DNA of 61,461 nt from a virus (IMGVR_UViG_3300002231_001522:1-61461); one strand, 5' to 3'; numbered from the stretch's first letter, positions 1-61,461 are shown. A program made the numbers and translations. The notes: generated by a model not told the origin, from the letters alone.

Positions 1-99
1 ATCACGTACCGGCTCTTCGTTTCAACAAGTAACTATTAAAAATACTGGTGGAAGAAACGAAACTAAATTTGTTTTCACAACAAACAAAGATTTCGAAGG
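1..99. repeat. Terminal direct repeat, copy 1 (circular assembly overlap)
   Basis: nt 1-99 are identical to nt 61363-61461. Confidence 0.97.
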
Positions 100-679
100 A
101 AGAGATGTTCAAATTGGTAGATGTGCAACATTTAGTCCATGTGGGTTATTAGGATCATTATTGACTATTATACCCGATACACCTTTTAATAGAGATTTGA
201 TTGCTAAGTCATACGGTGCAAAAAAACCGTTGTACACAGTTCATAAAATGACTGAAGATTACAATGAGTTTATGATTGATATTCGTAAAAGAAAAGAGGA
301 AAAGTTTAAAGATGTTAAGAAAAAAACATTTATTACTGAAAACTCTGATCTTAAAACAGAAAATGAAGAGCTTAAAGAACAAATGAAAAAAATGCAGGCA
401 GATCTTGAGTTAGCCCGTGGTTCCAGAGATGTTGCTACAACACTTGAAACCAATATTCTTGCAAAACTTAAACATGAAGCTGAAGTTGAAGTTTTAAATG
501 AGAACGCTGATATTATCAACAAAATGCAAATAAAGAGCCCTTCAGGATATAAGCAAACAAAGGCTTATCGCCATATTGCAAATGAACTTATTCAGGAACG
601 ATATGATTCTAAGTGTTTGAAATATTCTGAACAAATGAGGTTAGCAAAGCAAAACAATGCGGAATCAAAAGAAAAGTAA
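1..679 (+). CDS. 3' part of a 279-aa hypothetical protein that starts at 61202 and crosses the circular junction; coiled-coil C-terminus
   Basis: The frame of ORF 161..679 is open back to nt 1 and continues from ATG 61202, which has an AGGAGAG RBS; directly follows the capsid gene. Confidence 0.85.
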   Translation, partial: SRTGSSFQQVTIKNTGGRNETKFVFTTNKDFEGRDVQIGRCATFSPCGLLGSLLTIIPDTPFNRDLIAKSYGAKKPLYTVHKMTEDYNEFMIDIRKRKEEKFKDVKKKTFITENSDLKTENEELKEQMKKMQADLELARGSRDVATTLETNILAKLKHEAEVEVLNENADIINKMQIKSPSGYKQTKAYRHIANELIQERYDSKCLKYSEQMRLAKQNNAESKEK

Positions 680-685
680 ATAAAT

Positions 686-1492
686 ATGATTAGAGATATT
701 TATAATAGAGTATCAAAATTCCTTCCAGCAGCATCGCCGACAGCAAGAATGCAGTTTATAGGTGATGCTTATATGGATTTATTAAGTCTTGATTGTGCGG
801 CACACATTTTGTATAATCAAGAAGATATGAATTTCCCATACCCAATATTGTACCCGTTTAATCCTGAAGCTGTTATGGATCCAGTATCAAATGCTTCGGC
901 TGATTGGGCTAAAAATTGGGATAATTCGGGATTATCGGATAAAGTACAATTTCCACTTGATGTAAATTGGCTTGTGAATACTGTATTAGGACAATATCCT
1001 CTTTATAAAACATTTAATACAACAACTATTCCGGTTAAAATTAGGAAAGTTATTAATGTATTTACTTTTAAAAATATTGATACAATGAGTGAGTTTTCAG
1101 AAATTTTTAGACCAATTAATGGTGTATATACTCTTTTTGATAGGTATTCTTTTGTTAAAGTTCCATTTACTCAAGAGGAAGGTACTGCCGACACTCCTTG
1201 TAAACTAACATTTTTTCACCCTCTCAATAAAATAAATTATCCATACTTTATTGAGGCTTATTTCATTCCTGAAGGTTTGGGCGTTTCCCCAAATGCAAAG
1301 TCTTTTATAGATACTATAAAATGGAAACAAGCATTAATTGACGGTGCTATTGGTTATGCTGAAGATGTAGAAAATGGTGATTCAAAGAAAATGGCAAAAT
1401 TTGAACAGTATTGGAAACCGAAATATAAACGTGAAAACAGTAAGAATACAGGTACAATTAATGTAGCCCGTTTTCCGACAAGGTTTATTTAA
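686..1492 (+). CDS. Putative head-tail adaptor/virion structural protein
   Basis: 268-aa ORF; position after capsid genes and before tail-like genes; function inferred from synteny only. Confidence 0.4.
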   Translation: MIRDIYNRVSKFLPAASPTARMQFIGDAYMDLLSLDCAAHILYNQEDMNFPYPILYPFNPEAVMDPVSNASADWAKNWDNSGLSDKVQFPLDVNWLVNTVLGQYPLYKTFNTTTIPVKIRKVINVFTFKNIDTMSEFSEIFRPINGVYTLFDRYSFVKVPFTQEEGTADTPCKLTFFHPLNKINYPYFIEAYFIPEGLGVSPNAKSFIDTIKWKQALIDGAIGYAEDVENGDSKKMAKFEQYWKPKYKRENSKNTGTINVARFPTRFI

Positions 1493-2658
1493 TGGGGTCA
1501 AAAAGAGTATTCTTAGACAGAACAAAGCAGTTTAATAATCGATCTATTAAACGTGTTTTTGATAATTGGGGTAATGGTTTAATTATTGACTATGAAAACC
1601 CTCAAAAATCATTTTCTATTCTAAGAAATGCTAATGATTACAAAACAGAAGTCAGAGGGCGTGCCGGTACTTTATTATACAATTTTGCAGATGCAGGTGT
1701 TACAATACCATTAGACACAACTTTCCAAACAGCCTTAGATACAATATTAAGTGATGTTATTGGTAATGGAAAAGTATTTATGGTATATGGCTTTGAGGAT
1801 TTTTCCGATACTCAAGCATTAAAAAAAGCTAAAAATAAACGTAATTTTGAAGATATTGATTATAAGGTGTATCCTTATGATATTTTTGAAATCACTAATA
1901 GTAGTCCAGATCCGGAAAATGATATTTATTATCACGGTAGTTTATTATGTCCAAGTATTTTTCCTTATGTGCCTGTTGAATTTACTAATGAAGGAAATAC
2001 AGAAGAAAAACTCTTTAAAGTCCAAAAAGATGGGAAACTGATAACCGTATTAGATGATTCTCTAATGCCATTTGAAATACCACAACAAGATATGTTTATT
2101 GTGTATGGACGGAAAGAGGGCGAGAACGTTTATTATGGTCAAAGAGATTATTTAATAGGCGGTAGTTACGGTACATTCGAGTCCAACAATTCACAATACA
2201 ATGGTATTTATGATTATTGTATGCTCCAATATCCGATTTGGGCGAGTCATTATCACCAAGTAAAAGAGAAAGTAGTAATTTTAGTTGGTGATAAGGTCTA
2301 TTATTTAGATATTCCTTTCCGTGGATTTAAAAGAATACATATTATAGATAATCACATATCTATACCGATTAGAGCAGAATCCAGATTTCATTCTGTTGAA
2401 CAGGACGTTTTATTAACCAATGAAAACGGATTATATAGAATAACTTTTCCAGTAGAAGATGAACCTTATGGATGGAAAACAAATACAGTCGTAAACCCTA
2501 ATAGACTAATACCAATACCAAAAAAGATATTTGGATTTGAAGATACTCCCTCTGGTGGAGATGATGATGAGAATCCTTTTGTTTCAGCAGGATTTTCCGG
2601 TATTGGAATTGACGGTAAAAGTGATAAAACAGGAGGTCTTTGTATAAATGGCAAATAA
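1492..2658 (+). CDS. Putative tail/nozzle structural protein
   Basis: 388-aa beta-rich ORF, TAATG-coupled to the previous gene; synteny. Confidence 0.4.
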   Translation: MGSKRVFLDRTKQFNNRSIKRVFDNWGNGLIIDYENPQKSFSILRNANDYKTEVRGRAGTLLYNFADAGVTIPLDTTFQTALDTILSDVIGNGKVFMVYGFEDFSDTQALKKAKNKRNFEDIDYKVYPYDIFEITNSSPDPENDIYYHGSLLCPSIFPYVPVEFTNEGNTEEKLFKVQKDGKLITVLDDSLMPFEIPQQDMFIVYGRKEGENVYYGQRDYLIGGSYGTFESNNSQYNGIYDYCMLQYPIWASHYHQVKEKVVILVGDKVYYLDIPFRGFKRIHIIDNHISIPIRAESRFHSVEQDVLLTNENGLYRITFPVEDEPYGWKTNTVVNPNRLIPIPKKIFGFEDTPSGGDDDENPFVSAGFSGIGIDGKSDKTGGLCINGK

Positions 2659-3898
2659 TGATACAGTATTAACGTTACCAGATGAAACTATTGAGTGGTT
2701 TGTTAAAGGTAATGTAAATGATGAAACAAAATTTAGTGCTCCAACAGAAGAACATGCGGCTAATGGATATAAAGCAGAATTTCCATCATATAATGAATGG
2801 AATTATATGTTCAAAAGATTTGGTCAATTGTATAATTATACAAAATGGTTCACTGGTAATTATTTTGATAATTTACTTATCGATATTAAAGACAAAATTG
2901 ACCAATGGCTTGTGTCTACTCCACAATATGGAAATAATATTAGAGTTTACACAACTACAGTTGGATTAGATCAACGACAAAAGATCGCTCTTAGACTTTT
3001 TAATGGTAATTGGTATGACGATACAAATATTGGATTTGATACAAATGATCTTCCTTTATACTTTGATACGCTAAATGATTCACAGGATAATTGGAATTTT
3101 TATTCTAAAACGAATTTAGATGGTTCTGTCGTAGAAAACTCAAAGCCATTAGCAAAAAATTTAAGCCTTTATTTTTATATTTTATATGCAGAAACTACAG
3201 ATGATGTAACTAATGAGATAACACAATATAGTAAATTTCTTGCATCAACTTCAAAAGACCCAATTGATGTTGTGTCGGCATTCAGAACTGTAAATGAATT
3301 ATCTGGTGATACTCCAATATATTATAGAAGAATGGGGGCAACTGCAACATATCAATTTACTGTTAGTCCATTTAAGGTGTTTATGACTCCAGTTGTACAA
3401 AATGGCGATCGTTTTTATACAGAAGGAGATAAGGTAATAGATGTTATAGAGGCAGGAGATCACATTATTAATGATAGTTGGCTTAATTCTGGTGATCCAA
3501 ATTTAATCCACAAAGAAGGTTCTACTACAGAGAAAACAATTAATTTGACAGAAGATTATGGACTTGCTCCAGCCTTGATGGATGAATATAAAGTTTCACT
3601 TGGAATAGAAGGTGGGATTAGTGGTGAATTAAATTTTACTGATCCTTATGATATTAACAGGGCTGGTGTTATAAATCTTAGGATAAAATCAGAAAAAGGA
3701 TCCTTTGTCTCTAATGAATGGTTTGATACCTTCGCATCACCTATAGAAACTCACCCAAAAATTCATCTATACAAACAAATGGTAAAATTCACAGCTATTA
3801 ATAACTCAGTTATTCTTGAAAATTATGGCGGTGGAGCTTGTGATATTTTAGATCTTGATGTTCAGGTCCGTTACTGGATTGATAGAAGAGATGATTAA
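2648..3898 (+). CDS. Putative tail fibre/appendage protein
   Basis: 416 aa; N-terminal 'NGYKAEFPSYNEWNYMF' resembles the G(W/Y)..P....fNw anchor motif of phage fibre proteins. Confidence 0.45.
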   Translation: MANNDTVLTLPDETIEWFVKGNVNDETKFSAPTEEHAANGYKAEFPSYNEWNYMFKRFGQLYNYTKWFTGNYFDNLLIDIKDKIDQWLVSTPQYGNNIRVYTTTVGLDQRQKIALRLFNGNWYDDTNIGFDTNDLPLYFDTLNDSQDNWNFYSKTNLDGSVVENSKPLAKNLSLYFYILYAETTDDVTNEITQYSKFLASTSKDPIDVVSAFRTVNELSGDTPIYYRRMGATATYQFTVSPFKVFMTPVVQNGDRFYTEGDKVIDVIEAGDHIINDSWLNSGDPNLIHKEGSTTEKTINLTEDYGLAPALMDEYKVSLGIEGGISGELNFTDPYDINRAGVINLRIKSEKGSFVSNEWFDTFASPIETHPKIHLYKQMVKFTAINNSVILENYGGGACDILDLDVQVRYWIDRRDD

Positions 3899-3900
3899 TA

Positions 3901-5445
3901 ATGTTAGATCAAGTAAAAAAAGAAAAACTAAGCACAGATATTGATGATTTAATAGATATTAAAGGTAAATATCGGTATTTATTATCATATTCAAAAATTG
4001 GGCGGTCTCCGTATAAATATAGTAGAGTAGATGGTGAAAATGGAGCTTTATATATGCAGGAAACAGCACCATGTAAAGCACCAGCAGTATTAGATACTAC
4101 TGATTACATAGAACAACACCAACCAACACCAATATCGATAGATACACCATTATCACTAAATATTAAAACAACTCCAGGTGGTAGCCATTATTCACATCTT
4201 ACCTTATGGAGAACAACAAATATTGTAGGAGCTGATGTAGATTATTATACCGCTTCAGAAACTTATGTATGGCTTGCCGATATTCCAATGGTATCTATGT
4301 TAAAAATTTCAAGTGTAGATAACAAAGATGAAAAATATTCTAATGCTGAAATTACTTTTACTACTCAAACTTATCCTAAAAACATTACTGGATTGAAATT
4401 TAGAAGTTATTCTATAGATGAATCTATAACTATTGAAAAAATCATATCTTATGACAATGACAAACTTACAGCCTTAGTTGGTTTTAGTGATTATTCTAAA
4501 TTTGATGGTTATAATGTGGGTGATACTTTATACCCAGAAGACATAGTTGAGAACGACACAGCTAAAGTTGTAGATATTAAAATTGATATAACAGAAGAAA
4601 AAGGTGTATATATAGTTTTCCCAACTGGAGACGATTTTCCTTTTAGTGATTTGGATCTTGGCACTAATATTTATACAGAAAAAGGTGATATTTTACATAT
4701 AATAAAAGTTAAAGATGACCGAACAGTATATGCTATAGATATAAACGAAAATATGCCAAGAAACGGTTTTGAAGGGACCGCTATTATTATAGATCAAAAT
4801 TCACTATATCCTTCAGTAAACATTATATACAATGACACAACGGATGATGAAGTTTTTACTGCAAGAAGATATTCTGGACAATCGTTGTTCTTTCTACAAA
4901 AAAGATTCCATATACACATGCCAAATGCCAAAAATAGTGCATTAAAGAACGCTATCATAGTAACATCTTCAAAAGATTCAAATAAATACCAATACTGTCC
5001 AGTTTTACCATTGTACAGGACAGGATATTTCCACGATGGGTATCAACAGCATAAAGTTTCAGAAGGTAAGATTACACGTTTACAAGAATATCCTGATGTA
5101 ATTGTAATTTTTGGCTCTCATTTTACCAAAATACTTGATATGAGTTTAATTAACAATGTAGGCGAACAGGATTTAGGCGAGTCAATTTTACAGATAAATT
5201 CGGCTGAACTTATTACAAATAAAATCGGAGTATCGAAAGTTGTAAAACCTACTCGCTTTAGAAACAACAGTGAATTTATATTAACTAATGAGCCAGCTGT
5301 TAGACTTTTTGATGGAAAAGTATATTCGGATGATATTACAAAACACTCTATTAGAGAAAAAAGGCTAACAAAATTGCAAGATAAAGCTATATTAAAATGG
5401 GTTCCAGGTCGAGGTTTATTTTTATGGGGTACTGTAGATGGCTAA
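3901..5445 (+). CDS. Putative tail/nozzle structural protein
   Basis: 514-aa acidic, beta-rich ORF in the structural operon. Confidence 0.4.
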   Translation: MLDQVKKEKLSTDIDDLIDIKGKYRYLLSYSKIGRSPYKYSRVDGENGALYMQETAPCKAPAVLDTTDYIEQHQPTPISIDTPLSLNIKTTPGGSHYSHLTLWRTTNIVGADVDYYTASETYVWLADIPMVSMLKISSVDNKDEKYSNAEITFTTQTYPKNITGLKFRSYSIDESITIEKIISYDNDKLTALVGFSDYSKFDGYNVGDTLYPEDIVENDTAKVVDIKIDITEEKGVYIVFPTGDDFPFSDLDLGTNIYTEKGDILHIIKVKDDRTVYAIDINENMPRNGFEGTAIIIDQNSLYPSVNIIYNDTTDDEVFTARRYSGQSLFFLQKRFHIHMPNAKNSALKNAIIVTSSKDSNKYQYCPVLPLYRTGYFHDGYQQHKVSEGKITRLQEYPDVIVIFGSHFTKILDMSLINNVGEQDLGESILQINSAELITNKIGVSKVVKPTRFRNNSEFILTNEPAVRLFDGKVYSDDITKHSIREKRLTKLQDKAILKWVPGRGLFLWGTVDG

Positions 5446-6973
5446 GCCAAATGTTACATATAGCGTAAGTCCAACAAGCGGAAATAAACCGCTACAGATA
5501 GAGATCGCAGATTTAATAATTGCAGGTGGTGATCAACAACTTGACTTTGTTTCTGTGGCTCATTTGGGTGCGTTTAATGGTATTGAAATGAAACCAAGTG
5601 GATTACATCAAGCGTTATTAGGCTATACACTTAGTGGGTTTCAATACTCTTATTATTGGGATTTTGGAGATGGTGACACAACAAGTGATGGTGTACCTCT
5701 TTCACATACGTATTATTCTACCGGTTACTATGAATTAAAACTTGTATTAACTGTTCAAGGTGTATCATACGAATATCCAACGGTTATATATGTTGGTGTG
5801 GCAAATAACGTAAAAGATGTTATCGAGAATCCTGATCGTAGAAAGTGTTATAATTTTGGTACAACAGATGGCGAAGGTCAAGGGTGGGCAGAATATGACA
5901 CAGGAATAGTAGTTCCTCCTACTGATGGTTCATTATTAACATTGTTTGATGATGATAAAGAATTAAATATCTGTTTTGATTTAGATAATGGTTTGCCGTA
6001 TATCATGGATGTGCGGAAAGATTATGATTTTCCTAAATTAGTTTGGAAAGACAAAACTGATTTAATGCTTGAAGGTTCCGGCATTGATATTCCAAGTGAG
6101 ATAAAAATGGAACAAATCAAAGCGTCTGAAGAATCTTTTATAGTAAAACCAATGGATTTAAAACTTTACTTTAAAGCAAATGACCGTTTAAATCAAGGTC
6201 AAGACGGATTCGATGCGAATGGATTACCTGAAGATTTATCAGTTGATGTATATTTGTATCTTAATAAAATGTTAAATCCTACAAGCAAATTGATAAACGT
6301 GCCTTTAGACCGTGAATTGTTCTTCCCAGATAATTCACCAAAACAGGGAAATATTTTAGAGATAGGCTTACAGATGAATGTAAGTAATTATATTTTTACT
6401 AAAATGTTTCTTGATATTTGGGTATACGATAGGGCAATATTCCCATTTGCCGATCAAACAAACGAGGAAAACTATCAGGGGATAATTACCGATGTTAAAC
6501 TATGGTTAAGCAGATGGGATTATTCTAAATGTTTAGTTACATTAAATAAGCCATTTATTGACGATTTCGATGCAGATATAGCTTATATTACCGGTCCAGA
6601 CAAACAAGAATTGTCTGCATTTTCAATAATGAATATCCACGAATTTGATAACATTGTCTCTGGCAGTCTTGATGTTATGATATGGACTAATAATAGAACA
6701 CCTTTTGAAGGTGTGGACGAGGCTAATTATATAGTTTTGAATGATATTCTGTTTAATGGTGATTTAATTGATGGAAAATGGTATATTTTATGTTATAGGA
6801 TTAATAGCTATCTTGCCGATATGTCATTAAACCCTGGTGATTATTATGACATTAGAATGTTTAACATAGGTATTATTATGTCGAACTCCCTTACATTAAA
6901 AGAAAAAGATGCTATTAAGTATTATATTGATGATATAATTGAGAATCAAGGTAGGATATTTTGCCAAGAATAG
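5438..6973 (+). CDS. PKD (Ig-like) domain virion protein
   Basis: 'SPTSGNKPL' and 'YSYYWDFGDGDTTS...SHTYYSTGYYELKLVLT' match the PKD signature. Confidence 0.8.
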   Translation: MAKPNVTYSVSPTSGNKPLQIEIADLIIAGGDQQLDFVSVAHLGAFNGIEMKPSGLHQALLGYTLSGFQYSYYWDFGDGDTTSDGVPLSHTYYSTGYYELKLVLTVQGVSYEYPTVIYVGVANNVKDVIENPDRRKCYNFGTTDGEGQGWAEYDTGIVVPPTDGSLLTLFDDDKELNICFDLDNGLPYIMDVRKDYDFPKLVWKDKTDLMLEGSGIDIPSEIKMEQIKASEESFIVKPMDLKLYFKANDRLNQGQDGFDANGLPEDLSVDVYLYLNKMLNPTSKLINVPLDRELFFPDNSPKQGNILEIGLQMNVSNYIFTKMFLDIWVYDRAIFPFADQTNEENYQGIITDVKLWLSRWDYSKCLVTLNKPFIDDFDADIAYITGPDKQELSAFSIMNIHEFDNIVSGSLDVMIWTNNRTPFEGVDEANYIVLNDILFNGDLIDGKWYILCYRINSYLADMSLNPGDYYDIRMFNIGIIMSNSLTLKEKDAIKYYIDDIIENQGRIFCQE

Positions 6974-7155
6974 AGACAAAAACAACACCTATATTAAATA
7001 GTAGGTTAATATCTTCAAAAAAAAGTGATCCTGTTGTATATAATGTGGAAAAAACTTTGAGGAATTTATTATATAAACAGTCTTTGGATATGGATAAGAT
7101 GGGAAAAAGAATTACAGAAATGAAAAAAGACATTAAGCGTTTACGAGGTGATTAA
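6961..7155 (+). CDS. Small hypothetical protein with coiled-coil C-terminus
   Basis: 64-aa ORF filling the gap between flanking genes; upstream AGGTAGGA. Confidence 0.55.
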   Translation: MPRIETKTTPILNSRLISSKKSDPVVYNVEKTLRNLLYKQSLDMDKMGKRITEMKKDIKRLRGD

Positions 7156-7157
7156 TA

Positions 7158-8981
7158 ATGACTACAGAAAGATTTACTCAGCAAGTTGATCGTATGAATA
7201 ATAAACAAAATTTTGAACCAAGAATGTTAAATGTTCAAGGGCGACAACCTCAAAATCAAGGTTATAATACACAACAACCTAATAGTTATAGATATGCACA
7301 ACCATTACCGGCTCCAAGTGTTCCCACACGTCCACAACCACAACCACAAACCCGAACTCAACAACCGATACAAGCTGCACCACTATCAACGCAGACACAA
7401 CCTTCTCAATCAAAAGGTGCACCCACTCCAATTGATCCAAACGCTGTGTTAAGGCAAGGGCTTGAGGAAATATCAAATATAGCCTCTGGTGATAGTCCTA
7501 ATTTAGATCGTCTATTAGAAAAGTATCTAAACAGAGGTTCAAATGTTCAAGCGGCACAACAAGCTGGAATGCAACAACAATTTAATCAAGCTGGTTTAGA
7601 TCCTACTCAAAGTGCTACTTTAAGTGCTGATGCACAACGTAGATTTAATATGCAACAAGGGGAAACCACAGGACAAATAGCACAAGAACAGGGGCGTGAA
7701 CAATTTCAAGCAATTCAACAATTACCACAATTAGCACAACAAGCCCAACAGATGGATATTTTGAAGAAACAAGATTTACAGAATCAATTTAATAAGTTAA
7801 TTGAGCTTGGTGGGAGCAAAAATTTAATGGCGGCAGAGAAAATCGGAAGAGAAGTATTTGGCGTTGATACAGTTGATATGCATAAAATAGAAGAAATCGG
7901 TATTAACAGAATGCTTGCAGATTATGCTTCAATGCCTGGTTTTGATGTAAACGAGGCAGTACAGTTAATGAAAGGTAATGGTGAATTAGATTATTTAGGC
8001 ATTACCGAAGAGGAGGCAAAAGCTAAACTCGAGCCTATTTATCAAAATAATAATCCTCTTTCATCTATTCAAACTGGATACCAGAACATGTTAGATCAAG
8101 GATTAATCTCTCAAAATGAATATGATAATGCTATGGCTGTTCAAAAATTTAATCTATTGAACCCACAAGGATTAGAAATTAATGATTCATTCTTAGTTGT
8201 CGATTCTGCCGGAAACGAAATTGGTAACTTTTTAGACGAGGGAGAGGCTATTCGGTTTTCTCAACAGCATGGGGGTAGTATTCAAAAGGGTAAAATGGTT
8301 AATTTGGCTGGTGAAACTCCAGAAAACTTACCTTCAGAAGGTGAAGTGTTTACTGATAAAGGCAGTTTGTATATTGTTGAAGGTGGTCAAAAGGTATTAG
8401 CTAAGCCTGATTTCGATGATCCATTTAGTTCTCAAAACAGACAGATACTTAACTATTATAAAGACCACCCTAATGCAGATAAAACTGGTACGGTTAAAGA
8501 CATAATAGATACTCAAACTAAGCATATAATGAATAATCCAAATGATTTGGATATGATTAGTAGCTATGACGATCCAATTTACAATGAAGTTATTAGGAGA
8601 AAAGGACTTACTAATTATAGTGATCTTGCGAATTTAAATAAAGATGAAACAGGTACGGGTTCGGGTTCAAAAATAACTATACCAGAGTTTGAAAATATGC
8701 CTCCAGATAAATTAATTACAGTTACCGATCCAACAGGAAGAAAAGTAATAGTTAGATTCGATGGAAAAGGTGTTCATGATGCTGTTGGTGATAATAAAAG
8801 TTGGTATAAATTTGTAGATCCTATAAGTGGCAGAGAGGTTACAATAGAAACTTCAAGGGATAAATCGTCTAAACAAAAAAGTGCTGTAGTATGGTCAGAA
8901 GCTACAAACACCAACAACACAAATGAAAACGATTCCAATAATGGGAACGTTAATTCAAGATTAGGGAGGAAAAAACAATGA
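7158..8981 (+). CDS. Putative internal virion (DNA ejection) protein, Gln-rich
   Basis: 607 aa; Q/P-rich N-terminus and Q/A/G helical segment; located just before the giant virion protein. Confidence 0.55.
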   Translation: MTTERFTQQVDRMNNKQNFEPRMLNVQGRQPQNQGYNTQQPNSYRYAQPLPAPSVPTRPQPQPQTRTQQPIQAAPLSTQTQPSQSKGAPTPIDPNAVLRQGLEEISNIASGDSPNLDRLLEKYLNRGSNVQAAQQAGMQQQFNQAGLDPTQSATLSADAQRRFNMQQGETTGQIAQEQGREQFQAIQQLPQLAQQAQQMDILKKQDLQNQFNKLIELGGSKNLMAAEKIGREVFGVDTVDMHKIEEIGINRMLADYASMPGFDVNEAVQLMKGNGELDYLGITEEEAKAKLEPIYQNNNPLSSIQTGYQNMLDQGLISQNEYDNAMAVQKFNLLNPQGLEINDSFLVVDSAGNEIGNFLDEGEAIRFSQQHGGSIQKGKMVNLAGETPENLPSEGEVFTDKGSLYIVEGGQKVLAKPDFDDPFSSQNRQILNYYKDHPNADKTGTVKDIIDTQTKHIMNNPNDLDMISSYDDPIYNEVIRRKGLTNYSDLANLNKDETGTGSGSKITIPEFENMPPDKLITVTDPTGRKVIVRFDGKGVHDAVGDNKSWYKFVDPISGREVTIETSRDKSSKQKSAVVWSEATNTNNTNENDSNNGNVNSRLGRKKQ

Positions 8982-9499
8982 ATATGGCAGCAGCAGCATT
9001 GCCAATAGTAGAGGGAATATTAGGATCCGGGACTTCCGATGGAAAAAACGATTCTAATAAACAATCATCGCCTAAAAAAAGTAACGCTCCGTATGGAAAC
9101 GAGCAAAGTGATGAAGAAAATCCAGATATGAGTAACTCTGGCATGATAAGTGATGTACTTTCAATGATTCCTGGAACTCTTGATTTTATCACATCTCTTT
9201 CTAACATGTATTCGCAAAAAAATGCCGCTAAAGAATCCCAAAGACGGCAAACAATTGCGGAAAAAATGTACATGGAAGCAATGAATCGTAAACGTAATGA
9301 AATATTATCACAAAAAAGAATGCAAGCACAAGGACGTTTGTATAATAAAGGTAGAGTAGCGATGTCAGATAAAGAACGTCAACATAGTAATGCCTTAACC
9401 GAAAAAGGAATGCAATTTCAACAGACATTAAACCTTATGAATAGAAAACCTGCGTTGAGGAACTCATTAATTTCTCAAATGCAAGGAGGGGCATTATGA
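8978..9499 (+). CDS. Putative ejection/pilot protein
   Basis: 173 aa; 'MAAAALPIVEGILGSG' N-terminus then Q/K-rich helix, as in podovirus pilot proteins. Confidence 0.5.
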   Translation: MNMAAAALPIVEGILGSGTSDGKNDSNKQSSPKKSNAPYGNEQSDEENPDMSNSGMISDVLSMIPGTLDFITSLSNMYSQKNAAKESQRRQTIAEKMYMEAMNRKRNEILSQKRMQAQGRLYNKGRVAMSDKERQHSNALTEKGMQFQQTLNLMNRKPALRNSLISQMQGGAL

Positions 9500-10812
9500 G
9501 AAATCCTTTTACAGATCCAATTGATAATCCTTTTAAAGATGTTCCCGATTTAAGTGGTGTGAGTAATGCTGTTGGTGAATTATCAAAAGCAGGTATGAAT
9601 ATTGCAAATAGAGACCGTGCCGAAGAATATCGGCAGAAATTACTTACTCAACAAAGAATAAATGGTATTAAGGCAGCGTCTAAAAACCCAAAATTGGTGA
9701 AAGATGCTTACATGGCTTTGAATAGTATAATTAATGATGGTAAATCAAAAGCATTACGAGAAGGCGATAATGTAAAAGTAAGATACTATGATCTTCTTGC
9801 ACAAAAAAATAATACTCACATTGAATCATTAGATAATGCTCCTTATATGTCTCCTCAAAAAGTTGAAGAAAATATGAAAAAGATACAATCATCTTATAAG
9901 GATATAGCTAATTTTGAAGACAGAGGAATTACTAATGAAAAGTTAAAAGGATATGGTGTTGATACACAAGAAAAAATGTATAGTGAAGCCGCCACAAAAG
10001 ATCCAAGCCTAACTGTAGATCAAATTAAAAATTCAACCGCATTCCATGGCTTAGAAAAACAAAGTGATATTGTAAAGCAAGATATAAATGCTGGTAACCT
10101 TGATTTGAAAAAACGAAGAGAAGCTCGTCAAAACAAAAAAGATCTTCAGAAAGCCAGATCAGAGCAAAACAAAATTGCCCAAAAAAATAAAGAGCTAAGA
10201 TTGAATGCTATCAGACTAAAGGGTGATTATAGTAGTGACTTTGTGAATGCAGCAGAAAAAGACTTTGATATACAAGATAGAATAAGAAATATTAATTATG
10301 ACATTGAAATAATTAAAGATGATTTGTCAAATAGAAAATATGAAGATCCGACAAAGGCACAACTTCTAATTGACAAGAAAAAAGACCAAATATTTACATA
10401 TAATTGGCAATTAAGAAGTCTCAGGAATAGTAATACGGGTTTAGCCACTATTAATGCAGACCTTGATGAATTCCTCAACTCTGAAACTCCAACTTCTATA
10501 AAAAAAGCAAATACAGATAGACAGGAAAAATTGGCAGTTATACAAGACGAAAGTGCAAATTTAAGACCTTTGTATGTACCAAAACAGCATAAACAAGCAT
10601 TAACTAATATTATAACTACTAAATTACCCAAACTAAAAATAGCACAAGAAAAAGCAAAAAAAGGAACAAAGCAATACAAGCAATTAAACAATATTGTATA
10701 TTTTCTTGATACTGTAGATAAATTAAAAGACCATCCGGATCAATTAAATAGTTATTTTAATAGTTTAAAAGGTACAGATAATGAAGGGTTATTAAAACAG
10801 CTTGGATTATAA
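9496..10812 (+). CDS. Putative ejection protein (helical/coiled-coil)
   Basis: 438 aa; begins with two NPF(T/K)D motifs; synteny. Confidence 0.5.
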   Translation: MRNPFTDPIDNPFKDVPDLSGVSNAVGELSKAGMNIANRDRAEEYRQKLLTQQRINGIKAASKNPKLVKDAYMALNSIINDGKSKALREGDNVKVRYYDLLAQKNNTHIESLDNAPYMSPQKVEENMKKIQSSYKDIANFEDRGITNEKLKGYGVDTQEKMYSEAATKDPSLTVDQIKNSTAFHGLEKQSDIVKQDINAGNLDLKKRREARQNKKDLQKARSEQNKIAQKNKELRLNAIRLKGDYSSDFVNAAEKDFDIQDRIRNINYDIEIIKDDLSNRKYEDPTKAQLLIDKKKDQIFTYNWQLRSLRNSNTGLATINADLDEFLNSETPTSIKKANTDRQEKLAVIQDESANLRPLYVPKQHKQALTNIITTKLPKLKIAQEKAKKGTKQYKQLNNIVYFLDTVDKLKDHPDQLNSYFNSLKGTDNEGLLKQLGL

Positions 10813-10825
10813 CGAAAGGTAAAAA

Positions 10826-13800
10826 ATGCCAATTAATGAGAATGCTTTTGATTTTTTACTCGATAGTAATAAAACTGATACACAAAATCTATCTATTGAT
10901 GAAAATGCTTTTGATAATTGGATAGAAGAACCAGTACAGCCAGTCGAGAAAGCTAAAACTGATATTGGCACAGGTATTGTAGAAGGGTTAACAGCAGGAA
11001 TTAATAAAATTCCAGAATCTGATATAGAAATTAATCCAGAATTAAAAGCATTAGGTGAAAAAGCTGATATTTTTCTTCAAGGACAACGAAACAAAAAACT
11101 CGAAAATCTCTCTGATAGAATAGCAGAGAAGAATGGAACTAAACAAACCTTTGAGCCTGTTGATGTAAAACCATTTAAAACAAAAACAAAAATTCCCCTT
11201 GGTACTCCAGCCGAATTACGACCAGTAATGAAGGAGATTATAGAAAAACAAGGTCAAGATTATACCCAGCCATTAGCTGGTCCCGATGTTTCATTTTCCG
11301 ATAGATTAAAAGCAAATAAATTGGCTTTTAAGTCTGGTTTGGAAAAACACAAAGCTAAAGTAATTGGTGGTGATATTCCTCCTTATACCGGCGAACGTAA
11401 ATCTGATGGTAAAAAATACCAAGATGCTATTGATAGAGAAGACACAATTGGTGAACAAACTCTTTCCTCAAAGGGTGTAAAACCAGAACAATTCCAATAT
11501 TCAGGAGTTTACCCCACTAATGAATCTCTTAAACGTCTATTGGGCGATACCGATAATGATACTAAAAACTCAGTAAGATCTTATTTAGCAAGAAATGAAC
11601 AATCAAAACATATAGAGAAAGCTAAAACTCTTGGCGAAGAATCTGAAAAATTATATCCATATTCTGATAGAATGGAAAAATTATATGCTACTTTTGATCA
11701 AGCTATGGGTGTAAAAGGTGACAAAACATTAGGCTCTAAAAACATTAGAGAGATACAAAAGGGTTGGGATGCAGGATATGTTGATAAAGAATTAAATAAA
11801 ACCATAGCTACACTTGCGATGGTTTCTCCACAAAAAGCGGCAGAATTACTTCCAGTTGTAAAAGATCTACAGGGTGATATTCAGGAATCTATTGATACCG
11901 GCGACAAAGGTGTTTTTGTCAAAGGAGCACAACGATTAGCTCGTACATTAGAGCCTATGATGGAGGCTATGACCAAACAAACAGCAGCGATGCTTATACC
12001 TGGAGTTGGTCAAACTGTTTTAGTTCCATTGGCAGTTGCCAGTACATTTAATGAGTTTTCAGGTATGGAAACAGGGAGTGTTTTTCAACAATTAGTTGAA
12101 AATGGTGTCGAGCCAGAAGTAGCCGCTTCCATATCTGTACCCGAAGGCTTAATAAATGCCGCAATAGAATCTTTCCAAGTAGCAGAACCTATAAGTGCTG
12201 GTGTGGAAACTTTTGGTCATACACTCTCTTCTGCGATGTCAAAGAATTTGGCTAAATATGTAAAGAATAAAGGAATAAAAAAAGCATCTCAAATACCTAA
12301 AGATTTAATAAAACATGCTTTTCCTGAAATAATAGAAGAGACTATACAGGGTGGTATAACTGATGGAACGATAGAAGGTACTAAAGCAAATCAAATGCTT
12401 GGTAAAAACGGATTTAATACGATTAAGGCGGCAGGTAAAGGTGCATTAATGAGTGGGTTAACATCTACACCTGATATGATTGCTATTACAGCGTTAGGCA
12501 TGATGACCGGTGGACTTGCTGGTAAATTAAAAGGAGTTTCTTTAGGAAATAATAAAAACCATTATAATAAAATCAAATCAATTTCAGAAAGCAATAAATC
12601 TAAAGAAGAAAAAATTAAAGAATTAAAAAGATATTTACAAGATAATCCTAAATTCATGGAATCAATAACAAGTGATATAGCCGACAATATTATGGATAAC
12701 GTTATTGATTTAGATGTTAAAGCTAAAAACCCGTTAAAGTCTGAGCCTCAACAAGCGAAAGAAACAATACAACCTCAACAAGCGAAAGAAACAATACAAC
12801 CTCAACAAGCGGAAGATCTAAAAACACCTCAACAAGATAATGTTGAACCTTTACCAAGGAAATTAGAAAATGACCTCCAAACAGAAACAATCACGCCGGA
12901 GTCTGGAGAACAAAAGCAGATTGATACTAACGCAAGCAAAAGTGTTGATGGGAATGTTGACCAAGAAGGAAAAAACCAATTCCGAAGCGAACCTTCTACA
13001 ATTCAAAATGAAATTGCCACAAAAGAAGAGGAACCACAGAGCCCTACAAATGTAAGTAGTGCTGGTGAAATTGTTATAAATGAAGCCGCTTTTGATGATA
13101 TTTTAAATGATATTGAAAGTTCTACTGAAGATGTCGAGAATAATGTTAAAAAAGAAAGTAATAAAAAAATCAAAACTATTCGTGATGTTAAAAAACTCAC
13201 TTATGATACTATAGACAAAGATGCAAACATAAGAACTAAAAAAGATAAAAATGGCGAATTAGTTCCGGTATCAAAGAATAAAGAGATTACTGCAATTGCA
13301 GAAGATGGTTTTGAGCATAATTTTGATGTTACTGTGAACAAAAAAAATAAAGTAATTACTAAAGATAAAGGATTAACTGAGACTGGACAAGAGCAATCTA
13401 CTCTTAATGAGATTAATCGTTTAAAAGATGATGTAAAAGTTGAATTAGAAACTAATCCGAAATTGGTAAATTTATCTAATAAAGAGAAATATTTTATTGG
13501 TAAGCAATTAAACAAAGCATCAGAAATAGATAAAGCTCTACCAAAATTAGATGTTTTTATCAAAAAAGCTAAAACGCTAATAAAAGGAGAGATTAATGTT
13601 AAACAAAAAGCAAATATTGGAAAAGGCGAAAAAGGTGTTACCTCTGGACAAAAAGTCGAACCTATTGGAGAACCTAAACCAAATAGAAATGTCAGCAAGG
13701 CAAAATCCGGAAGTGGGAAAGAAGCTATTAATGAGGCTATACCCGTACCTGAATCTGCAATTGAAGACAATCGCACAAGCAATGAAGTACAGCCTAATAC

Positions 13801-16800
13801 AAAAAGAGTGGAAGGACTCGGAGCCGCTGGAAACAATGGGAGAACTTCACAAGGGAATACAGGAAAGCGACTGGTATCAGAAACAAATGGGCGAAATGAT
13901 ATTACCAACAGGAAGCAACCTATTCAACCTAAAAGTTCAGAAAGTATAAAACAATCTGAGCCAGAACAACTAAAAACACCTGAAAGTACACAGAAGAAAC
14001 CGATACCATCGGGCAATCATGCAGATCCAACTCCTTCAAGTGACCAGATAAAAGCCGGTAATTACAAGAAAAAACACCTTAAACGTGATGGAATGGATAT
14101 ATCTATCGAAGTTGAGAAAGGTGAAAATCGTGAGGGAATAGACAAAAACGGTAAGAAGTGGTCAACAACAATGACCTATGATTATGGGTATATAAAAGGT
14201 ACGGTTAGTAGTGATAAAGAGCATGTTGATGTTTTTATAAAATCGGATGATGCAGACTTGTCAAAAGTTTTTGTCGTTAATCAAACGAATCCAGATAAAT
14301 CATACGATGAACCAAAAGTTATGCTGGGTTTCAATGATTCTAAAGAAGCCGAAACTGCATATCTTGAAAATTACGAAGATGGCTGGAATAATTATAGTGA
14401 TATTGTAGAAATGTCCATGTATGATTTTAAGAAATGGGCTTATGATCCGAATAAAGCCGGTCCAGCAAAAGTAGAAGTAATCGATGAAAAAATAAAATCT
14501 GAGAATGATAATTATAATTTAACTAACGCAAAACCTATTTCTCTTAAACGTACAGCCAGAAAAAACATTAATAAACAAGTTAAAGATATTCTTGCGAAAG
14601 TTAAAGATGATCCTACATACAAAGTAACCGATGCCGAAAAGAATATATTAAGACAATATACAGGATTAGGAGGGCTTGATGAGGCTGTGACAGGGAGACG
14701 ATGGCAGCATTATACTTCTTATCCTGTCGTAAAAGCTATGTATAATGCTATAGACCAGTCAGGTTTTACGTATAAAAAAGCATTGGAGCCAGCAGTAGGA
14801 ACTGGTAATTTTGTAGGTATGAGACCAAACGCTAATTGGGTAACGGTAGATTTAGATAAAACAAATCACCAAATTATGGAAATTCTTTACCCTGATGCTA
14901 ATAATTACAATATGAGTTTTGAAAGATTATTGATAGATGACTTTGACCTAATAATCTCAAATGTTCCTTTCCAAGCTGATAGAACAAAAACGCCAGTATC
15001 ATATCGTCCTGAAATTAAAGCATTGCATGATTACTTTTTTGTGGAATCCTTAGATAAAGTAAATGACAATGGAATTGTTGCATTTATATCTTCAACTGGA
15101 ACTATGGATAAAATGGATAGTTCAGTAAGAAAAGAGATAATTAGCAAGGCAGATGTTTTAGGAGCTTACAGACTATCTTCAGAGGCTTTTGAGGACAATG
15201 CTTCTACAAGTGTAATTACAGATATAGTATTCCTTCAGAAGAGACCTAACGGTGTTGAGAGTATTCACAAAGATGACAATGAAGCATTTGTTGATAGTGT
15301 TCCATATAGTGATAATACTGAGTTTAATATAAATAAATATTATAAATTACATCCTGAGAAGATTTTGGGCGAGGCTTCAGTTGGTAAAATTCAAACAGCA
15401 ATGGGTAAAGAGGGGCTTACTGTAACGGGAAAACCGGATCTTTCAAAAATAGTAATACATCCACATAAATATGAGAATGCTGAAAAAAGAACATTCAAAT
15501 TTAAAAAGAATGGAAAATACCCAGCAAAGACAAAAGAAATGGACAAATGGATTAAAGATAATAATGCTATAGCATATCCTGATTATGAATTTTATTTAGA
15601 TGAAAATGGGAAAATGGTATTAGAATCAAACCGTAAATTTAATCTTGCCTCTGAAGTTATTGATGGAACATTGTGGATTAAAGATGATGTTGTGGAATTT
15701 TCTGATACTGATGTGAAATATGCAGTTTTCAAGAAAGCAGAAGGAGTACAAGTAAACAAAATTGATGCACTAATGGATATAGAAGATGCCGCTATTAAAT
15801 TTCAAAATACCCAAGATGATAATATTGCTAATAAAGGAATTCAACAGGTAAATGACTATCTTAAAAAATATGGTAATCCACATAAAGATAAAATATTAAG
15901 AAAATATTCTAAGACTACTGATACCGAAACTCTTTATTTAAGATTAGCTTCATTTATTGACAAAGAAGGTCGCCCAGCCGATGTGTTTTATGAGCAAACT
16001 CGGTATAAATCTGGTTTTTTGAAAGTAAATGAAAAAACAGGGTTTAATGAAAGAGCATTAGCGTCCGAAAACCGAAACGGTATTATAAATATTTCAGAAA
16101 GTGAATTTATCTCTAAAAATGATATTAAAAAGTTAAATGAAAACTATAGTATATTAGGAAAAGATAAAGATGGTAATTATATCTATCAAAATAAAGTGCT
16201 TTATCTTTCTGGTAACATCTTTGATAAAATTGATGCATTAAATGAATTAATTGTAGCAGAAACAAACAAAAGTCTTCAAGACAAAATGAAGATTCAGCTT
16301 GATGAGTTATATAAAATACTACCAAAGCAAGACAACCTTGAGTCTATTAATATAAATGGTAATGAGGAATGGTTTTCTGATTTTGCAGATATGCTGCCAT
16401 TCCATATTGCGAAAAATGGAGCAGGAAAATATGATATAGAACCACTTACACCAACAGAACTTTCGGAGCTTGATATAAAAGGTGATGAAAAATGGCTTAC
16501 TGAATTTGATAACATAATGGAGTATAAAGTTAGATTTCCAGCATATGGAAGACGAAGGATTAACAAAAAGACAGGAAGTGAAGCAAGAAAAGTCCGGAAA
16601 GCATTACTTATTTATTATAGATATTTAAACACAGGTAGGCTCATTAATTTTAGACCTAAAAGTGAATCAATTTCAACATACAAAGAAAACTTAAATAAGG
16701 CTTATGAAACAATAGCAAAAATCAAAAATGCAATAAAATCTAAAATAGCAAGTAGTGAAAATTTATCGGCTGTAGAAAACAAATACAATAGGCAATATAA

Positions 16801-19800
16801 TAGTCATGTAAGCCCAAATTATATGAAAGCGTCTTATTTAATTCAAGATGTAATAGACGAAATGGAAACTAATCTTTCTACTCCTGGAAAAAAAGGCAAA
16901 CTAAGACAAAACCAAATAGAATGGATGACACAAGCATATTTGGAAGGTGTTAGTCTAAATAGTCACGATACTGGCGGTGGAAAAACTTTTGCCGCAATTG
17001 GGTTAGCTCGAATATTAAAAAAACGAGGGTTAGCTAAAAAACCTCTTTTTGTTGTTCCTCCTAAAACTCTTAACAAATGGATACGTGAAACTCGGTTATT
17101 ATTCCCAGATGCTAAAATTGTTAATCTTGGTGAACTATACGCAAAAAAAAGAACAGAAGCGTTACTAAACATTGCGAATAAGAATGCAGATTTCACATTT
17201 ATTTCACATGAAGGACTTGGGCAAATAGCCCTAAAGTATGAAAATTTAAAAAGATACATTAATGATATTTATTATACACAAATTAAAGGTTCAGCAGAGG
17301 GGCTCTCCAATAAAAAAATAATAAAAGAACTTGAATCTTTTGAACAATACAAAGAAGTTATGAAGAATATAAGTAGTAAGAATGACCAAAACATTATTTG
17401 GGAACGATTGGGCTTTGATGCTATGATTACCGACGAAGCCCATGCTTTTAAAAATGTTGGTGTCAATAGTAGATTGTCAAATAAAGGTGTTGGTAAACCG
17501 TTTAGCGTGAAGTCTGGTGGTAAATTAGACTCTGTAAGATCGTATGATTTTAGATATAAAACAATAAATATATTGGAAAACAATAACAATAAAAATGTTT
17601 TTCTTCTCACAGCAACACCAACAGGTAACAAACCATTAGAAGTATATACGATGTTAGCACACATGGGAAATATTTGGGAGCAATATGGAATACACAATGT
17701 GATTGATTTTGCGAATATGTTTTATGAATTTAAAACTATTGTACCAGCAACAGGTGGAGAGCCTAAAGAAGTATTAGCTAAAATGATTAATCTTCACAAG
17801 TTACATTCAATTTTAGATAGATATGTTTCTTATTATCCAATGTCAGAAATGAAATGGATAAAAGTACCAGCGAAAAGCACACAGTTACACCATCTTGGTA
17901 GAAGTGATGAAGTTAAAGATGTTATGAACGAATTGACAGCCAGAGGTCAGATGATTAAAGGTCAATACAGGAAAGGAACAGGCGATGACACTTACACTTC
18001 TATATATGTACATGGGCGTAACGCCTCTGTTGATCCTCGTCTTTATCCTGGTGGAGATGCCGAAGCACTACATGCCACAGTATATCATAAAAACCGGTCT
18101 AAAAATTTGAGCAATGATAAAATCCAATATGCAATAAATTTAATGATTAAAAGGAAGAAAAATAATCCAGATATTGGACAATTGGTATTTATAGATAATT
18201 ACGGGAAACATTTATCAAAACAAAAGACATTAGAGGGTGAGCCTGTTATTTCTGAAGATATACAAATGGAAATTAGAAATGAACTAATAAAGAGGGGTGT
18301 ACCGTCCGAACAAATTGCTATTGTCAGGGATAAAATATTTGATCCTAAAACAAAAAAATTTGTATCAAAAGACGACGAAAAAGGTAGGAAAAAATTTCAA
18401 GAGATACAAGATGCTTACCAAAGTGGTGATATTAGATTTATGATTGGAACTACTAAAAGTATGGGTGAAGGTATTAACCTTGATTATAAAACAGGAAGTG
18501 TATATAATTTAGATTTTCCACATAAACCTGGTGAAGTTGATCAACGTCTCGGCCGTGCAGTTAGAGCTGGTAACTCTTTGAACAATGTAGATGTACATTT
18601 TTTCTTGATGGGAGGGACATTTGATGCTCTCTCTTATGGTATGATAGCTAAAAAACGTGGCTGGAACAGAGCTATATGGGAAGACAAAGCAGATGTACTT
18701 GATGTTACAGCTGAAATGTCAGAGGGCGATACTCCTTCAGACAAGGAAATTGAGATAGCGTTGATTGTTGATCCTATTGAAAGAGAAAAACGTAAAGTTA
18801 AATACAATATAGATAATCTCAATAAAACAATTCACGAAAACAATGAGGAGCTAATAAACATACGAGCCTCAAATAGATATTATGACTCAAAAATTGCTAT
18901 AATTAATGCTAAAAATATCGAGTTAAATAATACAATTCAAAAGACACAAAAGATTATGGGAACTGAAGAATTTAAAGAAAATAACAAAAAATCGCAAGTT
19001 AAAATTGATAAAATAAATACAGAAATTGCAAAAACTGATGCTAAAGAAAAAGGAAAAATAGCAACACTTGAAACTCGAAAGAATAATCTTAAGCAAAGAA
19101 TGACTACTGATAGCCGGAGAATACAAAATGCAGAAAATCATATTAAGGCTAATGATAAATCTATTCGTGATTACAAAGCGATTCAAGAAGAAGATGCAGA
19201 GCGTGGTAATAAACTAAGGGAGAAGTCTCTTGAAATACAGATAGAAAGAGAAGCTATTGAAAATAAATATTATCAAGATGGTAAATTTTCTATAAGTGAA
19301 GATATGGAAAAACAACTTATTGCACAAGATGAACTTGATAGAATAGGTTCAGAAACTGAGATCACAAAAGAATATTTTCTTACTGATGAAGCAAAAGATC
19401 AATATATTGTAGAACACCCTGAACTTGAAGATATGAGAAAAAATAAAGGGTCAATATCAATGAATCATCATGTTTCAAATAAATATTTACCTAAAGAAGT
19501 CATTGAAAATATTAAAATAATAGAATCCGATACGTTTACGTTTAGAGGGGAAAAACGCAGACTTGACAGTAACGGGCTAATTATTACAGATATGGATAGT
19601 GTCACAGTTGTATTGAAACCAGGGTTATCGGAACAAGAAAAATCTTCAGTTTTAACACATGAATTAATCGGTCATTTTGGCTTCTCTAATTTATTAAGGA
19701 ATGATCCAAAAATCTACAAGACTGTGATGGACATATTTGAAAAAGATGTAGATTTAAAAGAAGCTATAAGAAGAGAGTATAAAGAAGACCTTGCTCAAGC

Positions 19801-22800
19801 AGAACTTTCAGGTGGAATAGATGCGTATAATGATGTTCTTTTGGGCGAATGGCTTGCCCATGCTATCGATGTGAATGATAAAAAGAATTTTATCCAAAAG
19901 ATTTATGATGCAGTTAAAAAATTGCTCATTAAAATGGGATGGGCAAAACCTTCTAATATTGAAGAATTAATGCCAGTTCTTGTCCGTGAACTCAAAAATA
20001 CGAAAGCTCATAACTTTTCACCTTCTGTCAAAGTAACAAATGCGACTAACAAAGGATATGATAGTGCAATCCGATTTATGAAAAAGGTCGAAGTAAAAAG
20101 ACTAATGTCAAAAGATGAGTTAGTTAAAGAAAATTTAGTATTAGAGGAACAAGCCAAAAAAGACAAAAAACGAATTTATACTATTGATAGAGCAAAACAG
20201 AAAGTTATACAAGGTGTTAGAGACCATAAAATTAATGTAAAAAATTATCTTAAATACGCCAGAGAATATTCACGATTGGCTCTTGATCCAGGATTAAATG
20301 ATACTTTTAGAGCCAGACTTAGCACAATGTTAAATTCCCCAATATGGAAAAAATTAGATACTCCAAAACGGCAAGAACAAGCGAAATTACAACTGTTGAA
20401 TTTAATTAATCATCTTAATAGTATTCAGAGGCGGAAAGGTTCTATTGATAAGTTATTTAAAACTCTTAAACGTTCTAAAAGAGCAGAGGGTAAATCTAAA
20501 AAAGCTATAAGAGACATGCTTAAAGACGTTAGGAATAAACTAACGAATGGGAAGGGTAGATTAGATGCTAAATTTATCAACGAACTTGAAACTACACAAA
20601 TAAAAGAACTTACTAATGAGATTAATAAGATCCTTGCATATTCCAAAGGTGTTCAAGATGATTTTATTGCAGGAAGAATAGAAGATTTTGAGAAAAAAGC
20701 CGCTATTTGCGAAACAAACTTACGTAATACCCAGCCCAGTAAGGTTAAAGAGCTACCAAGAGGTGCTGGCGATAGCTTATTCCGAAAAGTATATGATTCT
20801 ATAGTTGGGATTGGAGCATCGACTACAGAGACAATTACAGAAGAATTAGACGGAATGGATAAAACAGAAGATAATGCAGTTATGTCCGATGTGTTTTTTC
20901 AAGCATTCCATGAAGCATCAAATGGTAAATTAAAATTCATGCAAGATTTGGAAGATAAATTCAACAAACAATTTAAGATTAATGATATAAAGGATTTGTC
21001 TGTCGTGTTTCATAGCAGTATGAAGGATATTTCTAAAATAGATAAACCTTATACTGTTACAGATAAAAATGGTGATGAACATACAATACATCTTTCTGGA
21101 GGACATAGAATTTCTTTATATCTTCATGGATTAAATGAGCATAACACAAAAGCATTAAAAGACGGAATTGCATTTGATTATGATTACGACAAGAAAAATC
21201 CTATTGAATTATCTGAAGAATCTATAGAAGAACTTACAAGCCCTGATATGTTGTCAGATACCGAACGGAAAATTGCAGATTTTATGTATAGTTTTCTAAA
21301 TGGTGAAGCTAAAACCGAATTAGAACGGGCATCTGATAGGATTAATGGTTATCCAATGGAATTAGTAGATAGTTACTTTCCATTACATAGAATAAACGTT
21401 TATAGAGATTTTCTAATAAAAGGTAGTAGTGATTTGTCTGGAACTGTGAATCAAGTATTCATAGAAGGAGCCGGAAGTTTCAAAGAACGAAAAAAAAACG
21501 CAGGTGGTTCTGTGTTAATTGAAGATGCTTTTTCTGCATTTTACAATTCTGCACTACTAACAGCAAGTTATTCCAATTATGCAATGCCTTTAAGATACGC
21601 AAAGCAAATGATTCACCATTTAAGACCGGTAGCAAGAGAAACACACCGGACGAAATATTTAGATGCATTGCAAAGATATGTTAAAAGAATTGAAGGTTCT
21701 AATAGAATAGTCGGTTTGGAATCTTATTTAAAATCAATAGTAGGTAACGTAGCGGCTAATGTCTTAGGTGGTAATATACCTGTTTTTTTAAGACAAGCTG
21801 GTTCTTATGCTTTAATAGCTACTGAAATTGATTCAAAATATTGGAGCAAAGCCGCTACAATGATACCATTAACTCAAAATGGTGGAAAACAATTAAGAGA
21901 TATTACTAAGAGATATTCTCCATTTTTTAGAGCAAGGTTTGAAAGTAACCTAATTAATGCGGAATTGGGACAACGGGCAGCCTCTCAACAAATTGGAAAA
22001 ACTTTTGGTAAAAAACTGCCTAAAACAGAATATGCAACACTTCCCATTCAATGGATGGATAGAGCAACTGTCACTCGAATTATACAAGCAGCTAAATTAA
22101 AAATTGAAGATACTACTAATTTAAAAGATGATGAAAAGTGGAACGCAATAGTTAAATTAGCTGAAGATATAACTATCCGTACCCAGCCAATGTATTCTAT
22201 TGAATACCGTTCAGAGATGGGGGCAAATCCTGCATTATGGGCGAGATTAACCTTTATGTTTACGTCTGCAACAAATGCGGTTTATAATACAATAAAAAGA
22301 ACATGGCTAAGATATAAAAGGTCTAATAGAACTCCTAAAGATAAACTGGACTTATTAGGTCGATTATTTGCTTGTTGGTTTTCTACATCATTACTAATGA
22401 CAGCTATTGATGAAGTAGCCGATTTTTTAAAAGGTAAATGGGACAGAGATGTTTGGAAACGTATTAATAGATTAATATCAAGGACATTCTCACCGTTTTA
22501 TTTTGGTGATAAAGTTGCAGGAATCGTTATTGATTCAATAAACTTTTTAAAAGGTGATGATTCATTTAAGCAAACAAACAATAGAGATCGTAATTTACTA
22601 AGTGTCATAAATCAAAACATTTTTCAAGGTTTTGGTGATGTTTATAGGTCATACAAAGACAAAGATCTACAAGCCGGCGATTATCAAAGACTGTTAAAAG
22701 GATCTGCCGAAATAGGTAATGCTGTCAGTATTTTAGCATTAAAAGGGTCAGTTCCTGTTTTAAATACATACCGATTGTTTGACGAAAGACTTAAGCCAAA

Positions 22801-23107
22801 ATGGCAAAAGTCAAAAGCAGATATTGAAGGTGAAAAAATTGGATACAAATCTAAGAAACAATTTATATTTTCTTACAAAGGATCAAAATATAAATTCACA
22901 AAAGGAGGTTATGAAACAGCCTCAAAGCAAGTATCTGAATATGAAAATAGAAAATTTGATTCAAATGTATATAAAAATCTTAAACCAGATGAAAAACTAA
23001 AGTATATTAAAGGTATAAATAGAGATTCATGGAGTGACTGGAAGAAAAAAAATAGGCACAAACTCCAACAGTTTACATTTATATACAAAAAGAAAGGTGA
23101 TGATTAA
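10826..23107 (+). CDS. Giant DarB-like polyvalent virion protein: InPase + N6-adenine MTase + SNF2 helicase + zincin metallopeptidase + helical C-terminus
   Basis: 4093 aa; 'QIKAGNYKK..YGYIKGT..HVDVF' (~14020-14450), 'YTGLGG', 'LEPAVGTGNF', 'ISNVPF' (~14650-15250), 'HDTGGGKT', 'DEAH', 'LLTATP', 'QRLGRAVRAGN' (~16960-18580), 'THELIGHFG' (~19655). Confidence 0.9.
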   Translation: MPINENAFDFLLDSNKTDTQNLSIDENAFDNWIEEPVQPVEKAKTDIGTGIVEGLTAGINKIPESDIEINPELKALGEKADIFLQGQRNKKLENLSDRIAEKNGTKQTFEPVDVKPFKTKTKIPLGTPAELRPVMKEIIEKQGQDYTQPLAGPDVSFSDRLKANKLAFKSGLEKHKAKVIGGDIPPYTGERKSDGKKYQDAIDREDTIGEQTLSSKGVKPEQFQYSGVYPTNESLKRLLGDTDNDTKNSVRSYLARNEQSKHIEKAKTLGEESEKLYPYSDRMEKLYATFDQAMGVKGDKTLGSKNIREIQKGWDAGYVDKELNKTIATLAMVSPQKAAELLPVVKDLQGDIQESIDTGDKGVFVKGAQRLARTLEPMMEAMTKQTAAMLIPGVGQTVLVPLAVASTFNEFSGMETGSVFQQLVENGVEPEVAASISVPEGLINAAIESFQVAEPISAGVETFGHTLSSAMSKNLAKYVKNKGIKKASQIPKDLIKHAFPEIIEETIQGGITDGTIEGTKANQMLGKNGFNTIKAAGKGALMSGLTSTPDMIAITALGMMTGGLAGKLKGVSLGNNKNHYNKIKSISESNKSKEEKIKELKRYLQDNPKFMESITSDIADNIMDNVIDLDVKAKNPLKSEPQQAKETIQPQQAKETIQPQQAEDLKTPQQDNVEPLPRKLENDLQTETITPESGEQKQIDTNASKSVDGNVDQEGKNQFRSEPSTIQNEIATKEEEPQSPTNVSSAGEIVINEAAFDDILNDIESSTEDVENNVKKESNKKIKTIRDVKKLTYDTIDKDANIRTKKDKNGELVPVSKNKEITAIAEDGFEHNFDVTVNKKNKVITKDKGLTETGQEQSTLNEINRLKDDVKVELETNPKLVNLSNKEKYFIGKQLNKASEIDKALPKLDVFIKKAKTLIKGEINVKQKANIGKGEKGVTSGQKVEPIGEPKPNRNVSKAKSGSGKEAINEAIPVPESAIEDNRTSNEVQPNTKRVEGLGAAGNNGRTSQGNTGKRLVSETNGRNDITNRKQPIQPKSSESIKQSEPEQLKTPESTQKKPIPSGNHADPTPSSDQIKAGNYKKKHLKRDGMDISIEVEKGENREGIDKNGKKWSTTMTYDYGYIKGTVSSDKEHVDVFIKSDDADLSKVFVVNQTNPDKSYDEPKVMLGFNDSKEAETAYLENYEDGWNNYSDIVEMSMYDFKKWAYDPNKAGPAKVEVIDEKIKSENDNYNLTNAKPISLKRTARKNINKQVKDILAKVKDDPTYKVTDAEKNILRQYTGLGGLDEAVTGRRWQHYTSYPVVKAMYNAIDQSGFTYKKALEPAVGTGNFVGMRPNANWVTVDLDKTNHQIMEILYPDANNYNMSFERLLIDDFDLIISNVPFQADRTKTPVSYRPEIKALHDYFFVESLDKVNDNGIVAFISSTGTMDKMDSSVRKEIISKADVLGAYRLSSEAFEDNASTSVITDIVFLQKRPNGVESIHKDDNEAFVDSVPYSDNTEFNINKYYKLHPEKILGEASVGKIQTAMGKEGLTVTGKPDLSKIVIHPHKYENAEKRTFKFKKNGKYPAKTKEMDKWIKDNNAIAYPDYEFYLDENGKMVLESNRKFNLASEVIDGTLWIKDDVVEFSDTDVKYAVFKKAEGVQVNKIDALMDIEDAAIKFQNTQDDNIANKGIQQVNDYLKKYGNPHKDKILRKYSKTTDTETLYLRLASFIDKEGRPADVFYEQTRYKSGFLKVNEKTGFNERALASENRNGIINISESEFISKNDIKKLNENYSILGKDKDGNYIYQNKVLYLSGNIFDKIDALNELIVAETNKSLQDKMKIQLDELYKILPKQDNLESININGNEEWFSDFADMLPFHIAKNGAGKYDIEPLTPTELSELDIKGDEKWLTEFDNIMEYKVRFPAYGRRRINKKTGSEARKVRKALLIYYRYLNTGRLINFRPKSESISTYKENLNKAYETIAKIKNAIKSKIASSENLSAVENKYNRQYNSHVSPNYMKASYLIQDVIDEMETNLSTPGKKGKLRQNQIEWMTQAYLEGVSLNSHDTGGGKTFAAIGLARILKKRGLAKKPLFVVPPKTLNKWIRETRLLFPDAKIVNLGELYAKKRTEALLNIANKNADFTFISHEGLGQIALKYENLKRYINDIYYTQIKGSAEGLSNKKIIKELESFEQYKEVMKNISSKNDQNIIWERLGFDAMITDEAHAFKNVGVNSRLSNKGVGKPFSVKSGGKLDSVRSYDFRYKTINILENNNNKNVFLLTATPTGNKPLEVYTMLAHMGNIWEQYGIHNVIDFANMFYEFKTIVPATGGEPKEVLAKMINLHKLHSILDRYVSYYPMSEMKWIKVPAKSTQLHHLGRSDEVKDVMNELTARGQMIKGQYRKGTGDDTYTSIYVHGRNASVDPRLYPGGDAEALHATVYHKNRSKNLSNDKIQYAINLMIKRKKNNPDIGQLVFIDNYGKHLSKQKTLEGEPVISEDIQMEIRNELIKRGVPSEQIAIVRDKIFDPKTKKFVSKDDEKGRKKFQEIQDAYQSGDIRFMIGTTKSMGEGINLDYKTGSVYNLDFPHKPGEVDQRLGRAVRAGNSLNNVDVHFFLMGGTFDALSYGMIAKKRGWNRAIWEDKADVLDVTAEMSEGDTPSDKEIEIALIVDPIEREKRKVKYNIDNLNKTIHENNEELINIRASNRYYDSKIAIINAKNIELNNTIQKTQKIMGTEEFKENNKKSQVKIDKINTEIAKTDAKEKGKIATLETRKNNLKQRMTTDSRRIQNAENHIKANDKSIRDYKAIQEEDAERGNKLREKSLEIQIEREAIENKYYQDGKFSISEDMEKQLIAQDELDRIGSETEITKEYFLTDEAKDQYIVEHPELEDMRKNKGSISMNHHVSNKYLPKEVIENIKIIESDTFTFRGEKRRLDSNGLIITDMDSVTVVLKPGLSEQEKSSVLTHELIGHFGFSNLLRNDPKIYKTVMDIFEKDVDLKEAIRREYKEDLAQAELSGGIDAYNDVLLGEWLAHAIDVNDKKNFIQKIYDAVKKLLIKMGWAKPSNIEELMPVLVRELKNTKAHNFSPSVKVTNATNKGYDSAIRFMKKVEVKRLMSKDELVKENLVLEEQAKKDKKRIYTIDRAKQKVIQGVRDHKINVKNYLKYAREYSRLALDPGLNDTFRARLSTMLNSPIWKKLDTPKRQEQAKLQLLNLINHLNSIQRRKGSIDKLFKTLKRSKRAEGKSKKAIRDMLKDVRNKLTNGKGRLDAKFINELETTQIKELTNEINKILAYSKGVQDDFIAGRIEDFEKKAAICETNLRNTQPSKVKELPRGAGDSLFRKVYDSIVGIGASTTETITEELDGMDKTEDNAVMSDVFFQAFHEASNGKLKFMQDLEDKFNKQFKINDIKDLSVVFHSSMKDISKIDKPYTVTDKNGDEHTIHLSGGHRISLYLHGLNEHNTKALKDGIAFDYDYDKKNPIELSEESIEELTSPDMLSDTERKIADFMYSFLNGEAKTELERASDRINGYPMELVDSYFPLHRINVYRDFLIKGSSDLSGTVNQVFIEGAGSFKERKKNAGGSVLIEDAFSAFYNSALLTASYSNYAMPLRYAKQMIHHLRPVARETHRTKYLDALQRYVKRIEGSNRIVGLESYLKSIVGNVAANVLGGNIPVFLRQAGSYALIATEIDSKYWSKAATMIPLTQNGGKQLRDITKRYSPFFRARFESNLINAELGQRAASQQIGKTFGKKLPKTEYATLPIQWMDRATVTRIIQAAKLKIEDTTNLKDDEKWNAIVKLAEDITIRTQPMYSIEYRSEMGANPALWARLTFMFTSATNAVYNTIKRTWLRYKRSNRTPKDKLDLLGRLFACWFSTSLLMTAIDEVADFLKGKWDRDVWKRINRLISRTFSPFYFGDKVAGIVIDSINFLKGDDSFKQTNNRDRNLLSVINQNIFQGFGDVYRSYKDKDLQAGDYQRLLKGSAEIGNAVSILALKGSVPVLNTYRLFDERLKPKWQKSKADIEGEKIGYKSKKQFIFSYKGSKYKFTKGGYETASKQVSEYENRKFDSNVYKNLKPDEKLKYIKGINRDSWSDWKKKNRHKLQQFTFIYKKKGDD
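12746..12811 (+). repeat. 27-bp coding tandem repeat (PQQAKETIQ, ~2.4 copies) in a linker
   Basis: cctcaacaagcgaaagaaacaatacaa twice, then cctcaacaagcg. Confidence 0.9.
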
Positions 23108-23109
23108 TA

Positions 23110-23742
23110 ATGAAAGAAATTACGGCAAATACGTCTGAGGAAATAAGAAAAGGTCTAATTGGTTTAACTATGTTTATTGATAAAGATTCCGATTCTTTAG
23201 TTCGTGTAATTAGTGATTATGGTAGTTCTGTCCCATCTTATCAACAAATGAACGAAGATAATAGTTCTCTTTTTAATGAATATCCAAATTTAGGATATTT
23301 TGTGGAAGATGATAAAACCGTAAGACAAAGATATTCTAATGGTGATACTGTTGAAGTTACTAAAGAATTAGATATAGGTTATGTCGTTAGTTTTGACTAT
23401 GAAGACTCAAAACCTTGGCTTGATATTACTGTTGACAAGTATGATGTGGATTGGAATCCGAATAAGGCAGACCCTAATATCGATAAGATTATAATGACTT
23501 TAAAAATGTTAAATGCAGATAAGACTTTGAACACAGATTACAATGGTATAATTAAAGTTCCAATTCTTACTCCAAGAGGCGTTATCCCTATTAAGGCTGA
23601 AATTAAAAACGGAATATGTGTAAGGGATTTTACTCCTCTTTATATGGGAGAATATGTTTATCCTGCATTTTCAAGAAAAATTAATGGGTATAGAGTTAAT
23701 AATCAATTTAAGATTGATTCATGTTTTGACACAAAAATGTAA
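23110..23742 (+). CDS. Hypothetical protein, probably tail-fibre associated
   Basis: 210-aa ORF between the giant protein and fibre-like genes. Confidence 0.5.
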   Translation: MKEITANTSEEIRKGLIGLTMFIDKDSDSLVRVISDYGSSVPSYQQMNEDNSSLFNEYPNLGYFVEDDKTVRQRYSNGDTVEVTKELDIGYVVSFDYEDSKPWLDITVDKYDVDWNPNKADPNIDKIIMTLKMLNADKTLNTDYNGIIKVPILTPRGVIPIKAEIKNGICVRDFTPLYMGEYVYPAFSRKINGYRVNNQFKIDSCFDTKM

Positions 23743-23745
23743 ATT

Positions 23746-24783
23746 ATGGCAAAGAAAAAACAAACACAAAAAGGTATATACAGTTTAACTGGCACATCTA
23801 ACGTTATTACTATCAATTCAAGTGCAATGACCCACAGTATTGTAGAAGGTCAGGTAATAGGTAACGGTGGGGCTATAACCGATATGGCAAATCTTGGTGT
23901 TTCTATACAACAAATTTCAGATACCCAAATAAAATTAGAAAGATACGCTTCATATTCTGGCTCAGTAACTATACATTGGCAAATTGTTGAGTATGATTCA
24001 AATGTTACGGTTCAAAGAGGTTCTGCCTCAATGGACACAACAAGCGAACTTGTAACTATTTCTACTGTAAATTTAGCAAATACATATTTAAAATGTACTA
24101 CTCGTGGTGGATCTATGCCAACAATGTTAGACGATGGATTAATAGAAGGATATTTCTTTGATGCATCAACTGTGGGTTTTAGATGTTCTTTCCCAAATAT
24201 TACTAATATAGTCGAATGGCAAGTTGTAGAATCTCCAGATTTTAGTGTTCAATCTATCAATGCGATAGCTTCTAACTCTACTTATGACGACATAACTATA
24301 TCGTCAGTAACAACAGCACAAACACGATTAGAAATTTCATACGATAAAGATACCACAAATATAGACACTAACCAGTTACGTGGTGCAAGATTATTAGATT
24401 CTACGACAGTTAGATTAAGTGCTTATGCTTCCGGTGATTGTAGGTTTAGTTTATTTGTTATTTCAGATATAGATATTACAATTCAAAGAGGATGGACGAT
24501 TGTATCCTCTAATATTGTAAATATAGCAATTTTAACTTCGCCAATATTAGATAGCATGTATCATTGTGTTGGGGCTTATTCATGGTGCGTTATTACTGAT
24601 CCTGGCGGCAATATAGATCAATATGGATTTCATATAATACCTAATAGCGATACTCAAATAGCATTAACTCGTAGAAATACAACTCCTGATGCTGTTGTAT
24701 CATGGGAAGTTGAGACTTTATCTGATGTTGTTAATGTAAATACGTTTATTTGGAACAATATACTAATGATGAAAAGGAGATAA
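23746..24783 (+). CDS. Putative fibre/adhesin with ~80-aa internal repeats
   Basis: Ser/Thr-rich; recurring 'WQIVEY..VQRG', 'WQVVES..VQS', 'IQRG', 'SWEVE' units. Confidence 0.55.
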   Translation: MAKKKQTQKGIYSLTGTSNVITINSSAMTHSIVEGQVIGNGGAITDMANLGVSIQQISDTQIKLERYASYSGSVTIHWQIVEYDSNVTVQRGSASMDTTSELVTISTVNLANTYLKCTTRGGSMPTMLDDGLIEGYFFDASTVGFRCSFPNITNIVEWQVVESPDFSVQSINAIASNSTYDDITISSVTTAQTRLEISYDKDTTNIDTNQLRGARLLDSTTVRLSAYASGDCRFSLFVISDIDITIQRGWTIVSSNIVNIAILTSPILDSMYHCVGAYSWCVITDPGGNIDQYGFHIIPNSDTQIALTRRNTTPDAVVSWEVETLSDVVNVNTFIWNNILMMKRR

Positions 24784-24788
24784 ACTGT

Positions 24789-27191
24789 ATGACAGTTAAA
24801 TATCTACCAAAAATAGAAAGTGGAACTTTAGTAATAAGGTTTGGGCCGTTTCTCGATGCTGATGGTTTTACACCATACGAAACCTCAGTTCCCAGTAGTC
24901 AGATTTTAATATCAAAAGATAACGGGGCGTATGCTTCAAAAAATGATGCAACTAATACAGTCCACGATAGAAAAGGATTTCATACATTAACATTAAATTC
25001 AACAGATTTAAATACATTAGGTGTATTTAATCTTCTTTGGGAAAGCCCTCCTCCAAATGGTTCTTCTCATGCACCGTTGTTTGATGAATACCAAGTTATT
25101 CCAAAAACCGATTACGATCATTGGAAAACAACAGGACAATTACCTGTTAATCGTAAAATTAGTTACCAAGATGTTGTTGATGATAGTACAGTTACTCCAA
25201 CAATAAATTCTTTTGCGTTATTGAATGGTAGTACAGGTGATGACTATTATAATGGTCAAAAGGTTATTGTTAAATATGCAAACGGAAAATCATTTTCAAC
25301 AACAGTAAGTAATTACGTCGGGGCTTCAAAAACTATTACAACAAGTGATAATATGCCGTCTGCACCTTCCGATGGTGATTTTATCACCTTAGAAGATGTT
25401 GATCCTTATTTGGTAGATATTCAAAACCAAATAACATCTAAACTTGATGTAGTTTTATCTACTGTTAGGGATACTATCCTAAAGTATTCAGAAGAAGGCT
25501 TTGCCACAACTGTTGATACAAGTTTTCCACCTACATCTACTCAATTTAAAATAGCGAACGGGAATCCTAATAATAATACATATCTAAACCAAGAAGTATT
25601 GGTTAAGATTGGAGATTACAATAAATTTGCGAATATTTCTGGTTATGATGGGACAACAAAAATACTTACATTAGATTCTGCAATGCCAACACTAACAAAT
25701 GGTATGCAAGTGCTAATTAGACCAAGAAGATTAGCTAATTTAAATGACATTCCGAATACAACGTTATATGATACTTTCAGCAAAAAATTAGCCGATAGAA
25801 GTATAAATATAATTGCATCATCTCCAGCACCAACAACGACTGTGTTTGCTTTAACTTCTGGTTATTCTTCAACAAGTGATGATGTTTATAATGGAATGTT
25901 AATACATATTAATTCAAATCAAACAACATTAGTAGGCGAGATTCTTGATTATGTTGGTTCAACAAGGACAATTACCCTGAAGAAACCATTAAGTGAAGCA
26001 CCTGTAGGCGGCTCTGATGCCACATTAATGCAAATAAGCCCAGCGGACTTAGTCGATGGCTCTATATCCAAAGATACTTATGACAATGTAACCGCTTTTG
26101 CTGTTGAGGATGCTGATGCTGGTAATACCTATTTAGGGAGAACTGGTGCTGGAAATGAAAATCTTGAAACAATAAGAACAGCTATTGATGAAATACCTTC
26201 TTCAGTTAGTACGGAAATAGCACCTTCTAAATACAATGGAGTTTGGTATGACAATGTACATGGAGAAAGTGGAATTAATATAACAGCAGGTATAGGACTT
26301 GAAGGAAGACCTATTGATAATTTAGATGATGTTTTCGCTACAGCAAGTTTTCTACAAATTCGTAAAATAATGATAGCTTCTGGTACAGCAACTATCCTTG
26401 ATAGAGATGTAGATAGATGGAGAATTGAAGGACATGGTAGTATTTTAGATTTTAATAATCATGAAATTTATGGTTCTTTTTTTAAAACTTGTATAATAAC
26501 CGGAACAGCAATATCTGTGGGTGGTTATATTCCACACTTTGAAAATTGTAGTTTTTTAAGTTGTATCTTACCTCCGTGTAATATTATTAAAAGTGGTTTT
26601 TTGGGTAATATAACATTGAATGTTGCAGGAAGCTATGTTTGGGATTCTTGTTATGCTGGTAATTCTGAAAGCATAATTCCAGAGATAACCCTTTCTCCAA
26701 ATGTTGAATTAAAAATTGGTCATTATTCTGGTAATATAATTTTCAAAAACATGGATTCTACCAATAAAATCACGTTAGAGGGGTATGGTCATGTTATTAT
26801 AGATTCGAGTTGTGTCGGTGGAGAGCTTACAGTAAGTGGAAATTTTAAATGCACAGACCAAACTGATACAGGGTTAGGTACAGAACTTGATATGATTGAT
26901 ATTCAAGCTAATGTTTCCATAAATGCTATTAAAGAGACTCTTATCAAAGCCGTAGCTGGTGAAGTCGATGATGCTTCTGTAATGGGTTATTTGAAATTCG
27001 TAACCGCAGGAATATTAGGCAAAATGATTGCAGAAGAAGATGCTGTCACAGGAGAAGTGATAGCAACGTTTGAACCTCCGTTACATGAAAATGATGGAAC
27101 AACAAAATATAAGACAAAAACAGTTAAATCTCAAAACGGTGGTAATTCTGTAATAACTCGAACTCTTGAGGAGCCAACACCATTACCATAA
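24789..27191 (+). CDS. Putative tail fibre/receptor-binding protein
   Basis: Likely start ATG 24789 (AAGGAG RBS); N-terminal Ig-like 'GPFLDADGFTP..SKDNG..TDLNTLG', three 'PT...F.L.....DD.YNG' repeats, then a beta-helix-like region. Confidence 0.6.
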   Translation: MTVKYLPKIESGTLVIRFGPFLDADGFTPYETSVPSSQILISKDNGAYASKNDATNTVHDRKGFHTLTLNSTDLNTLGVFNLLWESPPPNGSSHAPLFDEYQVIPKTDYDHWKTTGQLPVNRKISYQDVVDDSTVTPTINSFALLNGSTGDDYYNGQKVIVKYANGKSFSTTVSNYVGASKTITTSDNMPSAPSDGDFITLEDVDPYLVDIQNQITSKLDVVLSTVRDTILKYSEEGFATTVDTSFPPTSTQFKIANGNPNNNTYLNQEVLVKIGDYNKFANISGYDGTTKILTLDSAMPTLTNGMQVLIRPRRLANLNDIPNTTLYDTFSKKLADRSINIIASSPAPTTTVFALTSGYSSTSDDVYNGMLIHINSNQTTLVGEILDYVGSTRTITLKKPLSEAPVGGSDATLMQISPADLVDGSISKDTYDNVTAFAVEDADAGNTYLGRTGAGNENLETIRTAIDEIPSSVSTEIAPSKYNGVWYDNVHGESGINITAGIGLEGRPIDNLDDVFATASFLQIRKIMIASGTATILDRDVDRWRIEGHGSILDFNNHEIYGSFFKTCIITGTAISVGGYIPHFENCSFLSCILPPCNIIKSGFLGNITLNVAGSYVWDSCYAGNSESIIPEITLSPNVELKIGHYSGNIIFKNMDSTNKITLEGYGHVIIDSSCVGGELTVSGNFKCTDQTDTGLGTELDMIDIQANVSINAIKETLIKAVAGEVDDASVMGYLKFVTAGILGKMIAEEDAVTGEVIATFEPPLHENDGTTKYKTKTVKSQNGGNSVITRTLEEPTPLP

Positions 27192-27218
27192 AATAATCGA
27201 TACTATATAATAGAAGAG

Positions 27219-27246
27219 GGAGGCAATTTTTTAGCCTCCTTTTTTT
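27219..27246 (+). terminator. Intrinsic terminator ending the structural operon
   Basis: GGAGGC-9 nt loop-GCCTCC followed by a T run. Confidence 0.8.
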
Positions 27247-27274
27247 GTGTGGTCTTAAAAAAACAAAATAGTTA

Positions 27275-27303
27275 TTGACTTACAACATTTGTTGTGGTAT
27301 ATT
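27275..27303 (+). promoter_or_regulatory. Sigma70-type promoter with palindromic spacer
   Basis: TTGACT-17 bp-TATATT; spacer contains ACAACA-TT-TGTTGT. Confidence 0.75.
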
Positions 27304-27340
27304 ACAACATAAGGAATTAACATTAACGAAAGGAATATTT

Positions 27341-28261
27341 ATGTTGGGAAGAAGTGTACCTACAGATAATAACGGTGAGCCGTTGCAAGATGGAATATAT
27401 TTCAATGTTCCTGATGCTGAGTATCGAGATTGGGATTGTTTCTCATATTCAATGATAAAGAGTCTTATCATATCGCCTAAACATTTTTTAAATAATCATA
27501 AAAACTTTAAGCCCACAGAAGTGATGGAATTGGGTAATATTTTTGAGACTGAACTACTTGAGCCAGAGAAAATGTCAGAAGTTTGCAGGCAAACTCCAGA
27601 TAAAGCACCAAATGCGAAAGATTTGATGGTCCCGTTTTCACTACGTGTGCCAAAACATAGAGAAATCCTTCAAGAATATAGAGATGGCGGCTATATTCCT
27701 GTCTTTCCAGAAACGATGTCTAAAGTTAAAAAAATGGTTCAATCTGTTAAAACTCTAAAACATCACAAAAAATACCTATTTAAAGGGCAAGCACAAGTTT
27801 CGTTACTTTGGACTTGCCGTGATACTGGTATCCGTTGTAAAGCCCGTTTAGATGTCTATAATCCGCAGATAAACAATGTAACTGATGTAAAGACTACCTC
27901 GTCGGCTTTTGAGGAAAATTGGCGTACTCAGATAGGTAGAATGTATTATCATTGTCAGGCGGCACATTACTTATCTGGATTAGATCATTTACTTAGTGGT
28001 GGTCAAATATTCAGTTGGACTTTTGTAGTTGTTGAAAATGAAGAACCTTACGGGGCAAGAATTTTTCATTTAAGACCTGGTAGTGTATGTACTGGTGCGG
28101 AAACGGTAGGAATTTGTAAAAGAATATATAAAGAAATTCAGGATATTCCGGAAGAGGAATGGCCATGTTATCCTGTTGATGAAGAAATTGATATTGACAT
28201 TAGACCATATTTATTAAGAAGTGACGTTGATGATATGGGAGAGGGAGAAGGTGTATTATAA
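27341..28261 (+). CDS. PD-(D/E)XK exonuclease, RecE/ExoVIII-like (DUF3799-type)
   Basis: 'GIYFNVPDAEY', 'SYSMIK', 'CKARLD', 'DVKTT', 'YHCQAAHY', 'FVVVE'; ATG 27341 after AAGGA. Confidence 0.88.
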   Translation: MLGRSVPTDNNGEPLQDGIYFNVPDAEYRDWDCFSYSMIKSLIISPKHFLNNHKNFKPTEVMELGNIFETELLEPEKMSEVCRQTPDKAPNAKDLMVPFSLRVPKHREILQEYRDGGYIPVFPETMSKVKKMVQSVKTLKHHKKYLFKGQAQVSLLWTCRDTGIRCKARLDVYNPQINNVTDVKTTSSAFEENWRTQIGRMYYHCQAAHYLSGLDHLLSGGQIFSWTFVVVENEEPYGARIFHLRPGSVCTGAETVGICKRIYKEIQDIPEEEWPCYPVDEEIDIDIRPYLLRSDVDDMGEGEGVL

Positions 28262-29091
28262 TGAAAAGCTATGAAGATATATTTGAAGAGTTAAAAGCAC
28301 CGTTTCCAACTAAAGAAATTTATTGGCGGGTGGCTACAAGCCATTTAGACAGTTGGGGAAAATTTAGAGTTTCTATTGTAGCTTATGTAACTGCCAGAGC
28401 TATAAAAAATAGACTAAATAAAGTTCTTGGTATGTGTAATTGGGAAACTTACCACAAGCTGTACACAATTCAAAAAGCGAAAGGGACATACAAGGAAGTG
28501 ATTGCTGGAGATATTTGTACACTCCGAATCCGAAACGGTATTGACCAACCTTGGATAACCAAAGAAGATGGGGCAGGAGTTACAAATCAATCACCATTTA
28601 AAGGTGCTCTTTCTGGTGCAGAGAAGAGAGCCGGTGTTCAATTTGGTATTGGTCTTTATTTGTATGATTTTGAAAGAGATGATCTTTCAATTGATACGAA
28701 TAAAACTGAGTTTACAATTAATGACGACATTTGGTATGGGAAAGAGCCAAAAGATTCTATTGACTGTTCACCAGACAAAAGGGCGGCTTGGAAATATTCA
28801 CCATACCAAGCATTCAGGGATAAAAATAACAAGAACCATTATTTTTACTTTAAAATTCCTCAAATTCCTGATTGGGCATTACCTGAAGAGGAACGTTCAG
28901 ACAATATAGACTCTGTATTTAAAGAATTGAAGTCTTATTGTAAAAATAGTGTAGCTCGTGATATGATGATAAGCGAACTACTAAATTCTTACCCTGGTGG
29001 AGATTTTTATTCCCCTCGTAGATTAGTATTATTAAATGTCGTAGATATAAAAAAACGACTTAAAAACAAACAATTTAACTTTCAGAGGTAG
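28261..29091 (+). CDS. Rad52/Rad22-like (Sak) single-strand annealing protein
   Basis: 'LKAPFP..EIYWRV', 'AYVTARAIKNRLNKVLG..NW', 'KEDG', 'KGALSGAEKRAGVQFGIGLYLY'. Confidence 0.9.
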   Translation: MKSYEDIFEELKAPFPTKEIYWRVATSHLDSWGKFRVSIVAYVTARAIKNRLNKVLGMCNWETYHKLYTIQKAKGTYKEVIAGDICTLRIRNGIDQPWITKEDGAGVTNQSPFKGALSGAEKRAGVQFGIGLYLYDFERDDLSIDTNKTEFTINDDIWYGKEPKDSIDCSPDKRAAWKYSPYQAFRDKNNKNHYFYFKIPQIPDWALPEEERSDNIDSVFKELKSYCKNSVARDMMISELLNSYPGGDFYSPRRLVLLNVVDIKKRLKNKQFNFQR

Positions 29092-29094
29092 ATT

Positions 29095-29319
29095 ATGACA
29101 AAAAATGACATGAACCGAAGGCTTGCTGTACAAATTCGGTATCGGTTAAAAAAAGATAGAAGAACTCAGGCTGAAATTGCTCAATACATTGGGGCTAATA
29201 GGTCTAACTTTTGTCACATGCTAAGTGGAAGAGGAAATTTTTCCGTGTTTCAACTTCAACAGATAGCCGAATTTTTCGGATTAAAACTATCCTCATTACT
29301 AAAGGAATGTAGAATATAA
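29095..29319 (+). CDS. XRE/Cro-family HTH regulator
   Basis: 'TQAEIAQYIGANRSNFCHMLSG...LQQIAEFFG'. Confidence 0.85.
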   Translation: MTKNDMNRRLAVQIRYRLKKDRRTQAEIAQYIGANRSNFCHMLSGRGNFSVFQLQQIAEFFGLKLSSLLKECRI

Positions 29320-29813
29320 TGAGTAAAAAACTTTCAAAGAAAGATAGAATAAAAGCTCAACAAGATGCTTTTGAAAAGGAAAAAACCAAAGCAAATATGG
29401 AACAAAAGATTTCTATATTAAATGACATTGTAGCTCAAGAGGGTGGTTTATATAGGTTTCAGGTATTGTTAGCCGATTTTATGAAAATAAAAAGAGAACA
29501 TCTTATTCAATACATAAATAATAAAAAATTTATGTTTAATAACGAAGAGATGAGAATGGCTACAGCAGTATATGAGGCGGATGGTACTACATGTATAACT
29601 GTTTTTGATAGTAAAGATCTGCCATACGCAAAATTAACTGTTTGTATTCCTGAAGCTTCTGTATGTTTTGATGAAATATTAATTAAAACATGGAGTGAGA
29701 ATAAAGAACTAACAGATTGTATGAGAGATTTTAATTGGATAAAATACGGCGGTAGGAAATACGATTGTCCAAATGGTGTGGAAGCAGAAATTTGGAGAAT
29801 TAAGGGAATTTAA
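29319..29813 (+). CDS. Hypothetical protein
   Basis: 164-aa ORF, TAATG-coupled to the HTH gene. Confidence 0.7.
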   Translation: MSKKLSKKDRIKAQQDAFEKEKTKANMEQKISILNDIVAQEGGLYRFQVLLADFMKIKREHLIQYINNKKFMFNNEEMRMATAVYEADGTTCITVFDSKDLPYAKLTVCIPEASVCFDEILIKTWSENKELTDCMRDFNWIKYGGRKYDCPNGVEAEIWRIKGI

Positions 29814-29836
29814 CAAACTAAAAGAAAGGAATACAC

Positions 29837-31297
29837 ATGTCTAAAACAAAGTTAATAGGTATAGACGTGAAGGATTACAAACGGATTCAGGCATTTGAAC
29901 TTGGATTAAATGAAGATGGTGGGCTTGTTTTGATAAAGGGACCAAACGAACAAGGTAAATCCAGCCTGATAAATGCTATTCAATGTCTGTTTGAAGGAAA
30001 AAAGGTATTGAAAGGCGAACCAATTAGACGTTCGGCGAAAAATGCTACTATTATTGGTCATTTGTCTGTTGATGGAGAAAAATTTGTTGCAAGAAGACGT
30101 TTCACCCCGAAGAGCGATGACCTTGTTATTACAAAAGAGGACGGGACTGAAGTTAAAAGCCCTGCAACATTTATGAAAAATATGATAAATGCTCTTACGT
30201 TCAATCCTATGCCGTTTATCGATTCAAAACCGGCAGATAAATTGGCTACTCTAATGAAAGTCGGCAAAGTTGATTTATCATTAGAAAATTCTAAAATTGC
30301 AAACTTAACTCAAGAACGTTTACTTGTTGGTCGTGAAATTAAATCATTTGGTGAAATTTCATATGTTCCTGGATTAAAAGAAGTTAAAGTTTCAGAATTG
30401 ATCGCTGAAAAAAAGAAGATTGAGACTATTAATGAACAACTTAGGTTAGATTATGATGCTAAGTGCGAAAAAGAACGGTCTATAGTCGATAAATGGAATG
30501 AAGGCGTATCTGAAATAATTTCTGCAAAATTATCTGCCCAAAATGATATAGATAAATTAAAAAGCAAAAGGACTAATATTAATGATAGTCTTGCTGATTT
30601 ACAGGAACGTAAAAACGAATATAAACACCAAATAGAAGAGTTACAAGCAAAAATTAAATCTATTGATGACAATATGTCAATTGGTCAAGAACAGTTTGAT
30701 AACATGACTAAAGAAATTATTAAAAAAGATAATGATCTTGCTTGTATGCCAGAAACACCAGAAAAAAAATTGTTTGACAAATCAACTGTTGAAACTCCTT
30801 ATTATAAATCAACTGAAGATATTGATTTAAAAATTCAAAATGCCGAAGACCAAAACAAAGAATTTTTTGATAATGAGGAAAAACGGAAAAAATACAAGCA
30901 AAAGGAAAGTAAAAAAGAAATTCGGGAGGAATTAACAACAGAGATTGAAAAATATGAGGCTCAAAAAATAAAGAAGCTATCTGAGGCTGATTTTGGAGTT
31001 CCTGGTTTATCTATTACAGAATCGGATGTGTTTATGAACGGAGCTCCGTCTGAAGAATGGAGTAGTTCATTAGGTATGATTACAGCTTGTCAATTATGTA
31101 TTGCCCAGAACCCAGATTTAAAATCAATATTTTTAGACAATGCAGACCTTATCGGTCGTCCTCGTATGGAAGTTTTAAGAAAATGGGCTGAAGATAATAA
31201 TATTCTTGCAATATTAACGAAAGTTGATGATGACATTCTACCAGCAGATAAAACACCAGATAATGTGTTTTATATTGTTGATGGAAACCTTGCATAA
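29837..31297 (+). CDS. SMC/Rad50-like ABC ATPase with central coiled coil
   Basis: Walker A 'GPNEQGKSS', long coiled coil, C-terminal signature-like 'WSSS' and Walker-B-like 'IFLDNAD'. Confidence 0.85.
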   Translation: MSKTKLIGIDVKDYKRIQAFELGLNEDGGLVLIKGPNEQGKSSLINAIQCLFEGKKVLKGEPIRRSAKNATIIGHLSVDGEKFVARRRFTPKSDDLVITKEDGTEVKSPATFMKNMINALTFNPMPFIDSKPADKLATLMKVGKVDLSLENSKIANLTQERLLVGREIKSFGEISYVPGLKEVKVSELIAEKKKIETINEQLRLDYDAKCEKERSIVDKWNEGVSEIISAKLSAQNDIDKLKSKRTNINDSLADLQERKNEYKHQIEELQAKIKSIDDNMSIGQEQFDNMTKEIIKKDNDLACMPETPEKKLFDKSTVETPYYKSTEDIDLKIQNAEDQNKEFFDNEEKRKKYKQKESKKEIREELTTEIEKYEAQKIKKLSEADFGVPGLSITESDVFMNGAPSEEWSSSLGMITACQLCIAQNPDLKSIFLDNADLIGRPRMEVLRKWAEDNNILAILTKVDDDILPADKTPDNVFYIVDGNLA

Positions 31298-31306
31298 ATA
31301 ACTAAA

Positions 31307-31335
31307 TATAGCCGTTATGTTAAATGGCGGCTATA
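31307..31335 (+). terminator. Stem-loop after the SMC-like ATPase
   Basis: tatagccgttat / atggcggctata inverted repeat with G-U pairs. Confidence 0.55.
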
Positions 31336-31374
31336 AAATTTTTAAACAATAAGTAATTGAATTGGAGTATTAAA

Positions 31375-31860
31375 ATGGAAAAATGTAATATTGACAAAAA
31401 AAAAGTTTGTGATTTTTGTAGAAAAAATGGTATTTGTTCGTTTAGTACTGTTAGTGGTTGTGGGAATAGGGATTGTGAAAAGGCTTTGGAGTTATATTGC
31501 GAAGATAAGGGACTTGTTATTGACGAAGATAATATAACCTATGCAAAACATTTAAGAATAGGAGATCCTGTATATTATTTTAGGAAAGATTCCGGTGATA
31601 CCATTTTGAAAATGGAGGATATTACAGAATTGGCAATAAATCGAGATAATAAAAATGAAATTATTATATCAACAAATGGGGTGTTAAGTGATTTTCGATT
31701 AAAATTAGATGAGTCGTCATTAAAATGTAACATAACAGAATATTATATCAATTACAATGATTGTCGAGATGCATTGCTAAAATATTGTGAAGAAATGATA
31801 ATTAAATTTTCCAAAACTCTTGGGCAATATTCATACGATAAAAAAAAAATTAGAAAATAA
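31375..31860 (+). CDS. Hypothetical protein with Cys-rich N-terminus
   Basis: ATG 31375 after GGAG; several Cys in the first 45 aa. Confidence 0.65.
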   Translation: MEKCNIDKKKVCDFCRKNGICSFSTVSGCGNRDCEKALELYCEDKGLVIDEDNITYAKHLRIGDPVYYFRKDSGDTILKMEDITELAINRDNKNEIIISTNGVLSDFRLKLDESSLKCNITEYYINYNDCRDALLKYCEEMIIKFSKTLGQYSYDKKKIRK

Positions 31861-31894
31861 TAATATTTCTTTTTAAGAAAGGTAATATAGAGAA

Positions 31895-32845
31895 ATGACA
31901 AAAACAGATATTTTAATTAAATTAATAATTTCAGCTAAAAAAAATGATATGGTTTCTTTTGAAAAATATGTAGAGACTTTGATTGCGGTTGAAAAATCCA
32001 AAAACCATTATATATTAGCAGATAGATTATCGGTAGCGTTAAATTCCACAAATAAAATTAATAGTGTTAATTCTGTTGGTATCAAGAGCCCAGCCAAAGA
32101 TTTAATTTTTGAATTAAATCCACAAAAAAAATTTGATGATTTAATAATTAATGATATTTCTTTAAACGTATGTAAGGATTTAATAGCCGAGCAACAAAAT
32201 ATTGATTTACTTAAACCGTACGGTATATATCCGAGAAATAGAATATTATTAACTGGTGAGTCTGGTAACGGTAAAACAAGTCTTGCAGAAGCAATATCAA
32301 CACAATTAAATTATCCATTGTTTGTAATACGATATGATAATTTGATAAAAAGTTATTTGGGCCAAACGGCGAAACGTCTTAATGACGTTTTTGATTTTGT
32401 AAAAACAAAAAATTGTGTTTTATTCTTTGACGAATTTGATATGATAGGAAAAGAACGAAATGACATAAATGAGGCAGGAGAAATAAAAAGAGTTGTTAAT
32501 TCTTTGCTTTTACAAATAGACAGACTACCAAGCAATGTTATAATAATAGCTGCCAGCAATCACCAAGAACTTCTCGACAAAGCTATAAGACGAAGGTTTC
32601 AAATAAAATTAAACTTAGGAAGACCAAATAAGTTGCAAATAGAAATGTTTGTAAAAAAGATTTTCCACAGAACAAATATAAAATTTGATTATAATATCAA
32701 AAATCTTGCAGAAGAATTAATTGGATTAAGTTTTGCTAATATTGAAGAATTTTGTTTAGATGTTTGTAGATATGTAATATTAAACCATCAAATAGATAAT
32801 ATCAAAGATATAATACCCATAACGCTTAAACAAATAAAGGGGTAA
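31895..32845 (+). CDS. AAA+ ATPase resembling the IetA-type ATPases that normally pair with S8 peptidases
   Basis: 'GESGNGKT', 'LFFDEFD', 'SYLGQT', 'GEIKRVVNSLL', 'ASNH..LLDKAIRRRF'; N-terminal 'LIAVEKSKNHYILADRL'. Confidence 0.85.
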   Translation: MTKTDILIKLIISAKKNDMVSFEKYVETLIAVEKSKNHYILADRLSVALNSTNKINSVNSVGIKSPAKDLIFELNPQKKFDDLIINDISLNVCKDLIAEQQNIDLLKPYGIYPRNRILLTGESGNGKTSLAEAISTQLNYPLFVIRYDNLIKSYLGQTAKRLNDVFDFVKTKNCVLFFDEFDMIGKERNDINEAGEIKRVVNSLLLQIDRLPSNVIIIAASNHQELLDKAIRRRFQIKLNLGRPNKLQIEMFVKKIFHRTNIKFDYNIKNLAEELIGLSFANIEEFCLDVCRYVILNHQIDNIKDIIPITLKQIKG

Positions 32846-32847
32846 AG

Positions 32848-33174
32848 ATGAATATAGAAGTTAAAAAAGTAAAACTAACAAAAAGTTTAATATCTCAAAT
32901 GATGTTTATTAGTATGAAAAACATTAGTAAAGCTAAAGTATTGGGATTTTTGGTGGGTGTTAGAAAAGGGTATGATAAAATTATTCTGTTAGAATATAAT
33001 AACGATTATTATTTATGTGATGAAAGATGGATAAAAAGAGAAAAAAGTTTTTCCTTTATGTATAAAAGATGGTCATATAGTAAAAAGTTTAAAAGTGCAG
33101 AAGAATGTAATTTAATGTGGGAGGCTTATTCAAAAAAAAGAGGAGAGGCATTGAAAACTCATTTATATGTTTAA
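32848..33174 (+). CDS. Hypothetical basic protein
   Basis: 108-aa ORF directly after the ATPase. Confidence 0.65.
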   Translation: MNIEVKKVKLTKSLISQMMFISMKNISKAKVLGFLVGVRKGYDKIILLEYNNDYYLCDERWIKREKSFSFMYKRWSYSKKFKSAEECNLMWEAYSKKRGEALKTHLYV

Positions 33175-33190
33175 AAGGAGGATTAAAATT

Positions 33191-33343
33191 TTGAACAATC
33201 AACAAAACATACCTAACGAACAAGAGGAAAACTTACCGTTAAATAAACAATGTTCTTGGTGTGATCCGTTAGATAATAACTGCCGATACTTTGTAAAGAA
33301 TAAATGTTATTGTAGAAAATATAATATTAAATTGGAGGTTTAA
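33191..33343 (+). CDS. Small Cys-rich protein (50 aa; not in the ORF track)
   Basis: TTG start after AGGAGG; MNNQQ..CSWC..C..CYC..; fills the intergenic gap. Confidence 0.6.
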   Translation: MNNQQNIPNEQEENLPLNKQCSWCDPLDNNCRYFVKNKCYCRKYNIKLEV

Positions 33344-33344
33344 A

Positions 33345-33902
33345 ATGGAATTAGAGGTATTAAGATTTAGTAGTCAAAAGGATGATACACTTGGGTTATT
33401 GTTTGATTGTACAAACATGGAACGAAAATTCTTATGTTTTATTCTTGAAGATGAATATAGAGAAAAAAAAGTTTTGGGTAAAACGAGAATACCTGCATTG
33501 AAGTATGAAGTTACATTACGAACTGTCGGTGGTATGAATAGTAGATATAAAAAAGAGTTTCCTGATATACATAAAGGGATGTTATGGGTTAGGGATGTTC
33601 CTGGATTTAATTATATATATTTAATCCACATAGGAAACTTTGAGAATCAAACTAATGGATGTGGTTTATGTGGGGATCAAGCTAAAAGTAATATTGCTGG
33701 TCGTGGAGCTGTTTATGATTCCGAATTGGCATATAAAAAAGTTTATCCATTAATTGCGAATAAGATATTACTTGGTGAACGTGTTTATGTAACTTATAGT
33801 GCTTTTGATGGAAAGATGGATAAAGATATTGTTCCAGTAAAAACACAAATCCGTGAAGTTTTTGCTGATATTGCTGGAAAAATAGCAATTGCATTAAACT
33901 AA
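33345..33902 (+). CDS. DUF5675-family protein (candidate endolysin/peptidoglycan enzyme)
   Basis: 'TLGLL', 'FLCFILED', 'TRIPA', 'DVPGF..IYLIHIGN....TNGC'. Confidence 0.75.
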   Translation: MELEVLRFSSQKDDTLGLLFDCTNMERKFLCFILEDEYREKKVLGKTRIPALKYEVTLRTVGGMNSRYKKEFPDIHKGMLWVRDVPGFNYIYLIHIGNFENQTNGCGLCGDQAKSNIAGRGAVYDSELAYKKVYPLIANKILLGERVYVTYSAFDGKMDKDIVPVKTQIREVFADIAGKIAIALN

Positions 33903-33919
33903 GAAACGAGGATAAAATA

Positions 33920-34258
33920 ATGGTAGAAAATTGTATAAAAAGATTAACATCGGACATATTAATTGATACTTACAAAAACTATGGTGTTAAATCACAATGG
34001 TTAGGTTTTACAGTAGAAATGAAAGCGGAAGATTATGTTTTAAGCTGGTATTCCCGTGACAATAAAATAGGAGGTGTAAATGTATGTGACATAGATAAAG
34101 CTCATTATTTTACCCCAAAAGAACTCTTGAAATATTGGGAGAAAATAGTCGTTAAAATAAATGAAGAAGTACAAGTTTCTGCCGTATGTAAGTCGGAGAA
34201 TGAATATTACAAATATCCATTGCCACCTGCAATACTATCTGATGTCTTGTATAAATAA
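33920..34258 (+). CDS. Hypothetical protein
   Basis: 112-aa ORF with GAGGA RBS. Confidence 0.65.
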   Translation: MVENCIKRLTSDILIDTYKNYGVKSQWLGFTVEMKAEDYVLSWYSRDNKIGGVNVCDIDKAHYFTPKELLKYWEKIVVKINEEVQVSAVCKSENEYYKYPLPPAILSDVLYK

Positions 34259-34275
34259 AATTATTAGTTTTATTA

Positions 34276-34304
34276 TTGTTATTGTGATTGTTATTGTATA
34301 TATT
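34276..34304 (+). promoter_or_regulatory. Putative promoter for the replication genes
   Basis: TTGTTA-17 bp-TATATT in an AT-rich (TTA/TTG)n tract. Confidence 0.5.
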
Positions 34305-34352
34305 ATTATTATTACATATTATTTTGTTTAATTTAAAAAAGGAGTATTTTCT

Positions 34353-34550
34353 ATGAACCAGAAAACGTATATAGATGATCTAAAAGACCGTTGTAAGGCA
34401 TTTGGATATAAAAGAGTTTGTAAAGAGATAGGATGGCCCCATTGGAAATTGACACAAAAATTGGGAGGGTTTACCGCCAAACCTATGAGCCCAGAAGAAA
34501 GAGGATTGATTGAACAAGTGTTGGAAATATTAGCAACTAAGGAGGGATAA
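34353..34550 (+). CDS. Small Cro-like/HTH protein
   Basis: 65 aa; 'YKRVCKEIGWPHWKLTQKLGG'; directly upstream of the replication initiator. Confidence 0.55.
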   Translation: MNQKTYIDDLKDRCKAFGYKRVCKEIGWPHWKLTQKLGGFTAKPMSPEERGLIEQVLEILATKEG

Positions 34551-35504
34551 TTGCCTAATAAGAGATTACCGTGGTTTAAGTTTAATGTTAATGAATGGCT
34601 ATCTGGTAACATAACACTTGAAAATGAGTTTTACCAAGGTTTGTTCATTAATATCTGTGCATATTACTGGAAACGTTCGTGTAATGTGACTTATAATAAT
34701 TTGATGAAAAAATATAAACATTTAAAAGAAAGTGATATTAATTATCTTTTTGATATTAAAGTTATAAATAGAAAAAATAATGTTATTGTAATATCTTTTC
34801 TTGACGAACAATGGAAAGAAAGAATCAAACTAAGCAAAAGAAATAGTACAAATGGGAAAAAAGGGGCAATTCAACGCTGGAAAGAAGATAATAATAGTTG
34901 TGAAACACCTAAAAAAGAAAATGGCGAATGCTATGGCGAAAGTATGGCGGTCGCTATAGATAAAAATGGCGAATGCTATGGCGAAAGTATGGCGGTCGCT
35001 ATAGATAAAAATGGCGAATGCTATGGCGAAAAAATAGCGAACGCTAAAGATAAAAATAGCGAACGCATGGCTATCTTAGATATAGATAAAGATATAGATA
35101 AAGAATATATAAATACTATGTCTAAAAAATTTGATAAAATAGAAAATTTATGTTCTTATTGTATTTTTTCTTACTGGTTGGAATGTGGATTGTTAAAACA
35201 TCGGAAGTTAAAAACGGAATTAAAAAAGAAAATTATTTTAGCAATTAAAAAATACGGTGTTACCCATATTAAAAATGCTATAAAAAATTATTCTACAATT
35301 ATTAGAAATAATGATAAATATTGGTTTTCGTACAAATGGAATATGGATGAATTTTTCCGGCAAGGGACAAAAAAAACTCCACCATTAGAAATGTTTAGTG
35401 ATGAACGTTGTCCATTAGTGCAATATTCTCGAAACAATATTACCGAAAAACAAACTCACCAAGTTCCTAAACCGGTAAATGGTGCAGATACAGGACTTTT
35501 TTAA
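34551..35504 (+). CDS. Phage replication initiator (lambda O-like organisation; YdaU/DUF1376-like N-terminus)
   Basis: 'LPWFKFNVNEWLSG', 'NGKKGAIQRW', internal DNA repeats, 'DIDKDIDKE' linker. Confidence 0.8.
   Translation: MPNKRLPWFKFNVNEWLSGNITLENEFYQGLFINICAYYWKRSCNVTYNNLMKKYKHLKESDINYLFDIKVINRKNNVIVISFLDEQWKERIKLSKRNSTNGKKGAIQRWKEDNNSCETPKKENGECYGESMAVAIDKNGECYGESMAVAIDKNGECYGEKIANAKDKNSERMAILDIDKDIDKEYINTMSKKFDKIENLCSYCIFSYWLECGLLKHRKLKTELKKKIILAIKKYGVTHIKNAIKNYSTIIRNNDKYWFSYKWNMDEFFRQGTKKTPPLEMFSDERCPLVQYSRNNITEKQTHQVPKPVNGADTGLF
34917..35105 (+). repeat. Iteron array, putative replication origin inside the initiator gene
   Basis: 45-bp unit atggcgaatgctatggcgaaagtatggcggtcgctatagataaaa x2 plus partial/degenerate copies, then agatatagataa x2. 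Confidence 0.8.
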
Positions 35505-35518
35505 ATAGAGAGGTTAGT

Positions 35519-36043
35519 ATGAATGATAATGATAAACGGTTTTTTCTGGATAAAATGGAGGAATTAAGGGCTTATTACGGTTGTAATAGTATTGATTTTT
35601 CTCTTGCAAACGAAAAAGATACGGTCAATATTACTAAAATTGGTGATTATTGGTTTGTATTAAAGAGATTGTCTAAATTACAATTGTATGAATTGATAAC
35701 ACATGTTAGGAGAAACTGGGATAGTACATATAAAAAATTTCCTGGTGTACCTGTATTTAAAAGATTTGCAGATGAGAAATTCCCAAAAAAAGTATATTCT
35801 AATTACATACCGGTTAAAAATGACAATACTATTGATGATAAAAACGAAGGGCTATCATTCAAAGATCTTGTTAATAAATTCCGGTCTGGGAAAATACCAA
35901 AGGGAGACATAATACCTGAAGGATGTTGTATTAATCCTGCAACTGGTAAAATACTTAAAATAGATGAAGCCCGTAAAATTCCTGGGGCTTATACTTTACC
36001 TAATAAAACAGCTATGATAGTAACCCATAACGACAATACTTAA
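35519..36043 (+). CDS. Hypothetical protein, possible helicase loader/inhibitor
   Basis: 174 aa directly after the initiator; function from synteny only. Confidence 0.4.
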   Translation: MNDNDKRFFLDKMEELRAYYGCNSIDFSLANEKDTVNITKIGDYWFVLKRLSKLQLYELITHVRRNWDSTYKKFPGVPVFKRFADEKFPKKVYSNYIPVKNDNTIDDKNEGLSFKDLVNKFRSGKIPKGDIIPEGCCINPATGKILKIDEARKIPGAYTLPNKTAMIVTHNDNT

Positions 36044-36072
36044 AACAAACAAAAAAGGGCAAGCGTAATAAA

Positions 36073-36483
36073 ATGAAAATGGAAAAAAGAAAAGATATGG
36101 ATGTATTGTATGTTGTAGATAAAAATGGTAGAGAATGTATTAAATGTGGAGTTTATAAAAGATTTGATGAAGGTCATTTCCAGAAGAATGATAAAATGAA
36201 AACAGGTTATATTAGAATCTGTAAGCAATGTAATTACGAGGCACACAAAAAATTGTATATAAGTAAGCCATGTGACAAAACGTGTTTTAATAAAGATGCA
36301 AATCAAAAACTGTTGAAAATATTTGGATATAAAAAGTATTTTGTCGTACCTCAAATTGGTGGTTATTTCAAAATTAAATGTTTTACTAAAAGTGGTGTCT
36401 TCATAAAGTTTAAAATTGGTGAATTTAATAAGCCACAAGTTACGGAATGGCTAAGACAACAAGAAACACAAAACAAAGAATAA
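36073..36483 (+). CDS. Zn-finger-containing hypothetical protein
   Basis: 'RECIKCG...F......TGY...CKQC' motif. Confidence 0.65.
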   Translation: MKMEKRKDMDVLYVVDKNGRECIKCGVYKRFDEGHFQKNDKMKTGYIRICKQCNYEAHKKLYISKPCDKTCFNKDANQKLLKIFGYKKYFVVPQIGGYFKIKCFTKSGVFIKFKIGEFNKPQVTEWLRQQETQNKE

Positions 36484-36498
36484 CAGGGAACAAGTAGA

Positions 36499-36696
36499 AT
36501 GGCATATATACCCAAACAAAAACAAAAAAGGACAATAGAAAAAGAAAAAAGGGAGGAAAAAAATCGTATTTGGCTTAGTCGTTCTACTCAATTTAAAATT
36601 AAGAAATACGAAGAGGCTCTTTTAAGTTATCCTGTTAATCACCCTGATGTTCCTAAAATGAAAAAAATAATTAAAGAATATAAAAAAAAGGTTTAA
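36499..36696 (+). CDS. Small basic hypothetical protein
   Basis: 65-aa ORF. Confidence 0.55.
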   Translation: MAYIPKQKQKRTIEKEKREEKNRIWLSRSTQFKIKKYEEALLSYPVNHPDVPKMKKIIKEYKKKV

Positions 36697-36781
36697 AAAT
36701 GAGTTTAACGGACAGGATAATAGTACAAATATTAGTAATTTTGATAAAGGTAATAAAACTTTTTAAAAAAAGGATTTTAAA

Positions 36782-37027
36782 ATGAAAACGCTAATAATAG
36801 ATAAAAAGTACCCTAATTTGATTAACAAAGGTGATAAATATGTTTTGTGTGAAAATATAATTTTTGATGGCGATGTTGATATTTATGGTGATGTTATTAT
36901 TTACGGTGATATTGTTATTTGTGATGACACTACTATTTACGGTAATTTTGACTATTTTAGTAAAATTGAAATTTATGGGAAAATTAACATTAACGGTAAT
37001 GTTAACAAAAAAACAAAACAAAAATAA
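36782..37027 (+). CDS. Short beta-helix (bactofilin-like) repeat protein
   Basis: Hexad repeats 'GDVDIY GDVIIY GDIVIC'; N-terminus similar to 41581..42261. Confidence 0.6.
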   Translation: MKTLIIDKKYPNLINKGDKYVLCENIIFDGDVDIYGDVIIYGDIVICDDTTIYGNFDYFSKIEIYGKININGNVNKKTKQK

Positions 37028-37072
37028 ACAAAAACAATAAAACAGTTTAAATATAAAAAAGGAAACATTAAT

Positions 37073-37525
37073 ATGACTCTTAAATTTTCTAAAGCAAATC
37101 AATTATATAAACACCGTGATAAAAAGCAAGGTTCAGAACTCGAAGCACCTGTTCAAGAGTGTATAGACGATTGTGTAAAATTATTTTCTATGGATTCCTT
37201 CAGGGTAACAGATTCTTTTTGGAGATGGATTCATAACCCAGCAAATGGAGTTAGACCACAAGACAAAAAAATGTGTTCTAAATTGTTTGCAGGATGGCCC
37301 GATACTATGATTTTTGAACAACTAACAGATAAGTATTTAATAGTATTACCTCTGGAGGCTAAAAGTCGTACGGGGCGGTTTAACGGTAACAAGCAAAGGA
37401 ATATGGCTAAAAGATTAAATTACCAAGTTCCAAGATCTCCGGAACAAGCAATGGAGATGATTGTAAAATTTCGGAAAGAAGCTGAACGGTTAAGAGAGTT
37501 GTTAAAAGGTGAGAATGATAAATAA
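37073..37525 (+). CDS. VRR-NUC-like PD-(D/E)XK nuclease (possible resolvase)
   Basis: 'E..VQ', 'AGWPDT', 'LEAKSRTGR....Q'. Confidence 0.7.
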   Translation: MTLKFSKANQLYKHRDKKQGSELEAPVQECIDDCVKLFSMDSFRVTDSFWRWIHNPANGVRPQDKKMCSKLFAGWPDTMIFEQLTDKYLIVLPLEAKSRTGRFNGNKQRNMAKRLNYQVPRSPEQAMEMIVKFRKEAERLRELLKGENDK

Positions 37526-37763
37526 AGGATTCTTTTTATCATTCCCTGAGTTTTTTAATACATACGATTATGCATTAAAACAATTATTTGCTTGTGTATC
37601 TGATATAAAATTGGTGCATTCAAATCCTGATGCACCTTTTTTAATTTATGAAGGTATTAGTGAATATTTTATCCCTATACCTGATGACCAGCCGATACCG
37701 TTTTATACTATTTTTGATAACGGTGGTTTTATTTCATTTAGAATTGCTTTTTTGCCTTTTTAA
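37515..37763 (+). CDS. Hypothetical protein
   Basis: ~82-aa ORF overlapping the end of the previous gene. Confidence 0.55.
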   Translation: MINKGFFLSFPEFFNTYDYALKQLFACVSDIKLVHSNPDAPFLIYEGISEYFIPIPDDQPIPFYTIFDNGGFISFRIAFLPF

Positions 37764-37867
37764 CTTATTAATTATTTCACACACAGCTTTTATAAGTTTA
37801 GCATAATCAAACGTAAACAACCTGTACCATATATTTTTGCTATTGTAATAATACATAAAGTACCCCT

Positions 37868-38302
37868 TTAGAATGTATCTTTTTTTTTGACAGTTCTTTC
37901 TCTTTGTTTAGATTCGATGTTTTTTTTGAGTGTGGTAAGTATATTTTTAACCGTTCGACATTGTGCTATATCAAACAATTCAATCCTACAAACATCATTT
38001 TTAATATTAATCTCATTAGCGATCCAATTTAACATCTTCTCTTTGGCTTCAGAAATACGCATATCGGACACAAGGGCTTTACATACAGCTATTGGGTCAA
38101 AGGCAACTAAAACGGCTCTACGGGCTTCCCTGAGCTCTAAATTAGCAAACGTTCCAATTGGCTTATTGTCACTATCGAGTTGGATGTGAGCATTACATTC
38201 GTCACATCTCCCATATTTGATATTATGAAATTTCGGATAACGACGGTATAGCTCTAATCCATTAGTTATCCTTGCTTCTTTACCACAAATTGTACATTTC
38301 AT
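37868..38302 (-). CDS. DUF3268-like zinc-finger protein
   Basis: 'CTICG..A....G.ELY', 'C.ECNA', 'PIGTFANLELREARR..FDPI', 'I..FD...C'. Confidence 0.75.
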   Translation of the reverse strand: MKCTICGKEARITNGLELYRRYPKFHNIKYGRCDECNAHIQLDSDNKPIGTFANLELREARRAVLVAFDPIAVCKALVSDMRISEAKEKMLNWIANEINIKNDVCRIELFDIAQCRTVKNILTTLKKNIESKQRERTVKKKDTF

Positions 38303-38329
38303 TGGTTATTACCATTCCTTCTTTTGATA

Positions 38330-38593
38330 TTATTCCATTCCAAGATTTTTAAAAAAATCTACCATAGCATCGTATGGTTTTACCCCAAAACCAGCTACAC
38401 CGGACTGTAAATCTTTACCAAGCAATACACACCATTCTTTACCGTCTTTTGTTAATACTGCACCTGTGTTGTGGAAAGTGTTAATTACCCGTTGTTCGTA
38501 CATGTTACAATGTGTCATATACGTAGTTCTTTGTTGATCCATTTGTCTTTGACTACTCTCTATTTGTTCATTGTGAAATTTGTCTTGTGACAT
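38330..38593 (-). CDS. Hypothetical protein
   Basis: 87 aa; AAGGAG RBS; 'DGKEWCVLLGKDLQSGVAGFG..P..AM..F'. Confidence 0.75.
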   Translation of the reverse strand: MSQDKFHNEQIESSQRQMDQQRTTYMTHCNMYEQRVINTFHNTGAVLTKDGKEWCVLLGKDLQSGVAGFGVKPYDAMVDFFKNLGME

Positions 38594-38607
38594 TCTTTTA
38601 CTCCTTT

Positions 38608-39285
38608 TTAAAATTTGCCATGTTCTAATATAAACAATTGTTTAGTTAGCTTAAATATTTTCAATCTTTCGGACTTGGTATAATTACTTTTCATTGCCAT
38701 TATACCAGCTATTTCAATTTTATTTCTAAGATTAAGCTGTTTTTCGCTTGCCTCATTCCAATTTTCAACTCCTACACAGGTTTTAATTTCGTTAGCTATT
38801 TGGATATAAATTTCTCTTGGGGCTTTTTGATCATGCATGTTATAATATCTATCAGCTATTGATCTTCTTAATATATTATAATTATCACCCGAATCAACAC
38901 GGTATTTAATTAAATTATCGTGAACCCATTTGATTGCTTTGTATTTTATTTCTGGTGATAACCACATTGCAAAGTCTATAAAAAGATATGGATGCATCCA
39001 TGTACCATTTTTTTTATTTGTAGTATATGCCTTTTTATATAATGCACCTGTGGAGGACATTAAACCCGTATCGGCGTTATTTTCAATGACTTGTATAAAC
39101 TCTTTAGTGTGTGAATAAGTAATAAATTTATTTATTCTCTTTTTTGAGTTTGTTAGTTTATTATATATTTTTAGTAAATCTGTAGCATTGAAAAAAGAAT
39201 CTTTGGTCCGCTGTCTAACTGTAGATTTATTATAAATCTTATTTGACAACGGAAAGTTACGTTTCATGACTTGATTGATTTTCAT
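38608..39285 (-). CDS. KilA-N domain DNA-binding protein
   Basis: 'QRTKDSFFNATDLLK', 'TKEFI', 'GTWMHPYLFIDFAMWLSP'. Confidence 0.9.
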   Translation of the reverse strand: MKINQVMKRNFPLSNKIYNKSTVRQRTKDSFFNATDLLKIYNKLTNSKKRINKFITYSHTKEFIQVIENNADTGLMSSTGALYKKAYTTNKKNGTWMHPYLFIDFAMWLSPEIKYKAIKWVHDNLIKYRVDSGDNYNILRRSIADRYYNMHDQKAPREIYIQIANEIKTCVGVENWNEASEKQLNLRNKIEIAGIMAMKSNYTKSERLKIFKLTKQLFILEHGKF

Positions 39286-39423
39286 ATTTAACTCTTTTTA
39301 GTTAAATTAAACTTATATAAATTATCCCTTTTCTCTATTTTATTAATAACCCAGCCATCTGTTAGTTTTTTTTCAACACTTTTCAATGATGAACCTTTTT
39401 CGGCTATTATTGACACATTCCTC

Positions 39424-39765
39424 TCAAATTCTGTCCTCATTTTGTACCTGCCTTTTTCGTATTTCTGGTTTAAATTGCATTGGTGCTATTTCAGTATGTC
39501 TTAAATTGTAATTTGTTGTGGTCACAACACGGTCAACACTCATATCATACTCCCATTGACCTCCGTACCTGTATTCAATGTCTTTAATTGCTGTTTCTAA
39601 TGTCTTATATGTGGTGATAATATCCTTTTTTCCGCCATCTTTATCAATAATACTATCTGTTATGTATTTATATGCTCTTAAATTCCTAAAATGTGTTATT
39701 TCTAATAGCACAAGTGTACTATTATCGTTTTTCAGAATTTTATCGATTTGTTCCGCTGTTCTCAT
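39424..39765 (-). CDS. Hypothetical protein (paralog of 42269..42568)
   Basis: Shared 'YK.L..AI.DIEYRYG..WEY' and 'Y.LRH.E..PM.F.P'. Confidence 0.75.
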   Translation of the reverse strand: MRTAEQIDKILKNDNSTLVLLEITHFRNLRAYKYITDSIIDKDGGKKDIITTYKTLETAIKDIEYRYGGQWEYDMSVDRVVTTTNYNLRHTEIAPMQFKPEIRKRQVQNEDRI

Positions 39766-39786
39766 TTTAAAATTCCTTGTTTTATA

Positions 39787-39972
39787 TTAAATTTTTTTAA
39801 GTATGTTGTTAATTTTTTCAATATCATTGTTTGAAGATTTTAAAATTGATTTTACATGATCAATGTCACGTGTTAAAGATACAATTATTTCATTCATAGA
39901 TTTTTTAAGATGTTCAATTTCGATCATTGATCGATCTGTATTGTTTTTTGAAATTTTAGTATTTTTATCCAT
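39787..39972 (-). CDS. Small coiled-coil hypothetical protein
   Basis: 61-aa ORF in the leftward operon. Confidence 0.55.
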   Translation of the reverse strand: MDKNTKISKNNTDRSMIEIEHLKKSMNEIIVSLTRDIDHVKSILKSSNNDIEKINNILKKI

Positions 39973-39990
39973 ATATATAGACCTTTCGGG

Positions 39991-40031
39991 TTAATAAACG
40001 CAATAATAAAATTAAATACTGCGTTTATTAA
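39991..40031 (-). terminator. Intergenic stem-loop
   Basis: 15-bp inverted repeat ttaataaacgcaata / tactgcgtttattaa. Confidence 0.55.
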
Positions 40032-40042
40032 ATAGGTTTATT

Positions 40043-40396
40043 TTAATCAGTCACTTGACTGACAAATATGTTCATAACTTCTGGTAAGTCCTCAAATTCT
40101 ACATTACCAATAAAACTATCATACTGTTCCCTCAGCTCTTCACGGTGTAAACTATCTACAGATTGTATAGTATCATAGACAGACTTATCTGCCAATTCGT
40201 AATCTTGGCAGTATTGGGACAACCAGTCAATTTGTTTTTGGTCTCCGGCCAAATACTCTGCACCGTCGGGCATTTCAATGATGTCTAAGTCGTTGCAGTT
40301 ATTACCGATTAAATCCTCTGCCCAATCAATACCGTATTGTGGATCAACAACAGTAATTTCAACTAATTCTTTTTTTGTTGTGTTATAAATTTGCAT
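40043..40396 (-). CDS. Small acidic hypothetical protein
   Basis: Likely start ATG 40396 (AAGGAG RBS); very D/E-rich. Confidence 0.7.
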   Translation of the reverse strand: MQIYNTTKKELVEITVVDPQYGIDWAEDLIGNNCNDLDIIEMPDGAEYLAGDQKQIDWLSQYCQDYELADKSVYDTIQSVDSLHREELREQYDSFIGNVEFEDLPEVMNIFVSQVTD

Positions 40397-40543
40397 AATA
40401 ACTCCTTCTCTACTATAGGTATATCTAAATTGTTTTTGTTTTTTTGATAACATTTTTTATACGATATTTTTCATTTTCTTACCTCTTGGGCAACCGAAAA
40501 GACTTTTTTAGTATTTTCAGATATATATTTTAATTCCAATTCC

Positions 40544-40569
40544 GGAACAGGGTATTAATTCCCTGTTCC
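40544..40569 (-). terminator. Intergenic stem-loop
   Basis: GGAACAGGG-8 nt-CCCTGTTCC perfect inverted repeat. Confidence 0.6.
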
Positions 40570-40581
40570 TTTTACGATAGG

Positions 40582-41136
40582 TTATAGATTTATTTTTTTA
40601 ACAATATCGGTCGATCTAATATTCCCTTTTACCGCCCTTGCAGGCATAACAAATAAAAAGATATTATTATCTTCACCAAGGATTGTTAATGTTATGGATA
40701 TTTTTGAGTTCCAGTATTGAGGCTGTAACCACTCATCTTTAACTCCGATGAGTTTTGTTATTTTATTAATGGATTTTCTAATTTTGAACGTAAACAAATG
40801 ATAGACTGTGCTATCATTTTTGAACTCTTTAGGAATTGCCTGTTCGTAACTCGGATAGCTACCTTTTATCGCTTTTTCTACCAGCGGTTTGCCCGCCATG
40901 TTTCTTGTTTTTTTATCCAGATACAAAATTACACTTTCCTCTGGTTTTTCAAGCCCAAACTCTTGAAAAACTTCAGTCCAAAACTTATTAACATTTTCAC
41001 TATCTTTAACCAAAAACACTAAATGGCCATTTGTTGATACAACACGGTTATTCGTGTGGTCGTAATAAACACCACACAATGATTTACGATTAGCATCTTT
41101 ACTCGTACATTCTAAAAAACATTTTAATAAACTCAT
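40582..41136 (-). CDS. Truncated DNA sliding-clamp (DnaN/beta)-like protein
   Basis: 'SKDANRKSLCGVY', 'VVSTNGH', 'GSYPSYEQAIP', C-terminal 'FVMPAR' echo beta-clamp motifs; about half the DnaN length. Confidence 0.7.
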   Translation of the reverse strand: MSLLKCFLECTSKDANRKSLCGVYYDHTNNRVVSTNGHLVFLVKDSENVNKFWTEVFQEFGLEKPEESVILYLDKKTRNMAGKPLVEKAIKGSYPSYEQAIPKEFKNDSTVYHLFTFKIRKSINKITKLIGVKDEWLQPQYWNSKISITLTILGEDNNIFLFVMPARAVKGNIRSTDIVKKINL

Positions 41137-41206
41137 ACATATTCCTTTTTTGAAATTTTCATACAACCATAAACCGCCCATTATTGCGGACGGTCTTAAT
41201 TAATTA

Positions 41207-41524
41207 TTAATATAATCCTACAGGTGCTAACCCATAACCATTCTGGGGCAATTCCAAATCCATAATTGCCCTCTCCAACAGTTCGACAGTTAGTAAAATT
41301 TGACAATTATTAGCCTGTCGAATTTCATTGATTATAATTTTATACCCCGAATCCATATTTGCGGTTAAATTCTGGATTGCGGACAAAATATCTTCCGTAA
41401 TTTTACCATCATTATCTCTAATGACTAATACTTTTTTCAAAACAGATCTCAATTTTTTAGCCTGTTCCCTGTTTTGTATCTCTTTTTTCTTTACCTCTTC
41501 CTTGTACTCGAAATAATCCTTCAT
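41207..41524 (-). CDS. Hypothetical protein
   Basis: 105-aa ORF with AAGGAG RBS. Confidence 0.7.
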   Translation of the reverse strand: MKDYFEYKEEVKKKEIQNREQAKKLRSVLKKVLVIRDNDGKITEDILSAIQNLTANMDSGYKIIINEIRQANNCQILLTVELLERAIMDLELPQNGYGLAPVGLY

Positions 41525-41548
41525 TTTTTACTCCTTTGTTTACAATAA

Positions 41549-41576
41549 AAGCCGGTACACAAATGCATACCGGCTT
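41549..41576 (-). terminator. Intergenic stem-loop/terminator
   Basis: AAGCCGGTA...TACCGGCTT, followed by TTATTG on the minus strand. Confidence 0.6.
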
Positions 41577-41580
41577 ACCA

Positions 41581-42261
41581 TTATATTTTAAAAAACATAT
41601 TTTTATTATCGTTCCAGAATTTTAACCCATCTAAACCAAGATAGTCTTCAATTTCTTGGTTAGACATTTTTTTCCATACATCTTTCCTTCGTAATATACG
41701 GTCAATACGGATATGTTCATCGTAAATGGCCACACAATAAAACATTGACAGGGATATAAATTTCTTAGTTTCTAAACCATCTATTCTTTTTATTGATCCG
41801 TATCTAATTTTTTCTTTTACTTTAAGATAATCTCCAATATTTATGCTACCATCAACGTAAAAATTACCTCCGACACCTACATTGTCAGTAACTTTCATGT
41901 CTTTTTTTACTTCAATATTTAAGCCGACAATAATGGATCCGTTTACCTTTAAATCTCCGTCGGTAATGACAGATCCACCGGAAAAAAAAGAATCATTAAT
42001 ATTAATGCCTCTATAGGCATTAATAGTTTGATCAACATGTGTTAATCCTTTACATGTTAATTGGCCATCGCATAACAAATATCCACGGACATAAATGTTA
42101 CACATCGCTGAAAAATCACCACTACACTCAATGCCGCTGTTGAATGTTACTGGTTTTTCAGCGTTGACTATTACATTGCCATCGAACAATATAGGATTGT
42201 CGTAAATATATCTCCCAGATTCTTCACGTAAGTTTTTTCTATCAATAATTAAATCTTTCAT
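41581..42261 (-). CDS. Bactofilin-like beta-helix repeat protein
   Basis: Many hexad repeats (G.I...G.L.V) plus C-terminal 'W..MS..EI....G...LKFW' domain. Confidence 0.7.
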   Translation of the reverse strand: MKDLIIDRKNLREESGRYIYDNPILFDGNVIVNAEKPVTFNSGIECSGDFSAMCNIYVRGYLLCDGQLTCKGLTHVDQTINAYRGININDSFFSGGSVITDGDLKVNGSIIVGLNIEVKKDMKVTDNVGVGGNFYVDGSINIGDYLKVKEKIRYGSIKRIDGLETKKFISLSMFYCVAIYDEHIRIDRILRRKDVWKKMSNQEIEDYLGLDGLKFWNDNKNMFFKI

Positions 42262-42268
42262 TTTTTTT

Positions 42269-42568
42269 CTATCCCTTCTTCACGATTGGCTGAAAATTCA
42301 TTGGAGACATTTCACCATGCCTCAAATAGTAAGTTCCCCTCTGGTGGATCCTACCGGTTATACAGTTATACTCCCATTTAGAACCGTATCGGTATTCTAT
42401 ATCGTCTATAGCATCATCCAAGCTTTTGTATTTTGCAATAACGTTCTCATTGTTACATTTTGTAACATATCGGTTAGGTCTTAAATCTGCAAAATACGTC
42501 CGTTGTAACAACGTAACGCATTTTTTCCCATTGTTTAGCTGTTTCTTGATTTGTGATTCTGTCCTCAT
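42269..42568 (-). CDS. Hypothetical protein (paralog of 39424..39765)
   Basis: Likely start ATG 42568 (GGAGAGGG RBS); shared motifs with the paralog. Confidence 0.75.
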   Translation of the reverse strand: MRTESQIKKQLNNGKKCVTLLQRTYFADLRPNRYVTKCNNENVIAKYKSLDDAIDDIEYRYGSKWEYNCITGRIHQRGTYYLRHGEMSPMNFQPIVKKG

Positions 42569-42620
42569 TTCAGTCCCTCTCCCTGTTAATAGACTCGTTA
42601 ATGACATTTTTACTCCTTTT

Positions 42621-43010
42621 TTAAATTTTATTTATACGAAAAAAACACATTTTTTCGGTATTATCCAAATATTCAGTCTTATTGACAATTACACCGCCTA
42701 ATTTACGGATTAATTTACGAGACGATTGTCTACAATCCATATAAACGCTGTCATAATTCGACCATATATATTTTTTTAATGAGAACAAATCGGATAGTTT
42801 AAATTTACCAGCAATGTCACATATTTCCCCGCTGTCGGATATTAGACAATAACCTGTATTATCTACAGCAAAAAATATTTTTAATCCGTTAATTGTTGAC
42901 TCACAATAATCCGCTATGTCACTAATTGTCCTACAATCCTGCATACACCACCACTTTGCAGGATAACTTTTTTTTTCTATTTTCTTTATTATTTTTACTA
43001 TTTTATTCAT
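42621..43010 (-). CDS. Possible GNAT-fold protein
   Basis: Likely start 43010 overlapping the upstream stop; 'IEKKSYP', 'GYCL...EICDIA', 'YMDCRQSS..LI'. Confidence 0.45.
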   Translation of the reverse strand: MNKIVKIIKKIEKKSYPAKWWCMQDCRTISDIADYCESTINGLKIFFAVDNTGYCLISDSGEICDIAGKFKLSDLFSLKKYIWSNYDSVYMDCRQSSRKLIRKLGGVIVNKTEYLDNTEKMCFFRINKI

Positions 43011-44673
43011 TTTTGCCTGCCAATAATCGTGTGTCATATTTTGCGTCGGAATAAAATGTGTTTTGGTCTTTAGCAATCATATAATCATTAGTTTTCTCAG
43101 GGAAAAAATCTGGTGATATTTTTGTGTAGCCGATACCAGTAACACAGCGTTTTATACAAAATTTACCAATAATTTGTTCTGCGAATTTTTTATAAATATT
43201 TGCAATATCGGTACTATTTGCATCATTAATTTTGTATCCTTCGATATTATCAAAATACATGACGTTGTTTTTAACCCAAACAAATGATTGTGCTATTATT
43301 TGTCCGTTTTTTTCGACAACGAAAAAACCGCCATTTGGATTTTTCCATCCATACTGGGCACATGTTTTAGCCGCACCATTTGGGTGTTGACAACAATGTG
43401 TAATAACACCTAACAATGGTCCTCGATAGTCATCACGTTGTAAAAACTGGCCAATATATCCATTTTCCGAATATATCAAATTTCTGGGGATGCTTTCGTA
43501 TGTAGTGTTAACATTGCAATTCTTTAACCAATTTTCGTATGCTTGGTATTCTTTATCTGCCATATTTAAATCTTGACAAACAATTGCAATATCAAAGTTT
43601 TCCACATTTGTATATTTTGTACGAAATTCTTTCCCAATTGCTATGATTTCAGACATAGTCATTTTTTTAGACAGTTTTATGTTTTCTGGGATACATTTTA
43701 ATGATGCGATATATTCCTGATTTTTTCCTGATTTTTTAACATATTTTAACCTGTCTATTGCTATGTCTGACAGGAAAAATATTGCCTGTTCGTAGCTGTC
43801 GTAATTTGACATTAGCGAATTAAATAAATTTTTATCACCATTTACTAATTCGATAATTTTAAAACAGGCATCGACCTCATGTGTATCTCCGCTACCTATT
43901 GATACACACAAATTATTTACAATATTAAAATATTTTTTGTATTTTTTTAATAATTTGATATTATTAAAATTAATATTGTAAATTGCTGAACTCGGGATCC
44001 TACCAAAATAGGATAACCAGATATACTCTCTATTTGTGTTCTGGTTATTTTTAGTGTCCCAAATTTCATCTCTATTATCAAGTTCACCCCAATAACTCTC
44101 ACAATTCATTTCAACGTTATGGAAAAAACTCGTTGCGTGATTAAACGAAATATTATTTCCTTTTATTTGCACAGTATTTTTATTAATAAACTGTGCAAAA
44201 TTTTCTACTGTGTGTGGGTATTCCCATTGTTCAGGTGTGACATTTGGGAATAAATTCCGGCAGTATTTTTTTGCAATATAAAAATCAATGATTATCTTAT
44301 TTTGTATTTCAAGATAATATTTTTTTATATTGCCAATGGAGTCCGTAGAATACTGGAATGATTTTTCCAGAAAAAACCATTTTGGTTTGACGATAAATTT
44401 AATATTTTTCAAATTATCGTCATTCTCAAACGAAGGTTTTTTTTCCTCGCTAATATATACAGATCCATCTATATCGATATAAATGTAATCTGTAACATTT
44501 TCCCATGTACTAATACGTACACAGTCCAATATTCTTCCGGACACGTCCACATTAAATTCGACGTGTCCGGACTTAAAATTATCATAATTATACAACACAT
44601 TACCCTTGTCCATAATTCGGACAAGGTCGAAAAAAAACCAGTGATAGCTTAATTTTTCTAACGTGTTGTACAT
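43003..44673 (-). CDS. Large early protein with a C-terminal PcfJ-like/GNAT-like domain
   Basis: 556 aa; 'LLGVITHCCQ..G....C..YG..NPNGGFFVV...IIAQSFVW...FDNIE', 'YSDA'. Confidence 0.55.
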   Translation of the reverse strand: MYNTLEKLSYHWFFFDLVRIMDKGNVLYNYDNFKSGHVEFNVDVSGRILDCVRISTWENVTDYIYIDIDGSVYISEEKKPSFENDDNLKNIKFIVKPKWFFLEKSFQYSTDSIGNIKKYYLEIQNKIIIDFYIAKKYCRNLFPNVTPEQWEYPHTVENFAQFINKNTVQIKGNNISFNHATSFFHNVEMNCESYWGELDNRDEIWDTKNNQNTNREYIWLSYFGRIPSSAIYNINFNNIKLLKKYKKYFNIVNNLCVSIGSGDTHEVDACFKIIELVNGDKNLFNSLMSNYDSYEQAIFFLSDIAIDRLKYVKKSGKNQEYIASLKCIPENIKLSKKMTMSEIIAIGKEFRTKYTNVENFDIAIVCQDLNMADKEYQAYENWLKNCNVNTTYESIPRNLIYSENGYIGQFLQRDDYRGPLLGVITHCCQHPNGAAKTCAQYGWKNPNGGFFVVEKNGQIIAQSFVWVKNNVMYFDNIEGYKINDANSTDIANIYKKFAEQIIGKFCIKRCVTGIGYTKISPDFFPEKTNDYMIAKDQNTFYSDAKYDTRLLAGKNE

Positions 44674-44738
44674 TATAATATTGCTTTCAATTCTTTATCG
44701 AGGTCTTCTAAATCCAATTTGATTTGCTTTTTATTCAT
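44673..44738 (-). CDS. 21-aa leader ORF MNKKQIKLDLEDLDKELKAIL
   Basis: AGGGGA RBS; TAATG overlap with the start of the 556-aa gene. Confidence 0.55.
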   Translation of the reverse strand: MNKKQIKLDLEDLDKELKAIL

Positions 44739-44780
44739 TTTATCCCCTTTTTTATGATTGTTATTATTATTGTTATTTAT

Positions 44781-44809
44781 AATATAACACCAAAACTGGG
44801 AAATGTCAA
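44781..44809 (-). promoter_or_regulatory. Sigma70-type promoter for the leftward accessory operon
   Basis: Minus strand TTGACA-17 bp-TATATT with extended -10 TG. Confidence 0.8.
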
Positions 44810-45089
44810 CTTTTTTATTAAAATAGTTATTATTATTACATTTTTACGACACAATTGCCGATTCTGTGTCATATGACGCAATATTATGTAATTTAAAACC
44901 AATACATTCTCGGGGCGGCGGAACAATTCCTATCAATGGAGCGAAGCGAATGATTTTTTTTCCTGCGGGCTCGCCATTGTTAATTAATTGTATATAATAA
45001 ATAATAGTTTTTATTTTAATTTAAATTAGATATATTAATAGTATAATTAACCTGTTTCTGCGTTTTTTTACCATTTTTAAAGGATTTTT

Positions 45090-45701
45090 ATGGATAAGAA
45101 TAATTTACCAGTCGTTCCGGACTCGGCAGAATTAGATAAATATAAGTTAATAGATAGTGAATACAAAACATTAAAAAGTTTAATAGCTACACAACCAAAG
45201 CATTGTCTTAATCTCAAAGATTTTGGCAGTATCAACGGTACGCCCATTAAGGCTCGCCCAGAAGACGTATTAAAAGCATTAATCCAATACGGATACACCA
45301 CAGATTCCCTCAAAAAATGCCTGAGGGACAATAATGTTGGTGATTCCACATATAATGTTTACCTGTTTAAGGCTTATCCAGAACTTTCTGAACTGCAAAA
45401 ATTTATGCGTTCACGCAAGGTAGACGTGTTCGCTCAAAAAAGCATAGAACCTTTTGTAAATCCTTTGCCGGCAGAGGCTTACGACACTATACGCGATGAC
45501 CAAAAACTGTCTATGGCATACATACAACATCTAAATAATGGATCCAGGGCTATGACTAATATGGCTAAAATCGCCGAACGTGGATACAACAACGAAAAGA
45601 AAACAGAGATGTATGTTAGTGTATTAATGACAGGAGATACCACTCTAAAACTGGAAGATATTGAAGAAATGACTATCAAAGATATGTCCGATCTCCTTTA
45701 A
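45090..45701 (+). CDS. Probable terminase small subunit
   Basis: 203 aa; HTH-like segment, helical core, C-terminal 'GYNNEKKTEMYVSV..GD' strand; no better TerS candidate next to TerL. Confidence 0.45.
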   Translation: MDKNNLPVVPDSAELDKYKLIDSEYKTLKSLIATQPKHCLNLKDFGSINGTPIKARPEDVLKALIQYGYTTDSLKKCLRDNNVGDSTYNVYLFKAYPELSELQKFMRSRKVDVFAQKSIEPFVNPLPAEAYDTIRDDQKLSMAYIQHLNNGSRAMTNMAKIAERGYNNEKKTEMYVSVLMTGDTTLKLEDIEEMTIKDMSDLL

Positions 45702-46873
45702 ACTGCCAAATCCTTTCCATTTGTCAAGAAAATAGGGGTGTTAAAACACGTATTTATTCGGTTATTCTCTCAAATACTAACAAATCGGTGCCATTCTGAA
45801 AAAATGGTTAGACTTTTCTCGGGGGTAATACTTTTGGTTATGCCTAAATTCCGAATATTCTTCGGTTTGGCTCAAACAGTACTAAAAACAGCAATTATGG
45901 TGATTTTATCTCTTCTCTCATGGTTTAACCTGTATAATCACACAGGATTGTTTTAATTAATCAATCCACGGACGGTTAACTCGGTATTATCACCTATTAC
46001 ATTATATATAGATACAATTAACACCGTGTTCCCAAATATCCACAAAACATTTTACACCACGATTCTGTGTAAATCTAATAGATTCAGGTAGTTCCAATGA
46101 TAAATCACCAAAGTTAACCCCTTTTTCAGGCAATAATCAGAAATTCACGGGCAATTATACAGGATAATCCACAAATAACACCTATAATATCCACATATAT
46201 AAAGAATATCAACATAACAATGCCGTGGTTCCAAGGTTTCCCAAAAACATTCATCGAAAAATCTTCCACTAAAACAGTCACGGCGGAAAAAACACTTATA
46301 CCACAATCACTAATAATTCCCACCAACATTTTTCACCAACCTAATTATTAATTCATACTCTCATAAAATCCTTGGGGATCATTCCAGAATCATATCCATC
46401 GTTCAAAAAGGGGTACACGGCAACGGGGTGAGGAAAAAATTCATGCGAAATCGGCGGGAAGAGTCCAACCAAAATACAAACCAATAAACCACCACACGCC
46501 ATCCCCATCGGATATATTAGAGTCCCGAATAACAGATAAAACAGAGGAGAAAGGAGGGGAAGAGGAAAAGGAGGGGAAACGACGGTAAGCTTGGAAAAAA
46601 ATCGAATTGCTTCGCATAGTATTAGTTATAGGTGCAGTGGTTTCGTTTTTTATATTATTTGGATGAAAAAAATTTTTGGAATTAAAAATGGTCTAATGGG
46701 AAAAAATTAATTGCTTCGCAAGGGTATATAGGAGGAGCCAGCTTGTTAGTTATTCAAGCCGGCTCCGAAGCAGTAGAAATAAGGAATACGGAAATCTACA
46801 AACCTATCAATTGAAAAGAAGTATTGCTACTTGGTAATATAGTATAAGATTATACTTCCGTGTTGTTTTTAAT
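45702..46873. other. Long non-coding region, candidate packaging/terminus region
   Basis: Largest stretch without a convincing ORF; purine tract, repeated motifs, hairpin. Confidence 0.5.
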
Positions 46874-47245
46874 TTAGTATTCTTTAAAAAATTTTCCTTT
46901 TGTTCTAATTAATATATCTTTATAGTCATTCGCATCGTAGATACAGCGAAAGAACTGGTCAAACTCTGCCCAAGTTTCTCTTTTAGATTCTATATGTCGT
47001 CCGTAGCAGAAAAATTTAAATAACTCCCATACTTGATTTTCACTCATAATTGCAAAAAAGTACTCTTCTAAACATTCCCTTGAACAAAAATCAATATGAC
47101 CATCGGATTTTACTAATCTGTTGTATTTGTTATTGTTTATTACTTTGCCGTAAATGCTTATCCAACCTTCGGGAATACCGTTTTTTGTGTTTGATTTATC
47201 TAATGTTATCTGATGATTACAGTTGTCACATTTCATTGTTATCAT
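46874..47245 (-). CDS. Zn-binding hypothetical protein
   Basis: 'CDNC...PEGW...DFCSREC'. Confidence 0.7.
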   Translation of the reverse strand: MITMKCDNCNHQITLDKSNTKNGIPEGWISIYGKVINNNKYNRLVKSDGHIDFCSRECLEEYFFAIMSENQVWELFKFFCYGRHIESKRETWAEFDQFFRCIYDANDYKDILIRTKGKFFKEY

Positions 47246-47249
47246 TTTT

Positions 47250-47786
47250 TTATTCCTTTTTTAATATTTCTTCTTCGACTTTACCATAAACTGCATCAAA
47301 TATTTCATTTATAAAAAGTATAGCCCAATCTGGAAGTTTTGTTTCATCTATATTATCGTTGTAATAGTGCCGTGCATTTTTTTTAAATTTTAAACTCATG
47401 GCAATCCAATCCACAACCATGTGTACACAATATACAATTTTTGCATGTGGATGACAGCTTGGATATTTAGTCCAGTTTTCAAAATGGTGTTTATTAACTT
47501 TTTTATGATGTTTCCATGCCTTTTTAATATTCCCAGTTTTGATCTCATCATCAACAGCAAAATATTCTTCTCGATAAGATATAAATTCATTATGTCCTAA
47601 TTTAGAAAGATCATGAAGCCGAATATCATAATCTATCGTAAGTAAAATAAGATCGTCATTCATAAAATCCATATTTTTACATGTTTTTTGTACCATTCTC
47701 CATGCTTTTTGTACATTGTTGTAATGCTCTTCAATGTAATCAAGGTATTCCCTTGTCTTTCTTATCTTTTCAATTACTATTGACAT
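47250..47786 (-). CDS. DUF5662-like HD-superfamily protein
   Basis: 'YIEEH..NV', 'HDLSK...EF..Y...F', 'AWKHH...NKHH', 'MVVDW.AM'. Confidence 0.75.
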   Translation of the reverse strand: MSIVIEKIRKTREYLDYIEEHYNNVQKAWRMVQKTCKNMDFMNDDLILLTIDYDIRLHDLSKLGHNEFISYREEYFAVDDEIKTGNIKKAWKHHKKVNKHHFENWTKYPSCHPHAKIVYCVHMVVDWIAMSLKFKKNARHYYNDNIDETKLPDWAILFINEIFDAVYGKVEEEILKKE

Positions 47787-47804
47787 TGCTACTTTTCCCC
47801 TTTT

Positions 47805-48095
47805 TTATAGTTTTTTGTACTTCATTTGTCTGTACAACTGTTCGTGAGCTGCGTTTATCTCCTCTTTTGTTACATGCTTTAAATATTCAGCCGTGTTTAA
47901 TTCTATTTGTTGTTTTGCAGTTAATCCATCGTATTCGTAAGCATTAAACTTATGCACATTTTTCCATACATCTTTATGTACAAATTTAGTGAGCACATAA
48001 AAAGTATATATAAATTCACCATTCACTAAAAACACAGAAACAATTATCTTGTATAGTCTGCCGTCTACTCTTGTTACTATTTTTGTTGTTTGCAT
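47805..48095 (-). CDS. Hypothetical protein (paralog of 48328..48639)
   Basis: Shared 'KI..R..G..(Y/F)KI...F' start and 'EI..A...(L/M)' end. Confidence 0.7.
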   Translation of the reverse strand: MQTTKIVTRVDGRLYKIIVSVFLVNGEFIYTFYVLTKFVHKDVWKNVHKFNAYEYDGLTAKQQIELNTAEYLKHVTKEEINAAHEQLYRQMKYKKL

Positions 48096-48167
48096 TTATA
48101 ACCCCCATTGTTTAGCCATAGCTTTTGCTACAGCTTGGTTTTCTTCACATGATACTAATATCTTCAT
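48096..48167 (-). pseudogene. 23-aa internally deleted remnant of a phage DNA-cytosine-methyltransferase-like gene
   Basis: MKILVSCEENQAVAKAMAKQWGL joins the family's N-terminal (MKVLVACEESQ.V) and C-terminal (A.AMA.QWG) motifs. Confidence 0.7.
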
Positions 48168-48331
48168 ATCAACTCAGTATCTAATTCTGTGCTCTCTATT
48201 TGCGATATGTCGAATAACTCATTCTCTATATCGTCTGTTTGAGATTTAAACTTCTTAGCACAACTTGTACATGCCTTTCTCGGTTTGTTTTTCTTTAACT
48301 TCCTATTGCAGTATGGACATCTATTTTTCAT
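48164..48331 (-). CDS. Small zinc-ribbon protein
   Basis: 'CPYC...CTSC'; ATGA overlaps at both ends. Confidence 0.65.
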   Translation of the reverse strand: MKNRCPYCNRKLKKNKPRKACTSCAKKFKSQTDDIENELFDISQIESTELDTELI

Positions 48332-48639
48332 AGCGGGCCCTTTTTGGGCTTTAATAATTCCCACATTTCCAATTTTGCCTCATATATCTCATCTTCAGAT
48401 ATAAATTCAATGTTATTTATGTCGTTATATCCCATATAATCACAAAAACTTAAGAATCTATATTCGCAATCTGCAAGGTTTTTTCCCATTTCAAGCCATT
48501 TTCGTTTACATTTAGGCTTGAAAAAAATATTTATATCATAATCTATACTTATTAATTTACTATGATTACCAATAAAAATGAAAATATAGATTTTAAATTG
48601 GTCTCCGTTTTCTCTTTTTATTATCTTTTCGTATTCCAT
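48328..48639 (-). CDS. Hypothetical protein (paralog of 47805..48095)
   Basis: 103 aa; shared terminal motifs with the paralog. Confidence 0.7.
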   Translation of the reverse strand: MEYEKIIKRENGDQFKIYIFIFIGNHSKLISIDYDINIFFKPKCKRKWLEMGKNLADCEYRFLSFCDYMGYNDINNIEFISEDEIYEAKLEMWELLKPKKGPL

Positions 48640-48702
48640 ATAACCTTCTTTTTAATTATTAACAAGACTCTTTTTTCACAAAAACGGAATATAAAATGTA
48701 TT

Positions 48703-48730
48703 GACCATGATTAATATAATAATCATGGTC
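48703..48730. other. Perfect 11-bp inverted repeat (hairpin or operator)
   Basis: GACCATGATTA-ATATAA-TAATCATGGTC. Confidence 0.6.
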
Positions 48731-48844
48731 CAATAATAAATTAGTTTTTTTTTCATTGAAACATTCAGTACAAGGTTCACATATATTAATAGATATTGAA
48801 CAGGTGTCATATTTATTATCTGCCATTTTATGCCCTATATTAAA

Positions 48845-49174
48845 TTATAATTCAGCTTTGCAATGTGAACATTTTATTGATGTTCCTTCTTGATACAATG
48901 TGTCCTCTCCGCATAGCGGACACAGAAATATATCGTTTTTGGTTTTTGTGACAAATGCCATTTCATAATCGGTTACTTCTCTGTAAGCACTATTAAAAAT
49001 GCTTTTAGGGCTCCAACTGTGATATTCTTTTCCGTTTGGATTAGGATATATAACATGGTAGCCGTTTTCGTTTTCAACTTCAGCTATAGGTTCCTTCTCT
49101 TGTATTGTCCTTGTGAATGTATCCCTGTCCATCTGTTCGGCTTTAATTAACTTACAACCTAAATAATACCTCAT
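48845..49174 (-). CDS. Phage protein with the 'Y.G.K...A..M...GY.V.Y...Y.SWSPK..F..AY' domain plus a C-terminal Zn ribbon
   Basis: Motif visible directly; CPLC...CSHC tail. Confidence 0.75.
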   Translation of the reverse strand: MRYYLGCKLIKAEQMDRDTFTRTIQEKEPIAEVENENGYHVIYPNPNGKEYHSWSPKSIFNSAYREVTDYEMAFVTKTKNDIFLCPLCGEDTLYQEGTSIKCSHCKAEL

Positions 49175-49362
49175 AACTTCTCCTTTATTAGTTTAATTGG
49201 TTTATAACACTCTGGACAATGGAATTTACCCAAGTCTCCAAGTGGCAATTTAGTTTTTTTTTGTTTTTTCCCATGTGCCGCTTTATGTGCGTTTATTGAT
49301 TTACCTAATACCGCTTCTGGAAAGATCCCTTTCCAATCACAAAAATTGCATTTTATTTTCAT
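49171..49362 (-). CDS. Small zinc-binding protein
   Basis: 'CNFC...CPEC'. Confidence 0.65.
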   Translation of the reverse strand: MKIKCNFCDWKGIFPEAVLGKSINAHKAAHGKKQKKTKLPLGDLGKFHCPECYKPIKLIKEKL

Positions 49363-49371
49363 TTTTTGACA

Positions 49372-50193
49372 CTATACTCCTAATTCTAATTCTGTTTGGT
49401 AATATTCGATTGTTGAATGCACTCTATTACGAGCATAAATAGCATACTCTTCTGAAATTTCGCTACAGATATATCTCCGTTGATTTAATTTTGCCATTTT
49501 TGGCGTTGTTCCACTACCACAAAATGGATCATAAACCATATCAAATTCATTAGACCAAGATAATATATGATCTTCAGCTAATTTCTCTGGGAATGCCGCA
49601 GGATGTTTTACTCCATATTCTACAGAATTACCCCCTCCTACTACATATTTCCAAATATTATCTATTTTAACATCTCCTACAAGTGAAACTTTACTTTTTT
49701 TGAAATTACCATCTGCATTCCTTGAAAACGATTTAATCCTTTCAGTACGTTTGTCATTCCATTTATTCCTTCTTTTCCGCAATATTGGATTAAATGTTAC
49801 CGGTTTACCCTTAGACAAGACAAACATATACTCAAATGATTGATAGTATCTGTTTGGTCCTCCTATTGGAATCGGATTTTCTTTTTGATATATCATTGTG
49901 TCATGCAAGTTGAAACCGCATTCCAAAAAATATAATGCTTGTCTGAAACTTGTACCAGATTCACTCCCCTTATTCGTAGCATCACCAACAATCCATACAA
50001 CTATACCTCCAATTTTAGTTACTCTAAATAATTCTTTTGCTACATTTTTGAAATCAAATATATAACCGTTATATTTTCTCAAATTATCATAAGGCGGCGA
50101 AGTAACTGTCAAATCAATACAATTATCTTCCATTTTACTCATTGTTACAAGACAATCTTCATTGTAAATTGTGTTTTTCTTTAAGTTTTTCAT
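49372..50193 (-). CDS. Orphan DNA methyltransferase (N4-C/N6-A, beta class)
   Basis: 'DLTVTSPPY', 'HPAAFP', 'DPFCGSGTT'; likely start ATG 50193. Confidence 0.92.
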   Translation of the reverse strand: MKNLKKNTIYNEDCLVTMSKMEDNCIDLTVTSPPYDNLRKYNGYIFDFKNVAKELFRVTKIGGIVVWIVGDATNKGSESGTSFRQALYFLECGFNLHDTMIYQKENPIPIGGPNRYYQSFEYMFVLSKGKPVTFNPILRKRRNKWNDKRTERIKSFSRNADGNFKKSKVSLVGDVKIDNIWKYVVGGGNSVEYGVKHPAAFPEKLAEDHILSWSNEFDMVYDPFCGSGTTPKMAKLNQRRYICSEISEEYAIYARNRVHSTIEYYQTELELGV

Positions 50194-50194
50194 A

Positions 50195-50443
50195 TTAATG
50201 AATAAACAACTTTTGTAGCCATGACATATTTGCTTTGCTTTTAATATGTTCACAGCATATACGGTCAAATTCTTTTATATCCGTAATCATATTATAACAA
50301 TTTTCTCCAAGTACAGATTCTACCAATGAACTGAAATGATTTCTCAAGTTCTCATATTGTGATATTATGTTCTTGTTATCTTCATAAAACTTCTTATAAA
50401 ATTTAAACTCACGGTGTTCGCCGTTATCTATATCTTCAGTCAT
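50195..50443 (-). CDS. Hypothetical protein
   Basis: 82-aa ORF with AAGGAG RBS. Confidence 0.65.
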   Translation of the reverse strand: MTEDIDNGEHREFKFYKKFYEDNKNIISQYENLRNHFSSLVESVLGENCYNMITDIKEFDRICCEHIKSKANMSWLQKLFIH

Positions 50444-50449
50444 ACTATA

Positions 50450-50608
50450 CTACTCCTTCTCTTTTTTAACTTCGCTGATTATTGTTTTGTATATGGCATA
50501 CGCCAATACTAACATTGGTGCAAACGGAAAATTATCAATTGATTCTCCAACTTCTTTAACATCACAATTAGATTTTACATTTGTAGTAAATTGTGAAAAT
50601 GTCAACAT
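50450..50608 (-). CDS. Small hypothetical protein (52 aa; not in the ORF track)
   Basis: AGGAGAG RBS; MLTFSQFTT...KKEKE; fills the gap. Confidence 0.55.
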   Translation of the reverse strand: MLTFSQFTTNVKSNCDVKEVGESIDNFPFAPMLVLAYAIYKTIISEVKKEKE

Positions 50609-50631
50609 TATTTACTCTCCTTTTTTTTAAA

Positions 50632-50829
50632 TTAAAAATTATCAATTCTATTTGTTAGTATTTCCGAATACGCCTCCATAATCCTTAATTGTGTTACAAT
50701 TCTTATTTGCTCGTATTTGTCAATAGTTTTAAAAATATCACTAACATTGATAAAGTTATCTAAATCTTTAATTTTCTTGTTAAGTTCAGATTTCTCTTCT
50801 ATTACTCTTTTTTGATAATTTAACATCAT
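50632..50829 (-). CDS. crAss001_48-like helical-hairpin protein
   Basis: 'YQKRVIEEKSEL..KI..L..FI....F......Q.....QL..M..YS.IL..RI..F'. Confidence 0.8.
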   Translation of the reverse strand: MMLNYQKRVIEEKSELNKKIKDLDNFINVSDIFKTIDKYEQIRIVTQLRIMEAYSEILTNRIDNF

Positions 50830-50839
50830 TTTCCTTTTG

Positions 50840-51613
50840 TTAATACAAGATACTCTCTAATGATTTAATATAATCATCAAGATTATGGTCTTTAAATGAG
50901 CCAATTCTACGTTTTCTTTTAAATGATACATTGCCTTTTCCATCGAGGAAAAGTGGCTGTCCTACATGTCTGTAGCCAAATTTGGGCATTTTTGTTACTG
51001 CGTCACGTTTATTTACGAACCTATAAGCGAAATAGTTTTTAATATCCATGACCATTGCTTTAAATAATTTATAACCTTTTTTATTAAACACTCTTGGTGA
51101 GCCATAAGTATATAAATCTATTTCCGAAAATTTCAATAAATTGCCTTGGGTAATTACTCTTACAAAAAACAATGTAGTTACTGCCGCTCCAAGACTATGT
51201 CCAACAAAATTAATTTTCATATTACTTTTGTCTTCATGGTTTTGCACAATTTCTGTGAGTTCTTTGAAAACTTTTAATCTAACTCTTTGATAGCATCTTG
51301 TAAATCCATAATGGGCTTTTACGCCTTTTCTAAATATTCGTTTCATAAATGCCAAAAAATCAAAGAACCAATCACGCCATTCTCTTGAGCCTTTGAATAC
51401 TACATGATACTCATTCCTACTGAAAAGAATATAGGCTTCAACACTTGAGTATTTGTCATATATCCGGCTTATTACTGTAGCTATTTCAATTTTGCCATTT
51501 AATTTTATATTAAAGACTGAACCTTTTAAAAATTTCCCATCTTTTGGGGGAAAATCGTAAACGAGTTTTGCTAATTTTGCAAAAAATAGGGCTTTTAAAA
51601 TTAATTTTCTCAT
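50840..51613 (-). CDS. Class 3 lipase (alpha/beta hydrolase)
   Basis: 'VVFKGS...DW..D', 'H.GF', 'GHSLG', 'TYGSPRV', 'RFVN..D.V..MP', 'YRHVG', terminal 'DH...Y'. Confidence 0.9.
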   Translation of the reverse strand: MRKLILKALFFAKLAKLVYDFPPKDGKFLKGSVFNIKLNGKIEIATVISRIYDKYSSVEAYILFSRNEYHVVFKGSREWRDWFFDFLAFMKRIFRKGVKAHYGFTRCYQRVRLKVFKELTEIVQNHEDKSNMKINFVGHSLGAAVTTLFFVRVITQGNLLKFSEIDLYTYGSPRVFNKKGYKLFKAMVMDIKNYFAYRFVNKRDAVTKMPKFGYRHVGQPLFLDGKGNVSFKRKRRIGSFKDHNLDDYIKSLESILY

Positions 51614-51623
51614 AATAAACTTT

Positions 51624-52160
51624 CTATTGTTTAGGTTTATATAATTTTACAAGTTCTTGAAGCATGTGTAAATACTTTATATTCTTACCAGAGTAAAGTG
51701 TAACAAGTGAATCAACAAAGTTTATCCAGAACTTTTCTGAACCTTTTTTTGGAGTTGAATAACTATCTTTATCAAACATTTGAATTTCATTTGTTGCTTT
51801 GAATTTAATGTATGATTTTAACAAAAAACGAGACTTGTCGGCACAACAGGCAGGACTTTCAAAATGTGAAAATAACTCATTAAGATTATTATCAAAGAAT
51901 TCCCATTTTGTATATATTGTTTCAATATCATAAACATTCTGTTTGTAAATACCTTTTAAGCCAGAACCTATTATATTAAATAGTTTTTGTACGACCATAA
52001 TATTCATTGTCTCTGGGTTATTAAGATATTCTTTGTTATTGACAATAATACCATATATTGGATCTTTTTTTGATTCTTTGTTTATTGTAGATGAAATAGC
52101 ATCATACAAATCAACAAATGCTTTTTTTACTTCCTTTTCGTTAATTGTTAGTTTTCCCAT
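51624..52160 (-). CDS. Hypothetical protein
   Basis: 178-aa ORF. Confidence 0.7.
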   Translation of the reverse strand: MGKLTINEKEVKKAFVDLYDAISSTINKESKKDPIYGIIVNNKEYLNNPETMNIMVVQKLFNIIGSGLKGIYKQNVYDIETIYTKWEFFDNNLNELFSHFESPACCADKSRFLLKSYIKFKATNEIQMFDKDSYSTPKKGSEKFWINFVDSLVTLYSGKNIKYLHMLQELVKLYKPKQ

Positions 52161-52332
52161 TATTTTCGCTCTCCATGGCTAATGTTATTGCATTATATAC
52201 ATCACTTACTTTGAAATACTCTCCATTTTTCCTACGTACCATTCTTGACGTTGGTTTTGGCTTGGTGTTCTTAATTTTAGGGATATAAGATTTTATATCA
52301 CCCAGTTCTTTAAAGATTGCTTCTATTTTCAA
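52141..52332 (-). CDS. Small hypothetical protein
   Basis: 63-aa ORF with AAGGAG RBS. Confidence 0.6.
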   Translation of the reverse strand: MKIEAIFKELGDIKSYIPKIKNTKPKPTSRMVRRKNGEYFKVSDVYNAITLAMESENNGKTNN

Positions 52333-52335
52333 TTG

Positions 52336-52614
52336 TTACTCCTTCCAAGAATAAGTAAATGAAGTTTTTGAATTATCATAAGTTACTTGCATATCTATAG
52401 GCATAGTTACGATATAGCCGTTAAATGGATTAAACTCTATTGGACAGTCTTTGTGTTTTAATAAGGCTTTTATGAAAAGATCTAAAGGATAGTTTTCCGG
52501 ACATGATGTTATTTCGTTATTTGAAATAGTTGTGTATTTAATTTTACCGTTTTTACGAACTTTGTCATCATGGAACATCTTTTCTGTTAAAGGCATTTCT
52601 GTAGATTTACTCAT
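52336..52614 (-). CDS. Hypothetical protein
   Basis: 92-aa ORF with AAGGAG RBS. Confidence 0.65.
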   Translation of the reverse strand: MSKSTEMPLTEKMFHDDKVRKNGKIKYTTISNNEITSCPENYPLDLFIKALLKHKDCPIEFNPFNGYIVTMPIDMQVTYDNSKTSFTYSWKE

Positions 52615-53248
52615 CGTAAGTCTCCTTTTTTATAATATCACCAATCTCAGTAATAAAACAATATTGATTTTTCCCAGTTATCGGGTAGTTTACTTTTTTT
52701 ATAGAAATTCCTTCCCAATTTGCTACAATAAATGGTGCAATTTTTTTTTCATCATACCCTTGTTGTTTTCTTGCAAAGCCGTTTCTAATAGTAATAATGT
52801 CAAATGCTTTAAACCTGCAACCGTATGCTTTAAAAATTTCATCTACTGTACTATATGTTATAAATGGATTTTTGAATAAATCTTCCATATCTTCTAAATC
52901 CAAAGGATACATATAATTTACAGGATCAATTAATCGCTCTAACCAATGAACTGAAACTGGTCTTATTTCAGTTTTCTTTTTGCCTGAAGATATTTGACCA
53001 AAGTAAGGCTGTGAAACATTAAATTGAACTATTGATTTACTATTACTATTTTTTAAATAGCTTATTTTTGCAAATGCATCATCTATGATTTGTTGTGCGT
53101 TTTCAGGGATTGAACCGATATTGTTCAATATTTGCACCATATAATTATACGACTTAAATGATGTGTACTTGAAAAATTCTTTTAGGGTTAGACCATGTTT
53201 CATAGCCTCTTTTTTAACCCATGAAAAATTTTGTTTTGTTTCATTCAT
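52607..53248 (-). CDS. ASCH/PUA-like domain protein with N-terminal HTH-like segment
   Basis: 'PYFGQISSGKKKTEIR' ASCH motif, 'FDIITIRNGF', 'I.E.G.II'. Confidence 0.75.
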   Translation of the reverse strand: MNETKQNFSWVKKEAMKHGLTLKEFFKYTSFKSYNYMVQILNNIGSIPENAQQIIDDAFAKISYLKNSNSKSIVQFNVSQPYFGQISSGKKKTEIRPVSVHWLERLIDPVNYMYPLDLEDMEDLFKNPFITYSTVDEIFKAYGCRFKAFDIITIRNGFARKQQGYDEKKIAPFIVANWEGISIKKVNYPITGKNQYCFITEIGDIIKKETYDE

Positions 53249-53289
53249 AGATTTTTCCTTTGAATGGTTACTATTAATAAGTTATTAGT

Positions 53290-53352
53290 AATATAATAAA
53301 AAAAAAGATAGAATGCAAATTATTTGTTGAAAAAGAAAATTATAATTATATT
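53290..53352. promoter_or_regulatory. Divergent promoter pair
   Basis: Minus strand TTGCAT-17-TATATT (53318-53290); plus strand TTGTTG-17-TATATT (53324-53352). Confidence 0.6.
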
Positions 53353-53416
53353 AATAGAGAATGTAGGTTAAAATATATCAAATTATTCAGTAAACATTCA
53401 TCAACACGGAGTTTGG

Positions 53417-53731
53417 ATGGCGGAATATAACAGTAACTTAGTACTTCTTGTTTTGGGAATTATATTTGCTCTCGTAAAATTATTTGATTATTTTGCAAAG
53501 AATAAATCAAATAAAGAGATTCTTGAAAAAATAGAGTCTCTGTCAGAATTAACAAGCCAAATACATGTTTTATCTTCTGATTTAAATAAGGTTAATAATA
53601 TTAGAGATGAGGATGGAGTACCACTTATTTATGTTCCTCGATCTCTCGGAAGAGACCAGAAACGTATAGCGGAAATAATACAAGGTATGGTTTTTACATT
53701 AGAATCAATGTTAAGGGAATTACAAAAGTAA
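53417..53731 (+). CDS. Single-TM membrane protein, possible holin
   Basis: N-terminal hydrophobic helix 'LVLLVLGIIFALVKLF' followed by coiled coil. Confidence 0.5.
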   Translation: MAEYNSNLVLLVLGIIFALVKLFDYFAKNKSNKEILEKIESLSELTSQIHVLSSDLNKVNNIRDEDGVPLIYVPRSLGRDQKRIAEIIQGMVFTLESMLRELQK

Positions 53732-53747
53732 TAGAAAGAGGTGGAAT

Positions 53748-53981
53748 ATGGCGAAACATTATCAAGGTCTTCTAAATGGTAGAAGTCTTATGCAACCATT
53801 GGCTCCAGGAAATAACGTTAATGAAGATGAGTACAATCGCATTTTCGGTGAAAAAAAACTTAATATAATATCTGATGAATATAGAGAAAAACTTGCTGTT
53901 AATTCTACTATTTCTCAATGGGATATTATAAAGAATAGAGATTTGGGCAATAAAGATATTTCAGAAAAGCACAATGACTAA
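53748..53981 (+). CDS. Hypothetical protein
   Basis: 77 aa; GAGGTGG RBS; TAATG-coupled to terL. Confidence 0.65.
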   Translation: MAKHYQGLLNGRSLMQPLAPGNNVNEDEYNRIFGEKKLNIISDEYREKLAVNSTISQWDIIKNRDLGNKDISEKHND

Positions 53982-56317
53982 TGGGTAAATATCCAAAAGG
54001 TGAAGGTGTATCCGTAAAAGGATTTTCAAAAAGATTTAATACTTACAATGGTATTGAGTGTAAATTTAGTAATATTGTAATATTTTCAAGAAAAATGTTA
54101 GAATGTTTTGCCCAATATGAGGAATATCGATACAAAAAAATGTATGCGATAACTCAAAATGAAATTTACAACTATTCTAAAGAAGAAGAAGATACAATTG
54201 CAGATATAAAAAAACAAGTACAATGGTATTATAAAGTCTTGGTATTCCTTAGATATAAATTTAAGGAAATTTATGAGAAAAACCCAGCGGCAAAAAAAGC
54301 AATTGATGAAAGATGTGAGAATGATCCTGTTTATTGGATTAATCATTTTGCAGTTACACATGATCCAAGATTAATACGTTTTGGCATAAATCCTAAAGTT
54401 CCTTTTATTTTATATCCTTCACAAGAATATTTAGTTAAACGTGTTCACAAATCATTATTTGATGGTACTAAACTATTAGTTGAGAAAAGTCGTGGTGAGG
54501 GTGCAACAGAGACATTATGTGCTTATACAACATGGGCTTTTGCTTATCAATCCGATTGTACAATAGGCTGGGGCTCAAGAACAAAATATCAAGTAGATTT
54601 GTCAGACAATCCAAATACTATTTTTGAGAGAATTAGAAGAATAATTAGGCATTTACCAAAAAACATGATTCCTGGCTATTCAAAGAAAAATGATAAAACC
54701 CTACGTATTATAAATCCATATACCAAAAGTGTTATTTATGGTAGTGGAGGTAAAGATATTGGTCGTGGTGATAGAGCCACACAGTTTTTTGTAGATGAGT
54801 TTACAACAATAGAAGATAAAGTTTCTGCATTATCTGGTATGAGTGATACTGCATTCTCTAATATTATTTTCTCTACACCAATGGGAAGAGATAAGTTTTT
54901 TGAAGAAAAGAATGTACGTGAAGTAATCACTATGGCTTGGTATTATAACCCAGCAAAAAATTTAGATTGGATAAAGAAATGCCGTCCGGAAAAATCATGG
55001 TGGTATGAAAATGAGAAGATGAGTAAAGATGAGGCTACAATTAAACAAGAAGTCGATATTTCTTACGATGCTTTTGCTGGTAGTTCAATGATTCCTATGG
55101 AATGGATAAATGCTGCCATAAGTCTTCATACTAAAATTGAAAACATGGGATATGGTGTAAATAGAGCCGGTTTTGATATTGCGGCTTCTGGACAAGATAA
55201 AAATGTATATCAAGCCCGAACTGGTAGGATTGCGTTAAAACCGAAGGAAATACAAGGAGTATCAACACCATTAGAAGCGGCAAGAAGAGTGGCAAGATAT
55301 GCAGAGGAAGACTATGTCGATTGTATAAATTATGATGAAAATGCCTACGGTGAAGATGTTCAGACCGAAATGGGAAAAGAATTTCCATCATTATCTTGGA
55401 AAGGTATAAAAGGACAAAGATCACCAACAGATAGATTTTTAGAAGACGATACTGTAAGAGCCTGTGATAAATTTATGAATTTAAGGGGAGAAGTCTGGTA
55501 TAGTGCGAGAAAAGCATTTGAAAGGACATATCAACATGTTAATAGAATTAAAATATGGCCCGTTAATAAACTAATTAGTATTCCTGATGACAATAGACTA
55601 ATAAATGAACTATCACAACCGTTAATGTTAATTGATTCCGGTAAAATTGGTGTTGAGTCAAAACGTGCAATGAGAGCAAGAAAAATAAAATCACCAAACT
55701 TTGCGGATGCTTTTGTTTATTGTTTCTTTGATGATGGCGAAGCTCCATTAATGTCAGGTTCGTTTAATTACAAAGCGTCTGCCGTTTCTCCTGATGTTAT
55801 TGTTGATCCAAATAGAGCTATTGAAATATTTGGTTCAATATACTGTCCTGATGATATAAATGTGTTTACTATTGCAGGGTCTTATGACCGTACTACTAAA
55901 TCTATTCGGATTGTATATGCTTCAAAAACCGGAATATCGGAACTCGATTATATTAATTCAGAGATAAAAGATGTTTGTAGAAATTTACAAGTCAATAATT
56001 GGTTTGCTCCTGAGAAAATAATTAAAACATGTGAAGATGGTACAAATGGATTATTTTACAAATTACGTAAAAAAGGGATAAGGCCTTCAGTTGTTTATTT
56101 AAAAGATTTAACCACAGTTTACAGCGTTATTGAAAATTTATTTAAACATGACAGATTGCTGATTAATTCAGAGTTAGACAATTTTGTTAATAATATAAGA
56201 AATTGGAAAATTGATAAAGGAAAACCTGTAAATGATTTACCTTATGTTAATTGTTTATTGCTTTTTATGTCGGGGTTACTACAGAACAGAATGCGGAAAA
56301 TGTACGATTTAGAATAA
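53981..56317 (+). CDS. terL: Terminase large subunit with C-terminal extension
   Basis: 'PFILYPSQ', 'VEKSRGEG', 'GRGDR..FFVDEF', 'FSTPMG', 'GFDIAASGQD', 'VESK..M..R..KSPNFADA'. Confidence 0.92.
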   Translation: MGKYPKGEGVSVKGFSKRFNTYNGIECKFSNIVIFSRKMLECFAQYEEYRYKKMYAITQNEIYNYSKEEEDTIADIKKQVQWYYKVLVFLRYKFKEIYEKNPAAKKAIDERCENDPVYWINHFAVTHDPRLIRFGINPKVPFILYPSQEYLVKRVHKSLFDGTKLLVEKSRGEGATETLCAYTTWAFAYQSDCTIGWGSRTKYQVDLSDNPNTIFERIRRIIRHLPKNMIPGYSKKNDKTLRIINPYTKSVIYGSGGKDIGRGDRATQFFVDEFTTIEDKVSALSGMSDTAFSNIIFSTPMGRDKFFEEKNVREVITMAWYYNPAKNLDWIKKCRPEKSWWYENEKMSKDEATIKQEVDISYDAFAGSSMIPMEWINAAISLHTKIENMGYGVNRAGFDIAASGQDKNVYQARTGRIALKPKEIQGVSTPLEAARRVARYAEEDYVDCINYDENAYGEDVQTEMGKEFPSLSWKGIKGQRSPTDRFLEDDTVRACDKFMNLRGEVWYSARKAFERTYQHVNRIKIWPVNKLISIPDDNRLINELSQPLMLIDSGKIGVESKRAMRARKIKSPNFADAFVYCFFDDGEAPLMSGSFNYKASAVSPDVIVDPNRAIEIFGSIYCPDDINVFTIAGSYDRTTKSIRIVYASKTGISELDYINSEIKDVCRNLQVNNWFAPEKIIKTCEDGTNGLFYKLRKKGIRPSVVYLKDLTTVYSVIENLFKHDRLLINSELDNFVNNIRNWKIDKGKPVNDLPYVNCLLLFMSGLLQNRMRKMYDLE

Positions 56318-56379
56318 GTAATAAAAATTTTAATAACATTTTTTTGATACAGATAGTATATTATGTATAGGATATAAAT

Positions 56380-58458
56380 ATGTCAACACGAATTGATACA
56401 TTAATAAAACAACAAATAGCCACAGATAGTGACTTAGCGAATCTAATGCAATCATACGAAGATGCTTTAGACAATCACCGTCCATTCCGTAATAGAGCTA
56501 TTAGAAATATAAAATACCATGCGTCATTAACCCCCACAGATGTAATTCAAAATGTATGGTTAAGAGAATTAGCACAAAAAGGATTACCGGCAAAAAATTA
56601 TAATCTGATACAATTATTTGTTGAAGGTCATGTCGGAAATTATTTAAATTACCGAACAACACCAAAGTTTTCTACACAAGAGGTGTATAAAAAATCAACG
56701 GATAAGCTAAATGAGATATTTCTAACCGATGCTGATAATTTTAAATACGATGAAGCATGGCAAGAATTTGCTCAAAATGCTTGTCTAATACGTGGAGTAT
56801 CTGAAATTAAAATCATAAGGTCAGACGCATATCCTCGTGGAAGAATCAAATTAGTGAATCACCAGTCTACTGATGTTATTTTCGATGCTACTGTAAAGAG
56901 CAATAACATCGCCAGAGATTCTAAATATTGTTTTAAAGAATATAATTTAACTCCATTAGACTTAGTTTATATGTTTCCTGAAAAACGTGATCAACTGGAA
57001 ATGATGTTATATAACTTTGCTAAAGAATATACAGATGGCGGCAATTTACAATCAAAATTTGAAACAGTTAGACAGGCGTATTGGAATAATACCGTTAAAG
57101 TTGTAGAATCTTTTCATATTTATCCAAAAACCACGGTCAAAGAATTTGATGTAAAAAATGGAGTATTGCTTCCTAATACTGGTTTTAGTCTCGGTTCAGA
57201 AGATGATGCGATTGCAAAACAAGTCTGGGCGGGTGAAAAAGGAATTGAAATAAGTAGCGATATTAAAAGAATTATAAAAAAGTCAGAGGTGTTAATGGTT
57301 ACTACGATGGTTCCTGAATGGGGGCTTTTGCTGGAACACAGAAAAGACCAAAGACAAATAATGCGACCAGATGGCACAATAAGACTTCCTTTTTTTACAT
57401 GTTCTTTTGTTACTGTTGGTGGTGAGAGTATTGGTGTGCCTGATTATGCGATAGATTCCCAGGATGATATTAATTTAGCTGAATTAAATAAATCAAAATA
57501 TTTACATAAAATGCCAATTGGTGGAAAAACAATATATCACCCCTTAATACATGGCGATAGACCTGAAAAAAAACAAGACTTTATTGACAATTTTAATGAT
57601 AATACAATTCCCTTTGAAATGTCACATGATGCTCCTTTAGGGCAAAGATTAGTCGATATTGTTGGACAACAGAGTATCCCAAGAGATGTGCTTGGAGATG
57701 AGAGTTTTAAGATTTCATTATTAAAAGAAATATTAAGATTGCCTCCAGCAATGCAAGGTCAAGTTGGAAAGTCTGGTGAAAGTGCATTATTGCATAGTAG
57801 AAAAGTTGCCGATGCGAATAGTATGTTACAAAATTCAATTGAATCATGGCAAATTGCACAAAGAGAATTTCACGAATCATGGCTGTTCTTAGCAATCAAA
57901 ATATACGGCGGTGATAGTCAAGATGCTATTATAACTAATATGGATAGAAAATTCACCAGAGAAGGCGTAACCGTTGAAGTTAATAAATTTAAAGGTATTA
58001 GTCAAAATGGTGAAATACAGTTAGAAGATGCAATAAGTGACATTGATCCATTTAAAGTTCAGATTATTCCTGTTAAAAAGAATTATAATATGAGGTCAGT
58101 ACGCAGAGATATTGTTGCGGCTATATTACAACAGATACCAAGAACAGACCAAAATGAGGCTATTTTTGCCGTATTGCAAAGTGAATTGATTGATAATGTT
58201 GAGGAACTTGATCCAAATGATAAGATTATTCTTGAACAAATTAATAAACTAATATTGGAAGAAAGCAGAAATAAACTCTTACTAAGAAACTTAACCATAG
58301 AATCGGAGATAAATGCAAGAATAGCTCAAACAAATGCAGTTTTAAATAGTCCAGAGAATATGAATACAGCACCAGACCAAGGTGTAAATGTTAATAATCA
58401 AGTGCAAAATCAAATTGCACCGAATCCACAACAGGTGAATCAGCCTGCCCAAATATAG
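56380..58458 (+). CDS. Portal protein (podovirus/P22-like size)
   Basis: 692 aa directly after terL; 'GLP...YNLI', 'DSQDDIN', 'AMQG....ESA', Gln-rich tail. Confidence 0.75.
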   Translation: MSTRIDTLIKQQIATDSDLANLMQSYEDALDNHRPFRNRAIRNIKYHASLTPTDVIQNVWLRELAQKGLPAKNYNLIQLFVEGHVGNYLNYRTTPKFSTQEVYKKSTDKLNEIFLTDADNFKYDEAWQEFAQNACLIRGVSEIKIIRSDAYPRGRIKLVNHQSTDVIFDATVKSNNIARDSKYCFKEYNLTPLDLVYMFPEKRDQLEMMLYNFAKEYTDGGNLQSKFETVRQAYWNNTVKVVESFHIYPKTTVKEFDVKNGVLLPNTGFSLGSEDDAIAKQVWAGEKGIEISSDIKRIIKKSEVLMVTTMVPEWGLLLEHRKDQRQIMRPDGTIRLPFFTCSFVTVGGESIGVPDYAIDSQDDINLAELNKSKYLHKMPIGGKTIYHPLIHGDRPEKKQDFIDNFNDNTIPFEMSHDAPLGQRLVDIVGQQSIPRDVLGDESFKISLLKEILRLPPAMQGQVGKSGESALLHSRKVADANSMLQNSIESWQIAQREFHESWLFLAIKIYGGDSQDAIITNMDRKFTREGVTVEVNKFKGISQNGEIQLEDAISDIDPFKVQIIPVKKNYNMRSVRRDIVAAILQQIPRTDQNEAIFAVLQSELIDNVEELDPNDKIILEQINKLILEESRNKLLLRNLTIESEINARIAQTNAVLNSPENMNTAPDQGVNVNNQVQNQIAPNPQQVNQPAQI

Positions 58459-58463
58459 GAGAA

Positions 58464-59828
58464 ATGATGAAATTAAGTGATCCAAGATATTTAGATGCAA
58501 TTAAAAAAATCAATTCAGGTAATGGCGAATTAATTCGTCAAGGTCGTGACGAACTTATGCAAATTAAAACTGAATTAGATACTGAAGCTACTTCACAACA
58601 ACAGGAGTCTAATACCCAGCAACAAGATATTAACAATCAACAAACAACTCAAACTGAGAATGTTGATGGTTCACAATTAACACAACAAGAAAAAAAGTTT
58701 ACTACAATAATTGATGGGAAAGAAGTAGTAATTGATGATCCTGATGGTTTCCTAAATAGGAGAGACCTTTCTGGAATGAAGACAAAAATGGTAAATCAAG
58801 ACCGTTTTATCGATAAAATTACAAATGAAAATTTAGATTTAAGACAACAGATAAATATGGTTAATCAAAAATTAGCCAAATTTGGAAACGAACAAACTAC
58901 ACAGCAGAATCAAACTCTTGATAACATAAATCAACAACAGCCGCAAACACAGCAACAGACTCAAAACCAAGAAAAAAGTGGATACCAAAATAACATAGAT
59001 TCTGAGTATAATTTAGATTTTTTGGATACTGATCCAACTTTATGGACAGAAGACCAAGCAAACCAATTTAAAGATTACACAAAACGGACAAACGAACGCC
59101 AATTAGCACTTGAAAAACAGGTACAAGAGCAAAGTCTATATATAAACGAAAAAAAACAATTAGAAAAACAAACAGTTGAGGAAGAGAATATTAAAAAGTT
59201 TTATGCTGAAGGTGATAATTATGCAAAGACACATTTAAAACCTCTTTCAAAACCTTTACACGAAGTACATAATGAAATAAACAACTGGTCTGATAAAATC
59301 GCATTAGCGGCTGGATTAAAAAAACCACCTGAAAATGATTTAGGTTTTTCAGATTATATTAACAAAAGAAATGAACTTGCGGCTAAATACTATTCTGGAG
59401 ATCCAGAAACAGTACAGTCTTTAAGTGCGATTACGCCTCCTGATGATTTAGATACATACTATAAAGTTAGTGATGCGTATAATAAAAGAGCAGAGCTAAT
59501 AGCTCGTAAGGAATTAGGCGAGAATGCTACATTAGAACACTATTGGGCACATTCAAATTACTCGAATGGGAATTTTAGTAAAGTGGCGGATTTGTCAAAA
59601 GCCGAAGGATTAGCACAAGGTAGAGAGTCGGTAATCAACGTTATGACAAATAACGATGAACAAAATGCTCGTACAATAGACCAAGTACCAGCAAGCGACG
59701 GTCAAAACAAAATGCAAAGAGTTTTGCAGGTAATGAAAGCTACTCCAGAACAGAGAGCTGGAAATCCAGCGTTACAAGCGGAGTATGAACAATATTACCA
59801 AAAGTATAAACCAAAGAATTTATTTTAA
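58464..59828 (+). CDS. Putative scaffold protein
   Basis: 454 aa, Gln-rich/coiled-coil, between portal and capsid. Confidence 0.6.
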   Translation: MMKLSDPRYLDAIKKINSGNGELIRQGRDELMQIKTELDTEATSQQQESNTQQQDINNQQTTQTENVDGSQLTQQEKKFTTIIDGKEVVIDDPDGFLNRRDLSGMKTKMVNQDRFIDKITNENLDLRQQINMVNQKLAKFGNEQTTQQNQTLDNINQQQPQTQQQTQNQEKSGYQNNIDSEYNLDFLDTDPTLWTEDQANQFKDYTKRTNERQLALEKQVQEQSLYINEKKQLEKQTVEEENIKKFYAEGDNYAKTHLKPLSKPLHEVHNEINNWSDKIALAAGLKKPPENDLGFSDYINKRNELAAKYYSGDPETVQSLSAITPPDDLDTYYKVSDAYNKRAELIARKELGENATLEHYWAHSNYSNGNFSKVADLSKAEGLAQGRESVINVMTNNDEQNARTIDQVPASDGQNKMQRVLQVMKATPEQRAGNPALQAEYEQYYQKYKPKNLF

Positions 59829-59849
59829 AATTAACGGAGAAGAAAAATT

Positions 59850-61124
59850 ATGGCAGATTTTGTACCACAAGAAGACCTCGCAACCAAAGAAGTAGAAGCT
59901 CTTATTCGTCATGCTTGGTCTAATGAGATTAATTATTTTGCCGTTCAGGCAGATCCAATGGTTCCGGCTGTAGGTTCAGGAATTATTGGTGATATAGATG
60001 CAGGAAAAAGAAGTGATAACAACGAAGTAACTTCTATTCCTGGAAAAGTAATACAGAATATTGAAGTTAACGGAGAAACCAAAACGGTACGTTCAGTTAC
60101 ACTTCAAAAAACATTGCCTCTTCAGGGTGATGGGTATACTGGTTTAACTAATCCAACTAATCAAGAGCAAGTCCGTTTTCGCTATTGTAAGGTATATGCA
60201 AATGACATGGGACATTCAACATCTTACAAAGATTGGGGAATAACATCTCGTGAAATGGAAAAAACTGGCTGGAAAGATAACGTTAAAAAACTTTTAGCCG
60301 CATGGCGTGGTGAAAAAGAAGGTTACGACATGAGACATGCGTTAATATGGGGTGTTTCTCCAAATTTAACTGATGCTCCTCATTCTTTGACTGAAGCGTT
60401 TAATCCACAAGCAATTTTGCTTACTGATGGTGCATTAGATAGCATTCAACCTGCGTATACCTTTACACCAGCATCATACAATACTAATGTAATGAATGCT
60501 TGTCTTAATGCTGCCACTACGGTAGCTGCAACAAGTCCAACCATTCCTAAACTCGTTTATTTAGCGTCTACATTAGAAGAACGTTATATCATGCCTTTTA
60601 AATGGGAAGGTCGCGAATTATGGGCTTTGTATATGCACCCTAAAGATGTTGATATTCTTAACAACTTTACAATTGCAGGTTCCTATGGTGCATACATAAA
60701 AGATGTTGCCGCTTTTGGAAAAGGCGATCTTGCGTCTGTTATTCCTCATGCTGCATTTATCGTAAGTGAACGTTTAGTTATTGTACGTGATAAAAGAACA
60801 CCGCTTCTTGGTATTACCGACAACGTAACATACGAAACAGCTTTCATGAAACCTGGTAGAAAAGACCAACGTCCAACGGTAACAGGTACGACTGTAATGG
60901 CTTGTAACCTTCTTATGGGTGAAGATGCGTTAATTCGTTTTAGTCCTGAGCCTTGGAGTTTTCATTATGACGAGTTGAATCATGCTAAAGATAAATTTGT
61001 ATCTTATGATACAGCTTTGTCTTATCAACGTTCTGAATACGATGATGATAATGGGTCAACCTCAGCGGATAACTTTTTGTCAGAAGGTAGTGCTGTAGTT
61101 CTAACGAAACATATTGCAGCATAG
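59850..61124 (+). CDS. Major capsid protein (putative; DUF4043/N4-gp56-like)
   Basis: 424 aa after the scaffold; 'PLQGDG..G', 'LLAAW', 'LYMHP', 'LLMGEDAL'; followed by a stem-loop. Confidence 0.75.
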   Translation: MADFVPQEDLATKEVEALIRHAWSNEINYFAVQADPMVPAVGSGIIGDIDAGKRSDNNEVTSIPGKVIQNIEVNGETKTVRSVTLQKTLPLQGDGYTGLTNPTNQEQVRFRYCKVYANDMGHSTSYKDWGITSREMEKTGWKDNVKKLLAAWRGEKEGYDMRHALIWGVSPNLTDAPHSLTEAFNPQAILLTDGALDSIQPAYTFTPASYNTNVMNACLNAATTVAATSPTIPKLVYLASTLEERYIMPFKWEGRELWALYMHPKDVDILNNFTIAGSYGAYIKDVAAFGKGDLASVIPHAAFIVSERLVIVRDKRTPLLGITDNVTYETAFMKPGRKDQRPTVTGTTVMACNLLMGEDALIRFSPEPWSFHYDELNHAKDKFVSYDTALSYQRSEYDDDNGSTSADNFLSEGSAVVLTKHIAA

Positions 61125-61136
61125 GTTTAATTTAAT

Positions 61137-61175
61137 TTCTTGCACTTATTGTCGTAAGTGCAAGAACATCTTTTT
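61137..61175 (+). terminator. Stem-loop after the capsid gene
   Basis: TTCTTGCACTTA-TTGTCG-TAAGTGCAAGAA then CATCTTTTT. Confidence 0.7.
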
Positions 61176-61201
61176 AACATATATTTTAGGAGAGTAAGCA
61201 A

Positions 61202-61461
61202 ATGATATATAGTAATGCAGTTAAAGGTCTAAAACCAAGTCAATTTATAAAACTTCCTGGTGATTACCGTGGATTAGGTATTGATGAATTTCTTTCAGTA
61301 TGCGAAATGGCTGAGTTAAAATTAATAATACTTCAACATGGTTTAAAAACAAGTAGATTAGGATCACGTACCGGCTCTTCGTTTCAACAAGTAACTATTA
61401 AAAATACTGGTGGAAGAAACGAAACTAAATTTGTTTTCACAACAAACAAAGATTTCGAAGG
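61202..61461 (+). CDS. 5' part of the junction-spanning 279-aa gene (continues to 679)
   Basis: AGGAGAG RBS, ATG 61202, open frame MIYSNAVKGLKPSQF... through the repeat. Confidence 0.85.
   Translation, partial: MIYSNAVKGLKPSQFIKLPGDYRGLGIDEFLSVCEMAELKLIILQHGLKTSRLGSRTGSSFQQVTIKNTGGRNETKFVFTTNKDFE
61363..61461. repeat. Terminal direct repeat, copy 2
   Basis: Identical to nt 1-99. Confidence 0.97.

Follow-up and report, generated by a model that had tools for sequence, protein, structure and literature searches.

The phage genome analysed here, a DNA stretch of 61,461 nucleotides (in its whole length, the window), carries on its plus strand at 31895..32845 an orphan ietA-like gene with no ietS gene beside it. 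From sequence comparisons, we tentatively propose that this gene encodes an antitoxin that the phage may turn against host IetAS, making it a candidate counter-defence gene; we hold this reading to be quite possible and short of probable. According to the accessible part of one study, IetAS was first known as a plasmid-stabilising toxin-antitoxin pair in which the protease is the toxin and the ATPase is the antitoxin (PMC13069673). As had been claimed in a preliminary description of the DNA, the 316-aa product of the gene is an IetA-like AAA+ ATPase of the classical clade: the PADLOC IetA model PDLC04232 matched it with E 1.7e-120 and 400 bits, residues 1-315 aligning to profile positions 1-317 of 330. 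Three more PADLOC IetA models matched (E 5e-77 to 3e-65), and IetA models other than PDLC04232 align to the protein only from residue 58-82 onward. Further matches were to Pfam AAA (PF00004, 3e-30) and to the PHROG family phrog_3757 (3e-80), whose function is unannotated. Because the NCBIfam IteA equivalog NF042959 covered only residues 58-301 and scored 220.8 bits against a cut-off of 510 bits, we assign the phage ATPase to the PDLC04232 subfamily and not to the subfamily modelled by NCBI. Among 50,697 phage records, its best matches reach at most 31-41% identity. Overall, the protein has the full-length profile match, the AAA+ catalytic motifs and the position among IetS-paired ATPases expected of an IetA, and the locus lacks the adjoining S8 ietS gene that defines the two-gene IetAS system.

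The search for the missing protease covered the whole genome. In six frames, neither Pfam Peptidase_S8 (PF00082) nor the PADLOC IetS model PDLC04233 produced a match at E<=10, the control search with PF00082 being positive in 8 of 14 reference genomes, and a local profile derived from 81 IetS partners and searched with filters off gave nothing better than E 4.1 and 1.1 bits. Likewise, the ten neighbouring ORFs contain no protease domain by Pfam and no PADLOC IetS match; their sole PADLOC match is that of an SbcC-like ATPase to LmuB/AriA-type ATPase models. The genome is marked as complete by a direct terminal repeat of 99 bp (1..99 and 61363-61461), is classed by IMG/VR as "direct terminal repeats" and has a CheckV completeness of 100%, and the claim that no S8 peptidase is encoded in this complete genome is thus upheld. 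A tyrosine integrase, a resolvase and a large serine recombinase are each absent from this genome and from a second complete phage genome described below (G001), and the phage is, judged by these absences, non-integrating. Few of its proteins belong to a recognisable family (a terminase large subunit, an exonuclease VIII-like protein, an Erf-like annealing protein and the SbcC-like ATPase), and the genome contains no tRNA genes. Positions 29000-36000 matched nothing in a megablast search of the 50,697 phage records. Among viral contigs, no relatives of the SbcC-like neighbour were found, and a DUF5675 neighbour has 48, none of which has any other gene in common with this phage. The only hint of a host comes from base composition: the ietA-like gene has a GC content of 26.8%, compared with 33.6% in the gene of its nearest sequenced relative, and low GC is likewise a feature of its closest paired relatives.

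To place the phage ATPase among its relatives, we drew on a search of 5.8 billion protein clusters, in which 6578 of the 8000 scored candidates matched at E<=1e-10. The top homologues are proteins of ∼325 aa with 55-70% identity to the phage ATPase, found in metagenome-assembled genomes of many phyla. The gene context of the best 80 of 335 confirmed bacterial loci was classed with the IetS profile in six frames. An IetS match directly follows ietA in 78 of these 80; five of the matches are fragmented, several are truncated where the contig ends, and those in two loci (L059 and L067) consist of a short N-terminal stump only. In the remaining two loci, there was either no room downstream of ietA (L024) or a truly solo gene (L019). 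All 10 of the IetS partners that were checked match PADLOC IetS (PDLC04233 or relatives) and 9 also match Pfam S8; the exception, from locus L005, is the leading fragment of a split gene. In a careful maximum-likelihood tree of 53 rows (LG+C20+F+G4), the phage ATPase groups with the homologue P0002 (support 98/82) inside a five-row clade (100/100) that is joined to the IetS-paired locus L006 (97/98), and both of these lie in a larger clade formed by the paired loci L004-L009. A quick tree of 116 rows gave the same placement. A metagenome scan for the context of the sister proteins P0002-P0004, which are 66-70% identical to the phage ATPase, retrieved only one contig of 1298 nt, L121, whose protein (68% identity) is the nearest sequenced relative and the one member of the five-row clade whose DNA was obtained. 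Its IetS gene (MPEKPLLIFPEPS...) begins 2 nt past the ietA stop, and the start of that gene matches the first 28 positions of the IetS profile with E 3.6e-7. Together, the clade placement and the paired state of L121 indicate that the phage gene descends from an IetS-paired bacterial system, as had been suggested from the gene itself. Rather than clustering with AAA ATPases that never neighbour S8 peptidases, the outcome that the preliminary description had named as speaking against it, the phage protein is nested among those that do.

We then compared the phage protein with its paired relatives residue by residue. In an AlphaFold model built from a 20-sequence alignment (pLDDT 81), an N-domain of three helices is followed by a poorly ordered linker (residues 53-64) and by the AAA+ core and its lid. 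The top Foldseek matches of the model are FtsH, proteasomal Rpt/PAN and p97 (E ∼1e-13, TM 0.6-0.67); as modelled, the fold is that of a protein unfoldase. The N-terminal domain (residues 1-52, 31895..32050, plus strand like all features of the gene; model helices 3-15, 19-35 and 39-51) is specific to the PDLC04232-type IetA subfamily and retains 13 of the 13 columns that are invariant in alignment A1. The core keeps Walker A (G121-T128, GESGNGKT, 32255..32278), Walker B (V175-E180, VLFFDE, 32417..32434), the segment from sensor 1 (N222) to the Arg fingers R233/R234 (32558..32596) and sensor 2 (R292), with K127, T128, D179, E180, N222, R233, R234 and R292 each present; translation and alignments therefore agree with the earlier statement that Walker A, Walker B and the Arg finger are intact. 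Also intact is Y154-L155-G156 (32354..32362), which we take to be pore loop 1 by analogy with classical AAA proteins; this aromatic-hydrophobic-Gly motif, together with the fold, places the protein among the classical-clade AAA+ unfoldases.

Around these motifs, the phage protein has departed from the paired type. Position 232, next to the Arg fingers, is W, Y or F in 96 of 96 IetS-paired sequences (11 of them from other IetA subfamilies) and R in the phage ATPase, and the shortened C-terminus (LKQIKG-stop, 32818..32845) lacks the "QW..R[FA]" tail that the same 96 sequences all keep. Within Walker A, P123S replaces a proline that all 85 paired family members have, and the loop that follows Walker B (residues 183-195) is altered by G189N and T194A. 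Of the 84 columns in which conservation among the 85 paired family members reaches at least 95%, the protein deviates at nine (R3K, R102N, P123S, A135S, E157Q, G189N, T194A, S202N and W232R); its four sisters deviate at none of them, and the paired members at 5 at most (median 0). When the 11 paired proteins from other IetA subfamilies were added, several of the nine changes (N102 and N202) turned out to occur in those subfamilies as well.

The survey for solo copies proposed in the preliminary description found others in viral records, including one in a second complete phage. All 38 viral loci from a first scan were kept, 15 of them of the family type, and these comprise 10 paired loci, 2 with IetS stumps of ∼100 aa (L085 and L086) and 3 solo loci (L084, L093 and L002, the last with a longer metagenome twin, L122). 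In L122, the best IetS score was E 0.19, on a 74-aa ORF past ietA that is perhaps a final vestige of IetS. With the phage ATPase itself excluded, solo copies account for 3 of 15 viral and 1 of 79 bacterial loci (Fisher p = 0.012), figures that come from unlike samples, all 38 viral matches having been kept and the best 80 of 335 bacterial ones. Two further solo copies of the family type, L186 and L190, came from a later scan. The solo gene L084 lies on G001, a complete record with direct terminal repeats (50,192 bp, CheckV 100%) in which no IetS was found; its DNA aligns with that of the bacterial locus L009, which is paired, along 997 nt at 85% identity, a match that starts 26 nt before ietA and ends exactly at the ietA stop; dN/dS between the two genes is ∼0.08. 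Because the solo lineages (the phage ATPase, L084, L093, L002/L122, L186 and L190) each stand beside different paired relatives in the trees, IetS has been lost or left behind many times over.

Besides these scattered orphans, there is a viral-only clade of IetA-like genes on eight contigs (L102, L106, L108, L109, L111, L180, L181 and L182), each of them solo, with no IetS within 5-6 kb of the gene. PDLC04232 is the best PADLOC model for the five members scanned, N-domain included. Position 232 is non-aromatic in all eight members, and the C-terminus is short and unlike the paired type. This clade is only ∼33% identical to the phage ATPase and sits apart on a stem of length 3.1, and its presumed pore-loop-1 tyrosine is replaced in 4 of 5 members checked, whereas the phage ATPase keeps Y154; the phage ATPase is a much younger, independent derivative of paired IetA. 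The recently orphaned copies (L084, L093, L122, L186, L190 and the bacterial L019) retain W232, and most keep the tail. Since recent orphans have the aromatic residue and old solo lineages do not, its loss and that of the tail seem to accompany long solo life in phages, a lead that comes from two independent lineages only.

These departures bear on the main rival explanation, in which the former half of an IetAS system now serves as a general AAA+ remodeller in phage recombination or replication or in the dismantling of host proteins. With W232 and the tail gone, the phage ATPase may have lost the canonical mode of action on IetS, and if both are needed for that action, then the protein has moved to another job. 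The unfoldase-type fold would suit such a job, as would the nine changes at family-invariant columns, several of which lie after Walker B or beside the Arg fingers. The terminal branch of the phage ATPase in the maximum-likelihood tree is ∼15-fold longer than that of its sister (0.497 compared with 0.034 substitutions per site), a length that the AT-rich genome inflates somewhat by skewing amino acid make-up (F, Y, M, I, N and K together make up 41% of the phage protein and 33% of the sisters). Furthermore, the loss of W232 and the tail converges with the state of the viral-only solo clade, seemingly a stable phage protein family, and this convergence, with losses at sites that only paired proteins conserve, fits a repurposed protein at least as well as it fits an orphan antitoxin.

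The location of the gene is also consistent with repurposing. It lies in a long co-directional block just 3' of a recombination module (27275..31297, plus strand) that encodes the exonuclease VIII-like protein, the Erf-like annealing protein, an HTH protein, a 164-aa ORF and the SbcC-like ATPase (phrog_1499); between them is a 167-aa ORF with a Cys-rich N-terminus and no family match (31357..31860, plus strand). However, no solo copy was found in conserved synteny with a replication gene: BLAST of the ORFs of the loci against the proteins of this phage revealed no common neighbours, and the 48 loci with the DUF5675 gene have nothing else in common with it. PHROG annotation of neighbours in other solo loci left 8 of 10 without a family. 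The subfamily N-domain, the likeliest partner-binding part, has kept every invariant residue, and recent solo copies such as that of G001 are too young for a changed function, given its identity to a paired locus, and yet have been kept. On balance, we consider repurposing somewhat unlikely.

Another explanation is that the gene downstream has replaced IetS as the partner of the ATPase in a new two-gene module, be it a toxin-antitoxin system, an exclusion pair or an adaptor. This gene, a translationally coupled ORFan of 108 aa (32848..33174, plus strand), occupies the slot that ietS has in paired systems: its ATG stands 2 nt past the ietA stop and is preceded by a Shine-Dalgarno-like AAGGGG, a spacing like that of the ietA-ietS junctions of L005-L008 and L121. 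Neither PADLOC nor PHROGs nor Pfam assigns the ORFan to a family; among the 5.8 billion protein clusters it matches only itself, and its fold is poorly predicted (Atlas model, pLDDT 0.44). Its lack of relatives would suit a novel partner; the missing family match and the poor fold count against one, as do the absence of a homologue from all other solo loci and the fact that tight gene spacing is common across the phage operon. We accordingly give a new module little credence. Two other identities for the ORFan were rejected, namely a remnant of IetS, because it has no similarity to the local IetS profile, and a member of a known family, on the basis of the family databases, the cluster search and the predicted fold.

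Next we asked how selection has acted on the phage gene. The four sisters agree at 273 columns, and the phage ATPase differs from them at 75 of these; changed columns make up 10% (7/73) of the most conserved bin and 42% (31/74) of the most variable bin (Mann-Whitney p = 4e-6). By the Nei-Gojobori method, comparison with the L121 gene gave dN 0.186 and dS 1.40, and hence a dN/dS of ∼0.13 that is rough because dS is near saturation. When the L121 gene was randomly substituted down to the identity of the phage protein (1000 neutral simulations each, indels ignored), stop codons arose in 99.8% of the unbiased and 100% of the AT-biased simulations. Together, the results point to continuing purifying selection on the phage ietA-like gene. 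The weakest explanation, that a full ancestral IetAS cassette lost its toxin and left an inert ietA drifting to loss, can draw on the full pairs found in temperate phages (Yyerffej, E. coli 683R6, an Acutalibacteraceae phage and a Pf phage), on the decay route marked by the IetS stumps in L085, L086, L059 and L067 and on the raised evolutionary rate of the phage copy, but because the frame is intact after ∼0.5 substitutions per site, substitutions shun the conserved columns, dN/dS is low and the catalytic motifs are wholly preserved, an inert remnant is disfavoured and very unlikely. Both the new module and the inert leftover are less likely than an orphan antitoxin or a repurposed unfoldase.

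We therefore return to the orphan antitoxin used against host IetAS. The phage gene shares with known phage orphan antitoxins the absence of the cognate toxin beside an antitoxin homologue, maintenance by selection and repeated acquisition. A plausible course of events would be that a non-integrating phage took ietA from a bacterial system paired with IetS, either leaving the toxin behind or losing it at an early stage. The gene would be expressed together with the early or middle recombination genes, and, once abortive infection by the host IetAS is triggered, the phage ATPase would add antitoxin activity, so that IetS could be kept inactive and the infection completed. The lost aromatic residue at 232, the lost tail and the altered loop after Walker B may confer insensitivity to the signal that releases IetS. 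Carried further, this idea makes the solo phage IetA an "untriggerable" antitoxin, which would restrain the protease and could not be switched off, with the aromatic 232 and the tail as the elements through which infection normally turns IetA off; we regard this extension as quite unlikely. Counting against the orphan antitoxin, the IetS stumps in two bacterial and two viral loci and the solo bacterial locus L019 reveal that plain decay of the pair occurs. A complex prediction for the phage IetA with residues 1-360 of the L006 IetS, both entered as alignments, scored 0.01 and weighs neither for nor against this reading, since the partner was a stand-in from another organism represented by its N-terminal part only and IetA probably acts as a hexamer.

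According to published accounts, IetAS works through abortive infection, which is set off by a phage protein without a known function (bioRxiv 10.1101/2022.08.27.505566); IetAS with a mutated ietA could not be built, and both its anti-phage mechanism and phage countermeasures to it are presented as still undescribed in 2026 (PMC13069673). The preliminary description had also envisaged that the phage protein might jam the host system. We rate this possibility low because IetA is the antitoxin and blocking the host ATPase would free IetS, to the detriment of the phage. Its statement that no anti-defence protein of this kind is described holds in so far as our literature search turned up no paper in which an orphan IetA serves counter-defence, and is too strong in so far as orphan antitoxins of the DarG type are known, according to the accessible part of PMC11825919. 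What would be new here is an orphan antitoxin of another protein type and with another target, a role that these sequence comparisons make plausible.

IetAS is a widespread abortive-infection system, and an ietA-only gene kept in complete phage genomes is a ready-made reagent for its study. Should the phage ATPase prove to silence IetS, it would be the first factor directed against IetAS as well as the first anti-defence protein of the AAA+ ATPase type, and position 232, the C-terminal tail and the loop after Walker B would then mark the seat of protease control. If it fails to do so, it would represent a case of a defence antitoxin recycled into a phage protein. An untriggerable antitoxin, if true, would constitute a new class of ATP-driven anti-defence protein and a pointer to the sensing mechanism of IetAS.

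Compared with known systems, the phage ATPase is closest to bacterial IetAS (PDLC04232 with PDLC04233), which it resembles in full-length homology, N-domain, motifs and clade. It differs in that IetS is missing and that the gene resides on a non-integrating phage rather than on a bacterial chromosome, plasmid or prophage, and the protein itself differs from bacterial IetA in the absence of the aromatic 232 and of the tail, in P123S and in the changed loop after Walker B. In the temperate phages that were examined, an S8 peptidase gene follows the IetA-like ATPase gene (Acutalibacteraceae phage NatCom_11578, Paenibacillus phage Yyerffej and Escherichia phage vB_EcoS-683R6), and the Pseudomonas Pf phage PfAC08 is likewise described, in the accessible part of the report, as carrying the full pair (PMC11878078). 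Such pairs serve the lysogen as a defence, whereas the phage ATPase described here comes without peptidase, integrase or serine recombinase. A precedent is provided by the phage orphan antitoxins that neutralise DarTG1. These include the NADAR/DarG-like enzymes of T4-like phages and an antitoxin mimic of ICP1, they too are antitoxin homologues without a toxin, and they were taken up by phages several times independently, as far as the accessible text of PMC11825919 goes; in layout and recurrence, the phage ietA is alike. The DarTG orphan antitoxins belong to the small hydrolases and undo a DNA modification, an activity that has been shown, whereas the phage IetA is an ATP-driven AAA+ machine known from its sequence, with a protease as its putative target.

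In two viral contigs (L085 and L086), an intact ietA gene is followed by a stump of its S8 toxin partner, IetS, of which only the first 97–126 codons are left (L085:6997–7290 and L086:2552–2953). These stumps catch mobile elements in the course of losing the toxin. Further, IetS opens with 10 residues (M-x-x-K-P-L-L-I-F-P) that are near-invariant in 25 partner proteins (alignment A2, and the IetS N-termini of the bacterial loci L005–L009 and of L121, the paired sister locus on a metagenome contig), and elsewhere in sequence these partners are 32–68% identical; this N-terminal stretch may be where the ATPase takes hold.

A ParB-fused DNA methyltransferase (L093:8496–9911) is encoded 1.6 kb downstream of ietA in another viral contig, in which ietA stands without IetS. 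Because orphan methyltransferases are typical anti-restriction genes, this region may be an anti-defence cluster. Close to ietA in the window phage lies a gene for a DUF5675/phrog_1501 protein (33345–33902, +), with 48 relatives among viral contigs at 41–60% identity. Since none of the 48 contigs bearing these relatives has a second gene in common with the window phage, the gene is a single-gene module that travels widely.

For both the IetA-like protein and the ORFan of 108 aa just downstream (31895–33174), the protein collection lists two contigs, of which the longer measures 111,436 nt. The phage may therefore also be present in a larger assembly that is concatemeric, integrated, or from a bigger relative. 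In the window itself, GC skew and coding strand both switch at ∼37.8 and ∼53.3 kb, and the 15-kb block between these points carries small minus-strand genes with almost no family matches. One fifth of the 61-kb genome is taken up by a single ORF of 4093 aa (10826–23107, +). A 317-aa ORF (34551–35504, +), matched by phrog_29280 in its N-terminal part only, contains a 15-aa unit three times in tandem, NGECYGESMAVAIDK twice and then a variant copy.

In many bacterial IetAS loci in the sample (best 80 of 335), an ORF of 620 aa or 900–950 aa ends directly 5′ of ietA (L006, L007, L017, L031, L034, L048, L054, L057, L075, and L077). This upstream ORF may encode the IetH-type helicase of the three-gene ietHAS variant described in PMC13069673.
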